Origin: a virus
Lineage: Duplodnaviria; Caudoviricetes
Direction: 5' to 3' (one strand)
Length of the DNA: 64,000 nt
IMG/VR virus record: IMGVR_UViG_3300010355_000588
This document shows positions 1 to 64,000 of the stretch, piece after piece. Under the pieces are notes generated by a model. That model did not search any database. It saw nothing but the letters and a program-made list of their open reading frames with translations, and was not told where the DNA came from. How positions within the stretch are numbered: position 1 is the first letter of the stretch; each line of letters starts with the position of its first letter. The translations under genes were made by a program, and so were the position numbers.

Positions 1-1296
1 ATCTTAGTAGTTGATGAGATGGCATTTATAAATCCAGGGATTTGTCTAGAATTCTGGTCCTCTGTATATCCGATTATCTCATCTGCCAAAGGCACTCAGG
101 TTATTCTTGTCTCTACTCCCAATGGAACCGGCAATCTATACTACGACATTTGGAATAAGGCTCAACTCGGCATATCTGAGGATGGATGGAAGGGCTTTCA
201 GTTCGACTGGTGGGATGTGCCTGGCCGTGATGAGCAATGGAAACGCCAGACCATCGAATCGCTGAACGGAGACATGACCCTCTTCAACCAAGAGTTTGGC
301 AATCTTTTTGTTGGTTCTTCCTATACGCTGATCCCTGGTAATAAGATAGAAGAACTTAAGCAAATCCGCAAGATGAACATGCGAGAACCCAAGGTCGTCC
401 AGATGAAAGAGGTAACCGAGACTAAGGTGGAGTTCGAAGTCTACGCTCCATATAAGGAATCCCACTCTTATGTGATAGGCGCTGATACTGCTGATGGCAT
501 TGGTTCTGACTTCTCCACCATCCTTGTCTTTGATGTTACCGATACAACTAATATTGAGCTTGTTCTTCGATATTGCTCGAACCAAATAACCACCACTACC
601 TTTGCTTATGTCTTGAACAAGATCGGCGTGCTATATGGATCTCCACCCTTGGCTATGGAGAACAACGGGGTTGGGCGTGGAGTAGTGGAAGCCCTATGGA
701 CCATCTACGAATATGAGAACATGGTATACTACAAATCCCAAAAAGGCATGGTGGGTATCTTCTCGCACAACGCAGTAAAGGTCGAAGCTTGCCTATGGTT
801 CAGAGAGCTCATGGACAACCAGAATATTCGTTTTACTATTCGTGATGGTAGGCTGCTGGAAGAACTGGAATACTTCGAAAAGAAGATTCCATCCCAGAAG
901 CTCATATACAAGGCCGCCGATGGAAAACACGACGACCTGGTAATGTCGATGATTTGGGCCATGTTCGTTCTACATCCACAGATTATAGAGAACTACTTCA
1001 ACGTCGTCAAATATCACAAGTCTGGCATGGGCATCAGCAAATTTCCACACTCCATATCGAAGCTCAATTCTGGTTATTATGGAGGTGAAGACTTCTATGA
1101 AACGAGAGAAAGCAACTGGGGGAATGCTGAAGCTGAAGAAATAAGGAAGAGACTTGAGCAAGCTGAGAAGAAATTCAGAGGAATGTCCAAGACTACTGGA
1201 TCGACCAATTTGGAAGACGAAGACAATTCTGATGGTATAAATAATATTGACTCAGAAGACGAAATGCCAGCTGTCTTCGTCGATGGAGATATCTAA
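1..1296 (+). CDS. terL: Terminase large subunit (T4 gp17-like), 5'-truncated by the window edge
   Basis: Frame is open from base 1 (ILVVDEMAFI, Walker B); VSTPNG coupling motif; FNQEF; RNase H-like nuclease IGADTADG...KHDDLVM. Confidence 0.95.
   Translation: MLVVDEMAFINPGICLEFWSSVYPIISSAKGTQVILVSTPNGTGNLYYDIWNKAQLGISEDGWKGFQFDWWDVPGRDEQWKRQTIESLNGDMTLFNQEFGNLFVGSSYTLIPGNKIEELKQIRKMNMREPKVVQMKEVTETKVEFEVYAPYKESHSYVIGADTADGIGSDFSTILVFDVTDTTNIELVLRYCSNQITTTTFAYVLNKIGVLYGSPPLAMENNGVGRGVVEALWTIYEYENMVYYKSQKGMVGIFSHNAVKVEACLWFRELMDNQNIRFTIRDGRLLEELEYFEKKIPSQKLIYKAADGKHDDLVMSMIWAMFVLHPQIIENYFNVVKYHKSGMGISKFPHSISKLNSGYYGGEDFYETRESNWGNAEAEEIRKRLEQAEKKFRGMSKTTGSTNLEDEDNSDGINNIDSEDEMPAVFVDGDI
1236..1243 (+). 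promoter_or_regulatory. T4-type late promoter TATAAATA
   Basis: Exact TATAAATA about 40 nt upstream of the gp3-like ATG at 1283. Confidence 0.65.
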
Positions 1297-1840
1297 AGTG
1301 AATCCAGCCATTGCTGCTATGTCTACCAATCTTGCAGTGAACAATAAGTTCATTGTGACGATTCCAGTCGACAAGCTGTTTCCTGGCGTCTATACTAAGA
1401 ACAACTTCACCTTCAATCTATTCTCCTTTGAGTTGCCTGAGATCGAATTGGGATCCGAAGAAGTTCAGTTCCATGGATCTCCATTAGATATTCCAAATGG
1501 GACCAGAAGATATACGAAAGAAATCAACTTTAGCTACATCCTATCCAGCGACTGGAACCAATATGGCTTTCTATACCGCTGGAGCTTAATGTTCGCCAAT
1601 GAATATGGATCTGGGGCTGAGGAAACGGTCTTAGAAAAGAAGACTGTACCGGTCAGATTCGTCGTGCTGAGCGAATTTAAGAACCCAATCTTCGAGGTGG
1701 TATATTATGACGCCTGGTTGAAGCGCTTAGGTGGCATCTCCATGACGTACCAGGACGATGCCCCAGTCGTCGTACATACTTTCTCGCTCAAATATACATA
1801 TTTCAAAGTAAACGATGGAATAAGCATAACCAATGGATAA
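1283..1840 (+). CDS. Tail tube terminator / tail completion protein (gp3-like)
   Basis: N..NKFIVTIP...ELPEIELG...YGFLYRW...YYDAWLKRLGGISMTYQDD...YTYFKV follows the T4 gp3 pattern; start moved to ATG 1283, downstream of the late promoter. Confidence 0.75.
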   Translation: MEISKVNPAIAAMSTNLAVNNKFIVTIPVDKLFPGVYTKNNFTFNLFSFELPEIELGSEEVQFHGSPLDIPNGTRRYTKEINFSYILSSDWNQYGFLYRWSLMFANEYGSGAEETVLEKKTVPVRFVVLSEFKNPIFEVVYYDAWLKRLGGISMTYQDDAPVVVHTFSLKYTYFKVNDGISITNG

Positions 1841-2093
1841 GATAATCTACGAAAGAATCGAGAAGCTCTTCGTTCAGCTGGATACCAGGAATCTAAACGA
1901 ATCTGAACTGACATATTACGAACTAAGGAGATTCTTGGCATATTTAATTTCTTCCAAGCCATCTCAAGCACTGCAAGACGTCCTAGTAGAACTGATAAAA
2001 CTGATAACCATGCTTGAGATAAAAGGAAAACCGGTCCCACTTTTGAGAAAGAACGTAGCATCCAGTCCACAAGTATTCGGAGGTGCCAAGTGA
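1833..2093 (+). CDS. Hypothetical protein
   Basis: 86-aa ORF overlapping both neighbours in the operon. Confidence 0.6.
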   Translation: MDKIIYERIEKLFVQLDTRNLNESELTYYELRRFLAYLISSKPSQALQDVLVELIKLITMLEIKGKPVPLLRKNVASSPQVFGGAK

Positions 2094-2575
2094 GCAACAA
2101 GTTTGACGCTACTCTATTAGACCAACTGATTGACAATACGCTATTCCAAGAAGGCGAAATAATTGAAGAAGAACCTAAAGTCACAGTAGAACCACCTAGA
2201 CCAGAAAAGAATGCTCTGGATGGATTGAACACTCTGGAGGGCGTATATACTCAGATGGCTGAGTTGGCCAAGACAGGCAATGAACTCCTTGAGACAGCCA
2301 AATATTCTCTCGAGTCTCAGCCAGACAATGCCGAAGCCATTGCCGGGGTAGCTAGTCTACTGAATTCAGTCAAGGATACCCTAAAGGAATTCTCTAAGGT
2401 ATATCTAATGAAGGTAAGGTTCGATCAGCAAAAAGAACTTGAAAATCTAAAGACAGAAAACAAGAAAAAGCTGCTCGAGCACAAGATATCAGTAGATTCA
2501 GAATCAGGATCGAACACAACTAAAGATCTGATACCATATTCGCAAGAGCAGCTGATAAAACTTCTAAATGGTTAG
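2090..2575 (+). CDS. Terminase small subunit (gp16-like)
   Basis: 161 aa with helical core (MAELAKTGNELLETAK...AIAGVASLLNSVKDTLKE) and C-terminal SQEQLIKLL, like T4-type TerS. Confidence 0.65.
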   Translation: MSNKFDATLLDQLIDNTLFQEGEIIEEEPKVTVEPPRPEKNALDGLNTLEGVYTQMAELAKTGNELLETAKYSLESQPDNAEAIAGVASLLNSVKDTLKEFSKVYLMKVRFDQQKELENLKTENKKKLLEHKISVDSESGSNTTKDLIPYSQEQLIKLLNG

Positions 2576-3129
2576 AAATCTAACCCTTCGTTTTTCTTTG
2601 TACGCCTTTTCTTAGGTTTATCTTTAATAACTGCTTCTTTAAGAGGTTCCATAATTTCATTTAGTTTAGCTGCCATTTTCTTATTCAGTTCTTCATGGTA
2701 GTTTATCGCGTTCAAATTTCTACCATTTTCAAAGTTTCCATAAGAATATAACAGCTTGACCGCTTCTCTGAAGCATCCTTCGCACATTGCTGGAAGTGCA
2801 TCTTTCAATGGATATTTGGCACCATGTTTTTCTAGTTCGACTTCTGGATTTTTATCTAAGAAAGATAACACCTCATCCATCTTCTCAATGGCTTTTACAG
2901 GATCCACCATGCCACTATCAAGCAATTCCATTTTCTTGACAAGGGCGTTAAGTTTCTTATTCATTTGCTCATCTTCATCATCACGAATATCAATGGTTAG
3001 CTTTAGATTGAGCTTTCTTCCATTATATGGTGAGTCAACCTGTAGTTGTAACGCCTTAGAATCAGTGATGAGAGGATTGCCCGTCTCCATCACTTTTCCA
3101 CACATGTTGCAGATTTTTTGAAGACTCAT
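2572..3129 (-). CDS. Hypothetical protein with a split Zn-ribbon (CxxC...CxxC)
   Basis: CNMC near the N-terminus and CEGC later. Confidence 0.6.
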   Translation of the reverse strand: MSLQKICNMCGKVMETGNPLITDSKALQLQVDSPYNGRKLNLKLTIDIRDDEDEQMNKKLNALVKKMELLDSGMVDPVKAIEKMDEVLSFLDKNPEVELEKHGAKYPLKDALPAMCEGCFREAVKLLYSYGNFENGRNLNAINYHEELNKKMAAKLNEIMEPLKEAVIKDKPKKRRTKKNEGLDF

Positions 3130-3153
3130 GGCAATATTCCTTTCGTTGTATGA

Positions 3154-3927
3154 TTATTTATCTAGAACCTGAGTCTTCAGAAGGCCCCTGATTTCTTGAA
3201 CATATTTCGAGATTTCTTCCCGATTTACCTTATATTTCTTGGAAATGGTGGCAACAGGCAAACCATCTACATGGGCACGGAATACTGCCACTTTGCGTTT
3301 TCCACCGACTTTAGATTCTAGACCACTAAGAACATTATCGATTTTGGAGAAGATTTCTTTATAATAGATCTTGTCTTGGGTGTCTTCAGCTGAGTGTTCG
3401 AGCTGAAGCAAATCGCCAAAGGTGGTAGATGAGTCTTCAGAACTGACTGGAGTTTCCATAGACGTAACGGTGAACATGTTGCTCAGGGTAGTCTTGGCAC
3501 AGCGTTCTCCGAGCTTCGAGTGTTTGGCAAGCTCGTCATTGGAGGGGGTATATCCATGTTGTTCAATCCATGCATTCTTTTCTTCGTTGAGCGTCCGGAT
3601 CTTTTCATATTGGTTGACCGGAAGACGGACAGTGCTGCGATGGTTCTTGATGTAGCGTTGGATACGGCCCATGACATTGTAACGAGCGATAGTGATGAAC
3701 TTATGGCCGAGACTTGGATCGAATTGTTCGGCAGCCATTGTAAGTCCAAGAAGACCTTCTTGAAGCAGATCCTCGAATTCAGCGACGCCATAAGATCCAG
3801 CATATTTCCGAACCATCATCATAGCGAACTTCATGTTGTGTTCCACTAGTTCGTCACGAGTGGCCACCTTTTCTTGTTCACGGGTAAGCGGCGCCTTATA
3901 CTTTGTACTAGACAGATTGAAACTCAT
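3154..3927 (-). CDS. Sigma-70 family RNA polymerase sigma factor
   Basis: Region 2 (LVEHNMKFA...EDLLQEGLLGLTMAAEQFDPSLGHKFITIA), VRLP, region 3 (GYTPSNDELA, SMETPV), C-terminal HTH. Confidence 0.9.
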   Translation of the reverse strand: MSFNLSSTKYKAPLTREQEKVATRDELVEHNMKFAMMMVRKYAGSYGVAEFEDLLQEGLLGLTMAAEQFDPSLGHKFITIARYNVMGRIQRYIKNHRSTVRLPVNQYEKIRTLNEEKNAWIEQHGYTPSNDELAKHSKLGERCAKTTLSNMFTVTSMETPVSSEDSSTTFGDLLQLEHSAEDTQDKIYYKEIFSKIDNVLSGLESKVGGKRKVAVFRAHVDGLPVATISKKYKVNREEISKYVQEIRGLLKTQVLDK

Positions 3928-3942
3928 ATTGGTACTCCTTAA

Positions 3943-4146
3943 TTAGCAGTTTTCTTTAACGTAGGTGAGAATTTCTTCAAGGCGCTCGTTTTCCAGACGG
4001 CGCTCATGAATACGTTTTTCGAGCTTTTCTTTCCTTGGACCAGCATAATCGGTGTTGTTTGAGATTTCTTTGTCCAGAATATAGTCATTCTTGCTGATTC
4101 GAGTCATCAGGTGTTCGAGCAACATGTCTTTGATTCGTGAGTCCAT
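3943..4146 (-). CDS. Small early hypothetical protein
   Basis: ORF with AGGAG RBS, in an early operon. Confidence 0.6.
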   Translation of the reverse strand: MDSRIKDMLLEHLMTRISKNDYILDKEISNNTDYAGPRKEKLEKRIHERRLENERLEEILTYVKENC

Positions 4147-4163
4147 TGGTGTCTCCTTTGGTT

Positions 4164-4379
4164 TCAGCCTTCGAGCAAGTCGAAGAGGTAGTCGGGTTCG
4201 AGTCCGAAGTGGTCAGCGAGAATAGCTTCTGCCTGTTCGTAACCGTCATAGACATCGCCATTTCCGTCGTTCAGAATAGCATTGAGATCTTCACGTGCAA
4301 TGTCGAATGCTTCATTAGCAGCTTCGAGCGACATTCCATCACGTTCCATTAACACTTCAATAATAGAGTTTAAGCGCAT
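4164..4379 (-). CDS. Small acidic early protein
   Basis: AGGAG RBS; LMERDG...FGLEPDY pattern seen in phage proteins. Confidence 0.65.
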   Translation of the reverse strand: MRLNSIIEVLMERDGMSLEAANEAFDIAREDLNAILNDGNGDVYDGYEQAEAILADHFGLEPDYLFDLLEG

Positions 4380-4403
4380 CGTCTGGATCTCCTTATATTA
4401 GTT

Positions 4404-4637
4404 TTAGTCGTTGAGAATATAGATCATTTCGGTTGGAATGGCGGATCGATGAGGCATTGAGAAAAAGAAACCCGCATCGTTGCGTTCGATATGTAGATGA
4501 CCACACACCGGACATTCGTACAGATCGGCAGAATACGCCCAATCTGGATTTTCATTAGGTTGTACGTAAATACCATTCTTCTTACAGCGATAATGAACGA
4601 GACACTTTCCACAAACATGTTCGAGTTTCATTGTCAA
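4404..4637 (-). CDS. Small Zn-ribbon protein
   Basis: CGKC...ADLYECPVCG; directly downstream of an early promoter. Confidence 0.65.
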   Translation of the reverse strand: MTMKLEHVCGKCLVHYRCKKNGIYVQPNENPDWAYSADLYECPVCGHLHIERNDAGFFFSMPHRSAIPTEMIYILND

Positions 4638-4670
4638 TCTCCTTTAGTTGTTTAGCACGTTTAGCATTTT

Positions 4671-4710
4671 CAGTATAGTATATAGTACAACAAGTATTCG
4701 GTTTTGTCAA
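4671..4710 (-). promoter_or_regulatory. Early sigma70-type promoter, repeated element
   Basis: TTGACA-N17-TACTAT-ATACTATACTG on the minus strand; about 13 copies in the window. Confidence 0.8.
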
Positions 4711-4738
4711 TAGGTTATTGAAAAATTATCGAAAACCT

Positions 4739-4936
4739 TTATTTGGTGAGGTGAGCGCCGAGGTTGATTCCAGCGATAGCTTTTCCATCGACGTTGAAGA
4801 AAGCGACGATTCCAGGTTCGTCGTCAAAGACGTTGAGTTCGGCATGCTTCTTGAGGAGTTCTTTGAGATCGCTGAGAAAGCTATCAATGATTTGTTTTTG
4901 CTGTTCGACGGTGGTGACAGTGGTGAAAGTGTTCAT
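4739..4936 (-). CDS. Small early hypothetical protein
   Basis: AGGAG RBS; lies between two early promoters. Confidence 0.6.
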   Translation of the reverse strand: MNTFTTVTTVEQQKQIIDSFLSDLKELLKKHAELNVFDDEPGIVAFFNVDGKAIAGINLGAHLTK

Positions 4937-4967
4937 GATTATCTCTCCTTATTTCATTTACGTATTT

Positions 4968-5012
4968 TGGTATAGTATACAGTACAATGAAAAGGGCGGT
5001 TTGTCAACCGCC
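4968..5012 (-). promoter_or_regulatory. Early promoter with an inverted repeat over the -35
   Basis: TTGACA...TACTGTATACTATAC; GGGCGGTT-tgtc-AACCGCCC palindrome. Confidence 0.7.
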
Positions 5013-5051
5013 CCAGAGGAAAAAATCAAATATATTTTGAACAGAAGAAAT

Positions 5052-5390
5052 TTACTTCATCTTACCTTCTGCTTCCGCCTCTTTTTCCATTTTATCCAAT
5101 CTTGTGTAGTAATCCGGGATCTCAGCAAGATGATCCATGGCGATCTTCTTAGCCAGTGCTTCTTCTAACTGAGGGTTTACTCCCTTAGTAACGTGTTCCA
5201 TCTCGACACGGATTCCCATAGCTAACTCTTTTGGATCTACGTTTATTGGTTCGGCGGCTTCGTTCGATAGTCCGCCTTGTACCAACACTTTGAATATGTC
5301 GTTCACTCCAGGTATAGTAGAAGAAGTTGTCATCACTTCATATGGATGAGCCATCTCGAGTAGCTTGCTGATTCGTTTTTCAAATTTCAT
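5052..5390 (-). CDS. DUF5661-like protein with a putative capsid-targeting N-terminus
   Basis: ELAMGIRVEMEH...IAMDHLAEIPDYYTRL motif; begins MKFEKRISKLLE. Confidence 0.7.
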   Translation of the reverse strand: MKFEKRISKLLEMAHPYEVMTTSSTIPGVNDIFKVLVQGGLSNEAAEPINVDPKELAMGIRVEMEHVTKGVNPQLEEALAKKIAMDHLAEIPDYYTRLDKMEKEAEAEGKMK

Positions 5391-5425
5391 GGAAGTATCC
5401 TTTAAATATTGCCTTTAGCATATGA

Positions 5426-5908
5426 TTATTTATCTGCGGACATCTTAGGCACGCCAGCTGGAAATATTTCTTTCTCAGTGAGTATGATGAATTTAGCACC
5501 TTTAGCTTCAGCGAACTTGGAGGCAGCATTCCACTTGGCGGTATTTCTAATGTACGTCATTGCTTCTTCGTAGTACCGTTTGTCTGACTTTCTCCCCTTA
5601 ACCGGCATTATGGTCTCTTTGTGGGGTTTGACTTCGCAGTATATCTTGCTGATCTTTCCAGTCTTGTCCTTTACAGTAAAGGACAGATCGATAAAATATC
5701 TATGGGTGGTTCCGGCGCGCGATGGATCCACATATTCTACCACTGTCGATTCCGATCCCCATTGGAGGATGGCGGGATTAAGGTCCATATATCTAAAGCA
5801 TTGCAATTCCCAGGCCGAGCGGAAATAAATTTTTTGTAAGCACCCTATATACTTTTCCTTATTTCTAGGAACGAACTTGCCCTGCTTATAGCCATAACCC
5901 TTTTTCAT
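5426..5908 (-). CDS. Head completion nuclease (gp4-like, TnsA-type PD-(D/E)xK)
   Basis: YKQGKFVPRNKEKY, FRSAWE, WGSE, HRYFID, EVKP, NTAKW, FIILTE. Confidence 0.9.
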   Translation of the reverse strand: MKKGYGYKQGKFVPRNKEKYIGCLQKIYFRSAWELQCFRYMDLNPAILQWGSESTVVEYVDPSRAGTTHRYFIDLSFTVKDKTGKISKIYCEVKPHKETIMPVKGRKSDKRYYEEAMTYIRNTAKWNAASKFAEAKGAKFIILTEKEIFPAGVPKMSADK

Positions 5909-6977
5909 AATCTTCCAGAAGTTGTTCTTTTGTTATCCAGCATTTAGCTCGCTTTTTGATATTAACTGAACATTCTAACATCTGTAAATTAGCAACTGAC
6001 GCTATAATTTCAGCTGGTATCTTCTGCTTAAATCCTTCAGCAATAGAAAAAATATGATCTAGATGATAACTATTTATTCTTCTATACAGATGGTTTGGGT
6101 TAATAATGTGTTTGTATTTCTCATAATTTATTTCAGTTAACATACTAACTTGTTTATAGTAATCATATCTTTCTATATCTTCTTGAGTTAGCTCTTTAAA
6201 TGGCTTTCTCTTTTTTAGCCAAGTTAATTTCTTTTTCTGATAAATTTTGTCTCTTTCTTTATCCTCAATATTTTCCCACCAATTTTGGCATTTTGTGTGT
6301 AATTTTTTAATAAATTCTTCCTTTTCAACTGGATTTAGTTTGTTCATCCAACTAAATTTATTGCTTCTTTCTTCTTTTGACATTTTTCCTATTTGTTCAT
6401 TTATCGTATTTTTTGATTTTGTGAATATTTCGCTTTTCTCTTCATCAGTTCTGTTCTTCCATACTTCAGTCTGGCCGTTTTTGGTTTTTTCTATAAATGC
6501 TGAATATCTATCTTCGTCGTGTTTTAATGTTTTTCTGAAATCAGCAGCTGCACATGATCTACACCTAAAGGTATCTTGCTTCTTGATATACTTGGCCTCT
6601 TCAGAAGATATGATATTGAAGGTCTTCTCTTTTTTGCAGTCTATACAATGCAACGTTATATCTATTCTAGGCAACATTTTAGCCTGGCTTCTACATTTGT
6701 TGGAACAGGTATCTGAATAACCAACTGTCAGACTAAAATACTTTCTATTCTTCTTCTGGCATATTGGACACTTTTTGTATTCTATGGCTACGTCATTTAA
6801 AAAGCAGTATAGACGTTCGCTATATGAAATATCTCCGAACTGTTCAGTGCTTTTTATTATATAGTTGAAAATAGCAGGGTGTTTGGATTTAGTAAAATTC
6901 TTAAATCCTTGGGTGTTGAAATTCATTTTCTCGAGAGTGGTTCTTACGAAATTTTTGAGAACTTCTTTGCGTAGCAT
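5886..6977 (-). CDS. Putative HNH homing endonuclease
   Basis: AT-rich; CxxC Zn motifs; C-terminal YHLDHIFSI...NLQMLECSVNIKK; has its own late promoter. Confidence 0.7.
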   Translation of the reverse strand: MLRKEVLKNFVRTTLEKMNFNTQGFKNFTKSKHPAIFNYIIKSTEQFGDISYSERLYCFLNDVAIEYKKCPICQKKNRKYFSLTVGYSDTCSNKCRSQAKMLPRIDITLHCIDCKKEKTFNIISSEEAKYIKKQDTFRCRSCAAADFRKTLKHDEDRYSAFIEKTKNGQTEVWKNRTDEEKSEIFTKSKNTINEQIGKMSKEERSNKFSWMNKLNPVEKEEFIKKLHTKCQNWWENIEDKERDKIYQKKKLTWLKKRKPFKELTQEDIERYDYYKQVSMLTEINYEKYKHIINPNHLYRRINSYHLDHIFSIAEGFKQKIPAEIIASVANLQMLECSVNIKKRAKCWITKEQLLEDYEKGLWL

Positions 6978-7006
6978 GATGGTATTCTTTCTTATGTGGT
7001 TGAAAG

Positions 7007-7014
7007 TATTTATA
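7007..7014 (-). promoter_or_regulatory. T4-type late promoter TATAAATA
   Basis: Exact motif 30 nt upstream of the HNH gene. Confidence 0.65.
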
Positions 7015-7024
7015 TAAGAAAGAT

Positions 7025-7050
7025 AAAAAAGGGAAGCATTGCGCTTCCCT
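7025..7050 (-). terminator. Intrinsic terminator
   Basis: AGGGAAGC-gcaat-GCTTCCCT followed by a T-run. Confidence 0.8.
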
Positions 7051-7085
7051 ACTTCCGAATTACCACATAAGGAAGATAATATTAT

Positions 7086-7430
7086 TTATTTCTTAGCTCC
7101 AATCAGTTCATCGCGAAGTATCTTGCCTAGCCTTTCGTTTTTGTTCTTGACGTCGGCTTTGGTAAAGGAGGTAGAATGTTTCTGGTTGAGATATTTTAGG
7201 GTAGCTTCGATTTCCTTGTCGTCGATGTCTGGATCTTTACTAACTGCTCTGGTAAGAAAACTTGCAGTAGAAGAAAATGCTTGATCCTTATATCTAGCCA
7301 TCGGCTCGCCCATGAGAGCAGCAAGAATTAGAATATTAGACAAAAAGTTACTTAGCTTTCCCTCTTCTAATTCGACAGTTTGGGCAGGTTCGCTTTCTAG
7401 AAGGCTTCTTACTTTTTGTTCGAACTTCAT
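7086..7430 (-). CDS. Putative internal head protein (MKF...LLE family)
   Basis: Probable start ATG 7430, MKFEQKVRSLLESE, with AAGGA RBS. Confidence 0.65.
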   Translation of the reverse strand: MKFEQKVRSLLESEPAQTVELEEGKLSNFLSNILILAALMGEPMARYKDQAFSSTASFLTRAVSKDPDIDDKEIEATLKYLNQKHSTSFTKADVKNKNERLGKILRDELIGAKK

Positions 7431-7440
7431 CTGGTGTTTC

Positions 7441-7560
7441 CTTAGCTTCCATATTCTAGCGTTCTCTGATTGTCTGGTGCCATATTCAGGCATTTGTCTT
7501 CATGTCGTCATGGAAACAATTATGGAACGTCTCTCTTATTTGTTTTTCTTCAAATTTCAT
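7441..7560 (-). pseudogene. Remnant of an MKF-family gene
   Basis: Starts MKFEEK, stops after 24 codons; another frame ends at the next gene's RBS. Confidence 0.4.
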
Positions 7561-7564
7561 CTTA

Positions 7565-7819
7565 TCAGCCTCTATTTAGTTCTCGTTTTTCGTCAACAAG
7601 TTCCACATATTGCTGTTGCAAATCGTTTATGTTCCATTCTAAGTCATAATTTTCTTTCTTGATCTTTTCAGTATAAGATGCTAAAGCCTTCTGATTGTCT
7701 TCCAACTTTTTCTTAGACTTTCCTATGTCTTTAGATATCTTATCTATTTTTGCTTGAATCTGTTTCAAGTCTGACTGTTTGTCTTCAAGCAACTTGTCGA
7801 TTTTTGTCTTGAACTTCAT
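7565..7819 (-). CDS. Putative internal head protein, coiled coil
   Basis: MKFKTKIDKLLED start. Confidence 0.65.
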   Translation of the reverse strand: MKFKTKIDKLLEDKQSDLKQIQAKIDKISKDIGKSKKKLEDNQKALASYTEKIKKENYDLEWNINDLQQQYVELVDEKRELNRG

Positions 7820-7830
7820 TTTATTATCCT

Positions 7831-8265
7831 TTATGGAAGCAAATAAAATGTATCTTTTCCACGCATCTTGGTCTCAGTAGCAGCCGCCTTCAGAGCATCC
7901 TTATATTTGCCACGATATTGGAATGCTTGGTCGTCCTTGTAGCTCTCTCCCGAGCGCAGGTACCCGATATGGAACATGAAATATCCTGTTGCAGTTGCCG
8001 CAAATTTTGGTTTCTTCCCATGGACAGCTTCATACTTGATGGTGTCATAAGTTACTCCATCGATCTTTGATTCTGATTCCAACAATTCTTGAATTTTTTC
8101 TTCGAACTTCATAATATTTCCTTCTGGTAGTTTGTCATAATCCACCCCATCTATCCATTCCTTATCCCATACCCACTTCCATTCGGCGGGAGTGGCTGCC
8201 TTTGTCTCATATTGAGAACGCTTGGCCTGAATCAGTTTGAACTGTTTTTTAGATTTAGCAGGCAT
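7831..8265 (-). CDS. MPAKSKKQ (DUF3008-like) peptide fused in frame to an MKF-family protein
   Basis: Internal MKFEEKIQELLESE at ATG 8112; C-terminal half resembles 8566-8823. Confidence 0.6.
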   Translation of the reverse strand: MPAKSKKQFKLIQAKRSQYETKAATPAEWKWVWDKEWIDGVDYDKLPEGNIMKFEEKIQELLESESKIDGVTYDTIKYEAVHGKKPKFAATATGYFMFHIGYLRSGESYKDDQAFQYRGKYKDALKAAATETKMRGKDTFYLLP

Positions 8266-8555
8266 TAAGCAAGCATATCTCCAAATCCATAACCAAGATC
8301 TATATTGAATTTGTTGGACGCCAAAGTTTCGGCAACTTTCGTCTATTCTGCTTCCTTCTTATCTAAACGATTTCTCAAATTCGTCGCGTCGACTTCGATA
8401 TTGTAGAGTTTGATAAGCAAGTCTCTTAACGCTTTAGGAGTATTTGTATCTTTCATCAGCGCTGGCACGTCATTGCCATATAATGGACCTGGATTATCTA
8501 GATAATTTTGGTATGCTGATTCTTCCAGTTCTTTGATCTTTTCGTTAAATTTCAT
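8265..8555 (-). CDS. Putative internal head protein with an in-frame TAG at 8343-8345
   Basis: MKFNEKIKELEES start; the frame continues 25 codons past TAG to a TAA that overlaps the next ATG (TAATG). Confidence 0.55.
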
Positions 8556-8565
8556 GTCAGCGCCT

Positions 8566-8823
8566 TTATGGTTTTACATAGCTTAGTTCTTTTTCGCCAG
8601 CCTTCTTTGCTTTCTCAATGGCCTTCTTCTTGGCGTCCTTATAGGAACCCTCATATTGGAAAATCTTGTCAAGATATTTGGAATCCTTAGGACCCGAATG
8701 GGTTCCAATCAAGAATGAGAATATTCCGTTATCAGTGTCCTTCGGTTCGTCTTTTGCTTTGAAATATGGATTCGATGCCTCATCCAATAGCTGACTGACA
8801 TATTCTATGAATCTATGTTTCAT
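8566..8823 (-). CDS. Putative internal head protein
   Basis: MKHRFIEYVSQLLDEA; FQYEGSYKDAKKKA is paralogous to 7831-8112. Confidence 0.65.
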   Translation of the reverse strand: MKHRFIEYVSQLLDEASNPYFKAKDEPKDTDNGIFSFLIGTHSGPKDSKYLDKIFQYEGSYKDAKKKAIEKAKKAGEKELSYVKP

Positions 8824-9152
8824 TCGAATATCTCCGATGCTTTTCCAACAAGCTTATTGTCAACATATACGTTATAGTCAATTTTGCGAGATGGGTTCAG
8901 ATCCCGCACCCTCTTGTAAGTCTCTTCAGCAGCATCGATATTGAGCATGGGCTTCTTGGCATCGTGCATTTTGCTTTCGGTTCCATCGTTCTTGAGAGAT
9001 ATGAGCATTACTGGTTTTTTGTCCTGCCGATATTTTGCCAGATCGCTAAAGGCGTGTTTCCAGCCTTTGATAGCTTCTCCCATGGAAGTCTCCTCTGATT
9101 TGCCAAAGGTCGTTGTTCCTAACAACGCTTCAGCAAGTTGGTTGAATTTCAT
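8820..9152 (-). CDS. Putative internal head protein
   Basis: MKFNQLAEALL start; ATGA coupling to the next gene. Confidence 0.6.
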   Translation of the reverse strand: MKFNQLAEALLGTTTFGKSEETSMGEAIKGWKHAFSDLAKYRQDKKPVMLISLKNDGTESKMHDAKKPMLNIDAAEETYKRVRDLNPSRKIDYNVYVDNKLVGKASEIFE

Positions 9153-9269
9153 AGCAATCCTTTATCATATTTGTTAGATTTGTTAAATTTGTTATTCATT
9201 ATTTTTGCCTATAGTTACTATATAACAAGATTGGGATTTGTCAATAAAGCTATAGACAAAAATACCAAC

Positions 9270-9572
9270 TTATTTTGACTTCTTATATGCAGCTTCAAAG
9301 TCTTTCATCGCCTTAGCTTTGTCTACTTTGGCATCTGGACCAATTGGAAGGAACATCGCAAGCTTTCCATTGATGTAGATTCCCTTTCGGACGACGTCGA
9401 ACTCGGCATCTGGATATTTCTTAAGGAATTCAGCTTGGACTTCGTCAAGAATAGCAAGTGCTTTCTTAGAGACGTCGTCTTTCTGAAACTTAATATCGTT
9501 CATGTAGCGAGAAATATCTTCATGCGAGTAGGAAGCTTCGAGAAGTGAAGCAATTTTTTCTTCAAATTTCAT
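9270..9572 (-). CDS. Putative internal head protein
   Basis: MKFEEKIASLLEAS; late promoter TATAAATA at 9594-9601. Confidence 0.65.
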   Translation of the reverse strand: MKFEEKIASLLEASYSHEDISRYMNDIKFQKDDVSKKALAILDEVQAEFLKKYPDAEFDVVRKGIYINGKLAMFLPIGPDAKVDKAKAMKDFEAAYKKSK

Positions 9573-9615
9573 GGTATATTCTCCAGTTTATTTTATTTAT
9601 AGAATCATTTAGATA

Positions 9616-10182
9616 TTAATTTACGTATTTCTTTATCAGATCATATGTTTTCTTATCCAGATTTACCATGCGCTCCTTGGTTCCTTCGAAGTCGTCGTTC
9701 TTTATATGGTTTCTGACCTCAGTAGCCGACATTACTCTATCTGACAGGGTTACTTCTAGGTCTCCGTTCAGTTTAGTTACGTAGTTCTGAGCCATTTGCT
9801 TGTAGAAAGGTATTCTATCTTCTCCAGCTATCAGCTCCACAGGTTCGTATCCTTCAGCCCTCAGCTTATCGAAGATTTTTACTAGGTCCGCTGATTCTAC
9901 CTGAACGACATCCTTTATCTTAGATATTCTAGCATTTCTGATTATTTTCTCCTGGACATCAGCTGGAAATGGATTCTTGTCTTTATCTTTAGAAGACACC
10001 GTTCCCTTTACAAGAAGCATGATAACTGGATGTTTGGCCTTCTTTACCATAGCTGCGTGTCCGATATGGAATGGCGAATATCTACCAATGATAATGGTGA
10101 CTTTGGTTTTAGCGGGTTCCAAGACATGGTCGTTTGGATTGAAGGCTTCTAAAATTTGTTTGCAACGTTCTATAAATTTCAT
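9616..10182 (-). CDS. HIGH-motif nucleotidyltransferase (cytidylyl/NMN-adenylyltransferase-like)
   Basis: GRYSPFHIGH, KNPF, AGEDR, MSATEVR; start moved to ATG 10182 (MKFIERCKQILE, ATGA overlap). Confidence 0.85.
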   Translation of the reverse strand: MKFIERCKQILEAFNPNDHVLEPAKTKVTIIIGRYSPFHIGHAAMVKKAKHPVIMLLVKGTVSSKDKDKNPFPADVQEKIIRNARISKIKDVVQVESADLVKIFDKLRAEGYEPVELIAGEDRIPFYKQMAQNYVTKLNGDLEVTLSDRVMSATEVRNHIKNDDFEGTKERMVNLDKKTYDLIKKYVN

Positions 10183-11246
10183 AATTTCACCAAAGATATA
10201 ACTTTGACGCCAGGGGCGCCACAAATAACTTCCCATTTTGGTCTTTTATTAGATTCAGCTGACGGCTTTCCTTCCCAATATAATTTTACTTCTTTCATTA
10301 ACAAATCACCATATTTTTTAGCATTATCCTTTCTTTGCTTTGCTGTTTCAGCAAATTCATCTTCTTCTTTCCATCCTGCTCTAATACTTTCAAATTCATC
10401 GATTATGTTCATATCTGCTATATGATATTTTCCAAGTGGTTCTACCATATAAATATATGACCTGCCTAATTTTTTAGCATTATTAACTAGATCATCTAAT
10501 TCCTTGAACGCAAAAACACTGTTCAATCTAGGTGGCTTACTTGATGGTCTATGTTTTTCGAATATTTCTTCTAAATGTTTAATTGATAGATATACTGCCC
10601 ACATTCCACCTTTTACTTTCTCCAATGGGTCCCAATAGCCTTTGATGATTTCACCAGGTTTATATAATTCGGTATGTGTTGCGTGAAAAAACTGGTTTTC
10701 TTTTGGATTTTTAAATATTGCTCTAATATTTGTGTCTGCTTTTTTATCTTTTTCTTTAAAAGATTCTATAACCTGTTTTGTTACACCTATAATGAAGTCA
10801 GATACCTTCATGTTTTTAGGCTTTAGCCAGAGTTGTTCATTAGTTTTTTTGATATCTCCAAGCAATAAACTACCTTTCGCTTTAAGATAAGATCTATCTA
10901 TGATGTTTTTAGATACCTTGTCACGAAAAATATATTGCATCAATTTGTCTTTTGGAAATTTTTCGTAAATCTCTTTTATATGTTTGTCTGTAATTTCAAA
11001 GGCAAGCTGAATCATGCCATGAATATTAGAATCTGCGTTGAATGAATCGAAATCTTCATTGTATTCTAGATTATTTGGTATAAGCTATAATTCTTTATCA
11101 TAGAAAAGCTTGTCTAAAGATTTTACCGTATGATTAAGTTGTCCATTTTTTAGACTATTAAGATTGTCAAGGCCATATAATCCCGTCGCCATGTTATAAT
11201 TGTCTTCAAGTAATAGATATGCATTTACCAATTGTTCAAATTTCAT
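10179..11246 (-). CDS. ADP-ribosyltransferase-fold protein (DUF2441/Arr-like) with an in-frame TAG at 11085-11087
   Basis: FFHAT...PRLNSVFAF...YIYMVEP...YWEG...WEVI; coupled ATG 11246 (MKFEQLVNAYLLLE) is in frame, with only one TAG in between. Confidence 0.6.
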
Positions 11247-12436
11247 TTTCTATCTCCTCCAAAATAGGCTATTAGCGTGTTTATTTTGTCTTTGTCCATA
11301 TTGTTCAGCTTTGCTGCTTCGGCAGCTATGAACGCTGACTGATTGTCTTTCAGCGGAGAAGGCACGTTAGCTTTCTGTTGTTCCCACTGATCGATTATCT
11401 TATTGATGTCTTTCTGATATTGGTCAAGATGTTTAGCAAAGGTCTTTAGCAATTTGTCCTCAGTTTTGTTATCCATGACGTATTTGAGGGCGAACTTCCT
11501 GGCCTTATATCCGGTCACGTCAGCCATGAACTTCTTCTGGCGCTCTTCCAACATTCCAGATATCTTGAAATATTCTTCCTTTACATATTTCCATTCTGGA
11601 TTCTGGATGCCGACCAAACCACCGATGGTATGGAGAACCAACCCTTCTACTTTCGAGTCCTTGACTCCGAAGAGGCTGCCCTTTTCGTTGGCATATTTGA
11701 CGAAAGCTTCGTTTACTTTGTCTCGTAGCGATTCCAACTCTTCATGGTCGAGAGCATCCACATTAGTAACTACCTTCTTCATTGTCTTGTCGTCGACCTC
11801 GTAGAATAATGGTATGGATCCATTCCAGCGAAAGTCGACGTTGTTCTCGAGGACAGTGAACTCCTTGTTGGACAACGCTCGAATTTCTTTGTTCAGTGGA
11901 TGCCCAGGAACCTTTTCAAATTTTCCATTTTCTAAAAGCAATATGTCGAATATGACGAAGGTGGCGAAGGTGCCTAACTTCTTGGCGTCGTATTTAGTAG
12001 CCACAAAGGTTACGGTGCCATCCTTGTCAATGGGCAATCCATCCAAATAAAATAATTCTCCATATACCTTGAAGTCGCCATATTTCTTGTGTAGCTCCAG
12101 AAGCTTCTTACCAAACTTGCTTTCAATATATCTTAAAACTTCTCCATAGTTCTTCATTGGTCCAGAAAACTTGTCAGCCTTCTGCATGCCAGAGTTCGAC
12201 GTCTCCCCGAAGATCTCTCCTTGATAGACAGCGAACCGAAAGGATGAACCATCGATCTTCTCGGTAATTCGAAGTAAATCTAGATCTATGGCGCCATTCT
12301 TTATATATGGTAGAAGTTCCTTGAAGAACTGGATGAATTCCTTGTCATTCATCTGATGGATCTTCTTCATGGCTTCTCGCTTGGTCTTGGTGTCGACCTC
12401 TGCCTCATTCAATATGTAGTACTTTAGGAAGTTCAT
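11243..12436 (-). CDS. RNA/DNA-ligase-fold nucleotidyltransferase
   Basis: ITEKIDGSS (motif I, KxDG), VYGELFY (III), FVIFDI (IIIa), VEGLVL (IV). Confidence 0.75.
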   Translation of the reverse strand: MNFLKYYILNEAEVDTKTKREAMKKIHQMNDKEFIQFFKELLPYIKNGAIDLDLLRITEKIDGSSFRFAVYQGEIFGETSNSGMQKADKFSGPMKNYGEVLRYIESKFGKKLLELHKKYGDFKVYGELFYLDGLPIDKDGTVTFVATKYDAKKLGTFATFVIFDILLLENGKFEKVPGHPLNKEIRALSNKEFTVLENNVDFRWNGSIPLFYEVDDKTMKKVVTNVDALDHEELESLRDKVNEAFVKYANEKGSLFGVKDSKVEGLVLHTIGGLVGIQNPEWKYVKEEYFKISGMLEERQKKFMADVTGYKARKFALKYVMDNKTEDKLLKTFAKHLDQYQKDINKIIDQWEQQKANVPSPLKDNQSAFIAAEAAKLNNMDKDKINTLIAYFGGDRK

Positions 12437-13329
12437 GAATATTTCTCCAAGCCTTCTGGAATAGGCACGCCCTGGCTGATGAGACCTCTGACGACATCCG
12501 ACATTATTTTGTCACGTTTATCCGCATAGATGAAATCTTTATCCATGACGATAGAATATAGACTGTCGAAGGTCAGTACGTCTGATGGTTTGTATTTGTT
12601 TGGACCGAAAACATAGTCTAGAATCTTTTGTGGATCTTTAGTGAGAGTCTCTTTGTTTAGGGTCTTTACTGTAGCTGAGATGCCCTTCTTTCCCTTTATG
12701 CTCTGGGTTGCTTTACTTAATCCAGCATTCATGTCGAACATGAAGCGTTTCCATTCAACAGGAACCTCTATTCCTTCAGCATTGAACGCCTTTTCGATGA
12801 CTTCCATCTTGGATTGCTTGATGATACTGATTAGAAGCAGATTTCTATATAGACCTTTCCATTGGCTTTCCCATTCAGCTGGAGCATAATATGCGAAGGT
12901 TGAGAATTCGAGGTTGTCAGTAAGCATCAGATCGAGTTGAACAGACTGATTTTCTTGCTTTCCATCGATATTTGCGATCGGCCATGCTATAGAAATGATA
13001 GAAAATCCATAACTTGGAGTGATCTGATCGGTGAACTTTCTGGATTTGTCGCCAATGAAGTCGATGATGTCTTTTACCGTTGGCTTATTCTTATCTACCA
13101 TCTTCGTCATGTCTATAGCCAAATCGATATCTCCTGAAGATCCACCTGGCTTTTTCTTTCCAGTGCTTCCAAGAACTGCTACGTTGTCCTTTGTTAGTCC
13201 AAGGGTTGGCAGAAGTCTTTTGTAGATGTCATCCAGGGTAGCTTGCACGTTTTCCTGGTTGATTCTAGAAGCTTGGACAGCATTGCCGCCTTCCATTAGC
13301 CTTTCGAGATAATAATTTAGGAATTTCAT
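12433..13329 (-). CDS. DNA polymerase-beta superfamily nucleotidyltransferase
   Basis: LGSTGKK...SGDIDLAID and VQLDLM; start moved to ATG 13329 (ATGA overlap). Confidence 0.8.
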   Translation of the reverse strand: MKFLNYYLERLMEGGNAVQASRINQENVQATLDDIYKRLLPTLGLTKDNVAVLGSTGKKKPGGSSGDIDLAIDMTKMVDKNKPTVKDIIDFIGDKSRKFTDQITPSYGFSIISIAWPIANIDGKQENQSVQLDLMLTDNLEFSTFAYYAPAEWESQWKGLYRNLLLISIIKQSKMEVIEKAFNAEGIEVPVEWKRFMFDMNAGLSKATQSIKGKKGISATVKTLNKETLTKDPQKILDYVFGPNKYKPSDVLTFDSLYSIVMDKDFIYADKRDKIMSDVVRGLISQGVPIPEGLEKYS

Positions 13330-13925
13330 TTGAAGTCGATTTTTCCACGTTCGATTCTTTCTTGTATCCAATCTATCGTAGCATATGGACCTTTTATAGA
13401 TCCAACGCTATCTATGACATCGACGCCCGAACTATCTACGACGTCGACAGAAAAAGACGAGAATGTTTGAGATTCTATATATTTCTTCAGACTAGTCCAT
13501 GCCTTTAGAGACATCTTATTGGCAAAAGATATTCCATACATGCCAGCTGTAGGTGCTGAGAATCTGATCCAACCTTTTCCATAAGCCACCTTGAATGGCT
13601 TTATCATTGCTTGCATTGGGCTGGGAGAATCGGCATCCAAGAGGTGAGCAGCCAGATCCCGATGGGTTCTGAACTTCTTGTTGTCGAGGTTCAGTTGCTT
13701 TCCCTTTTCGTCGAACCAACAGGGCGTCAGTTGAGTGGCCTCGTTTAGACCAACCATCTCTTTTTTATGGTTCAATTTGAAAGTCTTGTCCTTGACATGC
13801 TTTATGCCATCTTTAGTATAAACGTCTCCCGAGAAATCTTTGTAAATTCCTGGAAGATTAGCCACCATCAGTATGGTGTCCTTTTCCTTCTCGAGAATTT
13901 CTTTGACTTTTTCTAGATATCTCAT
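13326..13925 (-). CDS. Putative internal head protein
   Basis: MRYLEKVKEILE start; internal LNE possible cleavage site. Confidence 0.6.
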   Translation of the reverse strand: MRYLEKVKEILEKEKDTILMVANLPGIYKDFSGDVYTKDGIKHVKDKTFKLNHKKEMVGLNEATQLTPCWFDEKGKQLNLDNKKFRTHRDLAAHLLDADSPSPMQAMIKPFKVAYGKGWIRFSAPTAGMYGISFANKMSLKAWTSLKKYIESQTFSSFSVDVVDSSGVDVIDSVGSIKGPYATIDWIQERIERGKIDFK

Positions 13926-14179
13926 AAGGTGTTTAGAATGTTTGAAAAGTCGTCCTTGATCTTCTGGTCGTCGAATTTCTTGGACATGTCAACCATCATG
14001 GACGTCAGCTTCGTTATGTTCGAATCGATATTCTTCATAGCAAGACCAAAAAGAGGTTCGAACATCTGACGTGCCAACTTATGCTTCTTTATGAACGAAT
14101 CTAAAGCAGCTATGAATTTCCGTTCCTTGTCCTCGTTTTCCAGCACCCTCTGATAAGCCTTCATGAATCTAAATTCCAT
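13922..14179 (-). CDS. Putative internal head protein
   Basis: MEFRFMKAYQRVLENE start. Confidence 0.55.
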   Translation of the reverse strand: MEFRFMKAYQRVLENEDKERKFIAALDSFIKKHKLARQMFEPLFGLAMKNIDSNITKLTSMMVDMSKKFDDQKIKDDFSNILNTL

Positions 14180-14193
14180 TCTTCTTTCTCCGT

Positions 14194-15207
14194 TTATATG
14201 TCATTATGGCCGACATCTTTATCGGTCACTTCGTTGTTGTACCATTCGGCGAAATCGAACATAGTCATGCCGCTAGTAAGATAGTCAGCATTGCTAAAGA
14301 ATAGTAGATTTCCGTCTTCAGCAACTGTAAACTTTCCTTGGGAGACAAGCGACTCTGCTAGTGCAGATCCAGATACCGCTCCAGATATTTCTTGCCAATA
14401 TCCAGATATGTCACCAGATATAGGTAGCCAGTCCCAATTCTTTCTATTTCTATCAGCCTTGATGAGACCTGCTTTAATATTTTCTTTGAATCCATCGATT
14501 CCAACAGTAACTGGAACATCATACCATCTATCCAACATGTAGCCATCTTCGCCAAATGGAATGAGATTCGGAGTAGCGTTGATCTTGAGAATCTTCGGAA
14601 GATCGTCGTCATATTCGCCAACGCCAGGAAAGAACCATGTCTTGAAGGTAAAGGAAACGTCGCCCAAACATCTATATGGAGCCGATTCAGGTAGATCTTC
14701 TGGAATAGTTGTCGAGACGCTTCCGTCCCAAACCACCTGGGATTTGATATTGCACGAAGGAAACTTTGGATGTTTCCATACGACGTAGATATCTGGCTGG
14801 AAGAATGGAATGAAGTTGTTTACTATCTGGTCTAGATCTTCTATATAGCGAGTTATCGCAGTGAGAGTGAAAGTGACATTTATTGGAATTGGAGTGGCTT
14901 GGGCTGTATTCGAATATCCATCAGTCCCAAATAGTAGATGGTTGTGGATAGAATGCACCCTCTGGACATCTCGGACGAATCCAACACGGTTTACAGCTAT
15001 CATAGGGACAGATAAAGTCTTGTTTGGATTTTCCAGAGACTTCAGAATTCTAGAGCGCTGTCCAAACACGCAAGGGACCTCAATAAGCTTCTGAATAGTC
15101 GGGTCATCTATTGAGCCCGTTCTTCTATCTATAACGATATTATTAAAGACATCCATGAACATCGCAGTGGCTATCTTTAATTCGGAATTATAGGATCTAA
15201 ATTGCAC
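14194..15207 (-). CDS. Tail sheath terminator (gp15-like)
   Basis: FMDVFNNIVIDR, IEVPCVFG, PIPINVTFTL, DQIVNNFIPFFQP, FTFKTWFF. Confidence 0.85.
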   Translation of the reverse strand: MQFRSYNSELKIATAMFMDVFNNIVIDRRTGSIDDPTIQKLIEVPCVFGQRSRILKSLENPNKTLSVPMIAVNRVGFVRDVQRVHSIHNHLLFGTDGYSNTAQATPIPINVTFTLTAITRYIEDLDQIVNNFIPFFQPDIYVVWKHPKFPSCNIKSQVVWDGSVSTTIPEDLPESAPYRCLGDVSFTFKTWFFPGVGEYDDDLPKILKINATPNLIPFGEDGYMLDRWYDVPVTVGIDGFKENIKAGLIKADRNRKNWDWLPISGDISGYWQEISGAVSGSALAESLVSQGKFTVAEDGNLLFFSNADYLTSGMTMFDFAEWYNNEVTDKDVGHNDI

Positions 15208-15313
15208 GAAGCAACCTCTTTCTAAAACATCTGTAAAATTATTTATCGTATCCTATGGTTCTTGAGAATAAATACTATTAGAACAAATTCAACAAATCTA
15301 AAGGAAAATTCCT

Positions 15314-17008
15314 ATGTCTTGGTGGGCTAACTCATTGCAAAACGTTCTTGGCATGATAGGCGTAAATCCTAAGTCTAATCCAAAGTACGAAACATATTCT
15401 AAGGCAGATGATGAAGAAGAACCTAAGGACTCAAAGAAAAACAAAAAGCCAACCGATGGGTCAGTCGTAGATGAGTTTGTCGAAGATCTGAACTCTGACG
15501 AACGCATGCTTGTCGGTGGCCTTGGACACTTCGACCAATATACAGTAGGTGACAAAATCTATGGTTCGATCTCGACAAACAAATTTGCTCGAGTCATCTC
15601 ATATCGGAACATGATGAATATGGCCGAACTAGGCGATGCTATCGAAGAAATAGCTGATGCTTGCATAAATTTCGATGAGAATGAAGAATTATACTCCTTT
15701 TCTATTTCTGACAACATAGAACTTGACCAATATACTAAGAAAAGAATCGTCGATACGGTTAAAGATTATCTATCTTATTTCGAATTTGACAACAACTTTT
15801 TCGACTATCTAATCAAGTTCATTACCGAAGGCGAATTAGCTTTTGAGAACATCGTAGATTCTGAAAATGCTGACCAAGGCATCATTGGCGTTAGATACAT
15901 CGGAGCCGAATGCTACGAATACGCTTTCAACATGAAGACAAGGCAGAAGACAGGATTGACTATCTTCTCTCAGATGCTCGACGCGATGAATACCACCATC
16001 GCTGGACAGGGTGTTCCACTGACGAACAACCAACAGACATCGATAGGTAATGGACAGATGGGAATCAAGCGAAACAAGTCGCTGTTCATGCCATGGTCCG
16101 CCTTAACATATATAGATAGTGGTGCCTACTCGATGAATGGAACGATCGTGTTTCCTCTTCTCGAGAGGGCAAGGCGTGCTTACAATCAGTTATCTCTGAT
16201 CGAAGAATCCATTATCATCCATCGGTTGGCACGCGCCCCTCTCCGTCTTGTGTTCAACGTCGGAGTTGGAAAACTATCTAAGATGCGCGCCAATGAAGAA
16301 TTGCTTAAGATAGCCAAGAAATATCAGACAAAGAAAGTCTATGACAAAACCACCGGAAGCGTCTCAAATGCTTATGATACTCATTCTATCACTGAAAATT
16401 ATTGGTTCACTCGCCCAGAAGGAACTGAAGGAACCAACGTCGAAACTATCAGCCCAGGAGTAGAACTTGGAAATTTAGATGACTTAAACTACTTCGTTCG
16501 GAAATTATATTTGTCATTGAAGGTCCCATATACCCGCTATGCTGAGCCAACTGTCCAGATCGATAGCTCAGATACCCCTCCATATGAAGAATTCAAGTTT
16601 GCTAGATTTTGTCTTAGAATTCTAAACCGCATAGAAAAAGGACTAAAGGAAGGAATTGAAAAGCATCTTAGACTACGTGGCATGTGGAAAACAGACAAAT
16701 ACGAACTTAGCCAATATGATCTAAATTTTAGCTTTACTCCGCCACATCTATATGACCAATACATATCCCAGAAGACGTTGGATTTGAAGTTGAACAACTA
16801 TGATAAGTTCGTTGGAATTACTGACAAAATAAATAACGTTGGCTTGAAAAAATATCTTGACTATACTGAAGAAGACATCGCTAATCTCTGGAACTCCATA
16901 GAAGCTGGAAAGCTAAGAATGGCGAAGATCGAATTCAAAGAAAACAACGTCAAAGATCATGGCGATCCAGAACCAATAATGGACGACAACAAAAATAAGG
17001 CTTGGTAA
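15314..17008 (+). CDS. Portal protein (gp20-like)
   Basis: YRNM, AIEEI, IHRLARAPLRLVFNVGVG, ENYWF, YFVRKLYLSLKVP. Confidence 0.95.
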   Translation: MSWWANSLQNVLGMIGVNPKSNPKYETYSKADDEEEPKDSKKNKKPTDGSVVDEFVEDLNSDERMLVGGLGHFDQYTVGDKIYGSISTNKFARVISYRNMMNMAELGDAIEEIADACINFDENEELYSFSISDNIELDQYTKKRIVDTVKDYLSYFEFDNNFFDYLIKFITEGELAFENIVDSENADQGIIGVRYIGAECYEYAFNMKTRQKTGLTIFSQMLDAMNTTIAGQGVPLTNNQQTSIGNGQMGIKRNKSLFMPWSALTYIDSGAYSMNGTIVFPLLERARRAYNQLSLIEESIIIHRLARAPLRLVFNVGVGKLSKMRANEELLKIAKKYQTKKVYDKTTGSVSNAYDTHSITENYWFTRPEGTEGTNVETISPGVELGNLDDLNYFVRKLYLSLKVPYTRYAEPTVQIDSSDTPPYEEFKFARFCLRILNRIEKGLKEGIEKHLRLRGMWKTDKYELSQYDLNFSFTPPHLYDQYISQKTLDLKLNNYDKFVGITDKINNVGLKKYLDYTEEDIANLWNSIEAGKLRMAKIEFKENNVKDHGDPEPIMDDNKNKAW

Positions 17009-17011
17009 GAA

Positions 17012-17722
17012 ATGAACCAACTGAACGAACTCAAACTAATCGTTGAGAACGATCCTCACGAACTCGAATATATTCTAGAACAAAAGAACGAACGCGCGCC
17101 TGGATTTCTAAGAATCAAAGGTCCATATATCGTCACCGAGAAAAAGAACGCCAATGGCCGTATCTATTCCAGATCGCTTATGGAAAAGTCGGTGGCTGAC
17201 TTCAAGACAAACTACATTGACAAATGCGTGGCCTTTGGAGAAATGAACCATCCAGACCATAACCATATTGACTACAACAATATCTGCCATAAGATCGTCT
17301 CGCTCACACAGGAAGAAGACATTTGGATAGGCGAATCAGTAGTTCTAATGACGTCAGCTGATGGAACTGTCAAAGGCACCCCTAAGGGCGACATACTTGC
17401 CTCGGTCATCCATCATGGCGGTAAACCAGGCATGTCTACCCGCGGCGTTGGAAAATTATCAGAAGGCAATGTCGTCAAAGACCAATATAAGATGATAACT
17501 ATCGACTGTGTCTCCAATCCATCTGGACCCAACTGCTACGTGAATGGCATTCTCGAATCGAAGACATTCATGATAGATACCTACGGAGACATCGTTGAGA
17601 AAGCATTCGAACAATTTCAGAGAAATCTCGAATCGATTCCAACCCACTCCATCAAGACAGACGAAGGTTCGAAGCATCTGATCGAATCGATAAAGAATTT
17701 CATCGATAGTCTAAAAGTATAG
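17012..17722 (+). CDS. Prohead protease (gp21-like)
   Basis: NANGRIY, GEMNHP, GMSTRGVG, DCVSNPS. Confidence 0.95.
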   Translation: MNQLNELKLIVENDPHELEYILEQKNERAPGFLRIKGPYIVTEKKNANGRIYSRSLMEKSVADFKTNYIDKCVAFGEMNHPDHNHIDYNNICHKIVSLTQEEDIWIGESVVLMTSADGTVKGTPKGDILASVIHHGGKPGMSTRGVGKLSEGNVVKDQYKMITIDCVSNPSGPNCYVNGILESKTFMIDTYGDIVEKAFEQFQRNLESIPTHSIKTDEGSKHLIESIKNFIDSLKV

Positions 17723-17746
17723 TAACTAACCAAAAGGAAAGACAAT

Positions 17747-17890
17747 ATGAGCGACCGTGCTGAAAAATTCGTTGGATCTGTTAGACAGAAAAACGGGGTA
17801 GATGCTAAAGAAAATCTGAAACAACTTGTCGCAGAAAAGCTAACTGCCCGCATCATGAAAGCTAAAGCTGAGGCATTCAAAACTAAGTAA
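17747..17890 (+). CDS. Small prohead core protein (gp67-like), not in the ORF track
   Basis: 47 aa MSDRAEKFVGSVRQKNGVDAKENLKQLVAEKLTARIMKAKAEAFKTK with AAGGA RBS, inside the head operon. Confidence 0.6.
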   Translation: MSDRAEKFVGSVRQKNGVDAKENLKQLVAEKLTARIMKAKAEAFKTK

Positions 17891-17957
17891 GCGCTGATCG
17901 CGGCGTTTAGATAAATAAATAACAATGACTTTATGACAACAAAATTGGAGAGAAATA

Positions 17958-18383
17958 ATGAAATTTAGTAGATTATGCGAAAGCTTGCTTAACTCAAAAA
18001 CAATATTAGAACAAAAATTCACAAAAGCTAATATGTTTATGAAAGTTAGCCCAAAGGAATTTAATTTAGATCAAAAACAATTTGATAAATTAAATCTTTT
18101 TTTGCTCCGTGCGATATATTCTAATATAAACGCGGATAAGAGAGGCATAAAAATTGGGCTTACTTCTTCCGTTCTGAATTGGATGTTCGAAAAATTTTAT
18201 AAAGATGCTGAAAAATTCTTCAAAGTAACTTTTTCCGATTCCGCTAAAGAAGCGATGTTTGATCATATCAAATTTATTAATAAACTAAAAGGATCTGAAC
18301 TTGAAGATTTAGGCCGATTTATGCATGAACTTGATCCTACTCTATCGGACGACAAATATGCAGGCCGTCCATTTTGGAGTTAA
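17958..18383 (+). CDS. AT-rich hypothetical protein with an MKF-type N-terminus
   Basis: GGAG RBS, upstream ATAAATA, MKFSRLCESLL...ILE. Confidence 0.6.
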   Translation: MKFSRLCESLLNSKTILEQKFTKANMFMKVSPKEFNLDQKQFDKLNLFLLRAIYSNINADKRGIKIGLTSSVLNWMFEKFYKDAEKFFKVTFSDSAKEAMFDHIKFINKLKGSELEDLGRFMHELDPTLSDDKYAGRPFWS

Positions 18384-18421
18384 TTTCTAATAAATAACTA
18401 ATAACAACGGAGTTAAAAACA

Positions 18422-19300
18422 ATGAAAGACATTCTCAAGAAGCTTTTCGAAAGCATCGATCCTCAGAACTCTCTCATCAAAGAAGATGTTCGTGCTAGTC
18501 TCACTGAACAATTCGAATCGAAGATGGCTGAGCTGAAGGAAGCTGCATATAAGGAAGCATTGGAAAAGGTTGACGAAGAACATTGCGAACTGCTTGACAA
18601 GGTCCGTGCCAAAATCGACGAAGACCACTGTGAACTTTTGGACAAGGTTCTTGAAAAGATCGATGAAGAACACACCGAACTTCTCGATCAGGTCGTCGAA
18701 AAACTTCGCAGCGAAAAACTATCTGAATCCAATCGTGAAGTTGCTAAATATGTTTCAGATTTCCTCGATACCTATCTAGATGAAGCAATCCCAGAAACCA
18801 CTGTCAAGGAATCAGTCGAAACCGCCGCATGCAAGAAGATCTTCGAACAGATCAAGCAGGCGATGGCGACCTACGAAGTTTCTATCGATGCCGAAATCAA
18901 CGAAGCGTTTCTCGATGGCAAACAGATTATCGACGAAAAAGAAAAAGAACTTTCCAAACTCATGTTTGAAAAGATCGAACTTAAAAACGAACTCGAAGAT
19001 CTGAAACGCGCGAAGATCGTCGAAGAACAAACTAAATCGATGTCTCCTAAGCTCAAACTCTTTGTCGAAACGCAAGTCAAAGATGCCGAGCTCGACAAGG
19101 TTGAGGAGAAAATTGCTGAGGCAGTAAAGGCCTTTGACGCTGACGAAAAGCAGCTCCGTCAAAAACTAAATGAATCTGCCGATTCAAAATCCAAACTTGG
19201 AACGCTCGTCCCAGTTAGCGAAAGCACGACAGACAACGTGGATCCAATGATGGAAATGTATCGGAAGATGGTTGCGAAAAGCAAGCAATTGAATGGCTAA
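18422..19300 (+). CDS. Prohead scaffold protein (gp22-like)
   Basis: Acidic coiled coil immediately upstream of the MCP; VSDFLDTYLDE. Confidence 0.85.
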   Translation: MKDILKKLFESIDPQNSLIKEDVRASLTEQFESKMAELKEAAYKEALEKVDEEHCELLDKVRAKIDEDHCELLDKVLEKIDEEHTELLDQVVEKLRSEKLSESNREVAKYVSDFLDTYLDEAIPETTVKESVETAACKKIFEQIKQAMATYEVSIDAEINEAFLDGKQIIDEKEKELSKLMFEKIELKNELEDLKRAKIVEEQTKSMSPKLKLFVETQVKDAELDKVEEKIAEAVKAFDADEKQLRQKLNESADSKSKLGTLVPVSESTTDNVDPMMEMYRKMVAKSKQLNG

Positions 19301-19334
19301 TAAGCCAACCTAACAAATAGGAAGTTAAAAAACA

Positions 19335-20792
19335 ATGAAACTCACAGAAGGCGCACTTTACAGAGGTCTTCCCGCTAATTTCCAAGAACAGGTGTACTCC
19401 AAGTGGGCATCTGTCATCGAAGAAGGCGGAGACATCACCGACGAACGTAAGAAACTCGCTACAGCTATCGTTTTGGAAAACATTCAGAACGCCGAAGACC
19501 AACGCATTGGCCGTCTTCGCGAAGCATATGCTGGAATCTTTCCCCAAGCTGGCATGGGCGCTCAGACAACTGGTTCTGATGGCGGCGGCCAATTTGGCGC
19601 ATATGGCGACTTCGTCACGACTGGCGTAAATCCCAACGACGCACGTATCCCCTCCATCGTCATCCCAACTGCACGTCGTATGTTTCCCGAACTCATCGCG
19701 TTCGAGGTTGCTGGCGTTCAGCCAATGATGGCATCTGTCGGCTGGGCATTCGCCATCCGCGCGAAATACGGCAAGTTCGGCAAAGGCGGAGCTCAAGGCG
19801 TTGCTGAAGGTACTGAAATCGGCTACAACCAGCTTGACTCGGCATTCACCGGCGCATCCGGCAACGCAATGGAACTCTCTGCCAACAGTTATTTCCAGGC
19901 ATTTGCTGGAGCTCCTGGCGCGCCCAACGGCACGACCAAGTTCGCAAATCCATTCGGCCAAGGCGCAACCCTTGAAAATTCGGAATGGTGGAACATTGGC
20001 GAAGACATGCCCATGGTCACTTTCGACTATCTGAAGAAATCCGTTGAAGCAAAAACCCGTAAGGTTGGTGCACAATGGACTCCAGAACTTGCCGAAGACA
20101 TGATGAACACGCAGGGAGTCGACGTCAACTCCGAAATGATCGGAATGGCGCAGTATGAAATCCGTGCTGAAATCGACCGTCAGCTCATCACTGAGATGGT
20201 TGTCGCAGCTATCAACAACGTTGGAATGGACGGAACGACCCCAGATCCCCGCGTTTCCACATGGACTCCGGTTTCTGCAGACGGCCGTAACCAATTCGAA
20301 CGTATGCTAACTCTCTACACGCACGTCCTCGAAAAATCACAGGATATCGGAATCAAGACACGCCGTGGCTCCGCTACGTTCGCTATCATGAGTCCAAAAC
20401 CTGTCGCATTGTTCGAACAGATGGGCGACATCGACACGACTGGCCGTACGTCCATCAGCTCACAAGGCGTTGGCGTCGCGAAAATCGGAACGCTGAAACG
20501 CGGCAACCTCGCCTGCTTCCGTGACACGTTTGCCGGCGGAAACTATATCCTTCTCGGATACAAGGGACCAAATCCGTACGATGCGGGAGTTATCTATTGT
20601 CCGTATATTCCTCTCCAACTCGCAACCGCCGTTGGTCAGGAAAACTTCACACCGCGCATTGGCGTCCGTACCCGTTACGGAATCCTTGGCAACGTGTTTG
20701 GTGCGGGTAATTATTATCACCTCATCAAGCTCGACGGCATGTCCGGAACTCTGCTCAACGCAGACAGCGGCCGTGTCTTCACCTACAACTGA
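19335..20792 (+). CDS. Major capsid protein (gp23-like)
   Basis: LENIQ, RRMFPELIA, GVQPM, EAKTRK, EIRAEIDR, YCPYIPL, TRYG. Confidence 0.97.
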   Translation: MKLTEGALYRGLPANFQEQVYSKWASVIEEGGDITDERKKLATAIVLENIQNAEDQRIGRLREAYAGIFPQAGMGAQTTGSDGGGQFGAYGDFVTTGVNPNDARIPSIVIPTARRMFPELIAFEVAGVQPMMASVGWAFAIRAKYGKFGKGGAQGVAEGTEIGYNQLDSAFTGASGNAMELSANSYFQAFAGAPGAPNGTTKFANPFGQGATLENSEWWNIGEDMPMVTFDYLKKSVEAKTRKVGAQWTPELAEDMMNTQGVDVNSEMIGMAQYEIRAEIDRQLITEMVVAAINNVGMDGTTPDPRVSTWTPVSADGRNQFERMLTLYTHVLEKSQDIGIKTRRGSATFAIMSPKPVALFEQMGDIDTTGRTSISSQGVGVAKIGTLKRGNLACFRDTFAGGNYILLGYKGPNPYDAGVIYCPYIPLQLATAVGQENFTPRIGVRTRYGILGNVFGAGNYYHLIKLDGMSGTLLNADSGRVFTYN

Positions 20793-20819
20793 TTCGTCAC
20801 TGTAGTTGAACTCAAAATT

Positions 20820-20844
20820 GGGAGGCCTCGTGCCTCCCTTTTTT
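20820..20844 (+). terminator. Intrinsic terminator after the MCP
   Basis: GGGAGGC-ctcgt-GCCTCCC-TTTTTT. Confidence 0.85.
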
Positions 20845-20876
20845 GTCCATATTAGCTTAGCTACTTTTAGATCGAT

Positions 20877-22559
20877 CTAATTCTTAGAATATACCAGATT
20901 GCCACAGTCCCAAATTCTGTCAAAACCGAAGATCTGCATATTCTCCCATTCAGTTAGCTTAGGGTCAAATCCTTCCAATTTAGCAATTATATGCTTTTGA
21001 TATTGCATCCTAGATATTCTTCTAGTATAATCTTTTCTATTGACAAACCAATAATTAGGTAAAGATACATGTGAAAGCTTAAATCCAAGCTTTTCATAGA
21101 AGGCCTCAGTTGAACTCCACCTTCTATCAGCAAACGAAACTATACTAGTTGGGTGGTAGACCCTCTCAAAATAAGTAAGCATCTTAGAAGCAACGCCAAC
21201 TATCTTGAAATTAGATATTGTACAAAATCGTATAAGCTCCCACTCGTATTTCTTGGAAAATCTAGACTTGCTAAATGTCATTACAGCTACTAATCGATTC
21301 TTATAGTAAGCACCCAACCTTACCTTAGAATTATTAGAGCCTTGGATATGGTACTTGTCAACAAAATCAGAAGATATCTTGTTTGATATCTCTCTGATCT
21401 CACATTTTCTGGCATGGATTTTTCTATGAATTAGCCCTAGAATGTTCTTTAGTCTAGAATATACTATCTTTTCTTTGTATATCCATTCGTCTTCAAAGAT
21501 GTGTATAAGTCTGATTCCTTTTTGTTCACATTCTAATGTTTTGGCCAGATGTTTTTGTGGAGGGGTGTTGGCATGCCAATAGATTCCGTCGCATTCAATC
21601 GCCAGGCCATGTCCAGGAACGTATAAATCCAATTCTAGACCATTATCTAAAATCGTTCTATCATGTAGTTTAGCTTCTATTCCATAATTGGATAGAAAAT
21701 TCATAAGTCTCTTTTCAAAAAAGGTGGTCTTTATGTCGCATTCTGGACAAAGAGGGACGCCACCATTATGATACCATCTAAGAAAAACCATACCACATCT
21801 ACTGCATCTCCAAGGATATTTTGTAGAATAACCACCACCTCCAGAACGTACGTAGTCTTCTTCTGAAAACAGAGGAACTACTAAATTGGAAAATCGATCC
21901 AGAGTAGAATAAGTATGGCGCATTTTACCTTCGTTTATTTTCCTTCTAGATTCTGGATTCTTGTTTGGATTATTGCGTTTGAATAAATTAGATTCAAGAT
22001 ACGCAGCATTTTTTACGCCATGTCTCTCCATCATAGTGGCTTCAATCTTCTTAACCACTTCCTTATTGCCCATCGCGTTCCTCGAGCCATACTTCTTCAG
22101 GCAAGTCTCTGCCCGCTTCTGCTTGCTGGCTTCGTCGCCTTTGGCAAACTTCTTGTAGCACTCCCTCGAGCAGAAGTGCTTGGTGGATTTCTTGGATACC
22201 TCGAAGGTTGCTCCACATTGACAGCTTCTAACTTCTCTTGGAATCTTCTCCTTCTTAGAGTGCTGATATTTAGTGGAACAACTGGTAGAACAGAAGCCTT
22301 TGACGTAACTTTCTCTAGGTAGATAGAAACTATCGTATGGATAGATTTCTTTGCCACAAGTCATACAGACTGGATGCTCGGTTATCTCGTTGAAAATACA
22401 GAATATTCTTTCTGAGATGGTGGTCTTTCTGTGGTTCAGAAAAGAGGTAGCGTCAACGACGTCCTGAAGCAATCCAAGCTTCTTTAGATATGATTCGGTC
22501 ACATATCTAGGCTTTTTATGCTGCAATATTTCTTGAAGTTTTTGCGTCAATGAATTCAT
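20877..22559 (-). CDS. Putative homing endonuclease (Hef-like; Zn fingers, Vsr-like PD-(D/E)xK domain, C-terminal domain)
   Basis: CLKKYG-type repeats, ELDLYVP...AIECDGIYWH...LIHIFEDEW, ELIRFC, FADRRW, IWDCG; likely start is MNSLTQ. Confidence 0.8.
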   Translation of the reverse strand: MNSLTQKLQEILQHKKPRYVTESYLKKLGLLQDVVDATSFLNHRKTTISERIFCIFNEITEHPVCMTCGKEIYPYDSFYLPRESYVKGFCSTSCSTKYQHSKKEKIPREVRSCQCGATFEVSKKSTKHFCSRECYKKFAKGDEASKQKRAETCLKKYGSRNAMGNKEVVKKIEATMMERHGVKNAAYLESNLFKRNNPNKNPESRRKINEGKMRHTYSTLDRFSNLVVPLFSEEDYVRSGGGGYSTKYPWRCSRCGMVFLRWYHNGGVPLCPECDIKTTFFEKRLMNFLSNYGIEAKLHDRTILDNGLELDLYVPGHGLAIECDGIYWHANTPPQKHLAKTLECEQKGIRLIHIFEDEWIYKEKIVYSRLKNILGLIHRKIHARKCEIREISNKISSDFVDKYHIQGSNNSKVRLGAYYKNRLVAVMTFSKSRFSKKYEWELIRFCTISNFKIVGVASKMLTYFERVYHPTSIVSFADRRWSSTEAFYEKLGFKLSHVSLPNYWFVNRKDYTRRISRMQYQKHIIAKLEGFDPKLTEWENMQIFGFDRIWDCGNLVYSKN

Positions 22560-22573
22560 ATTTTCAATTTGAC

Positions 22574-23122
22574 TCAGTTCTTTCTTCTTGAACACCATGC
22601 TTTACAATCAGTTACTGGCGGTCCATAGTGCATCTTATCTTTTTGCCACCAGGCTGGACCATTCTCTGGAATCCAGTGGCACTTGCGCTCAATTTGTCCA
22701 ACGCTCTGCCCTTTGTTGTCTTTTTTCACATAATATGCTTCGCAATTTTTGCAGTTCCCACAATATTTCTCGTCCTGTAGAACGCATCCATTCAGCGTCC
22801 ACGGATGAAGTGGAAACGAACTGCCTAACTTTTCAATAGCAGTTGCTCTCCATACGCCAGAATCCTCTAAGAACTCCGTCATCAGATAAGTGCATGGATC
22901 GCCAGCGAACGTATATTTCTTTCCAACTTCAAGAGGATTGCCGTTCGAGTCGACCGGAGGTTTCCAGCGGTATTTGCTATCAAAGTCCCATGCAAGTTGA
23001 TCTGGTGGCACGTCCATCCATCTTCCATTAGCTTTACAAAGTATTTGAACTAGCCTGTTCAAAGGGTTTTCCATCCAAATCTTCATCATATCGTAGTGTG
23101 GATGTCTGTATTCAAAGTTCAT
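22574..23122 (-). CDS. Hypothetical protein, YRWKPPVDSNGN family
   Basis: Paralog of 23136-23696 and 50894-51385. Confidence 0.7.
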   Translation of the reverse strand: MNFEYRHPHYDMMKIWMENPLNRLVQILCKANGRWMDVPPDQLAWDFDSKYRWKPPVDSNGNPLEVGKKYTFAGDPCTYLMTEFLEDSGVWRATAIEKLGSSFPLHPWTLNGCVLQDEKYCGNCKNCEAYYVKKDNKGQSVGQIERKCHWIPENGPAWWQKDKMHYGPPVTDCKAWCSRRKN

Positions 23123-23135
23123 TTCACTATCCCCC

Positions 23136-23696
23136 TTAGGTTGTTTTATTCTTATGTGATGGACAATTTTCTACCAGAAATACGTCGACGACACCCCATT
23201 CTGAAATGTCGGTAGCCCAGCCAGGAGATGGCGAGTTGCTGAAATAAGCACAAATATATTCTTCATTTTTTGGCGGATTGGAGTACCAGAGCTTTGTCAC
23301 CTTTTTGCCTTGACAGTAGGCGCATGTCTTGCAGCTTTTGTCTTCAACTGGTTTAACCCCATTTAGTTCCCATGGAAGCAACTCACGCAAGACTCCACGT
23401 GGATCGCCAAAACTTGCTCCTACTCGACATCTCCAAACCCCAGTTTCTTCGAAGAACCTATCTGGAACCAGCACCCCTCCATTGAACGCATATGCCTTTC
23501 CAACGATTAGTTCATTTCCATTCGAATCTACTGGAGGTTTCCAACGATATGTAGCCTCATCCCCCCAGATCACCTCGTTTGGTTTCAGATCTAGCCACTC
23601 CGGTTTATAGCCATTACAATATTGCACCAATCTATTCTTAGGATCTTCCACCCAAACAACAATCATGTCGTAGTGGCTGTGTCTGTCTGTTTTCAT
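23136..23696 (-). CDS. Hypothetical protein, YRWKPPVDSNGN family
   Basis: Tandem paralog; C-terminal Cys cluster. Confidence 0.7.
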   Translation of the reverse strand: MKTDRHSHYDMIVVWVEDPKNRLVQYCNGYKPEWLDLKPNEVIWGDEATYRWKPPVDSNGNELIVGKAYAFNGGVLVPDRFFEETGVWRCRVGASFGDPRGVLRELLPWELNGVKPVEDKSCKTCAYCQGKKVTKLWYSNPPKNEEYICAYFSNSPSPGWATDISEWGVVDVFLVENCPSHKNKTT

Positions 23697-23707
23697 TTTT
23701 TGTCTCC

Positions 23708-24265
23708 TTAGATTTTCTTCTTTCTACATGGAACGCTTGTTGTAATTCTAATGGAATACATGCTTTCTTCAGGCTTAATGACCAATGTCGGTTCATCCAC
23801 CGGCACCATATCACTCTTTTCTAATTCTTCAGCGAGTTGCTTGCACATTATCTCTCCAATATGTCTCATTAATTGAGTCATATCCCTGAGATAGCCATCA
23901 ATTATTAAGACTCTTGAATCTATATCGTGAGTAACTGAGCATACGCTAGGCCGCTCGGGAGCTACTGTAATTTTAAAAGCTTTTGCTAAGTTGCCATTAT
24001 GGAGACGTAACTGCGTGATAGCACGGTCAAAGCATCCAAGGATGTTTTCATGCAAGGCATCATCCAATGTCTCTTTGCCTTTGGTGGTCTTTTCTGTGAC
24101 CGCTTTTTCGATATATTTGATAATAGCTTCTTCGAATTGAAAGCTTGGATGTTCTGTAGGCGTAAGAGAACAAAAGCAGTCATGGGCGTGTTTTTCTTTG
24201 AAGATCTTACTACCAACCCAGGTGCTCAAATTGCAAAGTCTAGCGATAACTTGATCCTTGGTCAT
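23708..24265 (-). CDS. Hypothetical protein
   Basis: 185-aa ORF in a minus-strand operon. Confidence 0.6.
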   Translation of the reverse strand: MTKDQVIARLCNLSTWVGSKIFKEKHAHDCFCSLTPTEHPSFQFEEAIIKYIEKAVTEKTTKGKETLDDALHENILGCFDRAITQLRLHNGNLAKAFKITVAPERPSVCSVTHDIDSRVLIIDGYLRDMTQLMRHIGEIMCKQLAEELEKSDMVPVDEPTLVIKPEESMYSIRITTSVPCRKKKI

Positions 24266-24269
24266 TTCT

Positions 24270-24476
24270 TCATTCTCCTTTGGCTGTATCTACCATAGAC
24301 GTTTCTGGAAGTTTCCATACGAACTTGGTGTTTCCTTGGTCGTCGCAAATTACCCATTCAGCGGCGCCGCGCTTGATGGCTTCTACTCGATAAACATTTT
24401 GTCCTGCTATAACCCCCATCATAAATGCCAAAGAGAGTCCAAGTATTGTCGTAATGAATTTCTCCATAAAAGTCAT
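24270..24476 (-). CDS. Small membrane protein
   Basis: N-terminal TM segment; similar in plan to 51613-51816. Confidence 0.55.
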   Translation of the reverse strand: MTFMEKFITTILGLSLAFMMGVIAGQNVYRVEAIKRGAAEWVICDDQGNTKFVWKLPETSMVDTAKGE

Positions 24477-24491
24477 TTTAAAATCTCCTTG

Positions 24492-24773
24492 TTAGTTGTG
24501 GTTGAAATTTTCGCACATTTTAGCAAATGCTGCATCGTTGTGTGCGCAGATATCGTTGGCAATCTTTCCAATCGCTGTGAAAGAATTCACAGCGTCATTC
24601 ATCGACCAGAGCTTAGTAGAAAATCGAGGAAATGTGGCAACCCCGTTGTTCATAAAGGTGATTTTCAGTCTTTGGTTATCTGACGTGTCTCGGTTCTGAC
24701 AACAATCCGGTGGTTGGCTCAAAACCAACTCGTCGACGCAACACTCTTCTGGCAGGTCGAGTTCAATCTTCAT
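24492..24773 (-). CDS. Hypothetical protein
   Basis: GGAGG RBS; ATGA coupling. Confidence 0.6.
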   Translation of the reverse strand: MKIELDLPEECCVDELVLSQPPDCCQNRDTSDNQRLKITFMNNGVATFPRFSTKLWSMNDAVNSFTAIGKIANDICAHNDAAFAKMCENFNHN

Positions 24774-25120
24774 TTGGACGCCTCCTTCTCAGATGGGATA
24801 TGAGCAATTTTATTACGAGCTTCTTTCTCAGTAAGTAGCATATATGCGTTGCGTTCGGCGAATTTCTTAATAGATTTAGATACAGAATACATCAATGGAA
24901 CCTTAGTTTCTTTGGTGACATTGATAGCTACACATTCAAGCCTCCGATTTTTTTCGTTCCACATGCATGGCATATACAAGCAGCTATGCTCATCGTGTTT
25001 GTTGACGACAATGGCCAGACCACTTTCATAAATCCGTTTTACGATGTAACGGTCACCCGAGATGATAGAATAACCTTTTTCAGTCTTCATCTTCGATCTC
25101 CTCTTCGTTGGTTTCATCTT
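24770..25120 (-). CDS. Hypothetical protein
   Basis: ORF with uncertain start. Confidence 0.5.
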   Translation of the reverse strand, partial: KMKPTKRRSKMKTEKGYSIISGDRYIVKRIYESGLAIVVNKHDEHSCLYMPCMWNEKNRRLECVAINVTKETKVPLMYSVSKSIKKFAERNAYMLLTEKEARNKIAHIPSEKEASK

Positions 25121-25121
25121 C

Positions 25122-25342
25122 TTAATCCAGATCGAGATCAGCTTCTTCGAGTATTTCTTCGACGCCATTTGCTTCGTAGATATCGACGAAGCGAGCAGCT
25201 AACTGATACAGATCAGCAAGCCCGCCACGTTCGTAGCTGCTAAGCTTCTTGATGGAATCAGGCGTGAGTTCATAGAGTTTGTCAACACAATAAGAAAGAT
25301 CAGATGCAGTGTTTTCAAACATACAGAGTCCATGTTAGACAT
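25122..25342 (-). pseudogene. Small phage protein with an apparent 1-nt deletion near 25330
   Basis: RBS plus MSNM start is one base out of frame with CMFENTASDLSYC. Confidence 0.5.
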
Positions 25343-25359
25343 CGTGAATCTCCTTTAGT

Positions 25360-25758
25360 TTACTTCTTTGCAAATCCGATTTGAAAAATAAGACAGAATT
25401 TTTCTAAGAGTTCATAGATCTTGGCAAACATTTCCCTCCTGGAATATGCGCAAGAACTTGAATCAAAATCTACCATTTCCTTAGCATATTTGTAAATCTG
25501 ATATGCGTTTGGATGAACATTAAGACCTAGATACACCATGACATCTCCAGCAAACTTCTTTTCGAGATCACCAGATCTTTCAGCAAATTCTTTCTTTCGT
25601 TTGCTATATTCGTCAAGTTCTTTCTGATAGGCGTCGAGAATTTCAGCATATGCCCTAATAGCATTCGGATTTTGCATTTCAGCCGAGGTCAGATAAGTTG
25701 GACGAATAGGTTTTTTTGGAAGTGATAATTCCTTCACCACATATTCATCAAAGTTCAT
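25360..25758 (-). CDS. Early hypothetical protein
   Basis: Downstream of early promoter 25782-25821. Confidence 0.65.
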   Translation of the reverse strand: MNFDEYVVKELSLPKKPIRPTYLTSAEMQNPNAIRAYAEILDAYQKELDEYSKRKKEFAERSGDLEKKFAGDVMVYLGLNVHPNAYQIYKYAKEMVDFDSSSCAYSRREMFAKIYELLEKFCLIFQIGFAKK

Positions 25759-25781
25759 TTTTCAATCCCCTTTAGTTGTTT

Positions 25782-25860
25782 CAGTATAGTATATAATACA
25801 ACAAGAACTTGATTTTATCAACAGGTTTGGCGGAAAAACAGAGGATATTTTCCGCCAAAC
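25782..25860 (-). promoter_or_regulatory. Early promoter (TTGATA variant) preceded by a 13-bp stem-loop
   Basis: GTTTGGCGGAAAA/TTTTCCGCCAAAC at 25825-25860, then the repeated promoter. Confidence 0.7.
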
Positions 25861-25872
25861 CCGACGTTCAGA

Positions 25873-26262
25873 TCACCGGCTACGGGTTTTGAATGGCTGA
25901 ATCCCGGCGCATTCCAGGCGATCCCGGACGTAGGAGTCCCGACTCCAGTTGGATTTGATGATGGCGAGTTCATGGATTTCATCAATAGCGCGCTTCTGCC
26001 AGCCTGCCATAATCATTAGCGAGGTCAGACGGAACTGTTCCTTGTCATAGTCAATAAGTTCAGCATTGTCCAGGAGTCCTTTCATCCGGCTGAGACAGAT
26101 TTCACGATCCATGAGGTTGGTCTTTTCATCCACGGAGAGCGCCTCATATTCCTTCTTGAGTTCGCTGTCGTTGGAGATTCTGGATTCGTAGTTGCTGACG
26201 GTGTCACGTTGGTCACGGTTGAGGTTTTCCTTGAAGTCGCTGCGGTAGTGTTTCGTAGCCAT
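25873..26262 (-). CDS. Early hypothetical protein
   Basis: Own early promoter at 26289-26326 and AGGAG RBS. Confidence 0.7.
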   Translation of the reverse strand: MATKHYRSDFKENLNRDQRDTVSNYESRISNDSELKKEYEALSVDEKTNLMDREICLSRMKGLLDNAELIDYDKEQFRLTSLMIMAGWQKRAIDEIHELAIIKSNWSRDSYVRDRLECAGIQPFKTRSR

Positions 26263-26322
26263 CTGAGTAATCTCCTTTATTGGTTTTTAGTATAGTATAT
26301 AATACAATCGAAAAGAGGTTTG

Positions 26323-26835
26323 TCAACAGGATTTCTCAATCAATTCCATAATATTCACGCCATTCTTCCTGTCTTCTTCAGTCAACCCACATTCGTCGAG
26401 ATCGCCTTGAAGACCAGTAGCCGATCCATAGATGCCAGTAACGTTGCCACTGATCTTGGTCACGCTTCCAGTAAGACGAAAGATCTTTCCATAGATATTG
26501 GATACGTCGCCATAAATCTTAGACACGTTGCCTTCAAGCCCGGTCACGTCGCCATAGATATTGGTAGTATTTCCACAAATATTCGTCACGTCACCACAAA
26601 GTTCTGAAACATGACCACGAATATTCGTAATGTCTCCGCTAATTTTAGACACGTTTCCACGAATATCCGTCACCATTCCACGAATGTTGGTTACGTCGCC
26701 ACGGATTCTAGACATGATTCCACTAAGATTGGTAGTATCTCCACTGATATTCGTTTTGTCACCAAAAAGCTTCAAATTTTTAGAGACGTTCGATTTCGAA
26801 AAGAGGAATTCTTTCAAGATTTTTTTCATTTTCAA
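26323..26835 (-). CDS. 7-residue-repeat (IxG[DN]V[TS]x) solenoid protein, paralog 1, 18 repeats
   Basis: Repeats counted in the translation; conserved C-cap LDECGLTE.DRKNGVNI.ELI; promoter at 26852-26891. Confidence 0.8.
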   Translation of the reverse strand: MKMKKILKEFLFSKSNVSKNLKLFGDKTNISGDTTNLSGIMSRIRGDVTNIRGMVTDIRGNVSKISGDITNIRGHVSELCGDVTNICGNTTNIYGDVTGLEGNVSKIYGDVSNIYGKIFRLTGSVTKISGNVTGIYGSATGLQGDLDECGLTEEDRKNGVNIMELIEKSC

Positions 26836-26887
26836 TATCCTTCAGTATTTTCAGTATAATATATAGTACAACAGGTATTCGGTTTTG

Positions 26888-27133
26888 TCAACAGGCCTTG
26901 GAGGTTTTGTTTGAAATCTTATATGCCGGTGACTTTCCGAGATGAGTAGTGGCGTGGATGAGAGTTCCAACATGGGCGATGGAACTATTGATAGTGTTGT
27001 TGGCAGAGACATATGGTTGAGCAATACAGCTGCTGATACATTCGTCAGTGGTCCAATCAATTGAAAGAAGCAATTCTTGAGCCTTAGATAGAAGTTTGAT
27101 TGCCTTTTTGAGTTTCGTGGTGCTGTCATTCAT
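26888..27133 (-). CDS. Early hypothetical protein
   Basis: Own early promoter at 27157-27196. Confidence 0.55.
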   Translation of the reverse strand: MNDSTTKLKKAIKLLSKAQELLLSIDWTTDECISSCIAQPYVSANNTINSSIAHVGTLIHATTHLGKSPAYKISNKTSKAC

Positions 27134-27192
27134 TTTTCAATCTCCTTTGGTTGTTTCGGTATAGTATATAATACAACCAAAAGGAGGTTTTG

Positions 27193-27507
27193 TCAACCCT
27201 CCTGTGAATCTTTTTCCCCTTTTTTATTCTTTGGTTTGCTGATGTATTTGATGAAGCCGCTGTTCTGTCTAGGCACCATCTTGTACATCCACTTGTAGAT
27301 CTGGATCGGCGTCAGCTTCGATTGGAACTTCTCGACAATCATCGAATAGACCACTAAGCTGTCGCGCATGGATAGATATCGAGCGAGCATGTAGCTACTA
27401 AAGATCTTCTCAAACTCAGGGTTCTCGTGGAGAGTACCACCTGAATTCTTCTGAAGGATATCTGAGAGGATGGTGAAGAAGTTAAAGTTTGACTTTTCTT
27501 TGGTCAT
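27193..27507 (-). CDS. Clamp loader small subunit (gp62-like)
   Basis: FFTILSDI...FSSYMLARYLSM...QIYKWMYKMVPR...FIKYISK resembles the T4-like gp62 pattern. Confidence 0.6.
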   Translation of the reverse strand: MTKEKSNFNFFTILSDILQKNSGGTLHENPEFEKIFSSYMLARYLSMRDSLVVYSMIVEKFQSKLTPIQIYKWMYKMVPRQNSGFIKYISKPKNKKGEKDSQEG

Positions 27508-27553
27508 CTATGTCTTTCCATATAGATAGGTTTTATTCAATATAACTCAAAGA

Positions 27554-27805
27554 TCAGAACATGTTGTTATTCAACCACTTCAAGATTATTTCTTCATCCA
27601 CTTCACCACGGCTTTCCACGTTCAATGACACTGAATTGCCATAGCATGCCACGCTATTCTTACCTTCTTCTACGTTCATTGAACAGAATCCCGCTGAGAT
27701 GACGTTAGAACTACAACCAATCAAGTCATGGCTAATGACTGGATGGAATAGAATCGGCAGTTCGGAACCTTGGACCTGCATGATAATATATTTGTGTTTA
27801 GCCAT
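27554..27805 (-). CDS. Hypothetical protein
   Basis: KYII...PILF...H...SAGFC...CYGNSVSL motif; likely start MAKHKY. Confidence 0.6.
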   Translation of the reverse strand: MAKHKYIIMQVQGSELPILFHPVISHDLIGCSSNVISAGFCSMNVEEGKNSVACYGNSVSLNVESRGEVDEEIILKWLNNNMF

Positions 27806-27807
27806 GC

Positions 27808-28302
27808 TTAAACATCTCCATTTGAAGATTTCTTTCTGATTACGTATTCTTCCCGACATTCGGCAATTCTTCTTCCAATCAGATCACGGATATCCTTGTC
27901 TTCGGAATCAGAATCCACTAGAAAGAAGTGTCCATTCTTCGCCAGAATATTGTTGCTGAACACCATATCGCCATCTTGAATGAAGTCAACCACTCGTTCC
28001 CAACCCTCTGGTGTTTTTCTTTTGGCTACTTCATTGAGCTCATCATAGGTCTTGTCATAATCAGCATCTAAACAATCAGAGCACCTATGGACGTTCCGCC
28101 AACTACGGTCAGTGCCAATTTTCAACCCAAACAAACAGATGTCTTTCTCATAGACAGTTTCTTCAAGATTTTTCTCGAACAGAACACAATAAGGCTTTTG
28201 ATAATTCAAAAATCTACATTTGACCCCTTTTTCAATATCAGTACAAGTACAACCTCTAATGGTGTAGATTCCTTTTTGAATTACAACATAAGACATCATC
28301 AA
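27808..28302 (-). CDS. Cys-rich early hypothetical protein
   Basis: Behind early promoter 28319-28358. Confidence 0.6.
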   Translation of the reverse strand: MMMSYVVIQKGIYTIRGCTCTDIEKGVKCRFLNYQKPYCVLFEKNLEETVYEKDICLFGLKIGTDRSWRNVHRCSDCLDADYDKTYDELNEVAKRKTPEGWERVVDFIQDGDMVFSNNILAKNGHFFLVDSDSEDKDIRDLIGRRIAECREEYVIRKKSSNGDV

Positions 28303-28378
28303 TCTCCTTTAGTTATTTCAGTATAGTATATAATACAATAAGAACTCAATTTTGTCAATTGGCTATCTGTAAAAATAC

Positions 28379-28386
28379 TATAAATA
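28379..28386 (+). promoter_or_regulatory. T4-type late promoter TATAAATA, divergent from an early promoter
   Basis: Exact motif 35 nt upstream of 28421. Confidence 0.65.
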
Positions 28387-28420
28387 ATTCTAAATATTTC
28401 CACATAGTAAAGGTATTCTA

Positions 28421-30130
28421 ATGCTTTTGACAATAGAATCAGACAAGATATCTACGCCTCTTTCTGGTCACTCCCTAAGAAAATATCTGTTTACCGAGAA
28501 CCGTGACAAACTGAGCATATGCTTTCCTTCTTCTTACCGGGTGGTTTTGAATGATAATGGCGATACCTCTAACACCATAATTACTATCGATCTTCCCAAA
28601 GGCCAATATAACTCATCTTTTGCTGAAGTCGAAGAATGGACACCCTCTGCCAATTATCGAGATCCAAATCAATCCACCTTCAGGGTCTTGGAGAAGTTCG
28701 TCTTCGAAGGTGACGACATTTCGTCTGACTTCGTCTCAGCAGATATTATCGTCGATAAGTCTGACGCCCTATGGGAAATTGTTCAGCCACTCCCGAAGGG
28801 CTTCCACTACCAACGCGACGAGAATGGCGATCTAATCTTTATCTACTACCGGGATAAGTATGGCGTCGATATGACCTATGGCGAGTTGTCTTCTAGCTTT
28901 CCAGAGCTGACTGCAGCTTCCCACAAAGACGCCTTGATAAAGAATTACGCAATAGCTGATTCATCAAAAGCTTTTCAGTTGCTCACATTATCCGGAGAGA
29001 CGACTGGATCTATCCAGGAAGATTTTGAGCGCCTCTGTTATTATAGTACATCCGGTACCGTTCAGGGTGAAGATGGACAGCATATATGGACGGTTGAAGA
29101 ACATGCGCCAGAGAATGGCGTGAGAAACTTTATTCAATATGGGAACTACATATTCAAGTTATCTCAAGAGACCTTCAAGCGAAACCAACACACTGTCAAT
29201 ACGAATACCCTTGCCCAAAGTGGCGACGAATATTTGATACCACCTTCATCTGAAAGCTTCCAGTTCGAGAACGACATTGTGACCTATTATCCAGAAAGTA
29301 GATATTCAGAATATCCAGATCTATCTGCCACGATGAGAATATCTCCGAACAATCGAATGGAGAATACTAACTTTGACTTCTTTAGACGCCAGGTGTGCTT
29401 TGGAATCTATGACGACTTCTTGGAAGAGGTCAAGGTCTTCGTCAAGAGTAGGACTGACGCCATTGACGAGAAGCATGTCTGGCCTGTATCTAGTCTAGTC
29501 TACCAATATGTGGATGGCATTCCAGGGAACTATATGATTCAATACCAGGACGACGATCCAGGTGCCACCTCTGGTAGATATCTGACTGACTATAACTTCA
29601 AACTGAAGAACTTCTATGACACCGAGTTCGACACCCCGACAGACGAACAGAGGGCTTTGGCAGCAGCTAGGAATTATCTGAACCTCGGAAACTCTCAGGG
29701 CTATATCTGGTTGTCATACAAGGTAGCCAGGGACTACGATTATGTCGGAGAGCCCCGTTCAGAATTCGATTCCCCTCGCTATTTCGGTACTTATTCTCCA
29801 GAAGACACCTATTCTTTGGATAGATCAGATTTTGTGATAGATCCAACGCAGAAATTTGAATTTGTCGAGTCAGTCAATGGATTCTACAAATATAGTGGAT
29901 TCAATAAGCATAAATCCAATATTTTCTCAATTAGAATAAATAATTATGGTATGGATTCTATTAGCGGAGACTTTACGCTCATCGATAATGATGGATCTGA
30001 AGTAGTTCGCCTCACTGAAGTAGAAGTAAAACAGAAATTGAAATCTCTCGTAGAAGACCAATTCCGTGAGATGATAGATAAGATCAAACCGGGGCATACT
30101 GAATTATGGAAGATCATCTGGAACAACTGA
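28421..30130 (+). CDS. Probable structural (baseplate wedge-like) protein
   Basis: Late promoter; C-terminal IDKIKPGHTEL resembles the KPAHT motif of baseplate wedge proteins. Confidence 0.5.
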   Translation: MLLTIESDKISTPLSGHSLRKYLFTENRDKLSICFPSSYRVVLNDNGDTSNTIITIDLPKGQYNSSFAEVEEWTPSANYRDPNQSTFRVLEKFVFEGDDISSDFVSADIIVDKSDALWEIVQPLPKGFHYQRDENGDLIFIYYRDKYGVDMTYGELSSSFPELTAASHKDALIKNYAIADSSKAFQLLTLSGETTGSIQEDFERLCYYSTSGTVQGEDGQHIWTVEEHAPENGVRNFIQYGNYIFKLSQETFKRNQHTVNTNTLAQSGDEYLIPPSSESFQFENDIVTYYPESRYSEYPDLSATMRISPNNRMENTNFDFFRRQVCFGIYDDFLEEVKVFVKSRTDAIDEKHVWPVSSLVYQYVDGIPGNYMIQYQDDDPGATSGRYLTDYNFKLKNFYDTEFDTPTDEQRALAAARNYLNLGNSQGYIWLSYKVARDYDYVGEPRSEFDSPRYFGTYSPEDTYSLDRSDFVIDPTQKFEFVESVNGFYKYSGFNKHKSNIFSIRINNYGMDSISGDFTLIDNDGSEVVRLTEVEVKQKLKSLVEDQFREMIDKIKPGHTELWKIIWNN

Positions 30131-30576
30131 CAAAAACAAACCATGGTTTATGCGATTCTCAAGGCTCCCATTATGACTGCTATAAGAAAGACGTCATTGC
30201 TTCTATGTGTTCAGAGGTTGCTTCTTTTAAGCAACTTAGGGTAGAGTGCATGAACGATCGGCGAGAACGCTTCATGAAGATCGACGAAAGACTGAACAAT
30301 CTAGAACGTGGATGGACGACAAAGGCCCGCGACGTCGATAAGAAGATTGAAGAAATCTCCAATACAGCAGCAGAATATACAAGTGAGATAAAATCGCTTA
30401 TGGAGACCAAAGAGAAGATCCAGACGCTATTCTGGAAGATTATCTTTATAGTGGTCACTTTCATCGTAACTGGATTTTGCGCCAAATACATAATCTTGTC
30501 TGATAAGCCAATCAACATTGATGCTAGACAATTCATCGAAGAGACACAATCAGTTAACTTTGGGGGAAAAAAATGA
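30106..30576 (+). CDS. Coiled-coil membrane protein, possibly holin-like
   Basis: Coiled coil followed by a single TM segment (LFWKIIFIVVTFIVTGFCAKYIIL), in a late operon. Confidence 0.45.
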   Translation: MEDHLEQLTKTNHGLCDSQGSHYDCYKKDVIASMCSEVASFKQLRVECMNDRRERFMKIDERLNNLERGWTTKARDVDKKIEEISNTAAEYTSEIKSLMETKEKIQTLFWKIIFIVVTFIVTGFCAKYIILSDKPINIDARQFIEETQSVNFGGKK

Positions 30577-31091
30577 AAACAAAATCAAAAATAGAAAGGG
30601 TCATGATTCTAGACTACGACAGAACCATTAGAAAGCAGAATTCTGATCTTTTGCTTCGTTATTGTGGAATAGAACATTCTAACATTCAAGAATTAGACAA
30701 TCCGAATATCGCATATGATCTAATTCTAAAGAATGGCTTCGACCTACTGGTGACAGAATTGGATTTCTATATCAGTGAGCATCTAAATGGAAACAATATA
30801 CTCAGGGTAGCTTATAGTTCAGGAAAGAAAGTAATAATCGCGTCGCATTATTCAGAAGCCAAAATTCTAACCATATTGAAATACGCCATCCCTAAAGAAT
30901 ATTGGCGTCATAATGTCCAATGGCTGACCAAACCTTATCTTCCATCAGATTTCGTAGCTTCTTTCAAGGAAGTTAACCATTTTGATAATCAGATTGATCC
31001 ATCAGATATCTGTAGAAAGAATCTAGAAGACATTCGAAGAATGAAGAAGAACTCGATCTTTACCAGGTTTCCGATTCTCTCTATCTTTTAG
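30573..31091 (+). CDS. CheY-like receiver domain protein with Glu at the phosphoacceptor site
   Basis: RVMILDYD, FDLLVTELD, LNG..IL, VIIAS, LTKPY. Confidence 0.65.
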   Translation: MKTKSKIERVMILDYDRTIRKQNSDLLLRYCGIEHSNIQELDNPNIAYDLILKNGFDLLVTELDFYISEHLNGNNILRVAYSSGKKVIIASHYSEAKILTILKYAIPKEYWRHNVQWLTKPYLPSDFVASFKEVNHFDNQIDPSDICRKNLEDIRRMKKNSIFTRFPILSIF

Positions 31092-31957
31092 TAACCACGA
31101 AGAGACAGACGCTTCTTCTTTTCGTCATCGGTCACCTTCTTCTTGCCATCCCCAAAGGCTTTCTCAAGATCCCGGATAGCCTTCACTAATTTGTAGCACC
31201 CTTGAGGTTCTACGCTTGCCATTTGGTCGCTACCCCATAGATTTTTGTCTAACGTGATATGTCGCTCGACGTAGGTAGCTCCCAAATATATGGAAGCTAT
31301 CGAAGTAGCTAATCCATACTCATGGCCACTATAACCAAGCGAAATTCCTTCAATTCCATCGAAAGCAAGCTGCATCGCACAGATGTAGGAAAGATTCAGA
31401 TCTCCTACTGGAGCCGGATACGACGAGTTGCAGTGGAACAGTGTAACTGGCTTGACGATGGGCATGATGGAATCTACAGCTTTGAACAGCTCATCTTCGG
31501 TGCTCATTCCATTGCTAAGCATCAGATGGTCGAAGTTCTGGTAGCAATGCTTGATTAGCTCGATATCTGTCAGCAGGGCGCTTGGAATCTTTATCCACTT
31601 TGGATTAAATCTCTTCATGAATCTGGCACTCTCCAAATCCCAAACCGAGGCGCTCCAGTCGATGTCCAGATCCTTACAGTAGTCAGCTATGATGGAATAT
31701 TCTGGAAAACCAAATTCAATATCTTCCTTATATTGGAAATATGTCGTCATGTTCTTTCTCCAAGGTACTTCCTTTGGCTTGTCCTTCTGGTGTTCTGGTA
31801 CGCAGATAGATGGCTCTCGCTTTTGGAATTTGACCGCGTCAAAGCCACTCTGCTTGGCCATATAGATCAGATCGAGCGCGTTCTTTAGAAATCCGTCCTT
31901 CCTTGGACCATGCGCGAAGTTAATTCCAATTTCTGCTATGACATATGTCTTTTTCAT
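31088..31957 (-). CDS. neuB: N-acetylneuraminate/nonulosonate synthase (NeuB-like, no SAF domain)
   Basis: IAEIGIN, DAVKFQKR, KIPSA, HCNSSYP, GYSGHE, ERHITLD, GSDQMAS. Confidence 0.92.
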   Translation of the reverse strand: MKKTYVIAEIGINFAHGPRKDGFLKNALDLIYMAKQSGFDAVKFQKREPSICVPEHQKDKPKEVPWRKNMTTYFQYKEDIEFGFPEYSIIADYCKDLDIDWSASVWDLESARFMKRFNPKWIKIPSALLTDIELIKHCYQNFDHLMLSNGMSTEDELFKAVDSIMPIVKPVTLFHCNSSYPAPVGDLNLSYICAMQLAFDGIEGISLGYSGHEYGLATSIASIYLGATYVERHITLDKNLWGSDQMASVEPQGCYKLVKAIRDLEKAFGDGKKKVTDDEKKKRLSLRGY

Positions 31958-32601
31958 ATTTCAGCATATTTCCAAATTGAAAGAGTTTTGTCCAATCCAA
32001 ACTTCTTATGACCTGCAATAACCTTGGCATCCAATCCAACATATTCTTCTATAATATGATATGGCTGATTCATTTTGAATGGAGCAAGCATGAAATTCAA
32101 TCTCCTCCATTGACCAGCATCGATATTCTTATTTTCGGTACAATTCAAATAGCTTGTGATGCCCATATATGAGGTACCTGAGGCTTTGACGTTGTCTAAT
32201 ACCTTCTGAATCGTTTCAAATGGAAGGTGCGATAGAAAATCTCGACAAATGGTAAGCGTTTTAATTCTATTCTTGTGAAGATTTCTCTCGGCAGGATTCA
32301 GATAGAAGAAACTAGTTTTCTTATTGGCCCATTTGTCATTGTTGATAGCAACTAGCTCTTCTACTATATCGAAACCTTTGTATTCTACATCTAGTTCTGC
32401 CAATACAAGTTTCATCCAATTGAAGTCCCCGCATCCTACATCGACTATTCTACGTATGCCTTCTTTCTTTATGAACTCGATCAGATGCTTTCTAAGCATT
32501 TCAGTTATAGCTACTTCTGATCCAGGTCCAGATATCGATTCTGTACTACCCCACTTGTTCGTCTTATAGATCGTTTCAAATTTTTCTTTTAGCTCATTCA
32601 T
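31954..32601 (-). CDS. Class I SAM-dependent methyltransferase
   Basis: SGPGS, VDVGCGDFNWM, ICRDFLSHL, WRRLNFMLAPF. Confidence 0.85.
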   Translation of the reverse strand: MNELKEKFETIYKTNKWGSTESISGPGSEVAITEMLRKHLIEFIKKEGIRRIVDVGCGDFNWMKLVLAELDVEYKGFDIVEELVAINNDKWANKKTSFFYLNPAERNLHKNRIKTLTICRDFLSHLPFETIQKVLDNVKASGTSYMGITSYLNCTENKNIDAGQWRRLNFMLAPFKMNQPYHIIEEYVGLDAKVIAGHKKFGLDKTLSIWKYAEI

Positions 32602-33185
32602 GATATAGTTCCTTTGTAGAAGACCCCGACATCGCCATTCTCTTCGAACAGTGTCAATCCAAGATCTGAGTTGATTTCTTCAATAGTCCAATCGTGTAGA
32701 TGCGCTTCGAACGAATTTGCCCCTATCAGTTCCTTAGGCTGATGCCAGTGAGTCTTACCAACTGGAATAGAAGCAATGATATTAGCCTTTGGCAAGTTCT
32801 TCAATATATCTACTATCTCTTTTTTCTCGAAATGTTCAATGACATCTATGAATAGAAAGCAATCGTAGTTGAGATAATTATTCCATATCTTTCTATAGTC
32901 GCCTAGAATGGCTGTTCTATAATTATCCTTTATCTGAGTGCTATCTAAGTTCGCTTGCCAGGCGTCGATTCCATCTATGTTTATAGCAGGCCAGAGTTTC
33001 TTCAGGATGCTTCCAATATATCCTTTGCCACAACCGATGTCTAGAATGGTGCTTGCTGGCATGATAGTGCTCAATAGTTTCACGATGGGCTTTAGATTTT
33101 TGTCATATCTACTTCGACCACCACCCAGCTTTCTAGAATATGCCAGCAACTCAGCTATCTCAGAATCCTTTATTTCAACCTTCAT
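32598..33185 (-). CDS. Class I SAM-dependent methyltransferase
   Basis: ILDIGCGKG, GID, DVIEHF. Confidence 0.85.
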   Translation of the reverse strand: MKVEIKDSEIAELLAYSRKLGGGRSRYDKNLKPIVKLLSTIMPASTILDIGCGKGYIGSILKKLWPAINIDGIDAWQANLDSTQIKDNYRTAILGDYRKIWNNYLNYDCFLFIDVIEHFEKKEIVDILKNLPKANIIASIPVGKTHWHQPKELIGANSFEAHLHDWTIEEINSDLGLTLFEENGDVGVFYKGTIS

Positions 33186-33918
33186 AAGTTTTTCTCCATA
33201 GATTGTTCAATTCTTCATATTCAGGTTCTTGTTTAGCATCCCATGGATTGAGACCTACGAAATGTAGAAGTCTTGGTTTTATTTTCGACCATATGTTCTT
33301 ATGGTGCGAATATATTCTCTTCAGACAGTTATATTCCATTGGCAGATATTTCATGAGATCTATTTTTTGGTTCAGATATATGTTAAGAACACCCTGGTCG
33401 CCACCGTCGTAAGACTTTCCAGAGTTAGCTATGTCGATTAGATCTTTCTTTATAGTTAGATCCAATTTGACTGAATTAGCTACGACCACCCCTGAGTTCA
33501 TTCGATAATGCTTTCCTTCGAATTTCTTAGATAATCCCATTCCATCATCCTTCGCCATCCATATTGATTGACCGTTGAGTTCTTCAGACGTCAACAACGG
33601 AAGACAGTCTAACACCAAGCAATCAGAATCGATAAAGACGACTCGGTCGTAGTCCCTCAATAGATCGAACATTTCGAACTTCATATATGCCTTGGCGAAG
33701 CGTGGATTTTTTACTGGAATCTTAGCATATTGAGAAGCATCTATTTTTCTACAAGAAGCTACCTTGCCAAATATAGAAGTTACTATATCTGAATCAGTAA
33801 AGACGATCTTATCTAAGGCAAATGTAGATGGATCATGCTTTGCCAAAGACTTGAATAAACATTCTAGTCCAGGTTTGAACTTATCATCACATAGAAATGC
33901 TAGACAGATTCTCATCAA
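33175..33918 (-). CDS. GT8 family glycosyltransferase
   Basis: YDRVVFIDSD (DxD), NSGV, GGDQGVLN, YN, HFVG.NPW. Confidence 0.9.
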   Translation of the reverse strand: MMRICLAFLCDDKFKPGLECLFKSLAKHDPSTFALDKIVFTDSDIVTSIFGKVASCRKIDASQYAKIPVKNPRFAKAYMKFEMFDLLRDYDRVVFIDSDCLVLDCLPLLTSEELNGQSIWMAKDDGMGLSKKFEGKHYRMNSGVVVANSVKLDLTIKKDLIDIANSGKSYDGGDQGVLNIYLNQKIDLMKYLPMEYNCLKRIYSHHKNIWSKIKPRLLHFVGLNPWDAKQEPEYEELNNLWRKTYEG

Positions 33919-35065
33919 TCTCCCTTTGTTCTTCTTTCTTTTGAATGTCGATATTTTCTAAAAATATATCATATGGTATATATGGAATATTGCCACACAG
34001 CGCACAATCTTTCTGTAGAGAATATAGTCTTACCTTCGATGTTCTATGGTACTGTTTTATTTGGGTTATGAAGCGCTTCAGTCTAGATCCATAATAATTT
34101 TTGTCAGCACACGGTAGACCAGACTTCGAGCTATTAGCATGCCAAAAGTGGTGAGCATTATCCCACTTCAGTCTTGCGCCATAAATGAAAATTTCACAAT
34201 CTTTTGGATATATTTTTTCCCAAAGTGCCTTGATGGCGAACTCGAGCGAGTTGCCAGATTTCGATATTGATAGTTCGTTTACTCCATAATTAGCTACAAA
34301 ATTATCATAAGCTAATCCATCCATTTTGTTGAAAAGGGAAAATTCTTTCAGATGGTTGACGTGCGAATAGATAGTTGTCTTTGAGAAATCTAGATCTTTT
34401 CTTGCATTTATTTCTTTAGCAATCTGAAAATCTACAAAGAATAACTTGTCGACAGCTGCCCTTTCATATATACGGTTGACTCCGCAGATGTCCACATTCA
34501 ACGCCCTAAGTTTTGGCAACTCGGTTTCAAAATCAAAGTCATTTATGGAAGCATCATTTCCAAATAGAATCACTTTCCTATTTCCAACAGTTGGCTCAAA
34601 TATAGAATCTTCTACAGACATTTCATCCTTTGAATTTATGGATCCAGTATCGTCCATCTCATATAGATTGAACATGAGCACGTTTCGATACATCGGAATA
34701 GCTCTTAATGAAGCTATCATGGAATCTAAATCTGATATGGCGAAATCTATTCTAGTTAGATTTTGAAGTCCGTTCAATAGAACATTAAACTCATTATGGA
34801 ACCATGGATCCATCAAGCAAACATCTTTTATCTTTTTGACTGGTATCAAAAACTGAGTATTTCTAAGAGATGGATCTAAATACCTTTTTTGTTCATATAG
34901 AAATTTAAGATATCTTGGGTCGTCGATGTATATTAGATCAGCAACTTTAAAATACTTCGAAATTCCACCATTATAGCAGATTACTTTGAAGGAGTTCTTC
35001 TTGTGTTCGTTTATCTTATATAGAGGATAGATCGAATTCGCGTCGTTTATGACTATGAATTTCAT
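33887..35065 (-). CDS. Two-domain protein with a C-terminal Maf/sialyltransferase-like domain
   Basis: KVILFGNDASI...ICGVNRIY...FFVD...GNSLEFAI...EIFIYG...HHFW. Confidence 0.55.
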   Translation of the reverse strand: MKFIVINDANSIYPLYKINEHKKNSFKVICYNGGISKYFKVADLIYIDDPRYLKFLYEQKRYLDPSLRNTQFLIPVKKIKDVCLMDPWFHNEFNVLLNGLQNLTRIDFAISDLDSMIASLRAIPMYRNVLMFNLYEMDDTGSINSKDEMSVEDSIFEPTVGNRKVILFGNDASINDFDFETELPKLRALNVDICGVNRIYERAAVDKLFFVDFQIAKEINARKDLDFSKTTIYSHVNHLKEFSLFNKMDGLAYDNFVANYGVNELSISKSGNSLEFAIKALWEKIYPKDCEIFIYGARLKWDNAHHFWHANSSKSGLPCADKNYYGSRLKRFITQIKQYHRTSKVRLYSLQKDCALCGNIPYIPYDIFLENIDIQKKEEQREIDENLSSISM

Positions 35066-35769
35066 GTCGTCTTTAGTCCTCGAAAGATAGCATTTAGCAT
35101 TTTTACGTCAGCTGGCTCGTCGATTTCGAACGACCTACTTCCAGGCATCTTCCAGTATCCGACCTTTCCACCTAGACGGCATTCGTTCTCTTCGAAGCAC
35201 TTTCTAGTAGTCAGATAAAATGCGCCATTTTCCCTTAGATATTCTGGAAAGTCTTGTCGTCTGGGCCGCTTCGTAGGTTCATAGTCAGCTGGAATTAGCT
35301 TTCCACGCTTGTCGGTAGTCCACCTGAATCCACCGCAGAGAAATCCACCCCGGTCAGCAGTTACTGTCAGCATCGAGTCATAGTCATTCTCACAGAACAT
35401 CTTGATGGCCTCATTGAAATCCTGCGTCTCGGTAAGAGGAGATGTGCATTGGACAGTAAGCAGAATATCGGTATCTGGCTTTCTACCCAAGAAATATTTC
35501 ATGACTGATTCAGTGGATGCCTTGTCGGTAGATACTTCAGGTGGTCTAGACATGCCCCTGACTTTCCAGTGAAATTCCTCAGATTTGTCCAGAATTTCAA
35601 ACGAATCTGAGCACACGTAGATTTCGTCGACATAAGCAGCTTCTACCAATGCGCCAAGCACGTGGTAGATAAGTGGCTTGCCAGCAACTTCGATTAGATT
35701 CTTTCCAGGAATGCCTTTAGAACCACCTCTAGCAGGCACCATCGCGACAATTTTCCTTTTATCGTACAT
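35062..35769 (-). CDS. neuA: CMP-nonulosonate synthetase (NeuA-like)
   Basis: PARGGSKGIPGKN, QCTSP, RPRRQD, ENGAFY, EIDEPAD. Confidence 0.92.
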   Translation of the reverse strand: MYDKRKIVAMVPARGGSKGIPGKNLIEVAGKPLIYHVLGALVEAAYVDEIYVCSDSFEILDKSEEFHWKVRGMSRPPEVSTDKASTESVMKYFLGRKPDTDILLTVQCTSPLTETQDFNEAIKMFCENDYDSMLTVTADRGGFLCGGFRWTTDKRGKLIPADYEPTKRPRRQDFPEYLRENGAFYLTTRKCFEENECRLGGKVGYWKMPGSRSFEIDEPADVKMLNAIFRGLKTT

Positions 35770-35770
35770 G

Positions 35771-36484
35771 TCATCTACTCCCGATAGGTTCGTACTTTAT
35801 TACTTCGTTCAACAACGATCTTTGGCTACAGCACGAAATGGTTATATATTTACTTATATATTTTACGAAGTCAACAATCGTAGCTGAACCGTATAATTTG
35901 GCCATCTGGGAGTGATTGTCTTTAACTGGATCGAAGTTCATGATCCGTCTAAGGTTTTCTACATGCTGAGAACCTTCTTCATCCGGATAGAAGTGCGAAT
36001 TGTCATATAGGTCTATTCCACAAAGAGCTATCTCAGACGCGCCCAGAATATGAGCGGCATTGATTACTGCAGCTAATTGGCCTCTGAATCCACATAATGG
36101 CCGTTCGAACGACTTGGCCCAGAAGTTTTCGAAGGATATTGGAGGCTCTGGAAATTGGTGAGGCCATTGCTGACCATTGAAAGCCTTTAGATGATTTGAA
36201 GCAACCGCAGTAGCATATAGATTGGGAAATGGAAGCTTGATCTGATGGTTGTCTGTCTTGCCTAAAATGACTTTAGTTCTAGACCATTTTTCTGGATTCT
36301 CTAAAATGGTCTTGCGCAGACGTTCTGGCTGATGGTCATTCTCATGAGTATAATACCAGTTTGGAGCGAATCCCTTCTTGAAGAACCAACTGAAGCCAAA
36401 TGTGTTCTGATTTTTTAGATAATTCCATTCGTTCTCGGTTATTTCGTTTATGGACGGCCCAGTACCCAACACGTACGTCTTCAC
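35771..36484 (-). CDS. Maf/GT42-like nonulosonate transferase
   Basis: YVLGTGPSI...AVINAAHILGASEIALCGIDLY..SHFY. Confidence 0.65.
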   Translation of the reverse strand: MKTYVLGTGPSINEITENEWNYLKNQNTFGFSWFFKKGFAPNWYYTHENDHQPERLRKTILENPEKWSRTKVILGKTDNHQIKLPFPNLYATAVASNHLKAFNGQQWPHQFPEPPISFENFWAKSFERPLCGFRGQLAAVINAAHILGASEIALCGIDLYDNSHFYPDEEGSQHVENLRRIMNFDPVKDNHSQMAKLYGSATIVDFVKYISKYITISCCSQRSLLNEVIKYEPIGSR

Positions 36485-36493
36485 AGTTAACTC

Positions 36494-36982
36494 CTATAGA
36501 TCGCTGAAGTGTTGCTTTTTTCCTTCTGGTATATTTTTCAAAAACTGTCTATAGAACGCGACAAACTCGGCACGTTCCATAAGCGTTTTCAAAGGTATGT
36601 AGCCTACTATCGCGTAAGTATCCAAGCTAACCATGCGATAGTCAAGGTTGAATATGTCGAAGGTGATGACTAATCCCCGAGACCGATACCATTCTGGGCC
36701 ACGCCTGGACTTTGGCCGCTGGGGGTTGAACCAGGGGTTGGAATTCGAACTGAATAGAAATGGCCAATTCGAAGTACAGAGCATTCTACGCCAATAGGAG
36801 CCATGGCCAGGCTCGCGGTTCTTCTTAAAGTATGGTGGCAATATTCTACGCCTGAATTTGACCTCGACTACGTTCAGGTGAAAGAACTGATCCAAGACAT
36901 TCCGATTCCTGAGCAAAGCAGCTTCAGGAGGAGCGTTTTCTAATAGAATAACTGGTCGTTTTAGTGGTACTGCTCCTGCCAT
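36494..36982 (-). CDS. WYL_2/DUF2693-like protein
   Basis: NVVEVKFRRR...RRMLCT...ITFDI...YRMVS; paralog of the next gene; likely start MAGAVP. Confidence 0.55.
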   Translation of the reverse strand: MAGAVPLKRPVILLENAPPEAALLRNRNVLDQFFHLNVVEVKFRRRILPPYFKKNREPGHGSYWRRMLCTSNWPFLFSSNSNPWFNPQRPKSRRGPEWYRSRGLVITFDIFNLDYRMVSLDTYAIVGYIPLKTLMERAEFVAFYRQFLKNIPEGKKQHFSDL

Positions 36983-36986
36983 ATGA

Positions 36987-37556
36987 TTATCTATCGAAGA
37001 GGGCCATCGCCTTCTTCCTCCCATTTTTTTTCAAGAATCCTTCGTAGTATTTCAGAAACTTTTCCTTGTCTTCAGAAGAACCTAACGGATATACAGCAAC
37101 CACTTCGTAGTCATCCATTGAAATCATGCGCCAATTCTGACGGATTAGATCATGGACGATGATTAGCTTCCTATCAGAATACCAACGTTTAGATCTAGGT
37201 TGGATGCCACTCGGTGGTCTGAATTTGAATTCTTTAGCATTGTCAGCCATATATTGCCAGTTGGCTGAGCAAAGCATTCGCCTGCTCGGCATTCCCTGGC
37301 CTGGCTTTCTGGTAGCGAATGGAATGGGCCATATCCTTCTAGTAAAGACCACTTCAATGACGTTTTCTGAAGACAACTTTCTTATTTCATCCTGAGAGAA
37401 CTTCTTTAGGGCGCGTTTGCTTCTAATGAACAATGGATTGGTTTTTTCGTCGTCATATTTGGCAGCCGATACATCAGCCGCTCCTACGTCGAGCTTCTTT
37501 CTAGTATCTTTGTCGAACTTAGGAAACGAAAAGTTGTTTGAGTCTTTCTTCGCCAT
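36987..37556 (-). CDS. WYL_2/DUF2693-like protein
   Basis: NVIEVVFTRR...RRMLCS...VHDLIRQNWRMIS. Confidence 0.55.
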   Translation of the reverse strand: MAKKDSNNFSFPKFDKDTRKKLDVGAADVSAAKYDDEKTNPLFIRSKRALKKFSQDEIRKLSSENVIEVVFTRRIWPIPFATRKPGQGMPSRRMLCSANWQYMADNAKEFKFRPPSGIQPRSKRWYSDRKLIIVHDLIRQNWRMISMDDYEVVAVYPLGSSEDKEKFLKYYEGFLKKNGRKKAMALFDR

Positions 37557-37845
37557 CGTAGTCGTTTAGAATGTTTCTTATCTGGTTTAAGATAACCAGC
37601 GCACTTTCAGTCTTTACCGTGATACGATATCCATTCTTATCATAGAAATGGTACTCAGCATCCTCAGGCGTCATGAAACAATGGATCGTGATGACCTTCT
37701 CGCCTTCAGATACATCGATGCCCCACTTTGGGGACGGATCAAACGACGAAACATCGACATTCTTATTTATGGTTACCCTATTCTTTAGCGAGTCTTTGAT
37801 TCGTTTGCAAAAGTAACTTTTCGTATATAGATGGTTCTTAGACAT
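37519..37845 (-). CDS. Hypothetical protein
   Basis: 108-aa ORF with RBS. Confidence 0.6.
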   Translation of the reverse strand: MSKNHLYTKSYFCKRIKDSLKNRVTINKNVDVSSFDPSPKWGIDVSEGEKVITIHCFMTPEDAEYHFYDKNGYRITVKTESALVILNQIRNILNDYDGEERLKQLFVS

Positions 37846-37870
37846 GGTCCCTTGCCTTGGTTAGTTTAAG

Positions 37871-37911
37871 AAAAAGGCGAGCACGCTAAGGAGATAGAAA
37901 ACGTGCCCGCC
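37871..37911 (-). terminator. Probable terminator after the clamp gene
   Basis: GGCGGGCACG-N16-CGTGCTCGCC-TTTTT on the minus strand. Confidence 0.6.
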
Positions 37912-37936
37912 CAAGAAAGGAAAGAAGCGATATTAT

Positions 37937-38701
37937 TTATCCTTTTACGATGCTCGAAATCATCACGAGCGAAATGTCGCAGTCGGCCGTTTCAGAGGTG
38001 GATTCGATTTTCAACACCTTCTTGTCAGTATATGACACTTTGATAATTGAAGTCGGAATCACCTTGAACAGTTCGAAGTGCTTGAGCAACACGCAGACTC
38101 CTTGGCTGACAGTTCCTTCGATCTCGTCGCTAATAGGAATGCCTACTGAATTCGTATATTGTTCAAGCTTGTTGTCGACTTCGGCAATGATCTTCTTTCC
38201 ATCGTCAGATAGCGACAGATATACTTTGGCATCCTGGTTGTTGACGATATTGAAGCATTGGATAACCTGCTTGATGGATTCAGCAGTCACGTTGAACGTA
38301 TAGATAGTTTCAAGCGAAGACTTGAGTTTAGTTGACACGAACTGAGCAACTACATCTTCCTTGACCGTCTTCAGCTTGAACTTCACATCGCCTTTATATG
38401 AGATAAAGGTTCCGTTGAAGTCAAGATCCACTTCGTCGAGCGCCTCGATGGAAGCAATTAGATTAATGGATTTCTTGAGCTTGCTGAGATCCTGGAAACA
38501 AAATTCGACAAGGTCCTCAGCTACGATTCCATCGGTCTTGAAGAACGCACGGATGCCTTGGTCTTCGGTAATGAGATTGACCTCTGTGGATTCCGGACCT
38601 ACGACAAATTTGCATCCTTCGCTGTTACCCCCAGCGATCTTCATCAGACAGCTGAGGAATTCCGAGAATCCACTTACGCTTTTGACTTGCAGTTTTGACA
38701 T
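37937..38701 (-). CDS. Sliding clamp (gp45-like)
   Basis: 254 aa, acidic and beta-rich, FCFQDLSKLKKSI; adjacent to SSB and clamp loader. Confidence 0.65.
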   Translation of the reverse strand: MSKLQVKSVSGFSEFLSCLMKIAGGNSEGCKFVVGPESTEVNLITEDQGIRAFFKTDGIVAEDLVEFCFQDLSKLKKSINLIASIEALDEVDLDFNGTFISYKGDVKFKLKTVKEDVVAQFVSTKLKSSLETIYTFNVTAESIKQVIQCFNIVNNQDAKVYLSLSDDGKKIIAEVDNKLEQYTNSVGIPISDEIEGTVSQGVCVLLKHFELFKVIPTSIIKVSYTDKKVLKIESTSETADCDISLVMISSIVKG

Positions 38702-38719
38702 GTTTAAGGTCTCCTTAGA

Positions 38720-39781
38720 TTATTTGAAGAGCGAATCGACGTCAAAATCGTCGATAGTGGTGTCGGCAGCAGTCGGCTCTTCTGCTTGCTTTGATGGTGT
38801 CTTTGCTTCCTTCTTGGATTCTTTCTTAGATTCCTTCTTGGGTTCTTCTTTAGCGGGCATCATGTCTTCATTCGTATCGTCGACGATCGGAGATTCTTCC
38901 GGAGCTGCTTCTTCCATTAGACGCTTCTGAATGTCTGCGGCCATCTTGTCTTCAGGAGTAGTTGGAAGATCTGGTTCGCCACATTCCATGGAGATACAGC
39001 TTTCTACGAATTCATTGAGTTCTTCAGCACTGGATTCGGTATAGAAGTCCTTGTCGAAGTTGAGTTCGTTGACAGCCTTCTGTACTTCATCTTGGGTGAG
39101 AGGAATCTTCGTAGCCTGGCGGGCGAAACTGGTAGAATATTTGTTGTATTCGTCGTTTTGTTGGGTAGTGGAAATGATGAGATCGAATCCCTTTTCCAAC
39201 TTGAACGCGTCTACGCCAATGACATCCACATCTTCATCCTTCTTGTCGCCCTTCTTCTTGTCCATGACAATGCCATAGATATACTTCTTCAGATCACTTG
39301 CGACTGACCATCCAAACTTGAGAATCTTGACAGTTCCTTCGTTGGTTGGAGTGGTCGGATCCTTAATGACGTAGACAAGTGCATATCCTTCCATCTGACG
39401 TTTGAAGCTTTCATAAAGTTCTTTTGAAGTCTTCGAACCAGTCTTTTCGAAGTCCTTGTAATAGGCAGAGGTCTTCTTGCAGATGGGGCAACGGCTGAAA
39501 CCGGCCTTGTCGAGAAGATATTCCGAAGTCGGGCAGACCACGGAGAATCGCTTGCGAGCTGCTTCGTCGAAGTGCTTGTGGACATAACGAAGGAAGAACG
39601 GAACGCGGCGCTTGGAGCCATCTTGGATTGCGAACAGGAGACGGAACTTGTAGGTAGCATTGCCTTTTTTGAAGCGAACGATGCGTTGGTCTCCGAACAT
39701 AGCTGCCGTATCAGCGCGCTTTTCTACGAGTTCGGTTTCTTTCTGGAGGCTTTCTTCGAAGAGTTTGTTGAGATCTAGCAT
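38720..39781 (-). CDS. Single-stranded DNA-binding protein (gp32-like)
   Basis: YKFRLL, H...CP...CPIC, VYVIKDP..PTNEGTVKILKFG, Y..S.F, acidic tail. Confidence 0.85.
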   Translation of the reverse strand: MLDLNKLFEESLQKETELVEKRADTAAMFGDQRIVRFKKGNATYKFRLLFAIQDGSKRRVPFFLRYVHKHFDEAARKRFSVVCPTSEYLLDKAGFSRCPICKKTSAYYKDFEKTGSKTSKELYESFKRQMEGYALVYVIKDPTTPTNEGTVKILKFGWSVASDLKKYIYGIVMDKKKGDKKDEDVDVIGVDAFKLEKGFDLIISTTQQNDEYNKYSTSFARQATKIPLTQDEVQKAVNELNFDKDFYTESSAEELNEFVESCISMECGEPDLPTTPEDKMAADIQKRLMEEAAPEESPIVDDTNEDMMPAKEEPKKESKKESKKEAKTPSKQAEEPTAADTTIDDFDVDSLFK

Positions 39782-39881
39782 TGTCTTAATCCTTCTGGTT
39801 TTGGTTCTTGTTTGTTCTCAGTATTCTTGAAATTCTAGACGTTCTAACTTGTATTATTATTTATGTTACAAGGTACCTCCT

Positions 39882-40079
39882 TCATTTGTCATATACGGTC
39901 AATTTAACACGTTTTACTTCCAATTTTGGCACAGATTTAGATGAAACAAATCCTAGATTGTCATCTAGGTGCTCCATGGCGGCATCTTTTGTATTGAAAA
40001 CCATAATATGGTCGCCATATAGACACTCAGCAATCAAGTCATCTTCGGTAACCACGTAATATTCTCTGTCGTTCTTCAT
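39882..40079 (-). CDS. Small hypothetical protein
   Basis: ATGA-coupled to the clamp loader gene. Confidence 0.5.
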   Translation of the reverse strand: MKNDREYYVVTEDDLIAECLYGDHIMVFNTKDAAMEHLDDNLGFVSSKSVPKLEVKRVKLTVYDK

Positions 40080-41026
40080 AGATTCCCTTTCAGTTGTAGA
40101 AGCATCGCATAGAATTGGATTTCCTTATCGAGTGCCATAGACATGCGATATAGAAATTCTGCGATGGTGATCTGAATCTTCGGGTCAACCTTGGCCATTT
40201 CAAGCGTATGGTCAAAGATCTTTCCAGTCAATACTTCGTAATCTCCAGAGAACTTCTGTTCGTTTTCGATGTAGTACTTTCTAATGTCGATTGGCGCCTT
40301 TGTCTTGAGCATTCCAATGATCTCAGACACGATGGCGTCAGTGTCGTTGGTCTCCGAGATTCCGACGTTGGTCATCTCTCCAGTGTTGCACCAGAGTTCC
40401 AGAGTTCCGACGATAGTCCGAATATCTGGGAAACTTTTCTTAACCACTTGTTCGGTAAACTCTCCAAAGACTTCCTTCCCGAACTTGATGCCTTCTGACT
40501 TCAGGATTTCGATCAACCGATGAGCAACGTCCTTGATGTTGAACTTCAGGTTGATTGGAATGCACCTGGACTGGATTGGTTGAATGATCTTGTTCAAATA
40601 ATTGCAAGTCAGAATAAATCGAGTATCGTCCTGATATTGCTCAATGACATTTCTAAGAGCGCCCATTCCACTATTTCCAGCAGTGGCTGACGAGATCGAG
40701 TCAGCTTCGTCGAGAATGACGATCTTCGGGACGCCTGGCTCCATTGAGACTGACTGACAGAAGTCAGCTACCTTAGATTGGATGTAGTCGACGCCGATCG
40801 CCTTAGATCCACAATGGACATATAGATGAGGAGCGCCTAGTTCGTTGACAATGGCGTTTGCCAATACTGTCTTACCTAAGCCTGGACGGCCGGCGAGGAT
40901 TAGATTGGGACAGGTTTTCTTGTCGAGATAGCTTTGGATAAGCGATCTAATCTTTTCGTCAAGAATCATCTCGGCCAGCTTCTTTGGCCGAAATTTATCT
41001 ACGAACAATTTAGAAATTTCTGACAT
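40076..41026 (-). CDS. Clamp loader large subunit (gp44/RFC-like AAA+)
   Basis: KFRP, GRPGLGKT, ILDEAD, FILTCN, QSRC, PDIR. Confidence 0.95.
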   Translation of the reverse strand: MSEISKLFVDKFRPKKLAEMILDEKIRSLIQSYLDKKTCPNLILAGRPGLGKTVLANAIVNELGAPHLYVHCGSKAIGVDYIQSKVADFCQSVSMEPGVPKIVILDEADSISSATAGNSGMGALRNVIEQYQDDTRFILTCNYLNKIIQPIQSRCIPINLKFNIKDVAHRLIEILKSEGIKFGKEVFGEFTEQVVKKSFPDIRTIVGTLELWCNTGEMTNVGISETNDTDAIVSEIIGMLKTKAPIDIRKYYIENEQKFSGDYEVLTGKIFDHTLEMAKVDPKIQITIAEFLYRMSMALDKEIQFYAMLLQLKGNL

Positions 41027-41066
41027 GTTCTCTCCTTATTCGGTTGCCTTAGCCAATTTGACATGA

Positions 41067-42419
41067 TTAGGTGGTCCGTTTGAGGCCATGGATGCATTTT
41101 AGCGTTGGAAAGCGAAGGGAATATTGGCCATTCTGATTCTTAGTCTCTTCGAAATATTTGACGGTGATAGTCATTCCAACGATCTTAGAAGGATCGGCCT
41201 TGAATTCCCTACGCTGTTCGACAGACATGCCAGAGCCAACCGAGACACGGTTTCCCTTATGGGTGATGAAGATGTTGGTGACCACTTCTTCTTGGCGTTC
41301 TTCGGTCAACCCCTTCTCGTTCATCCCGACGATACGCATCAGACCCAGCTCGACATCTTCGACGACATATTCAGCATCGTGGAATTTCTTAACCTTGAGC
41401 AAATCCTTCGAGCGTCCAGATTTATATGGAGCGTTCCGGCGGAGAATGAGACCTTCCCATCCCTTCTCGATGGCCTTCAGTAGAATCTGCTGGAGTTGGT
41501 CTTCGTTGGAGATGCCGGCATGGCTGATCGGCCGGATGAAGTCAATCCCATTGACAGCATGCCGCAATGCTATGAGACGGAAGATATAGTCGACGCTTTT
41601 CGCCTTTCCATGAAATTCGTCGATGGAGAGATAATCGAAAGCAATGTAGCACGGTCGTTGAATGGTATGGTCCTTTTTTCCAATTTCTTTCATGACGTCT
41701 TGGAAGTTTTCCTTGCCATCGTCACCTTCGATACAAATCTCGCCATCTAGAACGAAGTCTCTCTTTGGATGTTTCTTAAGGATGGCTTCCTTGAGCTTTC
41801 CGAGGGTATTGAATTCCTTGCCGCTTCTAGAGTAGAACTTCACATCGCCATCTTTGACTACAGCGATGCACCGGCATCCATCGAGTTTTCTGAGAACAAC
41901 ATATTCAGTGTAGTTGATGGGTTTCTTATCGATTTTCATTCCAGATTTCCATTCGTCGGCTAAAGCTACGTCGAAGACAGGAATCAGTCCAGGATAAACT
42001 TCATTGATAAGCGCAACGCCTGTTCTAGTTTTTAGATTCCTATCAAGAATATTGTAGATCAGCTCAATATGTTCTGGATGCTCGAGAACAAATGCGTTGA
42101 CAAGGCCGATCGCCTTGTTTCCGGTGACCGTTCGTTCGTTAAGCATGTCTAGAAGAGAAAAAATGTCGAGATTAGTGGGTCCGTCAGTCAGCATAATTTC
42201 AGGATGCTTCTTACAATTTTCTGACGTGACATTGAACTGCTTGAATGGATTATGGACATACTCCACAAGAGTGGCAAGATCTTTCGTGGCTCCGAAAAGC
42301 AAGCCCGGTTGAAGATATTTATCAAGCACCTTCTTCTTGTCTAAATTCGAATTGGATTGGTTAAGTTCATCGCACATTTCAGCGAGTTGGTCAAGAACTT
42401 TATGTTTCATCAGTGGCAC
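41067..42419 (-). CDS. ATP-dependent DNA ligase
   Basis: KLDGCRC, SRSGK, LDGEI, WEGLILR, LLKVKKF, VGSG, SLRFP. Confidence 0.95.
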   Translation of the reverse strand: MPLMKHKVLDQLAEMCDELNQSNSNLDKKKVLDKYLQPGLLFGATKDLATLVEYVHNPFKQFNVTSENCKKHPEIMLTDGPTNLDIFSLLDMLNERTVTGNKAIGLVNAFVLEHPEHIELIYNILDRNLKTRTGVALINEVYPGLIPVFDVALADEWKSGMKIDKKPINYTEYVVLRKLDGCRCIAVVKDGDVKFYSRSGKEFNTLGKLKEAILKKHPKRDFVLDGEICIEGDDGKENFQDVMKEIGKKDHTIQRPCYIAFDYLSIDEFHGKAKSVDYIFRLIALRHAVNGIDFIRPISHAGISNEDQLQQILLKAIEKGWEGLILRRNAPYKSGRSKDLLKVKKFHDAEYVVEDVELGLMRIVGMNEKGLTEERQEEVVTNIFITHKGNRVSVGSGMSVEQRREFKADPSKIVGMTITVKYFEETKNQNGQYSLRFPTLKCIHGLKRTT

Positions 42420-42453
42420 CTCTACTTAGAAAATTAGTTTATCTTTTTATTTT

Positions 42454-43194
42454 TCAACACTTAATTAATTCAGCAACATTCACGCCATTATTCCGGTCTT
42501 TTTCTGTCAGTTCACATTCGTCGAGATTGCCAGAAAGTCCAGTCATATCGCCACGGATTCCAGTGACGTCGCCACGGATTTTAGTCACATCGCCACGGAT
42601 TCCGGTCACATTGCCACGGATTCCGGTCACATCGCCACGGATTTCAGTCACGTCACCGTAGATTCCAGACATATCGCCACGGATTCCAGACACATCGCCA
42701 CAAATTTTAGTCACATCGCCACAGATTACAGACACATAACCACGGATTCCAGACACATCGCCACGGATTCCAGACACATCGCCACCGATTTCGGTCACAT
42801 CGCCACCGATTTCGGTCACATCGCCACGGATTTCAGTCACGTCACCGTAGATTCCAGACATATCGCCACAGATTTCAGTTACGTCGCCACTGATTTCAGT
42901 CACATCGCCACGGATTCCGGTCACATTGCCACGGATTCCAGACACATCGCCACGGATTTCAGTCACATCGCCACAGATTACAGACACATAACCACGGATT
43001 CCAGACACATCGCCACGGATTCCAGACACATCGCCACGGATTCCAGACACATCGCCACGGATTCCAGATACATCGCCACAGATTTCAGTCACGTCACCGT
43101 AGATTCCAGACATATCGCCACAGATTCCAGAAGCATTTCCAGTAATCTTCATAGAATTCTGTTCGAGTTTTTTAATCATCTTTTTCATTTTCAA
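42454..43194 (-). CDS. 7-residue-repeat solenoid protein, paralog 2, 30 repeats
   Basis: IRGDVSG-type repeats; promoter at 43211-43250. Confidence 0.8.
   Translation of the reverse strand: MKMKKMIKKLEQNSMKITGNASGICGDMSGIYGDVTEICGDVSGIRGDVSGIRGDVSGIRGDVSGIRGYVSVICGDVTEIRGDVSGIRGNVTGIRGDVTEISGDVTEICGDMSGIYGDVTEIRGDVTEIGGDVTEIGGDVSGIRGDVSGIRGYVSVICGDVTKICGDVSGIRGDMSGIYGDVTEIRGDVTGIRGNVTGIRGDVTKIRGDVTGIRGDMTGLSGNLDECELTEKDRNNGVNVAELIKC
42520..43146. repeat. 21-bp tandem repeat array (coding VNTR)
   Basis: Units such as cacatcgccacggattccaga, many identical. Confidence 0.9.
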
Positions 43195-43270
43195 TCTCCT
43201 TTAGTTGTTTCGGTATAATATATAATACAACCGAAAGGAGGATTTGTCAACAGGTTGGGAGAAAAAACCT

Positions 43271-44089
43271 CTATTTTATTTTTATTTCTTCTATCCAATC
43301 AGTGCTTGTATCAATACCCACAGAAGCGTCTTCAGTGGATTCTATATGTTCTACCAACTTTTTTAGATCAACAGTTGCTTCCTTTATAGTCGCTTCTACT
43401 TGTTTATCACTGACTACACAGCAATCAGCTGGTATCGGTCGCTTGCTATTCTTCTTCATCCGTCTATATAGAGAATACAGATGTTTATTCTTCTCATCTT
43501 TCTGGTGTTCCACCAACCAATGGGTTCCTACCTCACTAGTGCTCAGATGCTTGAAAAGAGAGTGAGCGAAGTCGTCGTTCCAATATAGATCCACTATTTC
43601 TTCCTTGGTGTTCCACTCGAATGGAAAGGTTATTTCAACTTCCTTTTTTCTGACAGAGGTTTCAGCGAATCTAGTCAAATTTTTCCACATGTCTAAAAAA
43701 GCATCCTTGAAGTGCCAGAAGCAATCGTCTTTGACATATCCAAAAGCTACTTCGAAGAATTGCGATTTATTTCGATACATTTCATTCATTACATAGTAGT
43801 TGACCATATAGCACCACATCTGTGGTTGAGTTAGCACATGTCCAACGTTTCCATATTCTAAATCTAAGCTACCCACTCGACGTTCATAACCGAGCTTTTC
43901 AAAGCCATATTTTTCGTGTATCTTCGCTCGGAGTGCCTGTCTAGCTATTTGTTCAGCTGCATATTGAAGTGGGTTGTTCTTCAACTCGACGTAAATGGGG
44001 TGTACTACATAGTCAGTGTTCTTTAGATAGTGGAGAATGAGGGAGGTGCTATCGAACCCACCAGACCATGGAATAAAGACGTTGCTCAT
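43271..44089 (-). CDS. QueC-like PP-loop ATPase
   Basis: PWSGGFDST, FGYVKDD, FPFEWNTKEEI; lacks the C-terminal Zn-binding cysteines of QueC. Confidence 0.65.
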   Translation of the reverse strand: MSNVFIPWSGGFDSTSLILHYLKNTDYVVHPIYVELKNNPLQYAAEQIARQALRAKIHEKYGFEKLGYERRVGSLDLEYGNVGHVLTQPQMWCYMVNYYVMNEMYRNKSQFFEVAFGYVKDDCFWHFKDAFLDMWKNLTRFAETSVRKKEVEITFPFEWNTKEEIVDLYWNDDFAHSLFKHLSTSEVGTHWLVEHQKDEKNKHLYSLYRRMKKNSKRPIPADCCVVSDKQVEATIKEATVDLKKLVEHIESTEDASVGIDTSTDWIEEIKIK

Positions 44090-44098
44090 CAGTAGCTC

Positions 44099-44737
44099 CT
44101 ATTCTAGCAATTTGTTGAAGTTCGCTTCGAAGCGGGTACTAAAATCGTAGATGGCCTTTATGCGCACCACCTTCGACCTGTATATCTCGTAGCTTTCGAT
44201 AAAGCTATAGAAATATTCGTCAACTATGTCAAGTGGCAGATTCTTCAGAATGCATAGAATATTTGGAACTATGGCTAAGAAGTAGGCAGATATCAGTCCA
44301 GAGTTGAAGTGGAAGGCGATTGTCGGGATAGTTTCCATGTTCCTATATAGATATCCATCGAGATCCCTTATGCCTTCTTTCTTGCACCATTGGACGACGT
44401 TCTTGATGTTGGATAATATCAGTTCGTAGATTTTCTCATAGTCATCCATATTATTGGTCTTGTCGACAAATCCTCTATATATCTTAAGACCTTTCAGAGA
44501 CGTTAGAAGAGAAGCATCGAATCTACCCCTGTAGTGTAAGACCAGGGCGGTGATTAGAATCCGGTAGTCTAGGTTGTCATTTGTCTCAAGGCGCTTAGCA
44601 AGCTGTTCGAAGTAAGTCCAATCGGCCCGTTGCCTGGCCTTCTCGAAGTTCTTGATTGGCTTGACATGGATCTTCTTCTCAGCATATATGGTCTGAATAT
44701 GGTATTCTTCGTAGATCTGTTCTGGAGTGACGTTCAT
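44099..44737 (-). CDS. Possible helicase loader (gp59-like)
   Basis: Size, position next to the helicase, R.DWTYFEQLAKR motif. Confidence 0.4.
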   Translation of the reverse strand: MNVTPEQIYEEYHIQTIYAEKKIHVKPIKNFEKARQRADWTYFEQLAKRLETNDNLDYRILITALVLHYRGRFDASLLTSLKGLKIYRGFVDKTNNMDDYEKIYELILSNIKNVVQWCKKEGIRDLDGYLYRNMETIPTIAFHFNSGLISAYFLAIVPNILCILKNLPLDIVDEYFYSFIESYEIYRSKVVRIKAIYDFSTRFEANFNKLLE

Positions 44738-44740
44738 AAA

Positions 44741-45049
44741 TCAAAGACTCATTAGTTCGATGCTTGATCTCATGGATTCTACGTTGTTTATGTATTCCTT
44801 CCGGACATATCGGATAGAATGGGTGGTGAAAATCTCAGGATATAGCTTGCACAGATTGAACAAGCATGATTCTAGTTTTTCATCCATTGCTATCATCATT
44901 GCACAAAACTCTGTCTTGTTCTTGATTATTTTAGACAGTCGCTTCTCTGGGTCGTCTCCATTTAGATATTTTCTGAGCTTCTTGTCGAAGTTTTTGGCGT
45001 CTATTTCTCTGATTAGATCGCGTTCGTGGTTATGGCCTGCTTTATACAT
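44741..45049 (-). CDS. Hypothetical protein
   Basis: ORF in the replication operon. Confidence 0.55.
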   Translation of the reverse strand: MYKAGHNHERDLIREIDAKNFDKKLRKYLNGDDPEKRLSKIIKNKTEFCAMMIAMDEKLESCLFNLCKLYPEIFTTHSIRYVRKEYINNVESMRSSIELMSL

Positions 45050-45062
45050 GGTTATCTTCCTT

Positions 45063-46418
45063 TTATTTCATCAAATTCATTACTTCCGATAAAAGAATAT
45101 TGTCGCCATCTGCCTCTTCTGCACGAGTGGCCGTATAATCAGAAATGGTAAGATCTGTATAGTTAATAAAGAAGTTTAGCGTCTTGCCGCAAAATCCAAA
45201 TCTGTTTTTAATTATGGTAGAATTCATTTTAGACGCTTCTTTATCGCCCTCAGCTTGCCATAGCGTAGCAATGAAGTCTGCTGTCATGGCGATCTGTGAA
45301 GAGTCAGAAATTTCACCCATGCCTGCTGTGTTTGTATTATAACCGGAACGATTTAGTTGCGACGCGGACAACGCCGGAAAAGAATATTTGTAGGTCAGTG
45401 CTCTAATTTCTTTAGCAACTTGGCCTACTTTCTCGTACGAATTGAGACCTTTAGATCCTCCGTTTGGATTCAGTAGATTCAGATAGTCAACCACAAGCAG
45501 ATCAATCTTTCTACCATATTTCATCTGCACGTTCTTGACATAGTTGCTGATAGTAGCCGGGTTGATAGAATCTGGTGGAAATTCCTTGATGAGAAGCTTC
45601 CCACCTGGATATAACTGTTCGAAATTTCCAACCTTTACTTTAAGTTCGTCGATGTTCTGATGAAGCTGATTTACGTCGATGCTTGACAGATGGGCGTCGA
45701 TGCGCTTGGTATAGACATATTCGCTCATCTCCAGCGATAGAATAGCTACGAACTTGTTTTGCTTTAGGAAATTCACAGCAATGTTGGATAGCATCAGTGA
45801 CTTGCCTAATCCAGGCTGTGCCACGAAGAAATATACGGCCCTTCCATTAGTAGATAAGCCGCCGTGAAGCTCCTTGTCGAGATCTGTCAGCAAGGTTGGT
45901 GTCATCTGGTCAGGTATTGCAAGTTCCTCGAGATGCCTCTCGAAGTCTTTGAAGTAGTCCATGCCGATTCCGTTATCCAATCCAAGGCTGGAGATCTTCT
46001 CGAAGAGGGTCATGCAGCTCGACATGTCACGATATTGTTGGATCTTTTCTAAATTGTCGATGATGGCATGGTATGTAAGCTTTCCCTTTATATGCGACAA
46101 GACATTGTCCTTGACGAATTCTTCATCTTCTTCTACGATGATGTTGAGCGCCATATGGACATCGTTTTTGACTGCAAGCCAATCCATTTCCTTGTCTGCT
46201 ACGTATTTCTGAAGGATCAGCTCGTAGGTGTCCGTCTTGGGAAACTTGTCATATTTCTTATGGTATGCAAGCAATACCTTGACAGCCACTGCGATGTTTT
46301 GGTTCTCGAAGATTCTGGCATCGAAATTATTGGCTATCAGATCAAAGAAGTCGCTATCGGTATAGAACTTCTTCAGGATTAGCTTTTCGACTACAGATGG
46401 ATCGAGTTCTATCGCCAC
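45063..46418 (-). CDS. Replicative DnaB-like helicase (gp41-like)
   Basis: AQPGLGKS, SLEM, VVDYLNL, ASQLNR, IKNRFG; likely start GTG 46418 after GGAGA. Confidence 0.93.
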   Translation of the reverse strand: MAIELDPSVVEKLILKKFYTDSDFFDLIANNFDARIFENQNIAVAVKVLLAYHKKYDKFPKTDTYELILQKYVADKEMDWLAVKNDVHMALNIIVEEDEEFVKDNVLSHIKGKLTYHAIIDNLEKIQQYRDMSSCMTLFEKISSLGLDNGIGMDYFKDFERHLEELAIPDQMTPTLLTDLDKELHGGLSTNGRAVYFFVAQPGLGKSLMLSNIAVNFLKQNKFVAILSLEMSEYVYTKRIDAHLSSIDVNQLHQNIDELKVKVGNFEQLYPGGKLLIKEFPPDSINPATISNYVKNVQMKYGRKIDLLVVDYLNLLNPNGGSKGLNSYEKVGQVAKEIRALTYKYSFPALSASQLNRSGYNTNTAGMGEISDSSQIAMTADFIATLWQAEGDKEASKMNSTIIKNRFGFCGKTLNFFINYTDLTISDYTATRAEEADGDNILLSEVMNLMK

Positions 46419-46450
46419 TTGTGGCTGTTCTCCGGATTTCTTATGTTGTT

Positions 46451-47563
46451 TCAATTTGACTCGCTTTCTTCTTCTACGAGTTCTTCGAGCACTTCGTCGT
46501 TGGCAGAGTGATATTTCATATCCTTTATGGACATGGCGTCGAATTCGTCGAGAATTCCCTTCCAGCCTTCGTCGCAACGGATGAGGTCCTTGAGCCGGAG
46601 CTTCTTGTCATACCCCTTGATTCCATAGAACTGCGATCCAGATTCATGTTCGACCAATCCATATTTCACCGCATCGTCCACTAGCCCATCGTATTTTCCA
46701 GGTCCTTCAGTGAAGTCAAGATACATGGTTGCTTCATGGAATGGTTTTGCAAAAGAATTCTTATATGAAAAGAACGTCAGTAAGGTACCACCATAAAATC
46801 CATCGTAGCTTTCTTCTTCAGATTTCTTCCATGACTTGGTAAGCTGAAGACCAACTCGGCACATGTATTGAGCGCCTTTGCCTCCGGATTGGCTCTTGAG
46901 CTTCGAGGCGAACATGGCTGATGGATCGTCGTAGACGTGGTTAGTTACTATGAACGGGGTATCTGTCTTTAAGCAAGGAATGGTAAGCGACTTCATCATC
47001 GAATTGCAGACCCGAGCGCGAGTGCCCATGTCGACGACAACCTTATCTTTCTCAACTGCGTCGACAATGTCTTTATTGGATACCAGGGCTCCTAGACTGT
47101 CCAAGGCGCAGATGAATTTAGAAGCATCGCCAGCCTTCTGAACTTGTTCGATATAGTCAAGCACCTTTAGAATAGCCATCTTGGCTTCTTCGACCGAACG
47201 AACTAGAATATGTTCGATATTCGAAGTATCCATGCCTTGGTTCTCAAAGAATTCGCTCAGAGCTCCGCCTTCCGAATCGAAAAAGAAAGCATGTTCGTAT
47301 TTGCTCTGCTTCATGGCGTTCGCAAACATCTTCGCCATAATGTAAGACTTGCCGGTCTGTGATTCTCCACCTAGAATAGTTACTCGTCCACTTGGAATTC
47401 CAGTATAGATAGAACCTGTGATGATTCTATTCAGCGCATAGCAGCTGGTGTCGATATAGCCAGTCGGCTTTCCATATTTAGATTCTTTGAATGAGGTACA
47501 GCCAAGATCCTTTCGAAGGTTCTTGAGCATGCCAGCCACTCCAGACAACTTTTCTTTAGCCAT
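46451..47563 (-). CDS. uvsX: RecA/UvsX recombinase
   Basis: GESQTGKS, FFDSE, LDSLG, DMGTRA, TNHVY, QSGG. Confidence 0.93.
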   Translation of the reverse strand: MAKEKLSGVAGMLKNLRKDLGCTSFKESKYGKPTGYIDTSCYALNRIITGSIYTGIPSGRVTILGGESQTGKSYIMAKMFANAMKQSKYEHAFFFDSEGGALSEFFENQGMDTSNIEHILVRSVEEAKMAILKVLDYIEQVQKAGDASKFICALDSLGALVSNKDIVDAVEKDKVVVDMGTRARVCNSMMKSLTIPCLKTDTPFIVTNHVYDDPSAMFASKLKSQSGGKGAQYMCRVGLQLTKSWKKSEEESYDGFYGGTLLTFFSYKNSFAKPFHEATMYLDFTEGPGKYDGLVDDAVKYGLVEHESGSQFYGIKGYDKKLRLKDLIRCDEGWKGILDEFDAMSIKDMKYHSANDEVLEELVEEESESN

Positions 47564-47606
47564 AATGGTTCCTTCCTTTCGTTTAGTTCAATTTGACTTA
47601 GAATGT

Positions 47607-48593
47607 TTAGACTGTAAAGGTTAGATCCAAATATTTTGTAGCATATTTTTTGGTGGTGCTGATTCTGACATTGGTTATCTTAGGACTGAAGGCAAGCTCC
47701 ATAAGCTCTCTTACCATTGGGTGGGCTGCCTTAGATTCTCGAAGACTCCTGATATATTTCCACTGGTCATCAGTTGCTGTCATGATTAGTTCGGTCTTAA
47801 GACCATTTGGCAAGACACTGCGCGCCATTTGCGGACTTAACCCTTGGTTCAATAAGCACTCATATGCTTGGGCTGACAAAAGCATCGATTTCTTAATAGT
47901 GTCAGAATCATATTCGATGAAGGTTATTTCTTCTCCATAATTGCAGTATCTAGTGGATTCTTGGCTAAAGGAAGCAAGCCGGTGTCTGACAAGCTCGTGA
48001 GAAATGCCACGGTCGGTGACGAAGCGAAACGTGGAATATTTGGTGTCTTGCTCGAAGACATACGAATGGCCGGCAATCATGCCAGCGTGAGTCTTCATTG
48101 CTGTAGTAGAAAAAGAAAGCAATCTATCGAACTCAGGAAAGATCCTACATAATTCTCTGACTACATAATTGATTTCTATCTTTTTGGCAATAGAACCAAA
48201 AGTCGGATCGTTCCATGTTTGGTTTAGTAGAATTGCCCAAGATCTAAGATTTCCAGATATCTCCAATGCTTTCTCATCCTGTACAGTGACCTCCCTATAT
48301 TCCATTCCTTCGAAGATCAGCATGTATTTTTCAAACTCGCTGAGATATGAAGAACGGGGCGTCTCTTTACAGAATAAGCGCCTCATACTGATCCTAACAT
48401 GTTCCAATACGCTATGATGGCCATTCTTGACGATCTTCTCATAGAATGCCAATGCAGACCCTTCTTTGATCTTGTCTTCAGACTTGTAGCACACCCTTCC
48501 ACATATCTCGATCTTCTTGAGGATGTCTTTTTCGTCGATGCGCTCAGCAGACTGAGGAACAAAGCGCACTGTCAAGCTTCTAGATTTATTCAT
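47607..48593 (-). CDS. thyX: Flavin-dependent thymidylate synthase
   Basis: GHHSVLEH, RGISHELVRHRLASFSQESTRY, ARSVLP, AHP. Confidence 0.95.
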   Translation of the reverse strand: MNKSRSLTVRFVPQSAERIDEKDILKKIEICGRVCYKSEDKIKEGSALAFYEKIVKNGHHSVLEHVRISMRRLFCKETPRSSYLSEFEKYMLIFEGMEYREVTVQDEKALEISGNLRSWAILLNQTWNDPTFGSIAKKIEINYVVRELCRIFPEFDRLLSFSTTAMKTHAGMIAGHSYVFEQDTKYSTFRFVTDRGISHELVRHRLASFSQESTRYCNYGEEITFIEYDSDTIKKSMLLSAQAYECLLNQGLSPQMARSVLPNGLKTELIMTATDDQWKYIRSLRESKAAHPMVRELMELAFSPKITNVRISTTKKYATKYLDLTFTV

Positions 48594-49939
48594 TTCAAAA
48601 TCTCCTTGAGTTCTTTTAGTTCGTTCTTCCAGATGTCCTTGGCTGAAGTGGTGGCGATCTCGTTGTGTTGCTTGGTTTTTTGAGTTAGCTCAGTTTTCAG
48701 CCGTTCAAGCGATTCCTTGGTAAGCTGTCTGATGGGCGTGTTCAATAGATAGTCGAACGACCCGTTCTTCGTGACGATCTTGTCGGCCTTCTTTAGCTTT
48801 TCAATGACATCCTCTTCTGAGACATTGTACAGTTCGAGTTCCTTAGACATGTATAGCTTGATGAAGCATGCCCTGGATATCAGCCATGAGATTTCTTGCT
48901 TTAGTTCGGCCATTTGCTTCTGGCGTCTGAGTTCGTAATACCTCAGCCTAACTTCCATGTAGCGTTCGATAATGTCTTCGATGGATTTAGCCGTATCGTC
49001 GATGCGAATGTCCCCGTCGAGATTTAGATAGGTAAAGTTCTCAGTCACCGGCTTTACGAGCTTTAGAACGTTCTTCTTGAGATTCTGTTCGTCCTTTAGG
49101 AGTTCGGCAAGCTTCTGTCTAGTGAATGATACGACAAACTCAAAATGAGAATCAGTTGACTTATCGGCATAGTCGGAAATTACGTCGTCTTCCTGCAGCT
49201 TATCGAGCACCTTCACATATCCAGCCAGGTCATATTGTGGCGGAATCTCGGTTATATGGATGGTGTTGGTGTTCTTGACAGAATATAGTCCTTCGAACAA
49301 CCAGGAGCCATTTTCCTCAATGACCTTGCCTTTCCATCCAATATAATGGGGTGCCAATCTAGGTAGCTTGGTACCGTCGAGTCTAGCCAGCAGCCAGTCG
49401 ACTACCGTCTTTGGATTTCTAGGCAGAATTTTCTGGGCGAATCCAGTAGATATGCCTTCAGATCCGTTGATGGCGATCAGTGGCACGATTGGCAAGAGGA
49501 ACTTGGGCTCGATCTTGTCGCCTTCGAATTCCTGCTCGATTAGCACTGGGGTATCTTCTTTTCTGAAGATCTTCCAAATGTAGTCTTCGTAGCAGGTATA
49601 GATATACCTGGAAGCTGCTGCCTCTTGGATAGACCTGGTTCCGAACATGCCTTCCCTCTTGAGCAGGGGCAGGTTGTTCGATCCGACGAAGTTCTGAGCC
49701 AATCCAACAGCCACTCCGGTGAGCGACACTTCGCCGTGGATATAGGCGCAGAATTCTGCACATTTTGAAGACAGCTGGGCCACCTTGACCGGCTGCTTGA
49801 TATTATTGACCATTACTGTCCATAGAATCTTCCTAGCGCTTGTCTTCAGCCCATCGATATTAGAACCTATCTTACGATAATTGTCGTAGACTGAGTAGTC
49901 GCAATATTCGTTACGGAAGAAGCTGTCGATTTTCATCAA
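48590..49939 (-). CDS. DNA topoisomerase II medium subunit (gp52, GyrA-like)
   Basis: DGLKTSARK, YIHGE, FGTR, AASRYI (catalytic Tyr), GISTGF, TEIP. Confidence 0.95.
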   Translation of the reverse strand: MMKIDSFFRNEYCDYSVYDNYRKIGSNIDGLKTSARKILWTVMVNNIKQPVKVAQLSSKCAEFCAYIHGEVSLTGVAVGLAQNFVGSNNLPLLKREGMFGTRSIQEAAASRYIYTCYEDYIWKIFRKEDTPVLIEQEFEGDKIEPKFLLPIVPLIAINGSEGISTGFAQKILPRNPKTVVDWLLARLDGTKLPRLAPHYIGWKGKVIEENGSWLFEGLYSVKNTNTIHITEIPPQYDLAGYVKVLDKLQEDDVISDYADKSTDSHFEFVVSFTRQKLAELLKDEQNLKKNVLKLVKPVTENFTYLNLDGDIRIDDTAKSIEDIIERYMEVRLRYYELRRQKQMAELKQEISWLISRACFIKLYMSKELELYNVSEEDVIEKLKKADKIVTKNGSFDYLLNTPIRQLTKESLERLKTELTQKTKQHNEIATTSAKDIWKNELKELKEILK

Positions 49940-50364
49940 GGTTTTTCCACAAAGCGTTTAAGGTTTTCTTTTTCTTCCTTTTCAAATTCTTCTTTGCATA
50001 CGCTCACGATCTTCGCAATATCGCTTTTCTCACAGATAAGTCCATGTAAGAGCAACAGATAATTGATGGCGTCGACAATTCGCATGCCAATTGGCTCAGT
50101 ACTTTTGTTTTGGGCTTCGAGAACGCCGATCTTGCTCATGTCCTTTACGAAGGTGAAGATAGATGAAAGGTGCTTGTCCAAAAAGACGGTGATGACTTTC
50201 TCGGAAGGAATTTCTTGCGATTTGCCAGTGCGCTCGAAGTTGGCGAAGACGTTCTCTTCTTTTCCTTCGGCAGACTGATATTCCCTACCCTTTTCTTCAA
50301 GTACCTTCAGAACCTTATTCTCAATCAGTTCTTTGGTGATTTCGTAGAATTCTTGACGTTTCAT
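49936..50364 (-). CDS. Nucleotide-modification-associated all-alpha NTP pyrophosphatase-like protein (DUF1599-like)
   Basis: KGREY...FANFE...DKH...RIVDAINYLLLL. Confidence 0.55.
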   Translation of the reverse strand: MKRQEFYEITKELIENKVLKVLEEKGREYQSAEGKEENVFANFERTGKSQEIPSEKVITVFLDKHLSSIFTFVKDMSKIGVLEAQNKSTEPIGMRIVDAINYLLLLHGLICEKSDIAKIVSVCKEEFEKEEKENLKRFVEKP

Positions 50365-50404
50365 AGAAGCTCCTTTGGTTGTGTTAGATCAATTTGACAT
50401 GAGT

Positions 50405-50695
50405 TCACTCGGTTTTTAGGCTGAAAGTCAACATGGCGCACCCAGATTTGGCCTCGAGTTTGACGAAGGGGCTAAATGGACCCATCTTGCGCCTCTTCTG
50501 GAGCACTTCAGAGTAGAATTCCATAGTAACGGGTTTGGCCTTAGTTATGTCAGTCTGCCAGTCGGCTCCGGTCCAATAAAGAGGTCGGCAGCCAGACAAC
50601 ATCTTCGCTTGGACGATTCCAAGTTCTTCTTTTATTCCTTGCCTTCCTTTATGATTTTTATCTACCACCACAAACCTCCAATCCACCCTTGACAA
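50405..50695 (-). CDS. Hypothetical protein
   Basis: ORF with uncertain start. Confidence 0.45.
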   Translation of the reverse strand: MSRVDWRFVVVDKNHKGRQGIKEELGIVQAKMLSGCRPLYWTGADWQTDITKAKPVTMEFYSEVLQKRRKMGPFSPFVKLEAKSGCAMLTFSLKTE

Positions 50696-50906
50696 ATTTC
50701 AATTTGTTGGTTCGGGTTTGATGCACACCCGCCGAATGCGGCATTGTAGCCCGCTGGCTCGCAGAACATTGGGCAATCGTCGCAGCAATATGCAAATGCA
50801 AATCCATCTGTTATGGGATTGCTCCGAATAACCTACATTGCATCGGCTTCATCTTCCCCGTCCGTTCAATGTACAGGATTCCGGCTTCATTGATTAGGAT
50901 TTTCGC
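50660..50906 (-). pseudogene. Cys-rich small gene with a damaged start and a frameshift
   Basis: AGGAGG RBS, then GCG-KILINEAGILYIERTGKMKPMQC..., 1-nt shift near 50816 to ...CCDDCPMFCEP. Confidence 0.4.
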
Positions 50907-51385
50907 TTGATCCTCCTGATTACGATTGCGTTTTTTGAGGTTGCACCAGTCCAGTTTAGCCTATCCCATACAGGACCGCGCCCTGACAAAACATAGTCTC
51001 TGGCTGTCGGAAATTCATTTCCTTCCAGCAAACGGAACCCATCCGGAACACCCCCTGTAAAAGCCATCTGTTTCGGCTCCGTTTCGACCGGCTCGGCTCC
51101 GTCAAGTTCCCATTGATAAAGACAACCTTTTGATGTAGAAAACGTGAAATTATCACGCCTTTCGTTGAAAAAAAACTCATCTCCTTGACGGCTCCGGTAT
51201 TTCTTACACCCATACATCTCATTTCCGTTGCTGTCAATTGGTGCAGCAAAACGGTATTCGCATCCAAGTTCCCAGTTTGGACTTTTCGTTTTTTCCCAAA
51301 GATATTTAGTAATTTTGTACTCAACCCTCCTGCTTGTGTCTTCGAACCACAATTTCGCGATTTCTGCATGCGGATGCCTGCTCAT
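50894..51385 (-). CDS. Hypothetical protein, DSNGN family, third paralog
   Basis: RHPHAEIAKLWFED...YRFAAPIDSNGNEM...WELDG. Confidence 0.65.
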   Translation of the reverse strand: MSRHPHAEIAKLWFEDTSRRVEYKITKYLWEKTKSPNWELGCEYRFAAPIDSNGNEMYGCKKYRSRQGDEFFFNERRDNFTFSTSKGCLYQWELDGAEPVETEPKQMAFTGGVPDGFRLLEGNEFPTARDYVLSGRGPVWDRLNWTGATSKNAIVIRRIKRKS

Positions 51386-51642
51386 TTCTGCTCCTTTCGT
51401 TCGTCGTTCCACATGAACGTGGTTGCTCCTTTTTTGCAGTTGTTTTTCATGTTTGTTTACTTCCTATGTTATGGTCACGTGGATATTGTTCCACAGCCAG
51501 ATGATTATGTCGATCCATTTCCAGATTGCGAACGGAAGAATCAGGAAAAAGCCTATCGCCAAAGTGAACAAAACCATCAGAGATCCCGCGAATCCGTCAT
51601 CCAATCCGCTACTCATTTCTGCTCCTTTCGTTCGTCGTTCCA
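51381..51642. repeat. 31-bp direct repeat (51381-51411 and 51612-51642)
   Basis: ctcatttctgctcctttcgttcgtcgttcca occurs twice, flanking a small membrane-protein gene. Confidence 0.9.
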
Positions 51643-51816
51643 TCGGAATGCGGCTTCACCTGTGTCTTTATCAATAACGTAGCTTCCTGCATTATTATCG
51701 ATGGCCCTACTATATAGTGCTTTTTTGGTGTTTCCGCTCGATATCAGGCATATCGTAATCGTCAATAAAACACCGAGAAAGAAACCCATCAAAAAACTAA
51801 AGGTTCCGTCACTCAC
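51613..51816 (-). CDS. Small membrane protein
   Basis: N-terminal TM segment. Confidence 0.55.
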   Translation of the reverse strand: MSDGTFSFLMGFFLGVLLTITICLISSGNTKKALYSRAIDNNAGSYVIDKDTGEAAFRWNDERKEQK

Positions 51817-51883
51817 CTCTTACCATCCTTTCTTTTTCCATTCGTCAGCCTCTGCGTACTTACGAAACATAGGTATTTGTGCA

Positions 51884-52099
51884 TTATGCCTTTCTGTTGA
51901 TAGATTCTGAGTGAATCATATAATGGATATCATAGCTGAGTTGTTCCAATTTAGCGGCATTTTTACTAACACGGTTTAAGACTCCAATAATTATCTTCAC
52001 TTTTTTAGCTGTGCTAAAATTCTTCCACCCGTCCCAATATTTGAATTGTTTAGCATTGACGAGTTTCTTGATCTTATTAAGTTCGTCTGAATCATTCAT
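51884..52099 (-). CDS. Hypothetical protein
   Basis: ATGA-coupled ORF. Confidence 0.5.
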   Translation of the reverse strand: MNDSDELNKIKKLVNAKQFKYWDGWKNFSTAKKVKIIIGVLNRVSKNAAKLEQLSYDIHYMIHSESINRKA

Positions 52100-52434
52100 T
52101 TATTAGCCTTCCTTTCCATGTAGTTTTCCAACGCTTTCAAATCATTACAGAACTCAACACAATCATCATCCAGCTCGTCGCGTTCGCCACTGTTGACAAG
52201 AGCATTGAAATTCCACGAAAGAACAGCCTGGACCAAGGATTCCAATTCGCTTTCCGCCAACAGGTCTACTTCTTCTCGAGCTTCCTTTTTGTTACATGAG
52301 CCATCTTGCCAGTCACGATACTTGCATTCCTTTTGACGATGGTCGGCCTCCCGATGTTTACAATTTTTCCATATTTCACAGTTGTGAGACATTTGGCGAT
52401 GGCACTGGTTGGTTTTTTCAACAGCATCGTTCAT
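52096..52434 (-). CDS. Cys-rich hypothetical protein
   Basis: ATGA-coupled ORF. Confidence 0.55.
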   Translation of the reverse strand: MNDAVEKTNQCHRQMSHNCEIWKNCKHREADHRQKECKYRDWQDGSCNKKEAREEVDLLAESELESLVQAVLSWNFNALVNSGERDELDDDCVEFCNDLKALENYMERKANK

Positions 52435-52784
52435 TTGGAGAGCCCCTTCTTATAGATTTCAACGAGTTTAGCCTTGTCGCTAATGGCATAGATCTGTCCG
52501 GCATATTTGGGCATGAGCTTGTGGACATAAGCCATCTGGCGGTCGGTAATCCGACGGGTTTTGGATTGTTCGTAGATCGAGCTGAGAAAAGTGGCGTCGA
52601 GTCCGTTGAAACCAATCCCATTGTCATATTTGGTCTTGGCTGTCATTTGTTCGTCTTCGGTCTGGTGGAGATAGATACGTTCGAGACCACGGAGGGCCCA
52701 GGCACGGTTGGTGTGAAGTTGCTTCCGAATGAACGATACCAATTCAGTTTTGGTGGGTTCGGCGTTCTGTTTGGCATTTTTCAT
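52431..52784 (-). CDS. Early phage protein
   Basis: Q.EDEQ...NGIGFNGLDA.FLSS...KYAGQI motif; promoter at 52803-52842. Confidence 0.7.
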   Translation of the reverse strand: MKNAKQNAEPTKTELVSFIRKQLHTNRAWALRGLERIYLHQTEDEQMTAKTKYDNGIGFNGLDATFLSSIYEQSKTRRITDRQMAYVHKLMPKYAGQIYAISDKAKLVEIYKKGLSK

Positions 52785-52873
52785 TTTGATCTCCTTGATT
52801 TTCAGTATAGTATATGATACAATGAAAGCGGTTGACTGTCAACCGCCCAAAGGAAAATAAATGAAAAATAATT

Positions 52874-53122
52874 CTATCTTCTAGTACGGATGATTCGTTT
52901 GTTACGTGTGATGGTTCTGATCTTCTTTTTTCTAACAGGAGTGCTGACTGATATGTAAGAATAATGAGGTTGTTCCGCTGGAAGATATTCCAATTCGGCC
53001 AATTTGGCCTTCAATATTGAATCATCTGATGGCTTAATCCTATCTAATATGATAACGCCCAAGACCATGGAAGGAATAATGACACACGATACCAATCCAA
53101 AGATGAACATCAGAATATCCAT
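52874..53122 (-). CDS. Small membrane protein
   Basis: N-terminal TM segment, basic tail. Confidence 0.55.
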   Translation of the reverse strand: MDILMFIFGLVSCVIIPSMVLGVIILDRIKPSDDSILKAKLAELEYLPAEQPHYSYISVSTPVRKKKIRTITRNKRIIRTRR

Positions 53123-53123
53123 A

Positions 53124-54071
53124 TTAGTCTTCCTTGGCTGACTGGTTGTTCGTGTCGTCTACATAAATAAACGCTACCTTATTTCTGACCGCCTGATCCA
53201 CCTGAGTCTTGGACAAATAATGCCAGGTCATTTCTCCGGACCGCTTTGCTATTACCAGACGTTTGACCTCGCCTTTGTCAACCACTAATGGATATCCAGC
53301 ATCTTCATATTCATCCAATCCTAAAGACAATCCTTTTCTTTGGTTTTCTTCAGCGACGGAAAGCTTATCGATTTCATCAAGCAACTCAATAATTCTTGCT
53401 TTCAACTCTGCAATATGTTCGCCCATTCCCCTTTTATCGGATTTTAGTCTTGTATTTTCCTTCTCCAGTTCTTTGATTTTGTCATGATCTTCTTTCTGGG
53501 TAGTTTGCCTGAGTTTTGAAACTCCCAGGGCTGCGTTAACCTTTGTAATTTCAACATTTAGATGCTCATTGATAAATCTATATTTTTCGTTTTCCCGCAA
53601 TAGTTTGGCGTTTTCTTTCTGAAGTTCTTCCAGAATCTCAACACTTACTGCATTAACCACCGTTTTATGCACATCTGATTGATTTTGGTCTTCGACTTCT
53701 TTTTCTAACTTCTTGTTTTCGGTAGTAAGCTGTTCGATCCGATTTAAGCATTCTTTGAAAATCGCATAAAGAGCTGAATTGTCAAAAGCCAATGGACGTT
53801 GTTGACCCACTAACTTTGTAGAAAGATCAGAAAATATGCTCATTGGTTTGACATCAGCTTGGGATGTTGGTAGATAATTACGATAAAGATTCCATTGTGC
53901 TTCGTTAGCCAATACAAATATCGGAGCATTTTTTTGGGTGCCATCTCGCAACATGACATCATAACGACGATGCAATATTCCATTCATTGACACGTCAGTA
54001 TGTCCAATCCGACGAGTCTTATCATAATACTGGATGATTTCTTTCAAATTCTCAAAAAGTTGTTTGTTCAT
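53124..54071 (-). CDS. Coiled-coil hypothetical protein
   Basis: Likely start MNKQLF after GGAG. Confidence 0.6.
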   Translation of the reverse strand: MNKQLFENLKEIIQYYDKTRRIGHTDVSMNGILHRRYDVMLRDGTQKNAPIFVLANEAQWNLYRNYLPTSQADVKPMSIFSDLSTKLVGQQRPLAFDNSALYAIFKECLNRIEQLTTENKKLEKEVEDQNQSDVHKTVVNAVSVEILEELQKENAKLLRENEKYRFINEHLNVEITKVNAALGVSKLRQTTQKEDHDKIKELEKENTRLKSDKRGMGEHIAELKARIIELLDEIDKLSVAEENQRKGLSLGLDEYEDAGYPLVVDKGEVKRLVIAKRSGEMTWHYLSKTQVDQAVRNKVAFIYVDDTNNQSAKED

Positions 54072-54943
54072 TAGTTGTTCTCCTTTGCATCGTTGGTATT
54101 GTTGGTTCTTGCATTCCACTCATCTAACAGAGATTGGATCCTTCCATAGATAGATCCAACGTGTCCTTGGATGAAACATCCAGATTTATGACGGCAATTC
54201 TCAGATACCGAGCCATTAGCATGAATGGCCATAGCAAATGGGGCGCCACAGAATGGACAGTCTTGAGCTACTTTGTCTTTACCTCCAAAGACATCGTCGA
54301 TGATGTTCTGAAGCTCGCCGAAATTGCTGACTGGGCTTTCTTCGACTTTGTCTCCGACGTCCGCCTCGCTGTTGGAGTAGGTCACCCATTCTTCATCAGC
54401 ATATGGTTCAAGAACATGTTCTACAATGTCGTCGAATGGGAAGTAATAATTAGTTTCATAATTCTTCCTTCCATTGGCCTGAAATATGTCCGACTTAAAA
54501 CAAAACGGAATAATGTCGTCTTCGAACCGATCTGAATATTTCTTTCCAGCCTGTGTCTGAGTTAGGTAGTCCAAGCGTACAAAAGACGGATCATATACAG
54601 CACCACTACTAACGAACTCCCGCAACGAATCGTTGTTTGAGAAGAAATGACCGTTCGTAGAACAAATCAGATTTCGGTTATATCTGATAATGAAGTCACC
54701 CTCGTTAAGGTATGTCACTACTCTGTATTTTTTTCGGAGGTTCTTTTTTGGTTTTAGTTCAATTCCATAGAAATATCTTGGATTTCCTGGCAATCTTTCA
54801 CAAGCGAAGAAATTACACGAACTTGGTTTAGACGAACGGACCCATTGCTGACACCACCGATAAACATTGGAAGTCGTATCTTCATTCAATCCAACCGGAA
54901 TCTGGAAAGCTTCATAGATATGTTCTTTCTTAACAGCGTACAT
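54071..54943 (-). CDS. Hypothetical protein with a C-terminal Lar-like Zn finger
   Basis: CPFCG...H..GC...WNART. Confidence 0.55.
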   Translation of the reverse strand: MYAVKKEHIYEAFQIPVGLNEDTTSNVYRWCQQWVRSSKPSSCNFFACERLPGNPRYFYGIELKPKKNLRKKYRVVTYLNEGDFIIRYNRNLICSTNGHFFSNNDSLREFVSSGAVYDPSFVRLDYLTQTQAGKKYSDRFEDDIIPFCFKSDIFQANGRKNYETNYYFPFDDIVEHVLEPYADEEWVTYSNSEADVGDKVEESPVSNFGELQNIIDDVFGGKDKVAQDCPFCGAPFAMAIHANGSVSENCRHKSGCFIQGHVGSIYGRIQSLLDEWNARTNNTNDAKENN

Positions 54944-54994
54944 GATTATTCCTTTAGTTTAGATTCAATATGACACAGTTCAGACATAAGTTAT

Positions 54995-55070
54995 TGGCCT
55001 CCCGAGCAGGGATCGAACCTGCGGCCTGCTGATTAGAAGTCAGCTGCTCTGTCCTCTGAGCTATCGGGAG
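54995..55070 (-). tRNA. tRNA-Arg (anticodon TCT)
   Basis: 76 nt; CTCCCGA/TCGGGAG acceptor stem, GCTGA-CTTCTAA-TCAGC anticodon arm, GGTTCGATCC T-arm, encoded CCA. Confidence 0.95.
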
Positions 55071-55131
55071 AATGTTTATCCCTTGATGTTGATGAGCGGC
55101 TTGGTGGTTTTCAGCGGTCGGATTGACATGT

Positions 55132-55362
55132 TCAGATCTCCTTGATGCGGTCGGTTAGCGATTCAGACGATATGTAACTATCTCCAATGAAAACATATCC
55201 ATCAGATTGGTAGGATTCGTTCAAGTTAGAGGCATCTACCGCGGTGAGCCACGGATTGCCAATGAAATCTACAACCGGATTCAACACCATATCATGCTTC
55301 TTGAGAATCTTAGCGAGATCCTTCATAAAGGCGATCTTTTGGTCAAGAGTTTTCATCATCAA
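55132..55362 (-). CDS. Small hypothetical protein
   Basis: ORF in an early operon. Confidence 0.5.
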   Translation of the reverse strand: MMMKTLDQKIAFMKDLAKILKKHDMVLNPVVDFIGNPWLTAVDASNLNESYQSDGYVFIGDSYISSESLTDRIKEI

Positions 55363-55508
55363 TCTTTCTTTTGAAATCTTTTCTTTAATTCCGATTTGGC
55401 CTTTTTAACCAATTCTTTGAATTTCAAAGTTTCCTTCTTTTCTTTCATAACCAGTTTGTCGGCTTCTTCTGGGATTACGCCGTAATTATTAATCAGATCA
55501 TTTTTCAT
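55359..55508 (-). CDS. Small basic early protein
   Basis: Likely start MKNDL after AGGAG; promoter at 55548-55587. Confidence 0.5.
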   Translation of the reverse strand: MKNDLINNYGVIPEEADKLVMKEKKETLKFKELVKKAKSELKKRFQKKD

Positions 55509-55590
55509 CGTCAATCTCCTTCGGTTGTTTAGCACGTTTAGCATTTTCAATATAGTATATAATACAACCGAAAGGAGGATTTGTCAACCA

Positions 55591-56155
55591 TCAGATCGAA
55601 AATAAATCGAAATTTTTCTGCTTCAGATACTCCTTACGCTTGTCTGCCTTGGAACTCGAAAGCCAGTCATCGACAATCTGGACGTCAGTAGCTTCGTCGA
55701 AGTCTATCTTGACTACGAATTTGTCCATGCCGACCTTCTTTACCAGATCGCGTAACTCCTCAGTCTTCCAGGTGCCAAGACCCTTGTAGTAATGTTGTTT
55801 ATATTTAGATACATCGTTCTTGGCGACGAAGGCCTGGTAGTCTGGAAGATTCATGAAATGGTGGACGATCTTTCCTTTAGAATCTTTCAGCGTGACAATC
55901 GGGGTCTGAAGCTTGTAGATGTTGTTCTTCAGGATTTCTTTGAAGTGCTTGTAAAAAAGACCGATGTAAAGACCAGTGATATGTGAACCAGTTACTCCCC
56001 AACTAACCATCACCATCAGCATCTGTAGCGATGATGATTTTGTCAAAGTTGCTGGTTCTATCTACCTGGTTGCAGTTCATGGTTCTTCTTACATTAGTCT
56101 GTTGTTGGTAGGCGTTCATATCTACCTTAGACTTGTTGATCTTTTTGAACTTCAT
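55591..56155 (-). CDS. Topoisomerase II small subunit (gp60-like) with a 19-nt coding gap; join(56155..56006, 55986..55591), 181 aa
   Basis: MKFKKINKSKVDM...NVRR...IIIATDADGDG, TAG, then SHITGL...TPIV...YYKGLGT...RKEYL in another frame. Confidence 0.85.
55987..56008 (-). other. Putative ribosomal bypass element
   Basis: GGT TAG TTGGGGAGTAACT GGT: matched codons, stop, hairpin, GGAG. Confidence 0.75.
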
Positions 56156-57705
56156 GGAGTATCTCCCTTTATTAGATTTTTCACGCCAATCCAAGACCCA
56201 TTTATCTCAATTTCGTCCTCTAATCGGGCTACTATTTTCTCTCCGTCTACTTCAAATTCGTACCATTCTTCAGGTTCTGCCTTCCCAATCTGTAATCCAC
56301 AGATCTGGAATATCTCCTGCATTTCTTTGTTGTCAATGATGCGCTTCTCGGTAGATTCATAGGCGTTCAACGGGACACCTCTAGAGCCATAGTAGGCGAA
56401 GTGCTTCCGACCAAAGGCTGCCGATAGACCACCCATGGCAGACATCCCTTCGCAGATGAAGAAAGCCTCAGGGGTGTCAGTAGCTGCCAAATATGCGTCG
56501 GACTTGATCTTCATCTTCTTGAGCTTCTTGTTGAATTCTTCGAGCTCCTTGTTCTTCTTATATTCTTCTCGCAGCTTGAAGATCTCCACGACCGGATCCA
56601 TCAACTTCTCGTTCTTGTAGATCTTGTCGTTGAGCTTCTCGAAGTCCAGACCAGCCAGAAACGCTCTAATCTCTCCGGTTGAGTTGGTTAGACGCTCCTT
56701 GGTTTGGCTGTCGAACTTCGGGTTTGGAAATCCCCTAAACACACAGACAATCTTCAACCGGTTGTAGATGTCAGCTGGCACGATGGTCTTATATTTCTTG
56801 ATTAGTTTGTTGCGGATCTTATAGGAAATCTCGTTGCAGATAAGATCCATGTGGTTGCCACCATTCTTCATGTGCAGTCCGTTGACATATGAAATGGTCG
56901 TGTAGCTATCGGTGTCAGATGGATATACCCCGAGCAAGAAATTGTCAGCTTCTACATATTCGAAGTCTTTTCCATAATATTCCAGATAAGACTTACCTGA
57001 TCTAACATCGATACGCTTGGTATTGAAGTAGAACTTGATCTGAGGAAAGGAGACAGCCAACTGGATAAGCCGTTGTTCAATGACATTCTGATGGTTGGCA
57101 TCGATCTCATTCAATCCAAAACGTTCAAGGTCAGGCGTGAATTGAACAATAGTGAACGAATTCTTGTGGGTGGCCTTCTTGATCTTGTACGACATCTTCT
57201 TGAGATTATCAGTACACTTAAGAATAAGCTTTTCCTTGCCAGAATATGTCTCAACGGAGAATTCCTTAGACCAGACGTTGGTGCAAAAAGCTCCGACGCC
57301 AAAGGATCCAATTGACTTTCTTTCTTCAACAAAGTTAGAACCGGCTTTCGCGTGGGTGAACGCCAGGACGGCCTTTGGCAGCTTTGTCCCCCTGTCGATG
57401 TCCACGGGAACCCCTCTTCCATTGTCTTCCACCTTGACAGAAGTCTTATCGATTGTCACGTAGATTCTATTGGCCTTAGCGAAGTCTGTCTTAATTGCTT
57501 CGTCTACGCTGTTGTCGATGACTTCATTGATGATTTTGGCAAGCCCTGGGACATATGTATATTTCTTGTATTCGAAGAGGTTGGACTCACGGTTCAAGAG
57601 AAAGCCTTCAGCCTCTACGTAGTTAATGGACCCGATGTACATGTCTGGCTTGGTAAGGACATGCTCCTCGTCGGTCAGCTTTCTAATTTCATTATTAGCT
57701 GCCAT
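56152..57705 (-). CDS. Topoisomerase II large subunit (gp39-like; GHKL ATPase plus the N-terminal half of TOPRIM)
   Basis: PDMYIGS, EVIDNSVDE, DNGRGVP, AGSNF, FDSQTKE, CEGMSA, RGVPLN; ends before the DxD motif. Confidence 0.95.
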   Translation of the reverse strand: MAANNEIRKLTDEEHVLTKPDMYIGSINYVEAEGFLLNRESNLFEYKKYTYVPGLAKIINEVIDNSVDEAIKTDFAKANRIYVTIDKTSVKVEDNGRGVPVDIDRGTKLPKAVLAFTHAKAGSNFVEERKSIGSFGVGAFCTNVWSKEFSVETYSGKEKLILKCTDNLKKMSYKIKKATHKNSFTIVQFTPDLERFGLNEIDANHQNVIEQRLIQLAVSFPQIKFYFNTKRIDVRSGKSYLEYYGKDFEYVEADNFLLGVYPSDTDSYTTISYVNGLHMKNGGNHMDLICNEISYKIRNKLIKKYKTIVPADIYNRLKIVCVFRGFPNPKFDSQTKERLTNSTGEIRAFLAGLDFEKLNDKIYKNEKLMDPVVEIFKLREEYKKNKELEEFNKKLKKMKIKSDAYLAATDTPEAFFICEGMSAMGGLSAAFGRKHFAYYGSRGVPLNAYESTEKRIIDNKEMQEIFQICGLQIGKAEPEEWYEFEVDGEKIVARLEDEIEINGSWIGVKNLIKGDTP

Positions 57706-57725
57706 GTGTCTCCTTGGTTAGAAAT

Positions 57726-58349
57726 TCAGACCTGCATCAATTTGACACAAGCCTTCTCGATGTCCATAGTCATGTAGACATCGAAGAGGGCGTCATGGGC
57801 GTCCGCCTTGGAGATATCAGTGTCAATCAGACCCATCATGCGAAGCGTATTGTATACAGTGGTTAGCTTGAAGTTGTTCATCTTTGTTCGGATAGAGGCC
57901 ATCGCATAAGAAGCCAACACCATAATATCCATCGTGTTGGACCAGAAGAAGTTGCCAAAGAGGAACTTCTGGTTGGCAAGCTTCTCGGTGAGCATATTCT
58001 GGTTTTCCTGGATGAAGTTGACGATGAAGTCCTTATCAAAGTGTGCGTTGTAGGCACAGAAGAACATCTTGTCCTGGGCGTCGAAGGGCTTGCAATGTCT
58101 GACGAGCAACTTCATAAATTCCATAAAGGCTTGTTCGTATGTCATATCCCTGGATTGGACGTCTTCCTCGGTCAACCCTGAGATCTTCAATGCTCGAAGG
58201 TCAATCAGCTTCTTGGTAGACGGAGAGAACTTCAGATCAAGGGTCTCGATGGTTTTGCCATCTTCAACCAGGATCGTACAAAGCTGATGGATGGAATGGT
58301 TCTTAGGATCCAATCCAGTGGTTTCGACGTCTACATAAAGCTTCTTCAT
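57726..58349 (-). CDS. DEDDh 3'-5' exonuclease (DnaQ-like)
   Basis: DVETTG, AYNAHFD, AHDALFD. Confidence 0.9.
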   Translation of the reverse strand: MKKLYVDVETTGLDPKNHSIHQLCTILVEDGKTIETLDLKFSPSTKKLIDLRALKISGLTEEDVQSRDMTYEQAFMEFMKLLVRHCKPFDAQDKMFFCAYNAHFDKDFIVNFIQENQNMLTEKLANQKFLFGNFFWSNTMDIMVLASYAMASIRTKMNNFKLTTVYNTLRMMGLIDTDISKADAHDALFDVYMTMDIEKACVKLMQV

Positions 58350-58418
58350 GTTTCAATATCCTTCAGTATTTTCAGTATAATATATAGTACAACAAGAACT
58401 CAGTTTTGTCAATAGGAT

Positions 58419-59087
58419 TTACCCAATTAATTCAGTAATATTCACGCCATTCTTACGGTCTTTCTCAGTTAGCCCACATTCATCGAGATTGCCTTGGATT
58501 CCAGTCATATCGCCATAAATTCCAGTCACATCGCCACGAATTCCATATATATGACCATGAATTCTAGTCACATCGCCACGAATTCCATATATATGACCAT
58601 AAATTCCAGTCACATCGCCACGAATTCCATATATATGACCATGAATTCTAGTCACATCGCCACGGATTCTAGACACATTGCCACGGATTCTAGACACATT
58701 GCCAAAGATTCCAGATATATCGCCGCGGATTCCAGTCACATCGCCGCAGATTCCAGTCACATCGCCGCAGATTCCGGATACATTGCCAGAGATTCCAGTC
58801 ACATTGCCTTGCAGACTATCAACATTGCCAAAAATTCCAGACGCGTTGCCAGAAATTTTGGAAACATTACCAATAATGCTAGACACGTTACCACGAAGCT
58901 CCGACACATCACCGCGAATGCCAGTCACATCGCCAGATATTCCGGTCACATTACCATAAATATTTGATACATCACCAGAAATTTCAGCAGCATCACCATA
59001 AATTTTTTCTATGTTGCCAGTGATATTTTTTGCATTCGTCAATTCTTTTTTGATTTCAATTTTCTTCATCATCTTTTTCATCGTCAA
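58419..59087 (-). CDS. 7-residue-repeat solenoid protein, paralog 3, 26 repeats
   Basis: Same repeat and C-cap; flanked by promoters 58373-58412 and 59112-59151. Confidence 0.8.
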   Translation of the reverse strand: MTMKKMMKKIEIKKELTNAKNITGNIEKIYGDAAEISGDVSNIYGNVTGISGDVTGIRGDVSELRGNVSSIIGNVSKISGNASGIFGNVDSLQGNVTGISGNVSGICGDVTGICGDVTGIRGDISGIFGNVSRIRGNVSRIRGDVTRIHGHIYGIRGDVTGIYGHIYGIRGDVTRIHGHIYGIRGDVTGIYGDMTGIQGNLDECGLTEKDRKNGVNITELIG

Positions 59088-59161
59088 TCTCCTTTGATTA
59101 TTTGGTATTTTTAGTATAATATATAGTACAACAGGTATTCGGTTTTGTCAACAGGTAAAAC

Positions 59162-59187
59162 AAAAAAGGAGGAAAATAAATTCCTCC
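59162..59187 (-). terminator. Intrinsic terminator ending the modification operon
   Basis: GGAGGAA-N6-TTCCTCC-TTTTTT. Confidence 0.7.
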
Positions 59188-59216
59188 AATTTCGTAGTGC
59201 AGTGGACACGTTTGGA

Positions 59217-60071
59217 TCAGTTCTTTTCTACCAGCCACTTGACGAACTTGTTCTTGTTGAGATACTTGCTTTCGAGAAGCGCCTCTTTTACGTCTGGTCT
59301 GATTGTAGAGGTATCGCCAACGAACATTGATTCAGTCAGCTTCGGCGTAGAATTCTTGGCGAATGGGAACTTGAGCATGTTGCCAAACGTCTCATAGTCC
59401 TTTTCATAGATATGGTACGAGACAGAATGGTGGATATATTCGCCAAGTTCGAGATCTGGATAGTTGTCGAGAAGCTGAAGCCTCATCTGCTGCATGAGAA
59501 GCGTGAAGAATGGAACATCATATACGATCCCGAAGAAAGCATCTGAACTGCGCATGAACATGGTCAGATTGAGCTTGTCATTCCGGATGTTGAAGACCCC
59601 GTTCAGCGTACAGACAAAGTCCTTATTGTCTTGGAACGAGTGGTATGGTTTGCTGAAGCGAACGATAGCCTGGCGAGTGTCCTCATCTTTTCTGAGCGCG
59701 TCGAGAGCCCATTCCCATTCCGTATAGCCAAATTCATTCTTTTCCTTGAAGATCGTATATCCATAGGCTGACGAGAGCTTTCCAGTTTCCTTGTCAGCCA
59801 ACTTGTTCCAGAAATTGGAATATTGGCTGATGTACTTGAGATCGTTCCGCCCGAGGAAATACCACTTGAGTTCGCCTTTGAGATATTTGTCGCTAGGGCT
59901 TCGATTGTCGTTCGAGTAAAGATTGCTATATGGATTGGTGAGTTGGAGCACCATATTCGATACTTCTTTCACCTCCATTCCTCTCGGAGATACTGTCGCC
60001 TTTGAATCCATTACAGCTTCAATGGACTGCTTATAGATTTCAGCAAACGTCGAACCTTTGATAAGTTGCAT
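59217..60071 (-). CDS. Thymidylate-synthase-fold enzyme, probable dCMP hydroxymethyltransferase
   Basis: SPRG, AYG, DTRQA, DFVCT (catalytic Cys), MRSSDAFFGIVYD (Asp in place of the TS Asn), SYHIYE. Confidence 0.8.
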   Translation of the reverse strand: MQLIKGSTFAEIYKQSIEAVMDSKATVSPRGMEVKEVSNMVLQLTNPYSNLYSNDNRSPSDKYLKGELKWYFLGRNDLKYISQYSNFWNKLADKETGKLSSAYGYTIFKEKNEFGYTEWEWALDALRKDEDTRQAIVRFSKPYHSFQDNKDFVCTLNGVFNIRNDKLNLTMFMRSSDAFFGIVYDVPFFTLLMQQMRLQLLDNYPDLELGEYIHHSVSYHIYEKDYETFGNMLKFPFAKNSTPKLTESMFVGDTSTIRPDVKEALLESKYLNKNKFVKWLVEKN

Positions 60072-60112
60072 AGATATACCTTTATATCAGTTAATGATTC
60101 GTTTATGATATG

Positions 60113-60817
60113 TTAGATCGAACGGATGAAGTCGGCTACCTTCTTGACACATTCGACTGGATCTGGATCATGGGTGGTGTCGATAGACATGTTCTTGAAG
60201 ATAGACTTCGAGATATAATACGAGAAGGCGTTCTGGAGCTGGGCGATGTCCTGCACCGAAGGAGCACGTTCGGTCTTTCTGGTTTCTTTGAACCGACGAG
60301 CAACCACCACTGGATCGCATTTCACCTGTACAATAATGACAGGAAGATCGGCATTTTTCCGTTCGAGAGTTCCTAGATAAGTAGGCACTCGATTGCGAAG
60401 CGTCGGAGAATAGATGAACTCGCCGATGTGGGCCCTGTCGAAGATGAAGCTATTTCCAACGTTAGTAGCTGCTCGAATCATGTCGAACATGAGGTGGAAT
60501 TGGCCAACCTGAAAGCCATAGCGCTCATCGGTAGTATCGCCGATTGGAAATTGAAAGTGGTGGTACATCAATGGATATCCCAAATGCTTTCTAAGCGCTT
60601 CGATAAAGGTTGTCTTTCCAGAAGCATCTACTCCTTCGATGATGAGCGAATATTGCTTCATGGGTTTTTCTTGAGTAGCTTCTGGAACCGTTTCCTGAAC
60701 AACTACGTCTTGAATTGGAACTTCTTTGACGATAGGATCAACTTCTTTCTGACGTCTGACATATTTGCGCTTCTTGGGTTCTTCTACAGGTTTTTCTTCT
60801 TTTTTGCGACGAGCCAT
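60113..60817 (-). CDS. dNMP kinase (thymidylate kinase-like)
   Basis: IEGVDASGKTT, IFDRAHIGEFIYS. Confidence 0.85.
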   Translation of the reverse strand: MARRKKEEKPVEEPKKRKYVRRQKEVDPIVKEVPIQDVVVQETVPEATQEKPMKQYSLIIEGVDASGKTTFIEALRKHLGYPLMYHHFQFPIGDTTDERYGFQVGQFHLMFDMIRAATNVGNSFIFDRAHIGEFIYSPTLRNRVPTYLGTLERKNADLPVIIVQVKCDPVVVARRFKETRKTERAPSVQDIAQLQNAFSYYISKSIFKNMSIDTTHDPDPVECVKKVADFIRSI

Positions 60818-60854
60818 TAGCGTTTCTCCTAATTTGTTGGTTTAGTACAATATG

Positions 60855-61439
60855 TCATTTGTTCAGCCATTGGACTGTTGAGATTTCGCCAAATTTCGAA
60901 TTATTTTTACGGTCTTGCCACTCGACAGTGATCCCATGGTCGGCCATTAGTTCGACGTCGAGATATTCGAGGCTGCCAGTTCCGGATAAATATGTGTCGC
61001 CATTAACCATTTTGATCAGTTGGATCAGCCGTTCAGTCTTTGTCTTTTCAGTAGGATAATCGAACGCGATCTCGGTAGATATGCCAAGCATCTCCATAGT
61101 TTTCATGATAATGGCGATATTGCTAACAGCTAAAAATTCGCCAACGCATTCGTCATATATAGACAGCGCCTTTCCATCCTTGCCAAGAGAGCATTTGATC
61201 TTATTCCAGTTTCTAGCTGGATCTACGTATTTCTTATCGATGATCTTGTCTTCCAGATGCCCACGAGATACCGGCATGGTGTACCACTTGCCCAAGTGGT
61301 TGAAACGTCGCTGATAGCCTTCGTACCAAAACTGGCACTGAGTTAGAATGACGAAGACGTCTACTGATGCCATCTTCTCATAATATGGCATCCAAGGCAC
61401 GAAATTTGGCTGATGGATAGCTACTTTAGTTTTAGACAT
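60855..61439 (-). CDS. WbqC-like family protein
   Basis: AIHQPNFVPWMPYYEKM..DVFVIL..QF, TMPV, TERLI, YLSG.G...YLD. Confidence 0.88.
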   Translation of the reverse strand: MSKTKVAIHQPNFVPWMPYYEKMASVDVFVILTQCQFWYEGYQRRFNHLGKWYTMPVSRGHLEDKIIDKKYVDPARNWNKIKCSLGKDGKALSIYDECVGEFLAVSNIAIIMKTMEMLGISTEIAFDYPTEKTKTERLIQLIKMVNGDTYLSGTGSLEYLDVELMADHGITVEWQDRKNNSKFGEISTVQWLNK

Positions 61440-61447
61440 GCCGAACC

Positions 61448-62134
61448 TCAGATTAGTTTGCTATTGGATAGAACGACAAGGCAATCAGCCATCATGTTAT
61501 GCTCAATGACAACGTTCGGAGTTACGCTGAGAGCAGAGTCAAGAACGAGCGAAGGAGAGAAATATTCGAAGGTCGGTTCACGCTTCAAACACCAGGCTGA
61601 TGGAAAATTGCAAAATACCATATTAGACATCTTTATCATTTCGTTGAAGAAAGTAGTTAGAAATTTAGGATGCCAGGCTGGAAAACCACGATTGTTGAAT
61701 AGACCAGAGACTATCGTACAGTCGAAATTGCCATATGTTTCTTGAAATATTGAGAAATCTAAAGCATCGTCGAGAAAAAATGCTATGTCGTTTACATTGC
61801 CATATGTCTTATTGGCATATCTGATGAATGCTGGATTGTTGTCAATGCCAACATATTTAGAAAAACCATCTTTATGTATTTCACAAAAGCCACCAAACCC
61901 ACAGCCAATTTCAAATATAGAAAAAGACTCAAAATTTTTGCAATATTTAGCCATCTGATCGTAACGGACCACCGCTGAAACAATAGACTTCCAGTGAAGC
62001 AACTGCCATTTGTCTGGATGGTTTTCAATGTCTTCGACCGTAAGCGATTCTGTCTTATAGAATTCCTTATCAATCTTGGCGTTGATGTTTTGAGCATTAT
62101 CCATAATGGCCGTAATTGGATAGAATACTGGCAT
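61448..62134 (-). CDS. Class I SAM-dependent methyltransferase
   Basis: IFEIGCGFG, YVGID, SGLFN. Confidence 0.85.
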   Translation of the reverse strand: MPVFYPITAIMDNAQNINAKIDKEFYKTESLTVEDIENHPDKWQLLHWKSIVSAVVRYDQMAKYCKNFESFSIFEIGCGFGGFCEIHKDGFSKYVGIDNNPAFIRYANKTYGNVNDIAFFLDDALDFSIFQETYGNFDCTIVSGLFNNRGFPAWHPKFLTTFFNEMIKMSNMVFCNFPSAWCLKREPTFEYFSPSLVLDSALSVTPNVVIEHNMMADCLVVLSNSKLI

Positions 62135-62145
62135 TGTCCATCTCC

Positions 62146-62793
62146 TTAGATAGTATAATTAATATGTTTGATCTGATAAGCTTCAGCATATTCAGCATAA
62201 CAGAATTGTCCATGATAGGCAGCAGTGGCCTTGATCTTCTTGACGTAGAAATTGTCGTTCTTCTTACACTGAGACGGAAAGCATTCCAACATATGGTCAG
62301 TCTTGTAGTTAAGCATTTCTTCAGAAAGTGGCATGTACATGTTTGGAATGAAGTCGATGCTAGTGGCTGCTTCGTAATAAATTAACGAACACTTTCTACT
62401 TGCGTCAGTAGCTGCTTCTCCAACAGTACGATGATCGATATGAGTATCGAGAGGAAATGGAGCAAAGACGAACTTAATGTCATGTCTAGAAATAGTATCC
62501 TCAATCTCATCTCGAAGTTCGTTATAGTGTTCGTTTAGCGTTCTAACAACAAATGGATAGGTAGGGCGTTCCAACCAAAAGTTTAGATTGAAATGCGCCT
62601 TAAGTATACGTTCAGATTCTTTTTGTTCGTGCCAACGTGGATCGTCGTCGATAGTATGGCAGATATTTAGAATATGAACTGCCTTTCCCTTAGAGGTGAC
62701 GTCCTTAGCAATTTGGACAAAGGCTCCGAGACAAGAAATTTCCATGTCGTCAGAGTGAGTAGATACAAATAGTGTCTTGTCCGTAATGGTCAT
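62146..62793 (-). CDS. PIG-L/LmbE family N-deacetylase
   Basis: STHSDDMEISC, DTHIDH, F.SQ, YAEAY. Confidence 0.88.
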   Translation of the reverse strand: MTITDKTLFVSTHSDDMEISCLGAFVQIAKDVTSKGKAVHILNICHTIDDDPRWHEQKESERILKAHFNLNFWLERPTYPFVVRTLNEHYNELRDEIEDTISRHDIKFVFAPFPLDTHIDHRTVGEAATDASRKCSLIYYEAATSIDFIPNMYMPLSEEMLNYKTDHMLECFPSQCKKNDNFYVKKIKATAAYHGQFCYAEYAEAYQIKHINYTI

Positions 62794-63989
62794 CTAATCC
62801 ATTCCTTTCCAGTCAGTCGTTTGTAGTCAGCATGAAAAATGTCGCAAATAAACGTGCCATCATAATATTCTGGTTTTAGGCGATTGTTTTGTTCTATTAG
62901 CAATTTGACATAGAAGTCATGATCAGTCATTACTTTATGTATTTTTTCGCGAAAATTCATGGGGTTAACTCGAAGAAAGTGGTCGAGTGGAAAGACATGG
63001 CCCTGGGTATCGTATTCTTTAGCCATGAAGGCGATGCACCCTGGATCGTCGATGGATCTACCGTTCATTGTCTCACACCATTTAGTAGTAGCCCATTTCT
63101 CAGTAATAAGAAGCGATATTTTAGTAGCCTTCATTAGTTCGGCCAACTCGTTCATGTCCTTAGGTCCTTTGAAGCGAGGATCAGCTTCTAGAATTTCGTC
63201 ACGCCACTTTCCATAAATCTCGACGTTCTTGATGCAGTTAGGAGTATCCCACTTGCCAATATATTTCATCAGTGTTGGATATCTATCGGGATTGCCATTG
63301 GAGTCTTCCTGGTTCAGAACGATTCTAAACTGATTGAGCTTCTTCTTGGCTAACTCTGGAATCTGTTCGATGGGGGTCTTCTGTTGGTAGTTCAAGAAGA
63401 GAGTCTCCAACCCTACATATTTCGCAGGTATCTTCGTCCTGACAAGCTTTCTTGGCTTGGCATCCTCGAAGCATCTAATAGTCTCAGCCCAATCTATGCA
63501 AGGCGAATCGAACTGCGTTAGAAGCAACGACGGTAGATTAGCCTGATATAATTCCTTCTCTCTGGTCATTAGATATCTAGAGTCGTTCGAATAATATGAC
63601 TTAGGTACCTCTACATGGTCGTTCAGAACATATAGAATAGGAGCTGTCATACGCTTGTTCTGAGCGAGTACCTTCTGACATTTCTTTCCTTTAGCACTGG
63701 CCATAGTGATGAAGTTGGGCATATTAATATCCCCAGTGGGCCCTGCTAGAATGACAAAATAATCGATCTTGGCCTTCTTGACTTGTTCGTTAAGTAGCTT
63801 GAAATATTCCCAGCTCTCGCAAGTAGCTTCATTGCACGTCAAACCCTCAGTCAAATCGAAGACGTTGGAATATTTGAACTGGGCCTTGATCTCGTCAGAA
63901 CAAGTAGACAGATCGTTTCGGCCGAAGATGAAGATTTTGTCCTTCGGATGATGGTTGGCGAGTAGATTGACCATCTTCGGAGCATTCAA
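62790..63989 (-). CDS. GT-B glycosyltransferase, possibly DNA beta-glucosyltransferase-like; 5' end may lie outside the window
   Basis: NDSRY, VEIYGKW, WATTKWCE, YDTQ...FLRV; context beside the hydroxymethylase. Confidence 0.5.
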   Translation of the reverse strand: MNAPKMVNLLANHHPKDKIFIFGRNDLSTCSDEIKAQFKYSNVFDLTEGLTCNEATCESWEYFKLLNEQVKKAKIDYFVILAGPTGDINMPNFITMASAKGKKCQKVLAQNKRMTAPILYVLNDHVEVPKSYYSNDSRYLMTREKELYQANLPSLLLTQFDSPCIDWAETIRCFEDAKPRKLVRTKIPAKYVGLETLFLNYQQKTPIEQIPELAKKKLNQFRIVLNQEDSNGNPDRYPTLMKYIGKWDTPNCIKNVEIYGKWRDEILEADPRFKGPKDMNELAELMKATKISLLITEKWATTKWCETMNGRSIDDPGCIAFMAKEYDTQGHVFPLDHFLRVNPMNFREKIHKVMTDHDFYVKLLIEQNNRLKPEYYDGTFICDIFHADYKRLTGKEWIR

Positions 63990-64000
63990 ATCTCCGCCTG

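Follow-up and report, generated by a model that had tools for sequence, protein, structure and literature searches.

Does a phage distantly related to T4 carry nucleic-acid enzymes inside its head? The question is raised by four neighbouring genes, here called A to D, in a 64,000-nucleotide stretch of DNA from a tailed virus (IMG/VR record IMGVR_UViG_3300010355_000588), referred to below as the window. According to the original prediction, the four encode nucleotide-transfer enzymes, are joined by ATGA overlaps in a late operon behind gp15, and each begin with a T4-type capsid-targeting leader, forming a virion-delivered kit, for example for tRNA repair, NAD manipulation or counter-defence. 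The present analysis suggests that A, B and D, together with C if an amber codon is read through, are late head cargo with a nucleic-acid-processing role, a reading that we place just on the probable side. Packaging of the enzymes in this phage is considered likely.

Gene layout and leader peptides

The four ORFs are present on the minus strand, where they had been predicted, and are listed here with their neighbours in window coordinates.

5052..9572, minus strand: remainder of the leader array, ten ORFs of 70-363 aa, most of them small; nine begin with a leader of MKF or MKH type
5426-5908: gp4 head-completion gene, within the leader array
9594..9601, minus strand: TATAAATA, between D and the next leader gene; second copy at 7007-7014
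9616..10182, minus strand: gene D, predicted 188-aa HIGH-motif, NMNAT-like nucleotidyltransferase, ATGA-coupled to C
10179..11015, minus strand: body of gene C, 278 aa, with a predicted C-terminal ART-clan fold of BC2332 type (residues 105-278)
11085..11246, minus strand: 53-codon leader ORF carrying MKFEQLVNAYLLLE, ending with TAG at 11085-11087, in frame with gene C
11243..12436, minus strand: gene B, predicted 397-aa Rnl2-type ATP-dependent ligase (KxDG)
12433..13329, minus strand: gene A, predicted 298-aa family-X (Pol beta/ASFV PolX)-like nucleotidyltransferase
13291..13329, minus strand: leader of A, the first 13 codons, with L-M-E as its end and GG next
13326..14179, minus strand: two more leader-bearing ORFs (199 aa and 85 aa), joining gp15 to A via ATGA overlaps
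14194..15207, minus strand: gp15 tail-sheath stabiliser (PF16724, E = 1.5e-23), first gene of the co-directional chain
17012..17722, plus strand: gp21-type prohead serine protease, S77 (PF03420, E = 1.9e-18; phrog_207, E = 7e-46)
19335..20792, plus strand: gp23 major capsid protein (PF07068, E = 1.9e-71)

As judged from the predicted genes, which include gp4, gp15, the gp20 portal, the S77 gp21-type protease, gp22 and gp23, this uncultured phage is a distant T4-like relative. Overlaps of four nucleotides (ATGA) connect the 85-aa ORF with the 199-aa ORF, the 199-aa ORF with A, A with B, B with the 53-aa leader ORF, and C with D. The proposed joining of all four enzymes is thus seen for A/B and C/D and fails for B/C: B overlaps the leader ORF instead, and the C/D pair is separate from the gp15-side chain. 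The tight co-directional chain and the copies, inside the array, of TATAAATA, the T4 late-promoter consensus, agree with a late operon behind gp15.

The leader of A is MKFLNYYLERLME (13 aa), followed by GG of the conserved mature N-terminus GGNAVQ. B begins with MNFLKYYILNE (11 aa) and D with MKFIERCKQILE (12 aa), each followed by A, and the 199-aa and 85-aa ORFs begin with MRYLEKVKEILE and MEFRFMKAYQRVLE, respectively. The expectation of a leader on every enzyme holds for these three, but not for C as an ORF, which starts with MIQLAFE; the matching leader MKFEQLVNAYLLLE lies upstream of the TAG codon in the same frame. Of the 15 genes lying between gp4 and gp15, 13 have a strict MKF..(L/I)xE leader, as against 3 among the 77 remaining ORFs of the window (Fisher p = 2.4e-11). 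The codons of the leader differ synonymously while the peptide stays, so that the leader is not a DNA repeat, suggesting selection on the peptide. On the other hand, the motif is short, and a loose (L/I)xE version occurs in 25% of other window ORFs and 40% of ORFs in related loci, which counts against the cargo reading.

The boundary of the leader is sharply defined among relatives. In the A family, 30 homologues vary little or not at all at E13, G14 and G15, [LIVMF]-x-E immediately precedes GGNA in 45 of 49 distinct IMG/VR homologues, and [LIVMF]xE immediately precedes [GS]G in 100 of 119. Leaderless A homologues begin exactly with M-GGNA. The leader ends exactly where the conserved mature domain begins in the families of all four enzymes, and the AlphaFold model of A presents it as a separate low-confidence helix (pLDDT mean 53 for residues 1-10, below 50 at residues 10-12).

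The capsid-targeting sequence of T4 is MKTYQEFIAE (PMC8442874); cleavage by its gp21 protease follows L/I-x-E, and ten N-terminal residues are enough for packaging (PMC9026906). The leader found here resembles that sequence, and the proposed type of leader, cut after Glu, fits this published rule. The T4 leader has 10 residues, whereas those found here have 11-14 (MKF..K..LLE); relatives also show MISFKKFIAE before GGNA (A family) and MKTYIEFITE before A (D family). The gp21-type protease, encoded 4 kb away, is the presumed leader-processing enzyme. In gp23, L-R-E at residues 61-63 is a candidate propeptide cut; the T4 gp23 propeptide has 65 aa (PMC9026906).

The enzymes and their relatives

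Gene A contains GSTGKK..SSGDIDL followed by VQLDLM, and 30 homologues show no change at G54, S55, D67, D69 and D133. Its AlphaFold model (pLDDT 92.4) has family-X polymerases as all of its best nine VIA-wide matches (Z 8.2-10.6, 163-194 residues, palm plus thumb), and the best 50 Foldseek matches are all Pol beta. TUTases, poly(A) polymerases and CCA-adding enzymes rank lower (Z 6.5-8.2) and align over the catalytic core of about 100 residues only. The predicted Pol-beta-type enzyme with GS..DxD can thus be narrowed from a generic nucleotidyltransferase to what the model indicates is a minimal family-X (Pol beta/ASFV PolX)-like one. A shares with family X the GS..SSGDxD motif and a third Asp 64 residues downstream, and with ASFV PolX the restriction to palm plus thumb (Z 9.9 against ASFV PolX, 10.6 against the Pol beta catalytic domain). 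It differs from family X in that no match was found in Pfam or among PDB sequences, and by additional helices at the C-terminus and a conserved N-terminal segment, GGNA..RINQEN. ASFV virions carry PolX and ligase, and A is likewise partnered with an ATP-dependent ligase, to which it is fused in relatives; the ASFV ligase is, however, of the DNA-ligase type, whereas the predicted partner of A is of Rnl2 type.

Gene B was expected to be a ligase-fold nucleotidyltransferase with KxDG, and its sequence agrees: TEKIDG (K60, D62, G63; motif I) and VEGLVL (E264, G265) are present, motif I and the motif IV EGLV are conserved among homologues, and Pfam PF09414 scores 37.9 bits against a cut-off of 27 (E = 2.6e-9). 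B is therefore assigned as a predicted Rnl2-type ligase. It also resembles T4 Rnl2 in a helical C-terminal region with no obvious OB domain, but identity is about 30% or lower even inside its own family, a leader is present, and relatives are fused to a PolX-like or HIGH domain. No PDB sequence match was found, also by profile search. The ESM Atlas model of B lies nearest to viral RNA-ligase clusters and ligase+PF01467 fusion clusters, and its structural neighbours include T4 Rnl2-like clusters. Membership in an RNA-ligase family means that its substrate may be RNA rather than DNA.

Gene D has SPFHIGH and MSATEVR and exceeds the cut-off of PF01467 (28.2 bits against 21; phrog_395, E = 1.7e-17), in keeping with the anticipated HIGH-motif enzyme; it is classed from its sequence as a putative HIGH/NMNAT-like nucleotidyltransferase. 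NMNATs are its best named matches, although curated NMNAT models match weakly (28 bits against cut-offs of 127-409). [quoted passage not shown] A model of D and its relatives recognises ORF91 (E = 1.2e-29), which shares a leader resembling the capsid-targeting sequence, beginning with MKSFLQFLKE before A; the S-RIM2 homologue begins with MKKFSAFLTE before A. The cyanophage proteins are larger than D (409-1021 aa) and are paired with DUF6267 (KWDG motif family), whereas the partners of D are A and B. The available text of these papers draws no link between the NMNAT-like proteins and a capsid-targeting leader (PMC9602691, PMC10665884).

The body of C is separated from its putative leader ORF by a single TAG (11085-11087) plus 23 codons in the same frame. 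In C-family homologues of 316-363 aa the leader is fused to the body, and a MAFFT alignment places Gln at the TAG position in 6 of 9 homologues. TAG is, however, an ordinary stop in the window, ending 10 of 86 ORFs including gp21, which counts against C as cargo. The model of C (pLDDT 87.4) superposes at residues 105-278 on BC2332 (PDB 2aua; 2aua_B Z 12.7, rmsd 2.8 over 142 residues), with the motifs YH, PSRL..F and YW.G..E in common. The ART core is shared more weakly with Arr (Z 6.2), PltA (5.2), TreX (4.9), Scabin (4.4) and pertussis S1 (4.4). The C-family profile finds 2aua in the PDB at E = 0.0054, and none of 39 members has a Pfam match. BC2332, presumably a member of DUF2441, is thus the nearest fold to the model of C, which differs by a helical N-terminal region of about 100 residues plus the leader. 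The ART clan of Pfam includes DUF2441 (PMC7955679). The forecast of an ART fold is thereby supported at the level of the clan, for a gene with no leader of its own and an amber interruption.

Relatives support A, B and D as a module. A+B fusions of 659-718 aa occur in several phages and adjoin gp4-gp21-gp22-gp23 in L056 and L058. In all five that were aligned, the junction retains [LM]-x-E in register with the leader of B. Ligase+HIGH fusions are found in L002, L050 and viral Atlas clusters. The A-like fold falls in a cluster with PF01467 in 30% of members, and in one cluster is fused to a PD-(D/E)xK nuclease, which points to DNA. Of 43 well-flanked loci, 39 have a D-type gene within 10 kb of A and on its strand, and 12 have a ligase there. 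The closest relative, L004, has the order gp23-gp21-gp20-gp15-A-B-small ORF-D-small ORF, in which all five genes after the neighbour of gp15 have MKF leaders. C co-occurs with A or D in none of 80 loci. A thus recurs with B and with D, in both cases also as fusions, but all four together do not make up a conserved kit. In Stenotrophomonas phage Moby an adjacent B-like and D pair lacks leaders, as do some A homologues, so the module can work without packaging.

Alternative readings

The leaders might take the enzymes into the prohead core and be cut there, with the enzymes acting only in head assembly or DNA packaging, for example by trimming or sealing entering DNA, or being degraded like scaffold, and never reaching the next host. 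[quoted passage not shown] We regard this as improbable, since each enzyme has just one site, N-terminal and at a domain boundary, like T4 internal proteins and Alt, whereas gp22 in the window contains 15 [LI]xE sites, since ORF91 persists in mature purified virions, and since NTP-dependent enzymes would presumably find little substrate in a capsid. The shared N-terminus could instead have arisen in a hyperplastic late region as a by-product of cassette recombination or of translation-start optimisation; the enzymes would then work in the cytoplasm at a late stage of infection, for example on replicated DNA that needs repair or processing before it is packaged. Such a view could account for the leaderless Moby pair and A forms, and for the frequency of MK- starts and of the loose motif, but we rate it lowest of all, because the peptide is conserved although its codons differ, Glu holds the position directly ahead of the mature N-terminus even in distant phages, A-B fusions retain the motif at their internal junction, where translation initiation plays no part, and the leader matches an experimentally tested T4 sequence.

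If the proteins are packaged, the kit may be centred on NAD, with D making NAD+ from NMN and C ADP-ribosylating a host target like T4 Alt, for host takeover or against NAD-depleting defence, and with A and B as unrelated passengers. NMNATs as the best named matches of D, the cyanophage literature, which reads the virion proteins as NAD enzymes (PMC9602691, PMC10665884), and the ART-clan fold of C, given that T4 packages the ART Alt (PMC9026906), speak for it. It appears about as improbable as confinement to assembly, considering the low NMNAT scores of D, the amber codon and separate occurrence of C, the consistent partnership of D with A and ligase, fusions included, and no Nampt-type partner seen. 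RNA repair, in which A would tail or rebuild RNA 3' ends (CCA-adding or terminal transferase-like) and B would reseal tRNA or mRNA after cleavage by anticodon nucleases of the host or by RNases of abortive infection, draws on the RNA_ligase family and T4 Rnl2-like neighbours of B and on the lower matches of A. It seems slightly less probable still: full-length matches of A are only to family X DNA polymerases, no end-healing kinase or phosphatase is present in the module, and the nuclease fusion argues for DNA.

Proposed role as head cargo

For the preferred reading, late head cargo with a nucleic-acid-processing role, T4 internal proteins and Alt are the closest parallel. Here as there, unrelated mature proteins have only a short N-terminal leader ending in (L/I)-x-E in common, their genes lie in a variable late region, and an S77 prohead protease is encoded nearby. 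T4 Alt demonstrates that an ART-fold enzyme can be head cargo (PMC9026906, PMC3012670, PMC8442874). T4 has four tagged genes, whereas about 14 carry the putative tag here; T4 cargo includes no PolX-like enzyme, ligase or NMNAT-like enzyme, and all three are among the genes with the putative tag.

We infer the following course for targeting, cleavage, retention, injection and repair in this phage. An N-terminal leader of 11-14 residues on each cargo protein, with M-K-F, a hydrophobic position and (L/I)-x-E, would dock it into the scaffolding core of the prohead. The gp21-type S77 protease would cleave after Glu, and the mature enzyme would remain among the packaged DNA and enter the cell alongside it. 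With its intact Asp triad, A would act as a minimal polymerase of PolX-like type or as a terminal transferase; together with the Rnl2-type ligase B it may form one functional unit that fills or tails and then seals nucleic-acid breaks, most likely in the incoming genome. D would be an NMNAT-like adenylyltransferase working with A and B, and C may be lineage-specific additional cargo whose fold is of ART type. Given the T4-style head-loading tag on A, B and D, the phage probably ships a small nucleic-acid-processing kit in the capsid with its DNA.

A leader-bearing gene array beside the head genes

The strict leader, M-[KRNE]-[FYLH]..[LIVM]-x-E, is carried by 13 of the 15 genes in an array of mostly small ORFs between gp4 and gp15 (5052-14179, minus strand), as against 3 of the 77 other ORFs (Fisher p = 2.4e-11), and its Glu stands at position 12 in eight of the 13. 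The codons of the leaders vary synonymously, which indicates conservation of the peptide and not of the DNA. The T4 capsid-targeting sequence (CTS) is MKTYQEFIAE (PMC8442874). The first ten residues of T4 IPIII are enough for packaging, the prohead protease gp21 cleaves after L/I-x-E, and a 7-residue propeptide is removed from Alt (PMC9026906), and the internal proteins of T-even phages are diverse and have only the CTS in common (PMC3012670). As in T4-type CTS cargo, proteins of the window that are otherwise unrelated begin with a leader whose last residues are (L/I)-x-E.

On sequence grounds, the source of the window, a contig that the protein database lists as 164 kb, is a very distant T4-like myovirus; no GenBank phage has a major capsid protein more than about 31% identical to its own. 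The S77 prohead protease expected for CTS cargo is encoded in the same phage, among the head genes next to the array.

Head genes and the four enzyme genes A-D
5426-5908, minus strand, gp4 head completion gene
9616-10182, minus strand, D, 188 aa
10179-11015, minus strand, C, 278 aa
11243-12436, minus strand, B, 397 aa
12433-13329, minus strand, A, 298 aa
14194-15207, minus strand, gp15
15314-17008, plus strand, gp20 portal gene
17012-17722, plus strand, gp21-type S77 prohead protease gene (PF03420 E = 1.9e-18, phrog_207 E = 7e-46)
18422-19300, gp22 scaffold gene
19335-20792, plus strand, gp23

The gp22 product contains 15 [LI]xE sites, and gp23 has L-R-E at residues 61-63, the propeptide of T4 gp23 being 65 residues (PMC9026906). 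Between the protease and scaffold genes lies a 141-aa ORF with an MKF leader (17958-18383, plus strand; MKFSRLCESLL), which is without a family match and occupies a place that would suit a prohead core protein. A 573-aa HNH/homing-endonuclease-like gene (20877-22598, minus strand; phrog_3339, E = 4e-117) directly follows the major capsid gene.

The four minus-strand ORFs of the original prediction are all present. Overlaps of 4 nt (ATGA) join an 85-aa ORF, a 199-aa ORF, A, B and a 53-codon ORF in succession, another couples C to D, and 14 nt separate gp15 from the 85-aa ORF. Thus the coupling of A to B and of C to D stands, but B overlaps the 53-codon ORF, and the ATG of C lies farther on in the same frame, beyond a single TAG (11085-11087) and 23 codons. 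A leader had likewise been claimed for each enzyme; A, B and D carry one of the CTS-cargo kind, whereas that attributed to C, MKFEQLVNAYLLLE, belongs to the 53-codon ORF and would be part of C only if the TAG is read through.

TATAAATA, the T4 late-promoter consensus, is found twice on the coding (minus) strand of the putative cargo array, at 9594-9601 and 7007-7014, both copies lying between genes and ahead of one that bears a leader. These two copies and the co-directional ATGA-coupled chain behind gp15 would be compatible with late expression. A sigma-70-family factor with regions 2 and 3 is encoded at 3154-3927 (minus strand); it is unlike the gp55-type late sigma of T4.

In the homologues of C, which are 316-363 aa long, the leader is fused to the body (for example MRLKKYLIE/S and MIKLKHLLE/G, the slash following the leader). 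The TAG before C is one transition from CAG and aligns with Gln in 6 of 9 homologues (MAFFT), in an N-terminal region whose similarity is below BLAST significance. TAG is an ordinary stop in the window, where it ends 10 of 86 ORFs, the protease gene included; this rules out amber recoding as the code of the genome, and the TAG of C is therefore not the sign of a different genetic code. The sole tRNA within the window is Arg-TCT, and low-level amber suppression by a tRNA encoded elsewhere in the genome is possible. The TAG in C stems from a sequencing error or a nonsense mutation, or is suppressed. A second in-frame TAG (8343-8345) lies in 8263-8555 (minus strand), where a 70-aa leader gene ends in KKEAE-TAG and the next stop in frame, a TAA overlapping the following ATG, comes only after another 26 codons, so that two lone ambers occur within 3 kb among the putative late cargo genes.

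Two other array genes (7086-7493 and 7831-8265, minus strand) have ambiguous starts: the frame can be opened at an ATG ahead of the MKF leader, which adds 21 codons in one and 51 in the other and gives both longer forms the beginning MP, but the MKF start has a good AGGA-type ribosome-binding site in front of it. The small leader-bearing proteins of 7831-8112 and 8566-8823 (minus strand) have the C-terminal motif FQY.G.YKDA.K in common and look like paralogues, suggesting that part of the array arose by duplication.

The four enzymes

Of the enzyme classes that had been proposed, the ligase-fold nucleotidyltransferase (B, from KxDG) and the HIGH-motif nucleotidyltransferase (D) are confirmed by Pfam scores above threshold and by their motifs; the Pol-beta-type nucleotidyltransferase (A, from GS..DxD) and the ART-fold protein (C) are upheld by fold, and for A by motifs, but not by membership of a sequence profile.

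The catalytic core of A consists of GS, DxD and a third Asp, and G54, S55, D67, D69 and D133 are invariant among 30 homologues. With the predicted structure (pLDDT 92.4), in which the leader forms a separate low-confidence helix, the best 50 Foldseek matches were all DNA polymerase beta, and the top 9 in an exhaustive scan of 48,161 chains all belonged to family X (Z 8.2-10.6 over 163-194 residues). The family X matches (Pol beta, TdT, ASFV PolX, Thermus PolX, Leishmania Pol beta, Pol lambda and Pol mu) cover palm and thumb (residues 1-264 of the model), while TUTases, poly(A) polymerases, CCA enzymes and CD-NTases aligned over about 100 residues only. A sequence-family search against Pfam (including the Pol X domains), NCBIfam and PDB gave no match, and A is therefore filed as PolX-like and not as a member of family X. 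Its family comprises at least 150 metagenomic clusters and is without a Pfam model; it seems to be a viral branch of PolX-like enzymes that had gone unrecognised. Among GenBank phages, tblastn found A only in Lak megaphages, at about 30% identity; a 306-aa protein of Stenotrophomonas phage Moby starting MGGNVV was rejected as a homologue (hhalign probability 1.2%).

The leader is a regular part of this family. Across an alignment of 30 members G15 never varies, and F3, E13 and G14 hardly do; [LIVMF]xE immediately precedes [GS]G in 100 of 119 A homologues and stands directly before GGNA in 45 of 49 distinct IMG/VR homologues. The few leaderless homologues begin exactly M-GGNA.

B matches PF09414, the family of Rnl2-like ATP-dependent RNA ligases, over residues 57-269 (37.9 bits against a gathering score of 27, E = 2.6e-9). 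Of the residues in motifs I (KxDG) and IV (EGxV), D62, G63 and G265 are the same in all of 16 sequences and K60 and E264 in nearly all, and the ESM Atlas's own model of B reaches TM 0.45 to an Rnl2 + T4_Rnl2_C cluster. B was found by tblastn in none of the GenBank phages, an IMG/VR scan with its own peptides gave no relative, and PDB searches by sequence returned nothing useful for single sequences of A, B and C or for the B profile. The B family also has leaders, for example MKRFKTFVAE/A.

The model of C (pLDDT 87.4) matches BC2332 (2aua), which we take to be a DUF2441 member, over residues 105-278 with Z 12.7, far above other matches, and Foldseek gives 2aua a probability of 1.00. Weaker ART matches over about residues 102-278 were Arr (Z 6.2), PltA (5.2), TreX (4.9), Scabin (4.4) and pertussis S1 (4.4), and the C-family profile weakly matches 2aua (E = 0.0054). 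DUF2441 lies within the Pfam ART clan (PMC7955679). None of 39 C-family members matched an ART-clan Pfam family. In the family alignment R163, Y246, W247 and E262 are invariant, and some members have another residue in place of the His in the YH motif.

D matches PF01467 (28.2 bits against a gathering score of 21) and has FHIGH (HxGH) and MSATEVR (ISxTxxR type); leaders in its family are MKTYIEFITE/A and MKHIKLFEQFINE/A. Against NMNAT equivalogs its best score is 28 bits, far below the cut-offs of 127-409, so it is labelled NMNAT-like only. NCBIfam gave matches for D only, and PADLOC gave no real match. The four mature enzymes have pI 7.9-9.4, which is compatible with DNA association of the cargo but not decisive.

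The conserved unit and D-family proteins in virions

Megablast of the region against GenBank phages gave no close relative. The neighbourhood was followed in 80 IMG/VR loci carrying A, recovered with the A alignment. By HMM, 65 of the 80 have a D-type gene on the strand of A and no more than 10 kb from it, as do 39 of the 43 loci flanked by 5 kb or more on each side; a ligase adjoins A or is fused to it in 25 of the 80 (12 of the 43 well-flanked). C is near A in 0 of the 80 loci, and this rules out the expectation that all four genes would recur together as a conserved kit. A and D form the conserved unit, often joined by ligase B, and C is an add-on specific to the window's lineage. In the closest relative (L004), whose gp23 is 50% identical to that of the window, the order is gp23-gp21-gp20-gp15-A-B-small ORF-D-small ORF, with MKF leaders on all five genes from A onward.

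Fusions join the same partners. A+B fusion proteins are 659-718 aa long, and in two loci (L056 and L058) fused A-B lies beside gp4-gp21-gp22-gp23. Ligase+HIGH fusions are about 540 aa, with large viral clusters of 510-637 aa. At the A-B junction [LM]-x-E is kept, aligned with the leader of B, in all 5 fusions aligned, which suggests that the prohead protease cuts them. The A-like fold also occurs in one cluster with PF01467 in 30% of members, and in others fused to a PD-(D/E)xK nuclease (an archaeal ESM Atlas cluster, 600 aa) or to DUF6267; ESM Atlas clusters of 894-990-aa proteins combine it with NTP_transf_2 or DUF6267.

D homologues were found in 389 GenBank phage records, mostly of T4-like cyanophages. 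The 1021-aa 'cytidyltransferase' of S-RIM2 starts MKKFSAFLTE/A and is preceded by a DUF6267 protein with a KWDG motif, and S-SCSM1 ORF91 (annotated NMNAT; E = 1.2e-29 with the D model) starts MKSFLQFLKE/A. According to the accessible text of two reports, ORF91 was found by mass spectrometry in CsCl-purified virions (PMC9602691) and NMNAT-like or cytidylyltransferase proteins are also present in S-CBWM1, S-SZBM1 and S-CREM2 virions (PMC10665884); that text draws no link between these proteins and a capsid-targeting leader. The neighbours of ORF91 in S-SCSM1 (ORFs 89, 90, 92 and 93) carry virion-protein annotations.

In both cyanophages (S-RIM2, locus L081, 2863-3756; S-SCSM1, locus L083, 27459-31621), DUF6267 with its KWDG motif lies directly upstream of the leader-bearing HIGH nucleotidyltransferase. 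This family could be a covalent nucleotidyltransferase of the ligase or capping type that has so far gone unrecognised. A 298-aa S-RIM2 protein considered as a B homologue belongs to DUF6267 and was unsupported by the profile. In Moby, a B-like gene (hhalign E = 3e-5; HMM E = 7e-8) and a D gene are adjacent and both lack leaders; the module can thus also exist unpackaged. The Stenotrophomonas phages YB07 and Ps15 share this leaderless pair.

Proposed capsid-borne nucleic-acid enzymes

The best-supported reading is that the enzymes of the array are CTS-type head cargo processed by the gp21 homologue; packaging, cleavage, injection and activities are what we infer for the window's phage. In the likeliest chemistry, A-B would fill in or tail nucleic-acid breaks and then seal them, for which viral pairs of PolX and ligase offer a parallel. 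A bolder scheme, which we regard as unlikely, is that several uncultured T4-like lineages ship a capsid-borne PolX-ligase break-repair machine with an NMNAT-like helper. The precursor or A-B polyprotein would be cut at L-x-E by the prohead protease, possibly activated by the exposed invariant GGNA N-terminus, and would enter with the genome and mend restriction, CRISPR or nicking damage before phage gene expression, as counter-defence at the protein level.

The targeting principle is already known from T4, and virion association of NMNAT-like proteins is already published for cyanophages. In the literature, no report was found of the PolX-like family A, of its fusion or partnership with an Rnl2-type ligase and a HIGH nucleotidyltransferase, or of a systematic CTS-type leader on the family. 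[quoted passage not shown] If the leader acts as in T4, the injected protein cargo of a phage would be readable from sequence alone, and nucleic-acid enzymes, beyond small inhibitor proteins, would be delivered along with the genome by the window's phage and by hundreds of metagenomic relatives. A PolX-like enzyme and a ligase arriving with the DNA would, if true, represent a novel kind of immediate-early counter-defence or genome maintenance.

Follow-up and report, generated by a model that had tools for sequence, protein, structure and literature searches.

A predicted 19-nt translational bypass in the split topoisomerase II large-subunit gene of a T4-like phage

Genes and signals at the locus

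On its minus strand, the window, i.e., the whole 64,000-nt stretch of DNA that was analysed, carries the large subunit of a type II topoisomerase split over two open reading frames (Table 1). ORF1 encodes the ATPase/transducer part and ends in a C-terminal extension (CTE) sharing 40% identity with the C-terminal end of T4 gp39 (pairwise E 6e-14; EWYEFEVDGEKIV...INGSWIGV vs. EWFTFELNGDTII...INGKWITV in T4). The TGA of ORF1 overlaps the ATG of ORF2 at 56155 in the tetranucleotide ATGA, and a homing endonuclease gene (MobA, GIY-YIG or VSR) is absent beside the cassette. From this ATG, the upstream frame of ORF2 runs for 50 aa. The C-terminal part of ORF2 is closest to topoisomerases of Vibrio, Campylobacter and Delftia phages (30–36% identity), and the resulting mosaic of a T4-type leader and CTE with a different C-part fits a mobile cassette, as judged from these sequence matches.

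Table 1. Features of the topoisomerase locus and its surroundings (window coordinates).
Feature	Coordinates	Strand	Basis
gp52-like topoisomerase II medium subunit, intact; partner needing a functional large subunit	48590..49939	-	PF00521, E 3.7e-71, full-length match
ORF2 part 2, 131 codons + stop, SHITGL... to ...FDLFSI, TOPRIM helix + TOPRIM_C	55591..55986	-	PF16898, E 1.5e-14
Predicted nested 76-nt RNA hairpin	55984..56059	-	-29.2 kcal/mol, z -4.70, 0/200 shuffles as stable
Coding gap UAGUUGGGGAGUAACUGGU, 19 nt incl. landing codon (T4 counting)	55987..56005	-	Identical string in Table S2 row MGS13
Landing codon GGU	55987..55989	-	Read from sequence
TTGGGGAGTAACT, 13 nt between TAG and second GGT	55990..56002	-	Read from sequence
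GGAG mini Shine-Dalgarno, 5-nt spacer UAACU to landing codon	55995..55998	-	Sequence; aligns with T4 GAG in File S3 row nMG4
UAG stop, in A site at take-off	56003..56005	-	Read from sequence
Take-off codon GGU (Gly50)	56006..56008	-	Read from sequence
Predicted inner hairpin, candidate 5' stem-loop; take-off codon ends its 3' arm	56006..56037	-	-12.5 kcal/mol, z -2.37
ORF2 part 1, 50 codons, N-terminal extension (NTE) + homR region, ends DADGDG	56006..56155	-	Translation; leader homology
ORF1, gp39-like N-terminal part of topoisomerase II large subunit, 517 aa	56152..57705	-	PF00204 DNA_gyraseB, HATPase_c
ORF1 C-terminal extension (CTE), ~44 aa, MobA-element-derived; 5' limit approximate	56155..56286	-	T4 gp39 C-terminus match

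The two parts of ORF2 are separated by a short coding gap. On the minus strand, ATC ATC ATC GCT ACA GAT GCT GAT GGT GAT GGT is followed by TAG, TTGGGGAGTAACT, a second GGT and TCA CAT ATC ACT GGT CTT. The interruption lies directly after DADGDG, at the Asp45/Gly46 position of the TOPRIM DxDxDG motif, as in T4 gene 60-type cassettes. An earlier sequence-only reading of this DNA had proposed that skipping exactly 19 nt (56005-55987) restores the motif TDADGDG-SHITGL; this gap is indeed present, and the restored motif is in register with homologous proteins. For this comparison, the product of the hop and that of a +1 frameshift were aligned with seven homologues, including VAP7, PhiW-14, CP21, F361, T4 and R13, and the hop product was found to align at TDADxDG|xHI without an indel. 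It would comprise 181 aa, with a predicted junction peptide ...ATDADGDGSHITGL... / ...IIIATDADGDGSHITGLYIGLFYK.

The matched GGT codons, the UAG immediately after take-off and the GGAG 5 nt before landing, all listed in that reading, were likewise recovered from the sequence. Both GGU codons can be read by one tRNA. The 5-nt spacing of GGAG agrees with the 5–7 nt that separate a G-rich mini Shine-Dalgarno sequence from the landing codon in T4 gene 60-type cassettes. For a random insert, the chance of an identical flanking codon is 1/64 and that of an in-frame stop at its start 3/64, so a random insert is unlikely. The GGG and GGA triplets that are present within the 19-nt gap count against a hop.

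Homology to known bypass cassettes and prior description

The 50-aa leader of ORF2 was compared by tblastn with 50,697 phage records, in which it matched only gp60-type leaders of bypass-bearing phages, with identities of 46% to T4, 52% to Thanatos-1 and 51% to KARL-1; further matches were to Salmonella, Proteus and Aeromonas phages. The T4 gp60 leader was given correctly in the sequence-only reading, the T4 record showing MKFVKIDSSSVDMKKYKLQNNVRRS. In an eight-sequence alignment, the leader showed 39–57% identity to seven known leaders, with Y16, Q19 and R24 being invariant. The signal residues of the NTE in the window are Y16, Q19, V22, R23 and R24. Set against the cassette consensus (Y16, Q19, V22, R/K24, Y/F33 and T/S40), the window has Y16, Q19, V22, R24, F37 and T44, the Y16–R24 block being displaced by an insertion. 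This insertion, of the five residues CNQVD, precedes the homR part and is found relative to all seven other leaders. It places the nascent signal 4–5 residues farther from take-off than in other cassettes, which counts against a hop.

Gap lengths were determined at seven annotated phage loci and in the window by T4 counting, in which the landing codon is included and which gives 50 for T4. The gap measures 17 nt in 50AhydR13PP, 19 nt in the window, 42 nt in Stupor, 43 nt in KARL-1, 48 nt in S16, 50 nt in T4, 51 nt in Pm5461 and 52 nt in Thanatos-1. Alignment with T4 gp60 and a search of related phages for variable gaps, as had been suggested, revealed T4-type leader homology and gaps of 17–52 nt. 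All seven known cassettes interrupt the gene at the same Asp/Gly codon, and in each of them take-off and landing are served by one tRNA (GGA/GGA, GGU/GGU, GAU/GAC, GAC/GAC, GGU/GGC or GGG/GGA) and the codon after take-off is UAG or the rare AGG.

The locus shares with T4 gene 60 the glycine site of the TOPRIM DxDxDG motif and the division of the large subunit into two ORFs whose CTE and NTE are homologous. In both, the Gly codons match, UAG comes next and a GAG-type mini Shine-Dalgarno sequence stands 5–6 nt before landing. The differences concern the gap (50 nt with GGA in T4, 19 nt with GGU in the window), the take-off stem-loop CC-UUCG-GG and the AU-rich spacer (the former missing from the window, the latter almost so), the greater distance of the nascent signal from take-off and the lack of a MobA gene. 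A closer likeness in gap architecture is offered by Aeromonas clade 6 (50AhydR13PP, Aes012, AS-gz), where a drastically short gap also starts with UAG followed by a G-run and only a reduced take-off stem-loop is present. The gap of R13, UAG C GGGG UUAAUC GAC, resembles that of the window, UAG UU GGGGAG UAACU GGU. Unlike the window, this clade uses the Asp codons GAC/GAC, one codon earlier, has a gap of 17 nt and belongs to a different phage lineage, and in R13 the endonuclease is still adjacent. The mitochondrial byps of Magnusiomyces capitatus and single-codon tRNA hopping in E. coli have, according to the literature, matched take-off and landing codons and a retained peptidyl-tRNA in common with the locus, whereas their sequence is unrelated, they have neither a Shine-Dalgarno nor a nascent-peptide signal and they operate in a different genetic system.

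The locus had been regarded as a new bypass candidate in the sequence-only reading. This did not stand, since the identical locus was already predicted by Manning & Atkins (bioRxiv 2022, doi 10.1101/2022.08.31.505936), who assign dozens of homologous cassettes for bypassing to the MobA mobile element. When strings from the window were searched in the supplements of the preprint, exact matches were obtained. Row MGS13 of Table S2 (clade 12) contains the same ORF2 DNA, including GGTTAGTTGGGGAGTAACTGGTTCA, and the same ORF1 start, and its predicted hop product, MKFKKINKSKV...DADGDGSHITGL..., is that of the window. The source of MGS13 is anaerobic-digester metagenomes (IMGVR_UViG_3300025871_000001 and 3300009780_000002), and the row bears the note "ORF1 and ORF2 overlap", with no endonuclease. 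In File S3, row nMG4, which corresponds to MGS13, has TAG, GAG and GGT set beneath the T4 elements. No sequence difference was seen between MGS13/nMG4 and the window; an explicit length of 19 nt does not appear in the accessible parts of the preprint. In these parts, the GGU/GGU pair of Thanatos-1 and the shorter Aeromonas clade 6 cassette are also described, endonuclease loss is given as common in decayed members, and the NTE insertion is what makes MGS13 "puzzling" in the discussion (doi 10.1101/2022.08.31.505936). Two details of the available text differ from our values: it gives GAU as take-off and landing codon for MGS13 and MGS11, whereas its rows nMG4 and nMG12 and the DNA show GGT/GGT, and it puts the Aeromonas clade 6 gap at 20 nt, against 17 nt when counted in the way that yields 50 for T4. 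A later paper or an experimental test on MGS13 was not found in the literature. As a prediction, and only as such, the bypass locus of the window was therefore already on record.

Two further assemblies contain the locus. Over 5.4 kb that include the gap, identity to the window is 99.98% for JGI contig 3300009780 Ga0116156_10000015 (164,090 nt) and 100% for ENA contig ERZ27257428 k141_664329 (163,887 nt). Presence of the same 19 nt in three independent assemblies excludes an assembly artefact, and the near-complete identity (~100%) of all known copies makes these uninformative on selection. The description of the host as a very distant phage was fair in that near-identical DNA had no match among the 50,697 phage records, though T4-like portal and major capsid genes are present in the window. 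Scans of viral contigs with the C-part of ORF2, its nearest relative and the leader alignment, together with a protein search, returned no diverged relative carrying the cassette, and a search of 5.8 billion proteins with the 50-aa leader returned only the leader itself. Among the scan matches, L008 and L018 were unrelated topoisomerases and L017 was Proteus phage Pm5461; none was informative.

The nearest relatives of the ORF2 C-part (L011:40-110, L012:140-220, L019:330-400 and L020:320-395) show 52% aa identity and represent two alleles, which are 94% identical downstream and in both of which the frame breaks at one position, the D|G junction of DxDxDG that is also interrupted in the window. 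The first has an intein end (...DVLSHN|CDG), then GAC GGG C GGA CAT, i.e., one extra nucleotide with CGG as the next codon. The second is an unsplit large subunit without CTE or NTE (...ANDADND), then GAC CG GAC GGA CAT, with five extra nucleotides and a matched GAC/GAC pair. Neither allele was found in the supplements of the preprint; very short hops or +1 shifts could be involved, or the alleles could be dead. An in-frame intein (ILVHN|CDGIHI) occupies this site in a more distant relative (L022:1052-1633, 41% aa identity), where a gp52-like gene lies downstream. Mobile insertions of several kinds appear to have a hot spot at the DxDxDG junction.

RNA structure around the gap

A small hairpin in the gap (GGUUAGUUG/UAACUGGU), put forward in the sequence-only reading, did not hold up in a folding test. 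With -3.5 kcal/mol and z -0.62, it was matched by 51 of 200 shuffles, and as a take-off hairpin it is rejected because its stability does not exceed that of shuffled sequence. The take-off region of T4, tested in the same way, reached -17.5 kcal/mol (z -2.6). The locus has no take-off stem-loop of the T4 type, with its stable tetraloop, which counts against a hop; such a stem-loop is also lacking in the short Aeromonas cassettes, whose membership of the class is accepted.

A larger, nested structure of 76 nt is strongly predicted around the gap (Table 1). When the protein was kept fixed and codons were redrawn from phage usage, 7 of 1000 synonymous resamples were as stable, compared with 40 of 1000 for the inner hairpin. 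The outer helix of the large structure, GAACCAG/CUGGUUC, holds the landing codon, and its middle helix, ACUUU/GGAGU, holds the mini Shine-Dalgarno sequence. A description of the nested hairpin was not found in the available text of Manning & Atkins 2022. The NTE insertion was considered as the 5' arm of this hairpin and rejected, the arm lying within codons R33–D38, just 3' of CNQVD.

We tentatively raise the possibility that the nested hairpin replaces the T4-type take-off hairpin in the short cassette. The inner stem could close fully only after the take-off codon has left the ribosome, which corresponds to a slide of roughly the length of the gap; by analogy with the 5' stem-loop of T4, refolding of this stem once the ribosome has passed could promote a slide of similar length. 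If true, hop length in minimal cassettes would be set by exit-side refolding.

Probable programmed bypass and its alternatives

No known departure from triplet decoding is more extreme than programmed bypassing, which, to our knowledge, was known solely from T4 gene 60 for 30 years. The arrangement in the window is, in our assessment, probably a programmed translational bypass in a decayed MobA-type cassette, residing in the topoisomerase II large-subunit gene of a ~164-kb T4-like phage. The earlier view of the locus as a GGU-based relative of the gene 60 bypass is well borne out by homology and by anatomy (GGU/GGU, UAG, mini Shine-Dalgarno sequence and gp60-type leader). According to this model, the cassette would have split the gene into ORF1 with its CTE and ORF2 with its NTE, and the homing endonuclease between them would since have been lost. 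A ribosome translating ORF2 would arrive at the Gly50 codon GGU with UAG in the A site, upon which the peptidyl-tRNA-Gly would detach and the mRNA slide by 19 nt. The tRNA would then re-pair with the second GGU, positioned by the GGAG 5 nt upstream, and decoding would resume at UCA CAU to yield the product of 181 aa, in which the TOPRIM motif, DADGDG-SHI, is intact. That hopping takes place, how efficient it is and what RNA structure contributes to it are inferences. The hop is favoured over its rivals because a matched GGU stands exactly before the resumption codon, the stop and the spacing of the mini Shine-Dalgarno sequence are preserved, the partners are intact and the cassettes to which the locus is homologous have an experimentally proven prototype.

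Loss of the endonuclease counts against the hop insofar as the cassette could be decaying. At its extreme, the locus would be a remnant that has lost the endonuclease and most of the gap, with ORF2 a pseudogene or expressed in traces and the phage left without a full topoisomerase. The absence of a stable take-off hairpin, the altered spacing of the nascent signal and the nearest relatives, which are likewise frame-broken at the site, would all agree with such a fate. However, both halves of ORF2 as well as ORF1 and gp52 are intact, with no further stops or frameshifts, and the stop, the matched codons and the mini Shine-Dalgarno spacing are kept, which would be unexpected from a random decay from 50 to 19 nt. 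Since a similar short cassette is, moreover, retained in several Aeromonas phages, we regard a non-functional remnant as unlikely.

A +1 frameshift at GGU_UAG would bring the two parts of ORF2 together without a hop, the stop stalling the ribosome and reading continuing at AGU, so that SWGVTG is placed between DADGDG and SHI. In its favour, a 19-nt gap amounts to a shift by +1, such shifts are classically stimulated by a stop in the A site and, as pointed out in the sequence-only reading, the +1 frame is open across the gap (from 56046) and would insert six residues. In the alignment, these residues fall where none of the seven homologues has a residue (0/7), at a junction at which 7/7 homologues align without an indel. 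Furthermore, the tRNA-Gly from GGU would have to re-pair with GUU, matching at two of three positions only, and neither the second GGU exactly before UCA CAU nor the homology to hop cassettes would be explained. The frameshift is, hence, considered quite improbable.

Even slightly less credit is given to the synthesis of three separate polypeptides, in which a 50-aa peptide ends at UAG and an internal AUG at 56010-56008, overlapping the stop (AUGGUUAG), starts MVSWGVTGSHI.... Gene callers do give ORFs of 139–143 aa at the site, and the AUG/UAG overlap could permit termination-reinitiation, but no Shine-Dalgarno sequence precedes the internal AUGs and the matched GGU would find no explanation. 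In addition, such an arrangement would separate the metal-binding DxDxD loop from its helix without the added interface peptides that are seen at the ORF1/ORF2 split.

Removal of the 19 nt at the RNA level by cleavage and ligation, for which the position of the gap inside a strongly predicted hairpin and a ligase-family protein encoded in the window could be adduced, or an assembly or sequencing artefact is hardly credible, given the identical gap in three independent assemblies, the lack of any known bacterial or phage system that excises 19-nt mRNA segments and the homologous T4 cassettes being unspliced, as is established for T4.

Natural minimal cassettes, with gaps of 17–19 nt, no stable take-off hairpin and a shifted nascent signal, are useful tests of which signals are required. 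This point, as well as the sequence of the window, is already in the literature, as far as the accessible parts of the preprint go (Manning & Atkins 2022). The present analysis adds an independent confirmation, figures on which the small hairpin is rejected, a larger structure that is statistically significant and the recurrence of the 19 nt in three assemblies. As a natural minimal variant, the locus is still well suited to experiments, and relative to those parts of the preprint, the larger hairpin is a new, testable detail.

Two minor features of the window were also recorded. A tRNA-Arg (anticodon TCT, reading AGA) lies at 54995-55070 on the minus strand, about 500 nt downstream of the topoisomerase genes. 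Adjoining the gp23-like capsid gene is a 573-aa ORF (20877-22598, minus strand) with sub-threshold matches to MTES_1575, a restriction-endonuclease-like domain, and to DUF7487, which, from these matches, may encode a homing-type nuclease.

Follow-up and report, generated by a model that had tools for sequence, protein, structure and literature searches.

A split phage topoisomerase II large-subunit gene with T4-type tail and leader, no endonuclease and a probable 19-nt translational hop

We analysed a stretch of viral DNA of 64,000 nt (IMGVR_UViG_3300010355_000588), hereafter the window. All topoisomerase features lie on its minus strand:

56152..57705, minus strand: ORF1, 517 aa, resembling gene 39 and encoding the N-terminal portion of the topoisomerase II large subunit
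56155..56274, minus strand: tail (CTE), approximately residues 478-517 of ORF1, absent in unsplit relatives
56163..56167, minus strand: GGGAG, putative Shine-Dalgarno-like element read from the sequence, 7 nt 5' of the ORF2 ATG and inside the last CTE codons
56152..56155, minus strand: ATGA, stop of ORF1 and start of ORF2; the overlap is also listed in Table S2 of the preprint discussed below
56048..56155, minus strand: unique part of the leader (NTE), ORF2 codons 1-36, including Tyr16 and the NVRR motif, assigned by alignment and profile
56006..56047, minus strand: homR, ORF2 codons 37-50, cassette-borne TOPRIM strand and DxDxDG, ending in the predicted take-off GGU (56008-56006)
55987..56005, minus strand: coding gap of 19 nt (T4 convention), read from the sequence, in agreement with the alignment in File S3 of the preprint
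55591..55986, minus strand: continuation of ORF2, read in the +1 frame for 131 codons and a stop, comprising TOPRIM from SHI onward and TOPRIM_C
48632..49936, minus strand: gene 52-like gene for the medium (GyrA-like) subunit of this enzyme, approximately 5.6 kb downstream

ORF1 encodes, in this order, an ATPase, a transducer, the N-terminal half of TOPRIM, which contains the catalytic glutamate E419, and the appended tail. Pfam recognised the GHKL ATPase (HATPase_c) and the GyrB transducer (DNA_gyraseB), and TOPRIM was incomplete. The protein was collinear with unsplit relatives to about residue 477, just before the DxDxDG strand, and was followed by about 40 unrelated residues. Since unsplit relatives pass directly from this junction into the DxDxDG part of TOPRIM, both the tail and the leader are extra sequence. 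The insertion point thus lies inside TOPRIM between the catalytic Glu and the DxD motif, with EGxSA (E419) in ORF1 and DxDxDG in ORF2. An initial reading of the DNA (the original prediction) had described a GyrB-like gene that stops in the middle of TOPRIM with an extra tail; a gene of 517 codons with a tail of about 40 residues, absent from unsplit relatives, is what we found. The predicted ATGA overlap with a leader-bearing gene was confirmed to the base: the TGA of ORF1 (56154-56152) shares bases with the ATG of ORF2 (56155-56153). The second segment of ORF2 matched TOPRIM_C (PF16898, E = 1.5e-14) and ends with a stop at 55593-55591. The gene 52-like subunit was identified by tblastn (E = 4e-111) and by Pfam (DNA_topoisoIV, E = 1e-69).

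This locus has already been published as case MGS13, clade 12, by Manning and Atkins (bioRxiv 10.1101/2022.08.31.505936): distinctive ORF1, hop-joined ORF2 and bypass-DNA strings of the window match Table S2 and Files S2 and S3 of their preprint. MGS13 comes from an anaerobic-digester metagenome and is annotated there as having no endonuclease and an ORF1 TGA that overlaps the ORF2 ATG; it is the 'nMG4' of the bypass alignment (File S3), aligned as we read it here. As outlined by Bonocora et al. (2011), T4 has the genes 39, mobA and 60 with a 50-nt bypass. Manning and Atkins described the T4 mobA region as a mobile element of approximately 1.1 kb, repeatedly inserted in phage topoisomerase II large-subunit genes, which always adds a CTE, a bypass cassette, and an NTE that includes a homologous replacement region; in many lineages the endonuclease was lost and the rest kept (10.1101/2022.08.31.505936). 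The original prediction of a widespread mobile family of split and bypass cassettes therefore coincides with a conclusion reached in 2022 with this very locus included.

Similarity of the tail and leader to those of T4 had been set beforehand as the test of the idea. Whole ORF1 was 35% identical to T4 gp39 (E = 2e-88). The CTE shared 17 of 37 residues (46%) with the gp39 tail (pairwise E = 4e-11), and the 50-aa leader ORF shared 23 of 50 with the first 46 residues of T4 gp60 (pairwise E = 2e-13), a match that was also significant against the whole 2.3-Gb phage collection (E = 5e-5). The T4 tail given in the original prediction matches the real gp39 tail. A CTE profile made from metagenomic relatives only, with T4 left out, recovered T4 with E = 1e-17 in the local set and matched residues 474-515 of the solved T4 topoisomerase II chain 8yo3_C (E = 4.9e-16). 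The NTE profile matched residues 517-561 of this fused gp39-gp60 chain (E = 1.6e-6) as well as the gene 60 nascent peptide in the ribosome structure 5np6_C (E = 9e-9). The key residues of the T4 nascent peptide, Tyr16, Gln19, Val22 and Arg23-24, are kept in the window leader. The hallmarks of the cassette are thus present, namely a CTE of approximately 40-44 aa and an NTE in which about 30 unique residues precede about 15 that correspond by homology to the TOPRIM strand that was deleted. A word-index search with the 50-aa leader ORF returned the query alone, the query being too short for this method.

An origin of the tail from a Hint domain or intein was also considered and found no support: even with an E value of 10 allowed, 0 of 15 tails matched any Pfam family of Hint domains or inteins. 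Searched against Pfam, the tails gave weak SH3-like matches only, and the PDB profile search gave T4 topoisomerase II and weak SH3 matches. T4 gp39 and gp60 stay separate subunits (PMC11461880), which also counts against a split intein.

The T4 enzyme was solved with gp39 and gp60 artificially fused (PMC11461880; PDB 8yo3, 8yo4, 9jnk, 9jor and 9lii). In these structures an insertion of approximately 70 residues, consisting of the gp39 C-terminus and the gp60 N-terminus, forms a pendant domain outside TOPRIM; it makes no DNA contact, activity depends little on it, and the explanation preferred in that paper is that it aids assembly (PMC11461880). The window tail and leader profiles fall on the same pendant residues, a link made by sequence alone. 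By analogy, the window tail and leader most likely fold together as a small pendant domain outside TOPRIM. Because they match those T4 residues by profile, the same role is the best inference, and we infer that the domain would help the two large-subunit halves to assemble. Structure prediction of a complex between the tail (44 aa, 15-row alignment) and the leader ORF (50 aa, 8-row alignment), run without controls, gave a score of 0.28 against a mark of 0.32.

The original prediction of a missing mobA endonuclease held up. The four-base overlap leaves no space for an endonuclease between ORF1 and ORF2, and in the 64-kb window 0 of 5 queries matched by tblastn (best E = 0.4). These queries were MobA of RB55, Thanatos-1, S16 and fHyAci03 and the GIY-YIG-like ORF of locus L008. 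Relatives that carry an endonuclease at the junction are RB55, S16, Thanatos-1, fHyAci03, PM2 and Stupor, and L008 has its GIY-YIG-like ORF there; the loci L009 and L010 have lost the endonuclease and have other junctions. Such endonuclease-free derivatives belong to the cassette family as published (10.1101/2022.08.31.505936). The enzyme lost from the window may not have been MobA, given that GIY-YIG or VSR-type enzymes as well as MobA occur in related cassettes.

The nearest relatives of ORF1 among 5.8 billion proteins were 45-48% identical and were a mix of unsplit (approximately 620-630 aa) and split (approximately 505-520 aa) forms. No close unsplit relative was found in that set, and a near-identity search of the phage collection gave no match. 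An exact-peptide scan of IMG/VR with ORF1 returned one distant relative only; an alignment-based scan with an ORF1 profile yielded 80 loci. The tail profile matched a minority of these 80, namely Campylobacter phages, four metagenomic split forms and one fused ORF. Three fused ORFs carry tail- and leader-like inserts; the profile recovered one of them and the other two were recognised by eye.

In a core tree of 66 rows, forms bearing the tail required at least 10 state changes by parsimony, and well-supported branches forced at least 6 changes for the split forms, with cassette forms scattered among unsplit ones. This scatter agrees with repeated gain or loss. The topoisomerase had been predicted to be otherwise quite unlike that of T4, and at 35% identity the window backbone indeed falls in a different major clade, together with Campylobacter-phage-like and metagenomic forms. 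Within that clade the window forms a long branch, weakly grouped with one insert-bearing fused form and two unsplit ones. The leader behaved differently. With Campylobacter-like and clade 9/10 forms the window shares 43-46% of the core and 22-41% of the unique leader (27 columns), whereas with T4-like forms it shares 35-38% of the core and 48-59% of the leader. In a tail-plus-leader tree of 63 columns the window lay on the T4-like side with support of 95/93. Incongruence is suggested solely by the reversed identities, since the two topologies are compatible as unrooted trees and an AU test did not reject placement of the window with its core relatives (p = 0.198). The predicted take-off is on a Gly codon, as in T4, S16 and Thanatos-1, and clades 9 and 10 use an Asp codon. 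Together, these sequence data suggest that a T4-type cassette may have been transferred between distant phage groups.

Invasion by the cassette followed by loss of its endonuclease, as the original prediction had it, is supported within the reach of sequence data. The homology, the divergent backbone, the missing endonuclease and the scatter favour it; the lost enzyme was perhaps not MobA, and older vertical inheritance also fits this lineage because no close unsplit relative was found and the unrooted trees are compatible. We regard it as possible, though on balance unlikely, that the split, tail and leader are old and vertically inherited, or that the cassette brought a non-MobA (GIY-YIG or VSR) endonuclease. 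The AU result and the want of a close unsplit relative speak for such a history, as do L012, a member of the same weakly supported clade with a fused gene containing tail- and leader-like inserts, and the GIY-YIG or VSR enzymes of related metagenomic cassettes. It fits poorly with the 6 to 10 or more changes on the core tree, with the opposite ranking of relatives by leader and by core, and with a Gly take-off as in T4-type cassettes rather than the Asp of clades 9 and 10. Moreover, near-identical genomes with and without the insert exist in six other clades (10.1101/2022.08.31.505936).

The leader ORF has 50 codons, the last of which is GGU (56008-56006), following DxDxD and followed by UAG (56005-56003). 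The gap consists of this UAG, 13 nt containing GGGGAG (56000-55995), and the putative landing codon GGU (55989-55987). This GGU/GGU pair alone, among matched codons, recovers the frame together with the conserved DxDxDG/SHI motif; another GGU 15 nt further on is a less likely landing site because five conserved residues would be lost. GGGGAG lies 5 nt upstream of the landing GGU, and the T4 equivalent is GAG at 6 nt. The signals of a bypass cassette are accordingly present: identical codons for take-off and landing, a stop (in the family, a stop or hungry codon) next to the first of them, and a mini Shine-Dalgarno element within the usual 5-7 nt ahead of the second. ORF2 is most likely made by translational bypassing, to judge from these signals. 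The 231 bases across junction and gap were identical in three other contigs from different samples and assemblers, two of them of approximately 164 kb; because the gap is identical in four assemblies, it is real and not an assembly error.

The gap measures 19 nt compared with 37-52 nt in 11 other cassettes (12 were extracted and 11 gave usable gaps; for Proteus phage PM2 the landing site called automatically was spurious, and its gap was left out). Its hairpin is weak, with 7 bp including three G-U pairs (-3.2 kcal/mol, z = -1.5). The CC-UUYG-GG take-off stem-loop was absent from the window gap and present in 11 of 11 other cassettes measured. A four-residue insertion in the leader places the nascent-peptide signal four residues farther from the take-off codon than in T4. 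Manning and Atkins called MGS13 puzzling for this reason, the leader insertion shifting the slowing residues away from the take-off codon (10.1101/2022.08.31.505936). Both the want of a stable UUCG-type stem-loop and the displaced signal count against a hop.

If there were no hop, the locus would produce three polypeptides: the leader would end at UAG, and the C-terminal part would have its own start at a nearby upstream AUG or GUG in the +1 frame; the AUG that precedes UAG by five bases could serve, through termination-reinitiation. We consider this very improbable. The +1 frame is open from 56046, with three AUG and one GUG before the gap, and gene callers predicted ORFs of this kind, of 139-143 residues, in other assemblies. 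Yet the AUGs arise incidentally from the GAU-GNU codons that encode DxDxDG, occur in T4 too, and have no preceding Shine-Dalgarno sequence. Separate initiation would also leave unexplained the matched GGUs at the motif boundary, the UAG after the take-off codon, GGGGAG and the kept nascent-peptide residues, and at the homologous site in T4 hopping has been proven by experiment (work summarised in 10.1101/2022.08.31.505936).

A simple +1 frameshift at GGU-UAG, with one base skipped and the 18 following bases read, has a marginally smaller chance still of being correct. A gap of 19 nt (18 + 1) without a stop in the +1 frame would permit it, and +1 shifts are classically stimulated by a stop in the A site. 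However, six extra residues would interrupt the most conserved motif of TOPRIM, and re-pairing of tRNA-Gly on the +1 codon is impossible. The Shine-Dalgarno-like element is downstream of the site, whereas frameshifting of the known prfB type has it upstream, and the homologous cassettes all hop. That gene 60 is a decaying pseudogene, or the frame change an assembly error, is extremely unlikely: an in-frame stop followed by a frame change resembles a broken gene, but the four identical assemblies came from different samples and pipelines, the downstream frame of 131 codons is intact with a strong TOPRIM_C match, and the break falls exactly at a known programmed hop site with all sequence signals there.

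Taken as a whole, we think it highly probable that the locus is a split topoisomerase II large-subunit gene with a cassette that has lost its endonuclease and with an ORF2 made by a hop. A mobile homing-endonuclease cassette of the T4 39/mobA/60 kind would have split the large-subunit gene inside TOPRIM. What remains of it would be the tail of about 40 residues, the leader of about 36 unique residues with its copy of the DxDxDG strand, and the short non-coding gap; deletion of the endonuclease gene would have brought the ORF1 stop into overlap with the ORF2 start. During translation, a ribosome carrying peptidyl-tRNA-Gly would stall on GGU with UAG in the A site. The tRNA would then unpair from the take-off codon and the ribosome would slide 19 nt, assisted by anti-Shine-Dalgarno pairing with GGGGAG, before the tRNA re-pairs on the next GGU. 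The predicted product is a protein of 181 residues with the DxDxDG/SHI motif intact.

The locus can be compared with three known groups. With T4 it shares the place of the split in TOPRIM, the homology of tail and leader, a Gly take-off codon of DxDxDG followed by UAG, a landing codon equal to the take-off codon, a short Shine-Dalgarno-like element before landing, and the nascent-peptide residues. It differs from T4 in having no endonuclease gene or remnant, no UUCG-loop take-off stem-loop, a gap of 19 rather than 50 nt, GGU rather than GGA as the codon pair, a leader four residues longer between signal and take-off, and a backbone only 35% identical. The closest backbones (42-46% identity) are those of Campylobacter Firehammervirus (CP220, CPt10 and CP21) and of the metagenomic clades 9 and 10. 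These share a split ORF1 with tail, several are without endonuclease, and L010 has the same ATGA overlap. The Campylobacter phages, however, lack the hop and have ORF2 at another place in the genome, whereas clades 9 and 10 use an Asp GAC take-off codon, keep a strong stem-loop and have gaps of 37-47 nt. The Aeromonas clade 6 (Aes012, AS-gz and others) shares the very short gap, its arrangement of stop, G-run, A/U-rich spacer and landing codon, and a reduced stem-loop; it differs in its Asp GAC take-off, in an endonuclease that is present or pseudogenised in most members, and in a T4-like backbone.

For decades the hop in T4 gene 60 was a one-off curiosity of translation. That it belongs to a widespread mobile cassette accounts for its origin and makes natural variants available for studies of the mechanism. 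The locus reveals no new kind of biology, since this insight, the sequence of the locus included, is already in the 2022 preprint. Our analysis adds that the gap is identical in three other assemblies, that it is 19 nt long against 37-52 nt and without a take-off stem-loop, that the leader is nearer to T4-type leaders than to those of its closest topoisomerase relatives, although the trees show no formal incongruence, and that the take-off codon in the preprint text is wrong.

Among the cassettes compared, that of the window has the shortest gap with a Gly take-off, and it has neither an endonuclease nor a strong stem-loop. The locus, with its predicted hop, thereby offers a small natural system in which to ask which bypass signals are needed. 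More tentatively, it could be a natural minimal bypass element, with a 19-nt gap without a stem-loop, a displaced signal, and a leader and Gly take-off of the T4/Straboviridae type in a Campylobacter-phage-like backbone; we regard this description as doubtful. If true, it would imply that the cassette crossed between distant phage groups and that short hops can do without the stem-loop. Scanning IMG/VR by pattern for further GGU variants with short gaps gave 102 matches, 0 of which lay in a DxDxDG context, and these were put down to chance.

The main text of the preprint gives GAU as take-off and landing codon of MGS13, whereas the sequence and the preprint's own alignment have GGU/GGU, with no GAU downstream. 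The 19-nt gap of MGS13 is not discussed there and the Aeromonas clade alone is named as short; its gap is 17 nt by T4 counting and 20 according to the preprint, which accepts the reduced stem-loop forms of this clade (10.1101/2022.08.31.505936). In the window, a segment approximately 45 nt upstream pairs with the landing region in a longer predicted fold (-32.6 kcal/mol, z = -3.2), computed from a single sequence.

Loss of the endonuclease down to a four-base overlap has happened more than once. A related locus on a Logan contig from a clade 9-like phage (L010) is also endonuclease-free and has the same ATGA overlap between its gene 39-like and gene 60-like frames (ORF1 and ORF2; at 2872-2875) as the window, whereas its gap is different, with 37 nt, the form GAC-UAG...GAC and a strong stem-loop. 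In the window, the tail of ORF1 runs five C-terminal residues past the usual end point of most tails, and the stretch encoding these residues contains GGGAG, the putative ribosome-binding site of ORF2 (56163-56167, minus strand). This sharing of DNA fits a deletion that would have joined the tail end directly to the start region of ORF2.

The take-off and landing codons of the window, read from the sequence, are GGU/GGU (55987-56008, minus strand). The main text of the preprint by Manning and Atkins (bioRxiv 10.1101/2022.08.31.505936) gives both codons of this locus (MGS13) as GAU; row nMG4 of its own File S3 alignment has GGU/GGU. No GAU codon is present downstream. Counted by the T4 convention (from the stop through the landing codon), the File S3 rows of Aeromonas clade 6 have a short gap of 17 nt, not 20. 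Common to this gap and the 19-nt gap of the window are the stop, a G-run, an A/U-rich spacer and the landing codon.

Three IMG/VR contigs carry the large subunit as a single fused ORF of 694-701 aa that has retained tail- and leader-like inserts:

L012, 3465-5567, fused large-subunit ORF
L057, 3441-5534, fused large-subunit ORF
L076, 3432-5513, fused large-subunit ORF

Such 'healed' splits lie outside the Aeromonas clade that the preprint describes. In the tree of the topoisomerase backbone, L012 clusters with the window, with weak support.

Inteins also interrupt these topoisomerase genes. The protein P0004 (543 aa) has one within the DxD motif of TOPRIM, a few residues from the cassette site, and ORF1 of L047 and of L052 has one near residue 420. 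In one relative (L007, 2552-3106), ORF2 is not near the split ORF1, as in Campylobacter phages; the gene directly after this tailed ORF1 has a Pfam match to Tad3 (anti-defence).

Upstream of ORF1, the window encodes:

57726-58349, minus strand, RNase T-type exonuclease (E 2e-10)
58419-59087, minus strand, 222-aa repeat protein, three genes upstream of ORF1
59217-60071, minus strand, thymidylate-synthase-fold gene (Pfam E 2e-19)

The 222-aa protein is built almost entirely from a repeated seven-residue unit, G-[DN]-V-[ST]-x-I-x, and its Pfam matches are weak and of coiled-coil type only. The exonuclease and thymidylate-synthase-fold genes, just upstream of ORF1, are part of a T4-like nucleotide-metabolism and replication block.

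Follow-up and report, generated by a model that had tools for sequence, protein, structure and literature searches.

A Candidate Cytosine Hypermodification Operon with an Amino-Sugar Tailoring Module in a T4-like Phage

A Six-Gene Block That Probably Modifies Cytosine

T4-type genes for hydroxymethylcytosine (hmC) formation and glycosylation are encoded in the window (the whole stretch of DNA that was analyzed, 64,000 nt) with sugar-tailoring enzymes between them, and the DNA cytosines of this phage therefore probably carry a tailored amino sugar. Our best explanation as a whole, to which we give about an even chance of being right, is that a T4-like phage of some 164 kb uses the block as its cytosine modification operon, in which a module for amino-sugar tailoring has been inserted into the T4 scheme. 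What is new is that the WbqC-family protein matches BshC structurally and that the nearest relatives of the PIG-L protein are always encoded beside a WbqC gene, so that the GT-B glycosyltransferase, PIG-L, WbqC, and SAM methyltransferase repeat the step logic that BshA, BshB, BshC, and NmbA follow in bacillithiol synthesis. We found no paper in the literature describing the chemistry of such a tailored amino-sugar cytosine. A preliminary description had proposed cytosine hypermodification from the sequence; the genes, the signature of the thymidylate synthase (TS) fold enzyme, the glycosyltransferase related to T4 beta-glucosyltransferase (BGT), and ThyX agree with it, whereas its claim of tailoring on a DNA-bound sugar sits less well with relatives that lie in glycan clusters.

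All six minus-strand ORFs of that description are present where it had placed them. They are co-oriented, neighboring genes overlapping by 4 nt at the closest and lying 41 nt apart at the widest, and the start of the PIG-L gene overlaps the stop of the glycosyltransferase gene. Directly 3' of the TS stop is a terminator-like hairpin (59168..59187, minus strand) with a 7-bp stem containing four GC pairs followed by TTTTTTGTTT; it is the only minus-strand site of this kind in 58300-64000, none lies inside the block, and it likely marks the operon end. The phage is known from metagenome contigs only, and on the 164-kb contigs that carry the block a HAD phosphatase gene, a C5-cytosine-methyltransferase-like (C5MT-like) gene, and a family-B DNA polymerase gene lie beyond the window, directly upstream, giving the order PolB, C5MT-like, HAD, glycosyltransferase, PIG-L, methyltransferase, WbqC, kinase, and TS. 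The HAD sugar-phosphatase-like and C5MT-like genes were absent from the preliminary description.

A dCMP Hydroxymethylase Signature and Nucleotide Supply

The 284-aa TS-fold enzyme (59217..60071, minus strand; Pfam PF00303 Thymidylat_synt, E 2e-19) is a predicted counterpart of T4 gp42. Its closest solved structures are the CMP hydroxymethylase MilA (E 5e-17) and T4 dCMP hydroxymethylase (E 2.6e-14), with thymidylate synthases ranking below both, and alignment to T4 gp42 with hhalign gives a probability of 99.95% (E 3.6e-38). The Asp reported earlier at the TS N177 position is indeed present in a VYD motif (residues 174-185 are RSSDAFFGIVYD), and it is accompanied by Asp at the L143 position and Cys146 in DFVC and by a retained D169 in RSSD. 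Asp at the L143 and N177 positions together with a kept D169 is the signature of 5hm-dCMP synthases (PMC13326640), and all five TS homologs linked to the glycosyltransferase family share these three residues and Cys146. Because the full gp42 signature is present, we strongly infer from these residues that the enzyme is a dCMP hydroxymethylase, which would convert dCMP to 5-hydroxymethyl-dCMP; the kept D169 sets it apart from 5-hydroxy-dCMP synthases.

The adjacent gene (60113..60817, minus strand) encodes a 234-aa P-loop kinase (EGVDASGKTT; PHROG 761, E 1.3e-15) with a 52-aa N-terminal tail rich in Lys, Arg, and Glu, and an AGGAG Shine-Dalgarno site is located 8 nt 5' of its ATG at 60817. It is 37.5% identical to the TS-adjacent kinase of L004 and scores 26.0 bits against Pfam Thymidylate_kin, slightly below the cut-off of 27; a kinase is thus present as had been proposed, but its assignment goes no closer than thymidylate-kinase-like. 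This predicted hm-dCMP kinase would phosphorylate hm-dCMP, host enzymes would make the triphosphate, and hmC would enter DNA through the phage's own family-B polymerase, whose gene lies just upstream. The separate ThyX flavin-dependent thymidylate synthase claimed at 47607..48593 (minus strand) is borne out by its match to PF02511 (E 1.9e-33). The phage also has two dCMP-deaminase-like genes and one dUTPase-like gene, which with ThyX would maintain dTMP supply and possibly exclude dC; no gp56-type dCTPase was identified in this phage.

A Glycosyltransferase Related to T4 BGT

The glycosyltransferase gene (62790..64000, minus strand) is cut by the window edge. Its ORF stays open up to the edge, and the TTG at 63989, where the earlier coordinates stop, is not the start; the full protein (P0003), recovered from the 164-kb contigs, has 424 aa, and its start lies 64 nt past the window. 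Although it has no Pfam or PHROG match, its AF2 model (pLDDT 86) indicates that it is a GT-B enzyme, in line with the fold assigned earlier, and the structural comparison with T4 BGT that had been suggested returned BGT as the best match: the best six Foldseek matches are all T4 BGT (top E 3.5e-10), and VIA gives Z 21.8 to BGT against Z 19.5 to the second-best match, BshA, a lead of only about 2 Z units. Alignment to T4 BGT with hhalign gives a probability of 84% (E 7.5e-6) at about 14% identity.

Members of this glycosyltransferase family occur on at least 176 viral contigs. In the 80 loci examined for neighbors, within T4-like replication modules, the most constant neighbor is the C5MT-like gene (77/80), followed by HAD (65/80), dCMP deaminase (44/80), and TS (41/80). 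Fold, remote homology, and synteny thus suggest that the enzyme would glycosylate the hydroxymethyl group in DNA, probably with GlcNAc from host UDP-GlcNAc. The trio of PIG-L, WbqC, and methyltransferase was found in none of the 80 loci, and the full six-gene combination is therefore without comparative support.

Tailoring Enzymes and Their Acceptor

The 215-aa PIG-L/LmbE-family zinc deacetylase (62146..62793, minus strand; PF02585, 37.7 bits, cut-off 28.2), a predicted GlcNAc-glycoside de-N-acetylase, has intact zinc motifs (HSDD and HIDH, aligning with AHADD and HPDH of the solved structure 2ixd), and its best NCBIfam match is BshB1 TIGR04001 (E 1e-9). The WbqC-family protein (60855..61439, minus strand; 194 aa; PF08889, E 2.3e-26) is a predicted ATP-dependent ligase that would acylate the freed sugar amine. 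Although Foldseek with its AF2 model (pLDDT 91) gave no match below E 1e-3, an exhaustive structure search placed BshC (4wbd) first (Z 10.9, rmsd 3.2, 188 of 194 residues aligned) and class I LysRS next (Z 10.4), with the remaining chains at Z 7.7 or less. The likeness to BshC is structural only; a profile search gave no sequence signal, and we know of no in vitro reconstitution of BshC's own ligase activity. The class I SAM-dependent methyltransferase (61448..62134, minus strand; 228 aa) matches Methyltransf_25/11/12; it has no detectable likeness to NmbA, its match to the sugar O-methyltransferase family NanM is weak and confined to the SAM-binding motif, and its Atlas neighbors are generic class I methyltransferases, both viral and bacterial.

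By family and analogy, PIG-L would strip the N-acetyl group to expose a primary amine, and the WbqC-like protein, given its fold (like those of BshC and class I aminoacyl-tRNA synthetases) and the conserved gene pair, would then couple that amine to a carboxylate, which is most likely an amino acid, before the product is methylated by the SAM methyltransferase. The series of sugar addition, deacetylation, aminoacylation, and methylation put forward earlier is independently supported by the BshC match and by the PIG-L/WbqC pair; in an exhaustive HMMER search, all three nearest PIG-L relatives adjoin a WbqC gene. We infer the DNA-bound target, the choice of GlcNAc, the nature of the acyl group, and the site of methylation. 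The modification would likely protect the DNA from host nucleases, in an anti-restriction/anti-CRISPR role by analogy.

There is a minor but real chance that the functions are split, with TS, kinase, and glycosyltransferase making T4-like glycosyl-hmC while the trio shares only the transcription unit and acts on a small molecule like bacillithiol, on a glycan of a virion protein, or on one that is lipid-linked or located at the cell surface. The closest relatives (WbqC 40-50% and PIG-L 36-43% identical) lie in large phage or bacterial glycan clusters that contain many glycosyltransferases and methyltransferases and NeuB/KdsA-type genes but no TS gene, one of them being a bacterial operon that also encodes a GT2 enzyme and contains an LPG_synthase_TM domain, indicating that the tailoring module is not DNA-specific in itself. 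Phage clusters of this kind have been interpreted as cell-surface polysaccharide systems (PMC7824862). Such a split would also suit an enzyme set that equals the N-methyl-bacillithiol pathway and the second rank of BshA among glycosyltransferase matches. However, the trio is wedged, with gaps of 8-41 nt, between the BGT-like glycosyltransferase and the kinase and TS genes, no second glycosyltransferase for another acceptor was found in the block, at least 80 loci link the glycosyltransferase family to genes of DNA metabolism, and the PIG-L protein scores 38 bits against BshB1, far under the equivalog cut-off of 182. PIG-L/WbqC/glycosyltransferase modules are also present in Ralstonia phage RP13, whose group (SP-15/YerA41/Carin-5) carries thymidine hypermodified with sugars (PMC12686479).

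Less likely is that the trio, possibly together with HAD, remodels a nucleotide sugar or sugar phosphate and that the finished sugar is then added to hmC DNA. The WbqC model does resemble small HIGH-type nucleotidyltransferases (TagD, PPAT, and Fom1; Z about 7), and WbqC genes are often found after those for DegT aminotransferases, whose substrates are NDP-sugars; yet BshC and LysRS score some 3 Z units higher and cover the whole model. To our knowledge, characterized PIG-L/LmbE enzymes (MshB, BshB, PIG-L, and BtrD) act on GlcNAc on its aglycone, directly after the GT-B step, deacetylation following transfer with UDP-GlcNAc not a substrate. In sister loci the glycosyltransferase neighbors make a donor (HAD phosphatase, APH-type kinase, and cytidylyl- or nucleotidyltransferase, as well as a nucleotidyltransferase-kinase fusion), as they do in RB69, DLP3, and HY126 (PMC13326640). 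Against donor tailoring, a search of 74 kb (the window and the adjoining 10 kb) turned up no sugar-1-phosphate nucleotidyltransferase, which fits the use of a host UDP-sugar in the scheme that we prefer. A point against our own scheme is that HAD is present here with neither the sugar kinase nor the nucleotidyltransferase found next to it in other loci.

The C5MT-like protein, which retains motifs I, IV (PPC), VI, VIII, and X, does not easily fit full replacement of C by hmC. C5-methyltransferases can carry out exchange reactions at 5hmC in vitro, and with the constancy of this neighbor one might suppose that hmC replacement is partial or absent and that the enzyme sets site-specific target cytosines or itself works on a 5-substituted cytosine, so that the final base or pattern is not T4-like; we consider this improbable, because no TET/JBP-type oxidase is among the precomputed Pfam matches of eight loci, every linked TS homolog has the dCMP-hydroxymethylase signature, the dCMP deaminase, dUTPase-like gene, and ThyX are consistent with nucleotide pools rewired as in T4, and Enterococcus relatives hold the cassette without a C5MT-like gene.

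Comparison with Known Systems

The T4 glucosyl-hmC pathway (gp42, gp1 dNMP kinase, and BGT) shares with this phage the four diagnostic TS residues and full-length TS homology, BGT as best structural and profile match of the glycosyltransferase, TS and glycosyltransferase genes just downstream of a family-B polymerase (43-imm-42-beta-gt in T4), and a separate dTMP route with dCMP deaminase. Unlike T4, this phage has a thymidylate-kinase-like kinase, three inserted sugar-tailoring genes, attached HAD phosphatase and C5MT-like genes, and probably a sugar other than glucose, its glycosyltransferase missing the Pfam model.

The clusters for arabinosyl-5-hydroxycytosine (RB69, Acinetobacter phage DLP3, and HY126) and hexosyl-5hoC (RL38JI) likewise group kinase, glycosyltransferase, and TS with an AfhF-like HAD; however, their TS homologs carry D169N and make 5-hydroxy-dCMP, whereas this phage keeps D169 of the hydroxymethyl type, and they are without PIG-L, WbqC, and methyltransferase (PMC13326640). 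In phage MT/5mYOX (TET)-dependent clusters, which also hold C5-methyltransferase genes, glycosyltransferases attach hexose, HexNAc, or heptose to 5hmC, making HexNAc-hmC a demonstrated DNA base, and sugar deacetylation or acylation is not described there, a text search for "deacetyl" giving no match (Pyle et al., bioRxiv 10.1101/2023.12.21.572611). There 5hmC arises post-replication by methyltransferase and oxidase, whereas here nucleotide-level hmC is proposed and no oxidase was seen.

Compared by genes alone, RP13, Vibrio phage vB_VpS_PG28, and Stenotrophomonas phages DLP3/DLP5 share PIG-L, WbqC, a GT-B enzyme, and often a SAM methyltransferase; their glycosyltransferase is GT4 (BshA-like) rather than BGT-like, and the module is accompanied by ParB-like proteins or, in the case of RP13, by a distant TS homolog whose residue at the N177 position has no unambiguous placement in the alignment. 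Finally, bacillithiol or N-methyl-bacillithiol (BshA, BshB, BshC, and NmbA) and mycothiol (MshA, MshB, and MshC) synthesis rely on these four enzyme types, acting in the same sequence of chemical steps, namely GT-B addition of GlcNAc, PIG-L/LmbE deacetylation, acylation of the amine by a Rossmann-type ligase with a class I synthetase-like fold, and methylation by a class I SAM methyltransferase, with N-methyl-bacillithiol as the product of all four (bioRxiv 10.1101/2025.07.06.663066). None of the phage proteins is an orthologue, and WbqC has 194 aa against about 540 aa in BshC; the acceptors in those pathways are malate or inositol, whereas in the phage the same logic would have been transferred onto hmC in DNA.

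Organization and Surroundings of the Operon

The operon is real. Six co-oriented open reading frames (ORFs), already reported in the preliminary description, occupy positions 59217–64000 on the minus strand, overlapping by 4 nt at the tightest junction and lying 41 nt apart at the widest, and a minus-strand terminator-like hairpin, the sole one in 58300–64000, lies directly 3′ of the stop codon of the thymidylate synthase (TS)-fold gene. In L001, the locus that contains the block and the flank beyond the window end, the array in transcription order comprises a family-B DNA polymerase, a C5-cytosine-methyltransferase-like (C5MT-like; PF00145) gene, a HAD phosphatase, a glycosyltransferase (GT), PIG-L, a methyltransferase, WbqC, a kinase, and the TS-fold enzyme; farther upstream are two genes resembling dCMP deaminase and one resembling dUTPase. 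Among the other products of the window are proteins of the gp32-like, clamp-loader, ligase, DnaB-like, RecA/UvsX-like, and topoisomerase II types (Pfam, PHROG), so the replication apparatus of the phage is T4-like. The gene order in T4 is 43 (polymerase), imm, 42 (dCMP hydroxymethylase), and beta-gt, and the TS-fold gene and the GT therefore hold an equivalent neighborhood here. The ThyX gene described at 47607–48593 was confirmed. When the block was compared by megablast with 50,697 phage records, no match was found.

Several other genes in these surroundings were recorded. The two dCMP-deaminase-like genes flank one for a pentapeptide-repeat protein of 178 aa (L001:4375–4911; PF00805, e value 5e-29), which could mimic DNA and so act against a gyrase or a defense system. 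The topoisomerase II region (window 55591–56155, minus strand; L001:17826–18390) consists of a 50-aa ORF and a 143-aa TOPRIM_C ORF that overlap slightly. Two coiled-coil proteins (window 58419–59087 and 42454–43194, minus strand) have identical weak matches (DUF1664, LPP-like), and the copy adjoining the TS-fold gene has different lengths in the two metagenome assemblies (L001, 192 aa; L002, 220 aa). Finally, a 272-aa protein (window 43271–44089, minus strand) weakly matches QueC, a PP-loop ATPase, with an e value of 1.3e-4, just under the Pfam cut-off.

The TS-Fold Enzyme and the Kinase

The TS-fold enzyme matches PF00303 (70 bits, e value 2e-19) in agreement with PHROG, and comparison with T4 gp42 using hhalign revealed full-length homology (probability 99.95%, e value 3.6e-38, 233 columns). 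Its nearest solved relatives are the CMP hydroxymethylase MilA and T4 dCMP hydroxymethylase (dCH), and true thymidylate synthases rank lower. The motif RSSDAFFGIVYD is present as described, and the FVC and VYD segments line up with Cys and Asp179 in T4 dCH and also with MilA. In Escherichia coli TS numbering, the diagnostic segments are DFVC (Asp at L143, and Cys146), RSSD (D169 retained), and VYD (Asp at N177), and these four residues are invariant across five linked homologues, including those from four related loci. N177D confers cytosine specificity on TS-fold enzymes, an acidic residue at L143 accompanies a hydroxymethyl product, and the recently found 5-hydroxy-dCMP synthases are marked by D169N (Lee et al., PMC13326640). 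The enzyme is best read as a predicted 5hm-dCMP synthase of the T4 gp42 type, and the earlier proposal of a dCMP-type enzyme, made from the Asp that replaces the TS Asn, agrees with both the signature residues and the gp42 homology. We also considered a 5-hydroxy-dCMP synthase and rejected this identity because D169 is kept.

The neighboring gene, earlier described as a dNMP kinase, encodes a putative thymidylate-kinase-like enzyme: the protein has a P-loop and matches PHROG 761 (e value 1e-15), but its PF02223 score of 26.0 bits is under the cut-off of 27, TIGR00041 is far under its cut-off, and no solved relatives were found below an e value of 0.2. Its 52-residue N-terminal tail (window 60662–60817, minus strand), which is rich in Lys, Arg, and Glu, follows a strong AGGAG ribosome-binding site, is missing from the relative in locus L004, and may serve as a nucleic-acid or replisome tether. 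The internal Met53 was rejected as the start codon because it lacks a Shine-Dalgarno site, whereas a strong one precedes the upstream ATG.

A BGT-Like Glycosyltransferase in a Conserved Cassette

The GT has no matches in Pfam, PHROG, or NCBIfam. Its ORF is open at the window end; the full protein of 424 aa, which starts 64 nt past the window, was found on contigs of approximately 164 kb in metagenome records of ENA (ERZ27257428 k141_664329) and JGI (3300009780 Ga0116156_10000015). The preliminary description had proposed a structural comparison for 62790–63989, and the model built from 16 homologues (pLDDT 86) has a two-Rossmann-domain GT-B fold that is closest to T4 beta-glucosyltransferase (BGT). 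The best six Foldseek matches are all T4 BGT structures, and alignment with BGT 1j39 gave a Z score of 21.8 with an rmsd of 3.8 over 317 aligned residues (VIA). Re-alignment with BshA, T4 alpha-glucosyltransferase, and the DNA glycosyltransferase of phage HY126 gave lower Z scores of 19.5, 17.6, and 17.3, respectively. The GT family profile matches T4 BGT in hhalign (probability 84%, e value 7.5e-6) over the C-terminal 202 columns only. It is context only that argues for the GT as a transferase of sugar to 5hmC in duplex DNA, namely the T4 43-42-beta-gt synteny and 80 related loci (L015–L094) in which the GT is linked to genes of the TS, deaminase, and C5MT-like types.

Relatives of the GT are encoded on at least 176 IMG/VR contigs, making this BGT-related family with its C5MT-like partner widespread in environmental T4-like phages. 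A tblastn census of the 80 loci identified beside the GT a C5MT-like gene in 77, HAD in 65, dCMP deaminase in 44, TS in 41, and a sugar nucleotidyltransferase in 30, whereas PIG-L, WbqC, and SAM methyltransferase genes were found beside the GT in none of the 80. Neighborhood conservation had been suggested as a check, and by this census PIG-L, WbqC, and the methyltransferase (hereafter the tailoring genes) are a lineage-specific insert in a conserved cytosine-glycosylation cassette. A typical related locus has the order PolB, TS, deaminase, a HAD-APH kinase fusion, a cytidylyltransferase-like gene, GT, C5MT-like, exonuclease, and the gp45 clamp. The core cassette also occurs in cultured phages, namely Pseudoalteromonas phage vB_Psh_XG4 (L098, 1–6600), with TS, HAD, nucleotidyltransferase, BGT-like GT, and C5MT-like genes, and the Enterococcus Denvervirus phages; Enterococcus phage Planchet (L095, 2260–7209) encodes kinase, TS, dUTPase, HAD, nucleotidyltransferase, and GT. 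No report on the DNA chemistry of XG4 or Planchet was found in the literature searched.

The Tailoring Genes

Pfam confirmed the families of the PIG-L deacetylase, the WbqC-like protein, and the SAM methyltransferase. PIG-L matches PF02585 with 37.7 bits (cut-off 28.2), its HSDD and HIDH segments (HxDD and HxDH motifs) align with AHADD and HPDH of 2ixd, and its top NCBIfam match is the bacillithiol deacetylase BshB1 (TIGR04001) at 38.3 bits versus a cut-off of 182.5. A word-index protein search recovered only PIG-L itself, but exhaustive HMMER searches gave relatives, and the three closest (36–43% identity), found in a bacterial operon with a GT2 gene, a 250-kb T4-like phage, and a short contig, each adjoin a WbqC gene. 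This recurrent gene pairing provides independent support for PIG-L and WbqC acting together. The closest relative of all (bacterial MAG, L099:9001–12179) is encoded in an operon with WbqC, GT2, and an LPG_synthase_TM membrane protein, and this arrangement suggests that the pair tailors a membrane-linked GlcNAc glycoside in bacteria too. The methyltransferase belongs to class I (Pfam); its PDB and Atlas neighbors are generic, and its likeness to the methyltransferases of phage PG28 and locus L012 is confined to the SAM motif.

WbqC matches PF08889 with 93.4 bits (cut-off 21.3, e value 2e-26), and the nearest Atlas cluster to its model (pLDDT 91) is "WbqC family protein" (TM 0.85). Foldseek found no PDB match below an e value of 1e-3, and the WbqC alignment profile gave no BshC or synthetase match among PDB sequences; only exhaustive alignment against 48,161 PDB representatives identified BshC (4wbd_A; Z 10.9, rmsd 3.2, 188 of 194 residues). 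The second match was class I lysyl-tRNA synthetase 1irx (Z 10.4), the next best was approximately 3 Z lower at 7.7, and the remaining matches are class I synthetases and HIGH-type nucleotidyltransferases. As modeled, WbqC is a Rossmann-type HUP fold that superposes on BshC across the whole protein, and we regard it as a putative ligase. It also contains an invariant IHQP motif.

A Proposed Pathway and Its Alternatives

From gene identities, folds, diagnostic residues, and gene linkages, which are demonstrated, we infer all chemical steps of the following pathway. The TS-fold enzyme would convert dCMP to 5hm-dCMP, the thymidylate-kinase-like kinase would phosphorylate this product, and hmC would then enter DNA. 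There the BGT-like GT would add a sugar onto the hydroxymethyl group, most likely GlcNAc from the host pool since PIG-L follows and no donor-synthesis genes were detected in the 74 kb surveyed. After transfer, the sugar would be de-N-acetylated, WbqC would join the freed amine to a carboxylate, probably that of an amino acid, and the product would then be methylated. We found no description of the proposed chemistry in the literature searched, either on WbqC biochemistry or on the involvement of amino sugars and deacetylases in modifying phage DNA.

We put the chances that this full pathway is correct at about even because several points count against the pathway as a whole. No second example of the six-gene combination was found among the loci examined, the lead of BGT over BshA is only about 2 Z, and the likeness of WbqC to BshC is structural only. 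More tentative is the specific possibility that every cytosine carries a bacillithiol- or mycothiol-like appendage, in which the amine of hmC-O-glucosamine is aminoacylated by a stand-alone BshC-fold WbqC and then methylated.

Additionally, the large glycan clusters in which the nearest WbqC and PIG-L relatives lie contain no TS gene, so that the tailoring module is not intrinsically a DNA module, and phage clusters of this kind have been read as systems for surface polysaccharides (PMC7824862). The tailoring enzymes could accordingly act on a non-DNA acceptor; given their placement here inside a cytosine-glycosylation cassette, we consider this unlikely. Tailoring of the donor sugar before transfer, which we judge quite unlikely, would fit the location of the tailoring genes, as they occupy the position of the donor-sugar activation enzymes in sister phages; no sugar nucleotidyltransferase was detectable in the 74 kb surveyed of the approximately 164-kb contig of this phage. 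The HAD phosphatase (L001:9507–10001, 164 aa, EcbF/BcbF type; TIGR01689, e value 6e-29), which overlaps the GT start, is retained in this locus without the sugar kinase and nucleotidyltransferase that are its usual companions in sister phages, and this also counts against the pathway. This phosphatase resembles AfhF of the arabinosylation pathway.

The last point against the pathway concerns the C5MT-like gene (L001:8204–9478), which lies just past the window end and neighbors the GT. Its product keeps motifs I, IV (PPC), VI, VIII, and X, and such an enzyme would be without an obvious substrate if C were fully replaced, all linked TS homologues looking like dCMP hydroxymethylases; it might act on 5-substituted cytosine in some way other than methylation. 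A different cytosine route involving this methyltransferase-like enzyme is improbable, as the linked TS homologues point to hydroxymethylation of dCMP. No Tet_JBP occurs among the precomputed Pfam hits of L001–L008, a survey that covered approximately 74 kb of the 164-kb contig of this phage.

Significance

Whether a given restriction, CRISPR, or type IV system can cut a phage is determined by the hypermodifications of its DNA, which have also furnished tools for epigenetic sequencing. The sugars measured to date on phage cytosines are, to our knowledge, all neutral (glucose, arabinose, galactose, heptose, and HexNAc). If the pathway is true, an amino sugar that has lost its N-acetyl group and been acylated and methylated would bring charge and new chemistry into the major groove. 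Under the more tentative reading with an aminoacylated glucosamine, an amino sugar bearing an amino acid would be seen on DNA for the first time, and the WbqC family and, by extension, the PIG-L–WbqC pair of many O-antigen and phage glycan clusters would receive their first assigned biochemical function. This uncharacterized family gains a testable function as a predicted BshC-like amine ligase acting after a PIG-L deacetylase. New here are the gp42-type cytosine context, the BGT-like GT family with its C5MT-like partner, and the BshC-fold assignment for WbqC.

Comparison with Known Systems

BshC has been assigned to the addition of cysteine onto glucosaminyl-malate after the action of BshA (GT-B) and BshB (PIG-L family). 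This cysteine is then N-methylated by NmbA, a class I SAM methyltransferase, in Chlorobi and many Bacteroidota (bioRxiv 10.1101/2025.07.06.663066), and the four enzyme types of the N-methyl-bacillithiol pathway match the GT, PIG-L, WbqC, and methyltransferase of the window type for type. The block proteins are, however, not orthologues, as the BshB1 equivalog cut-off is missed and there is no BshC sequence match; the block resembles the bacillithiol pathway in its working and is not a member of it.

Also in support of their joint action, PIG-L and WbqC recur in Ralstonia phage RP13 together with a GT-B enzyme, and in Vibrio phage vB_VpS_PG28 they are found with a GT-B enzyme, a SAM methyltransferase, and a ParB-like protein. 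The alignment of the RP13 TS homologue is ambiguous at the N177 position, and RP13 has been grouped with SP-15, YerA41, and Carin-5, phages with oligosaccharide-hypermodified thymidine in their DNA (PMC12686479). Stenotrophomonas phages DLP3 and DLP5 encode a similar set consisting of PIG-L, methyltransferase, BshA-like GT, and ParB (PMC7326821). Phage gene clusters have been used to produce HexNAc-bearing 5hmC (bioRxiv 10.1101/2023.12.21.572611), and the literature searched contained no report that a sugar on DNA is deacetylated, acylated, or methylated. The RB69, DLP3, and RL38JI clusters share the kinase-GT-TS layout with the window, whose TS signature is instead of the hydroxymethyl type. 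The core of the operon is a member of the T4-type strategy of hmC glycosylation.
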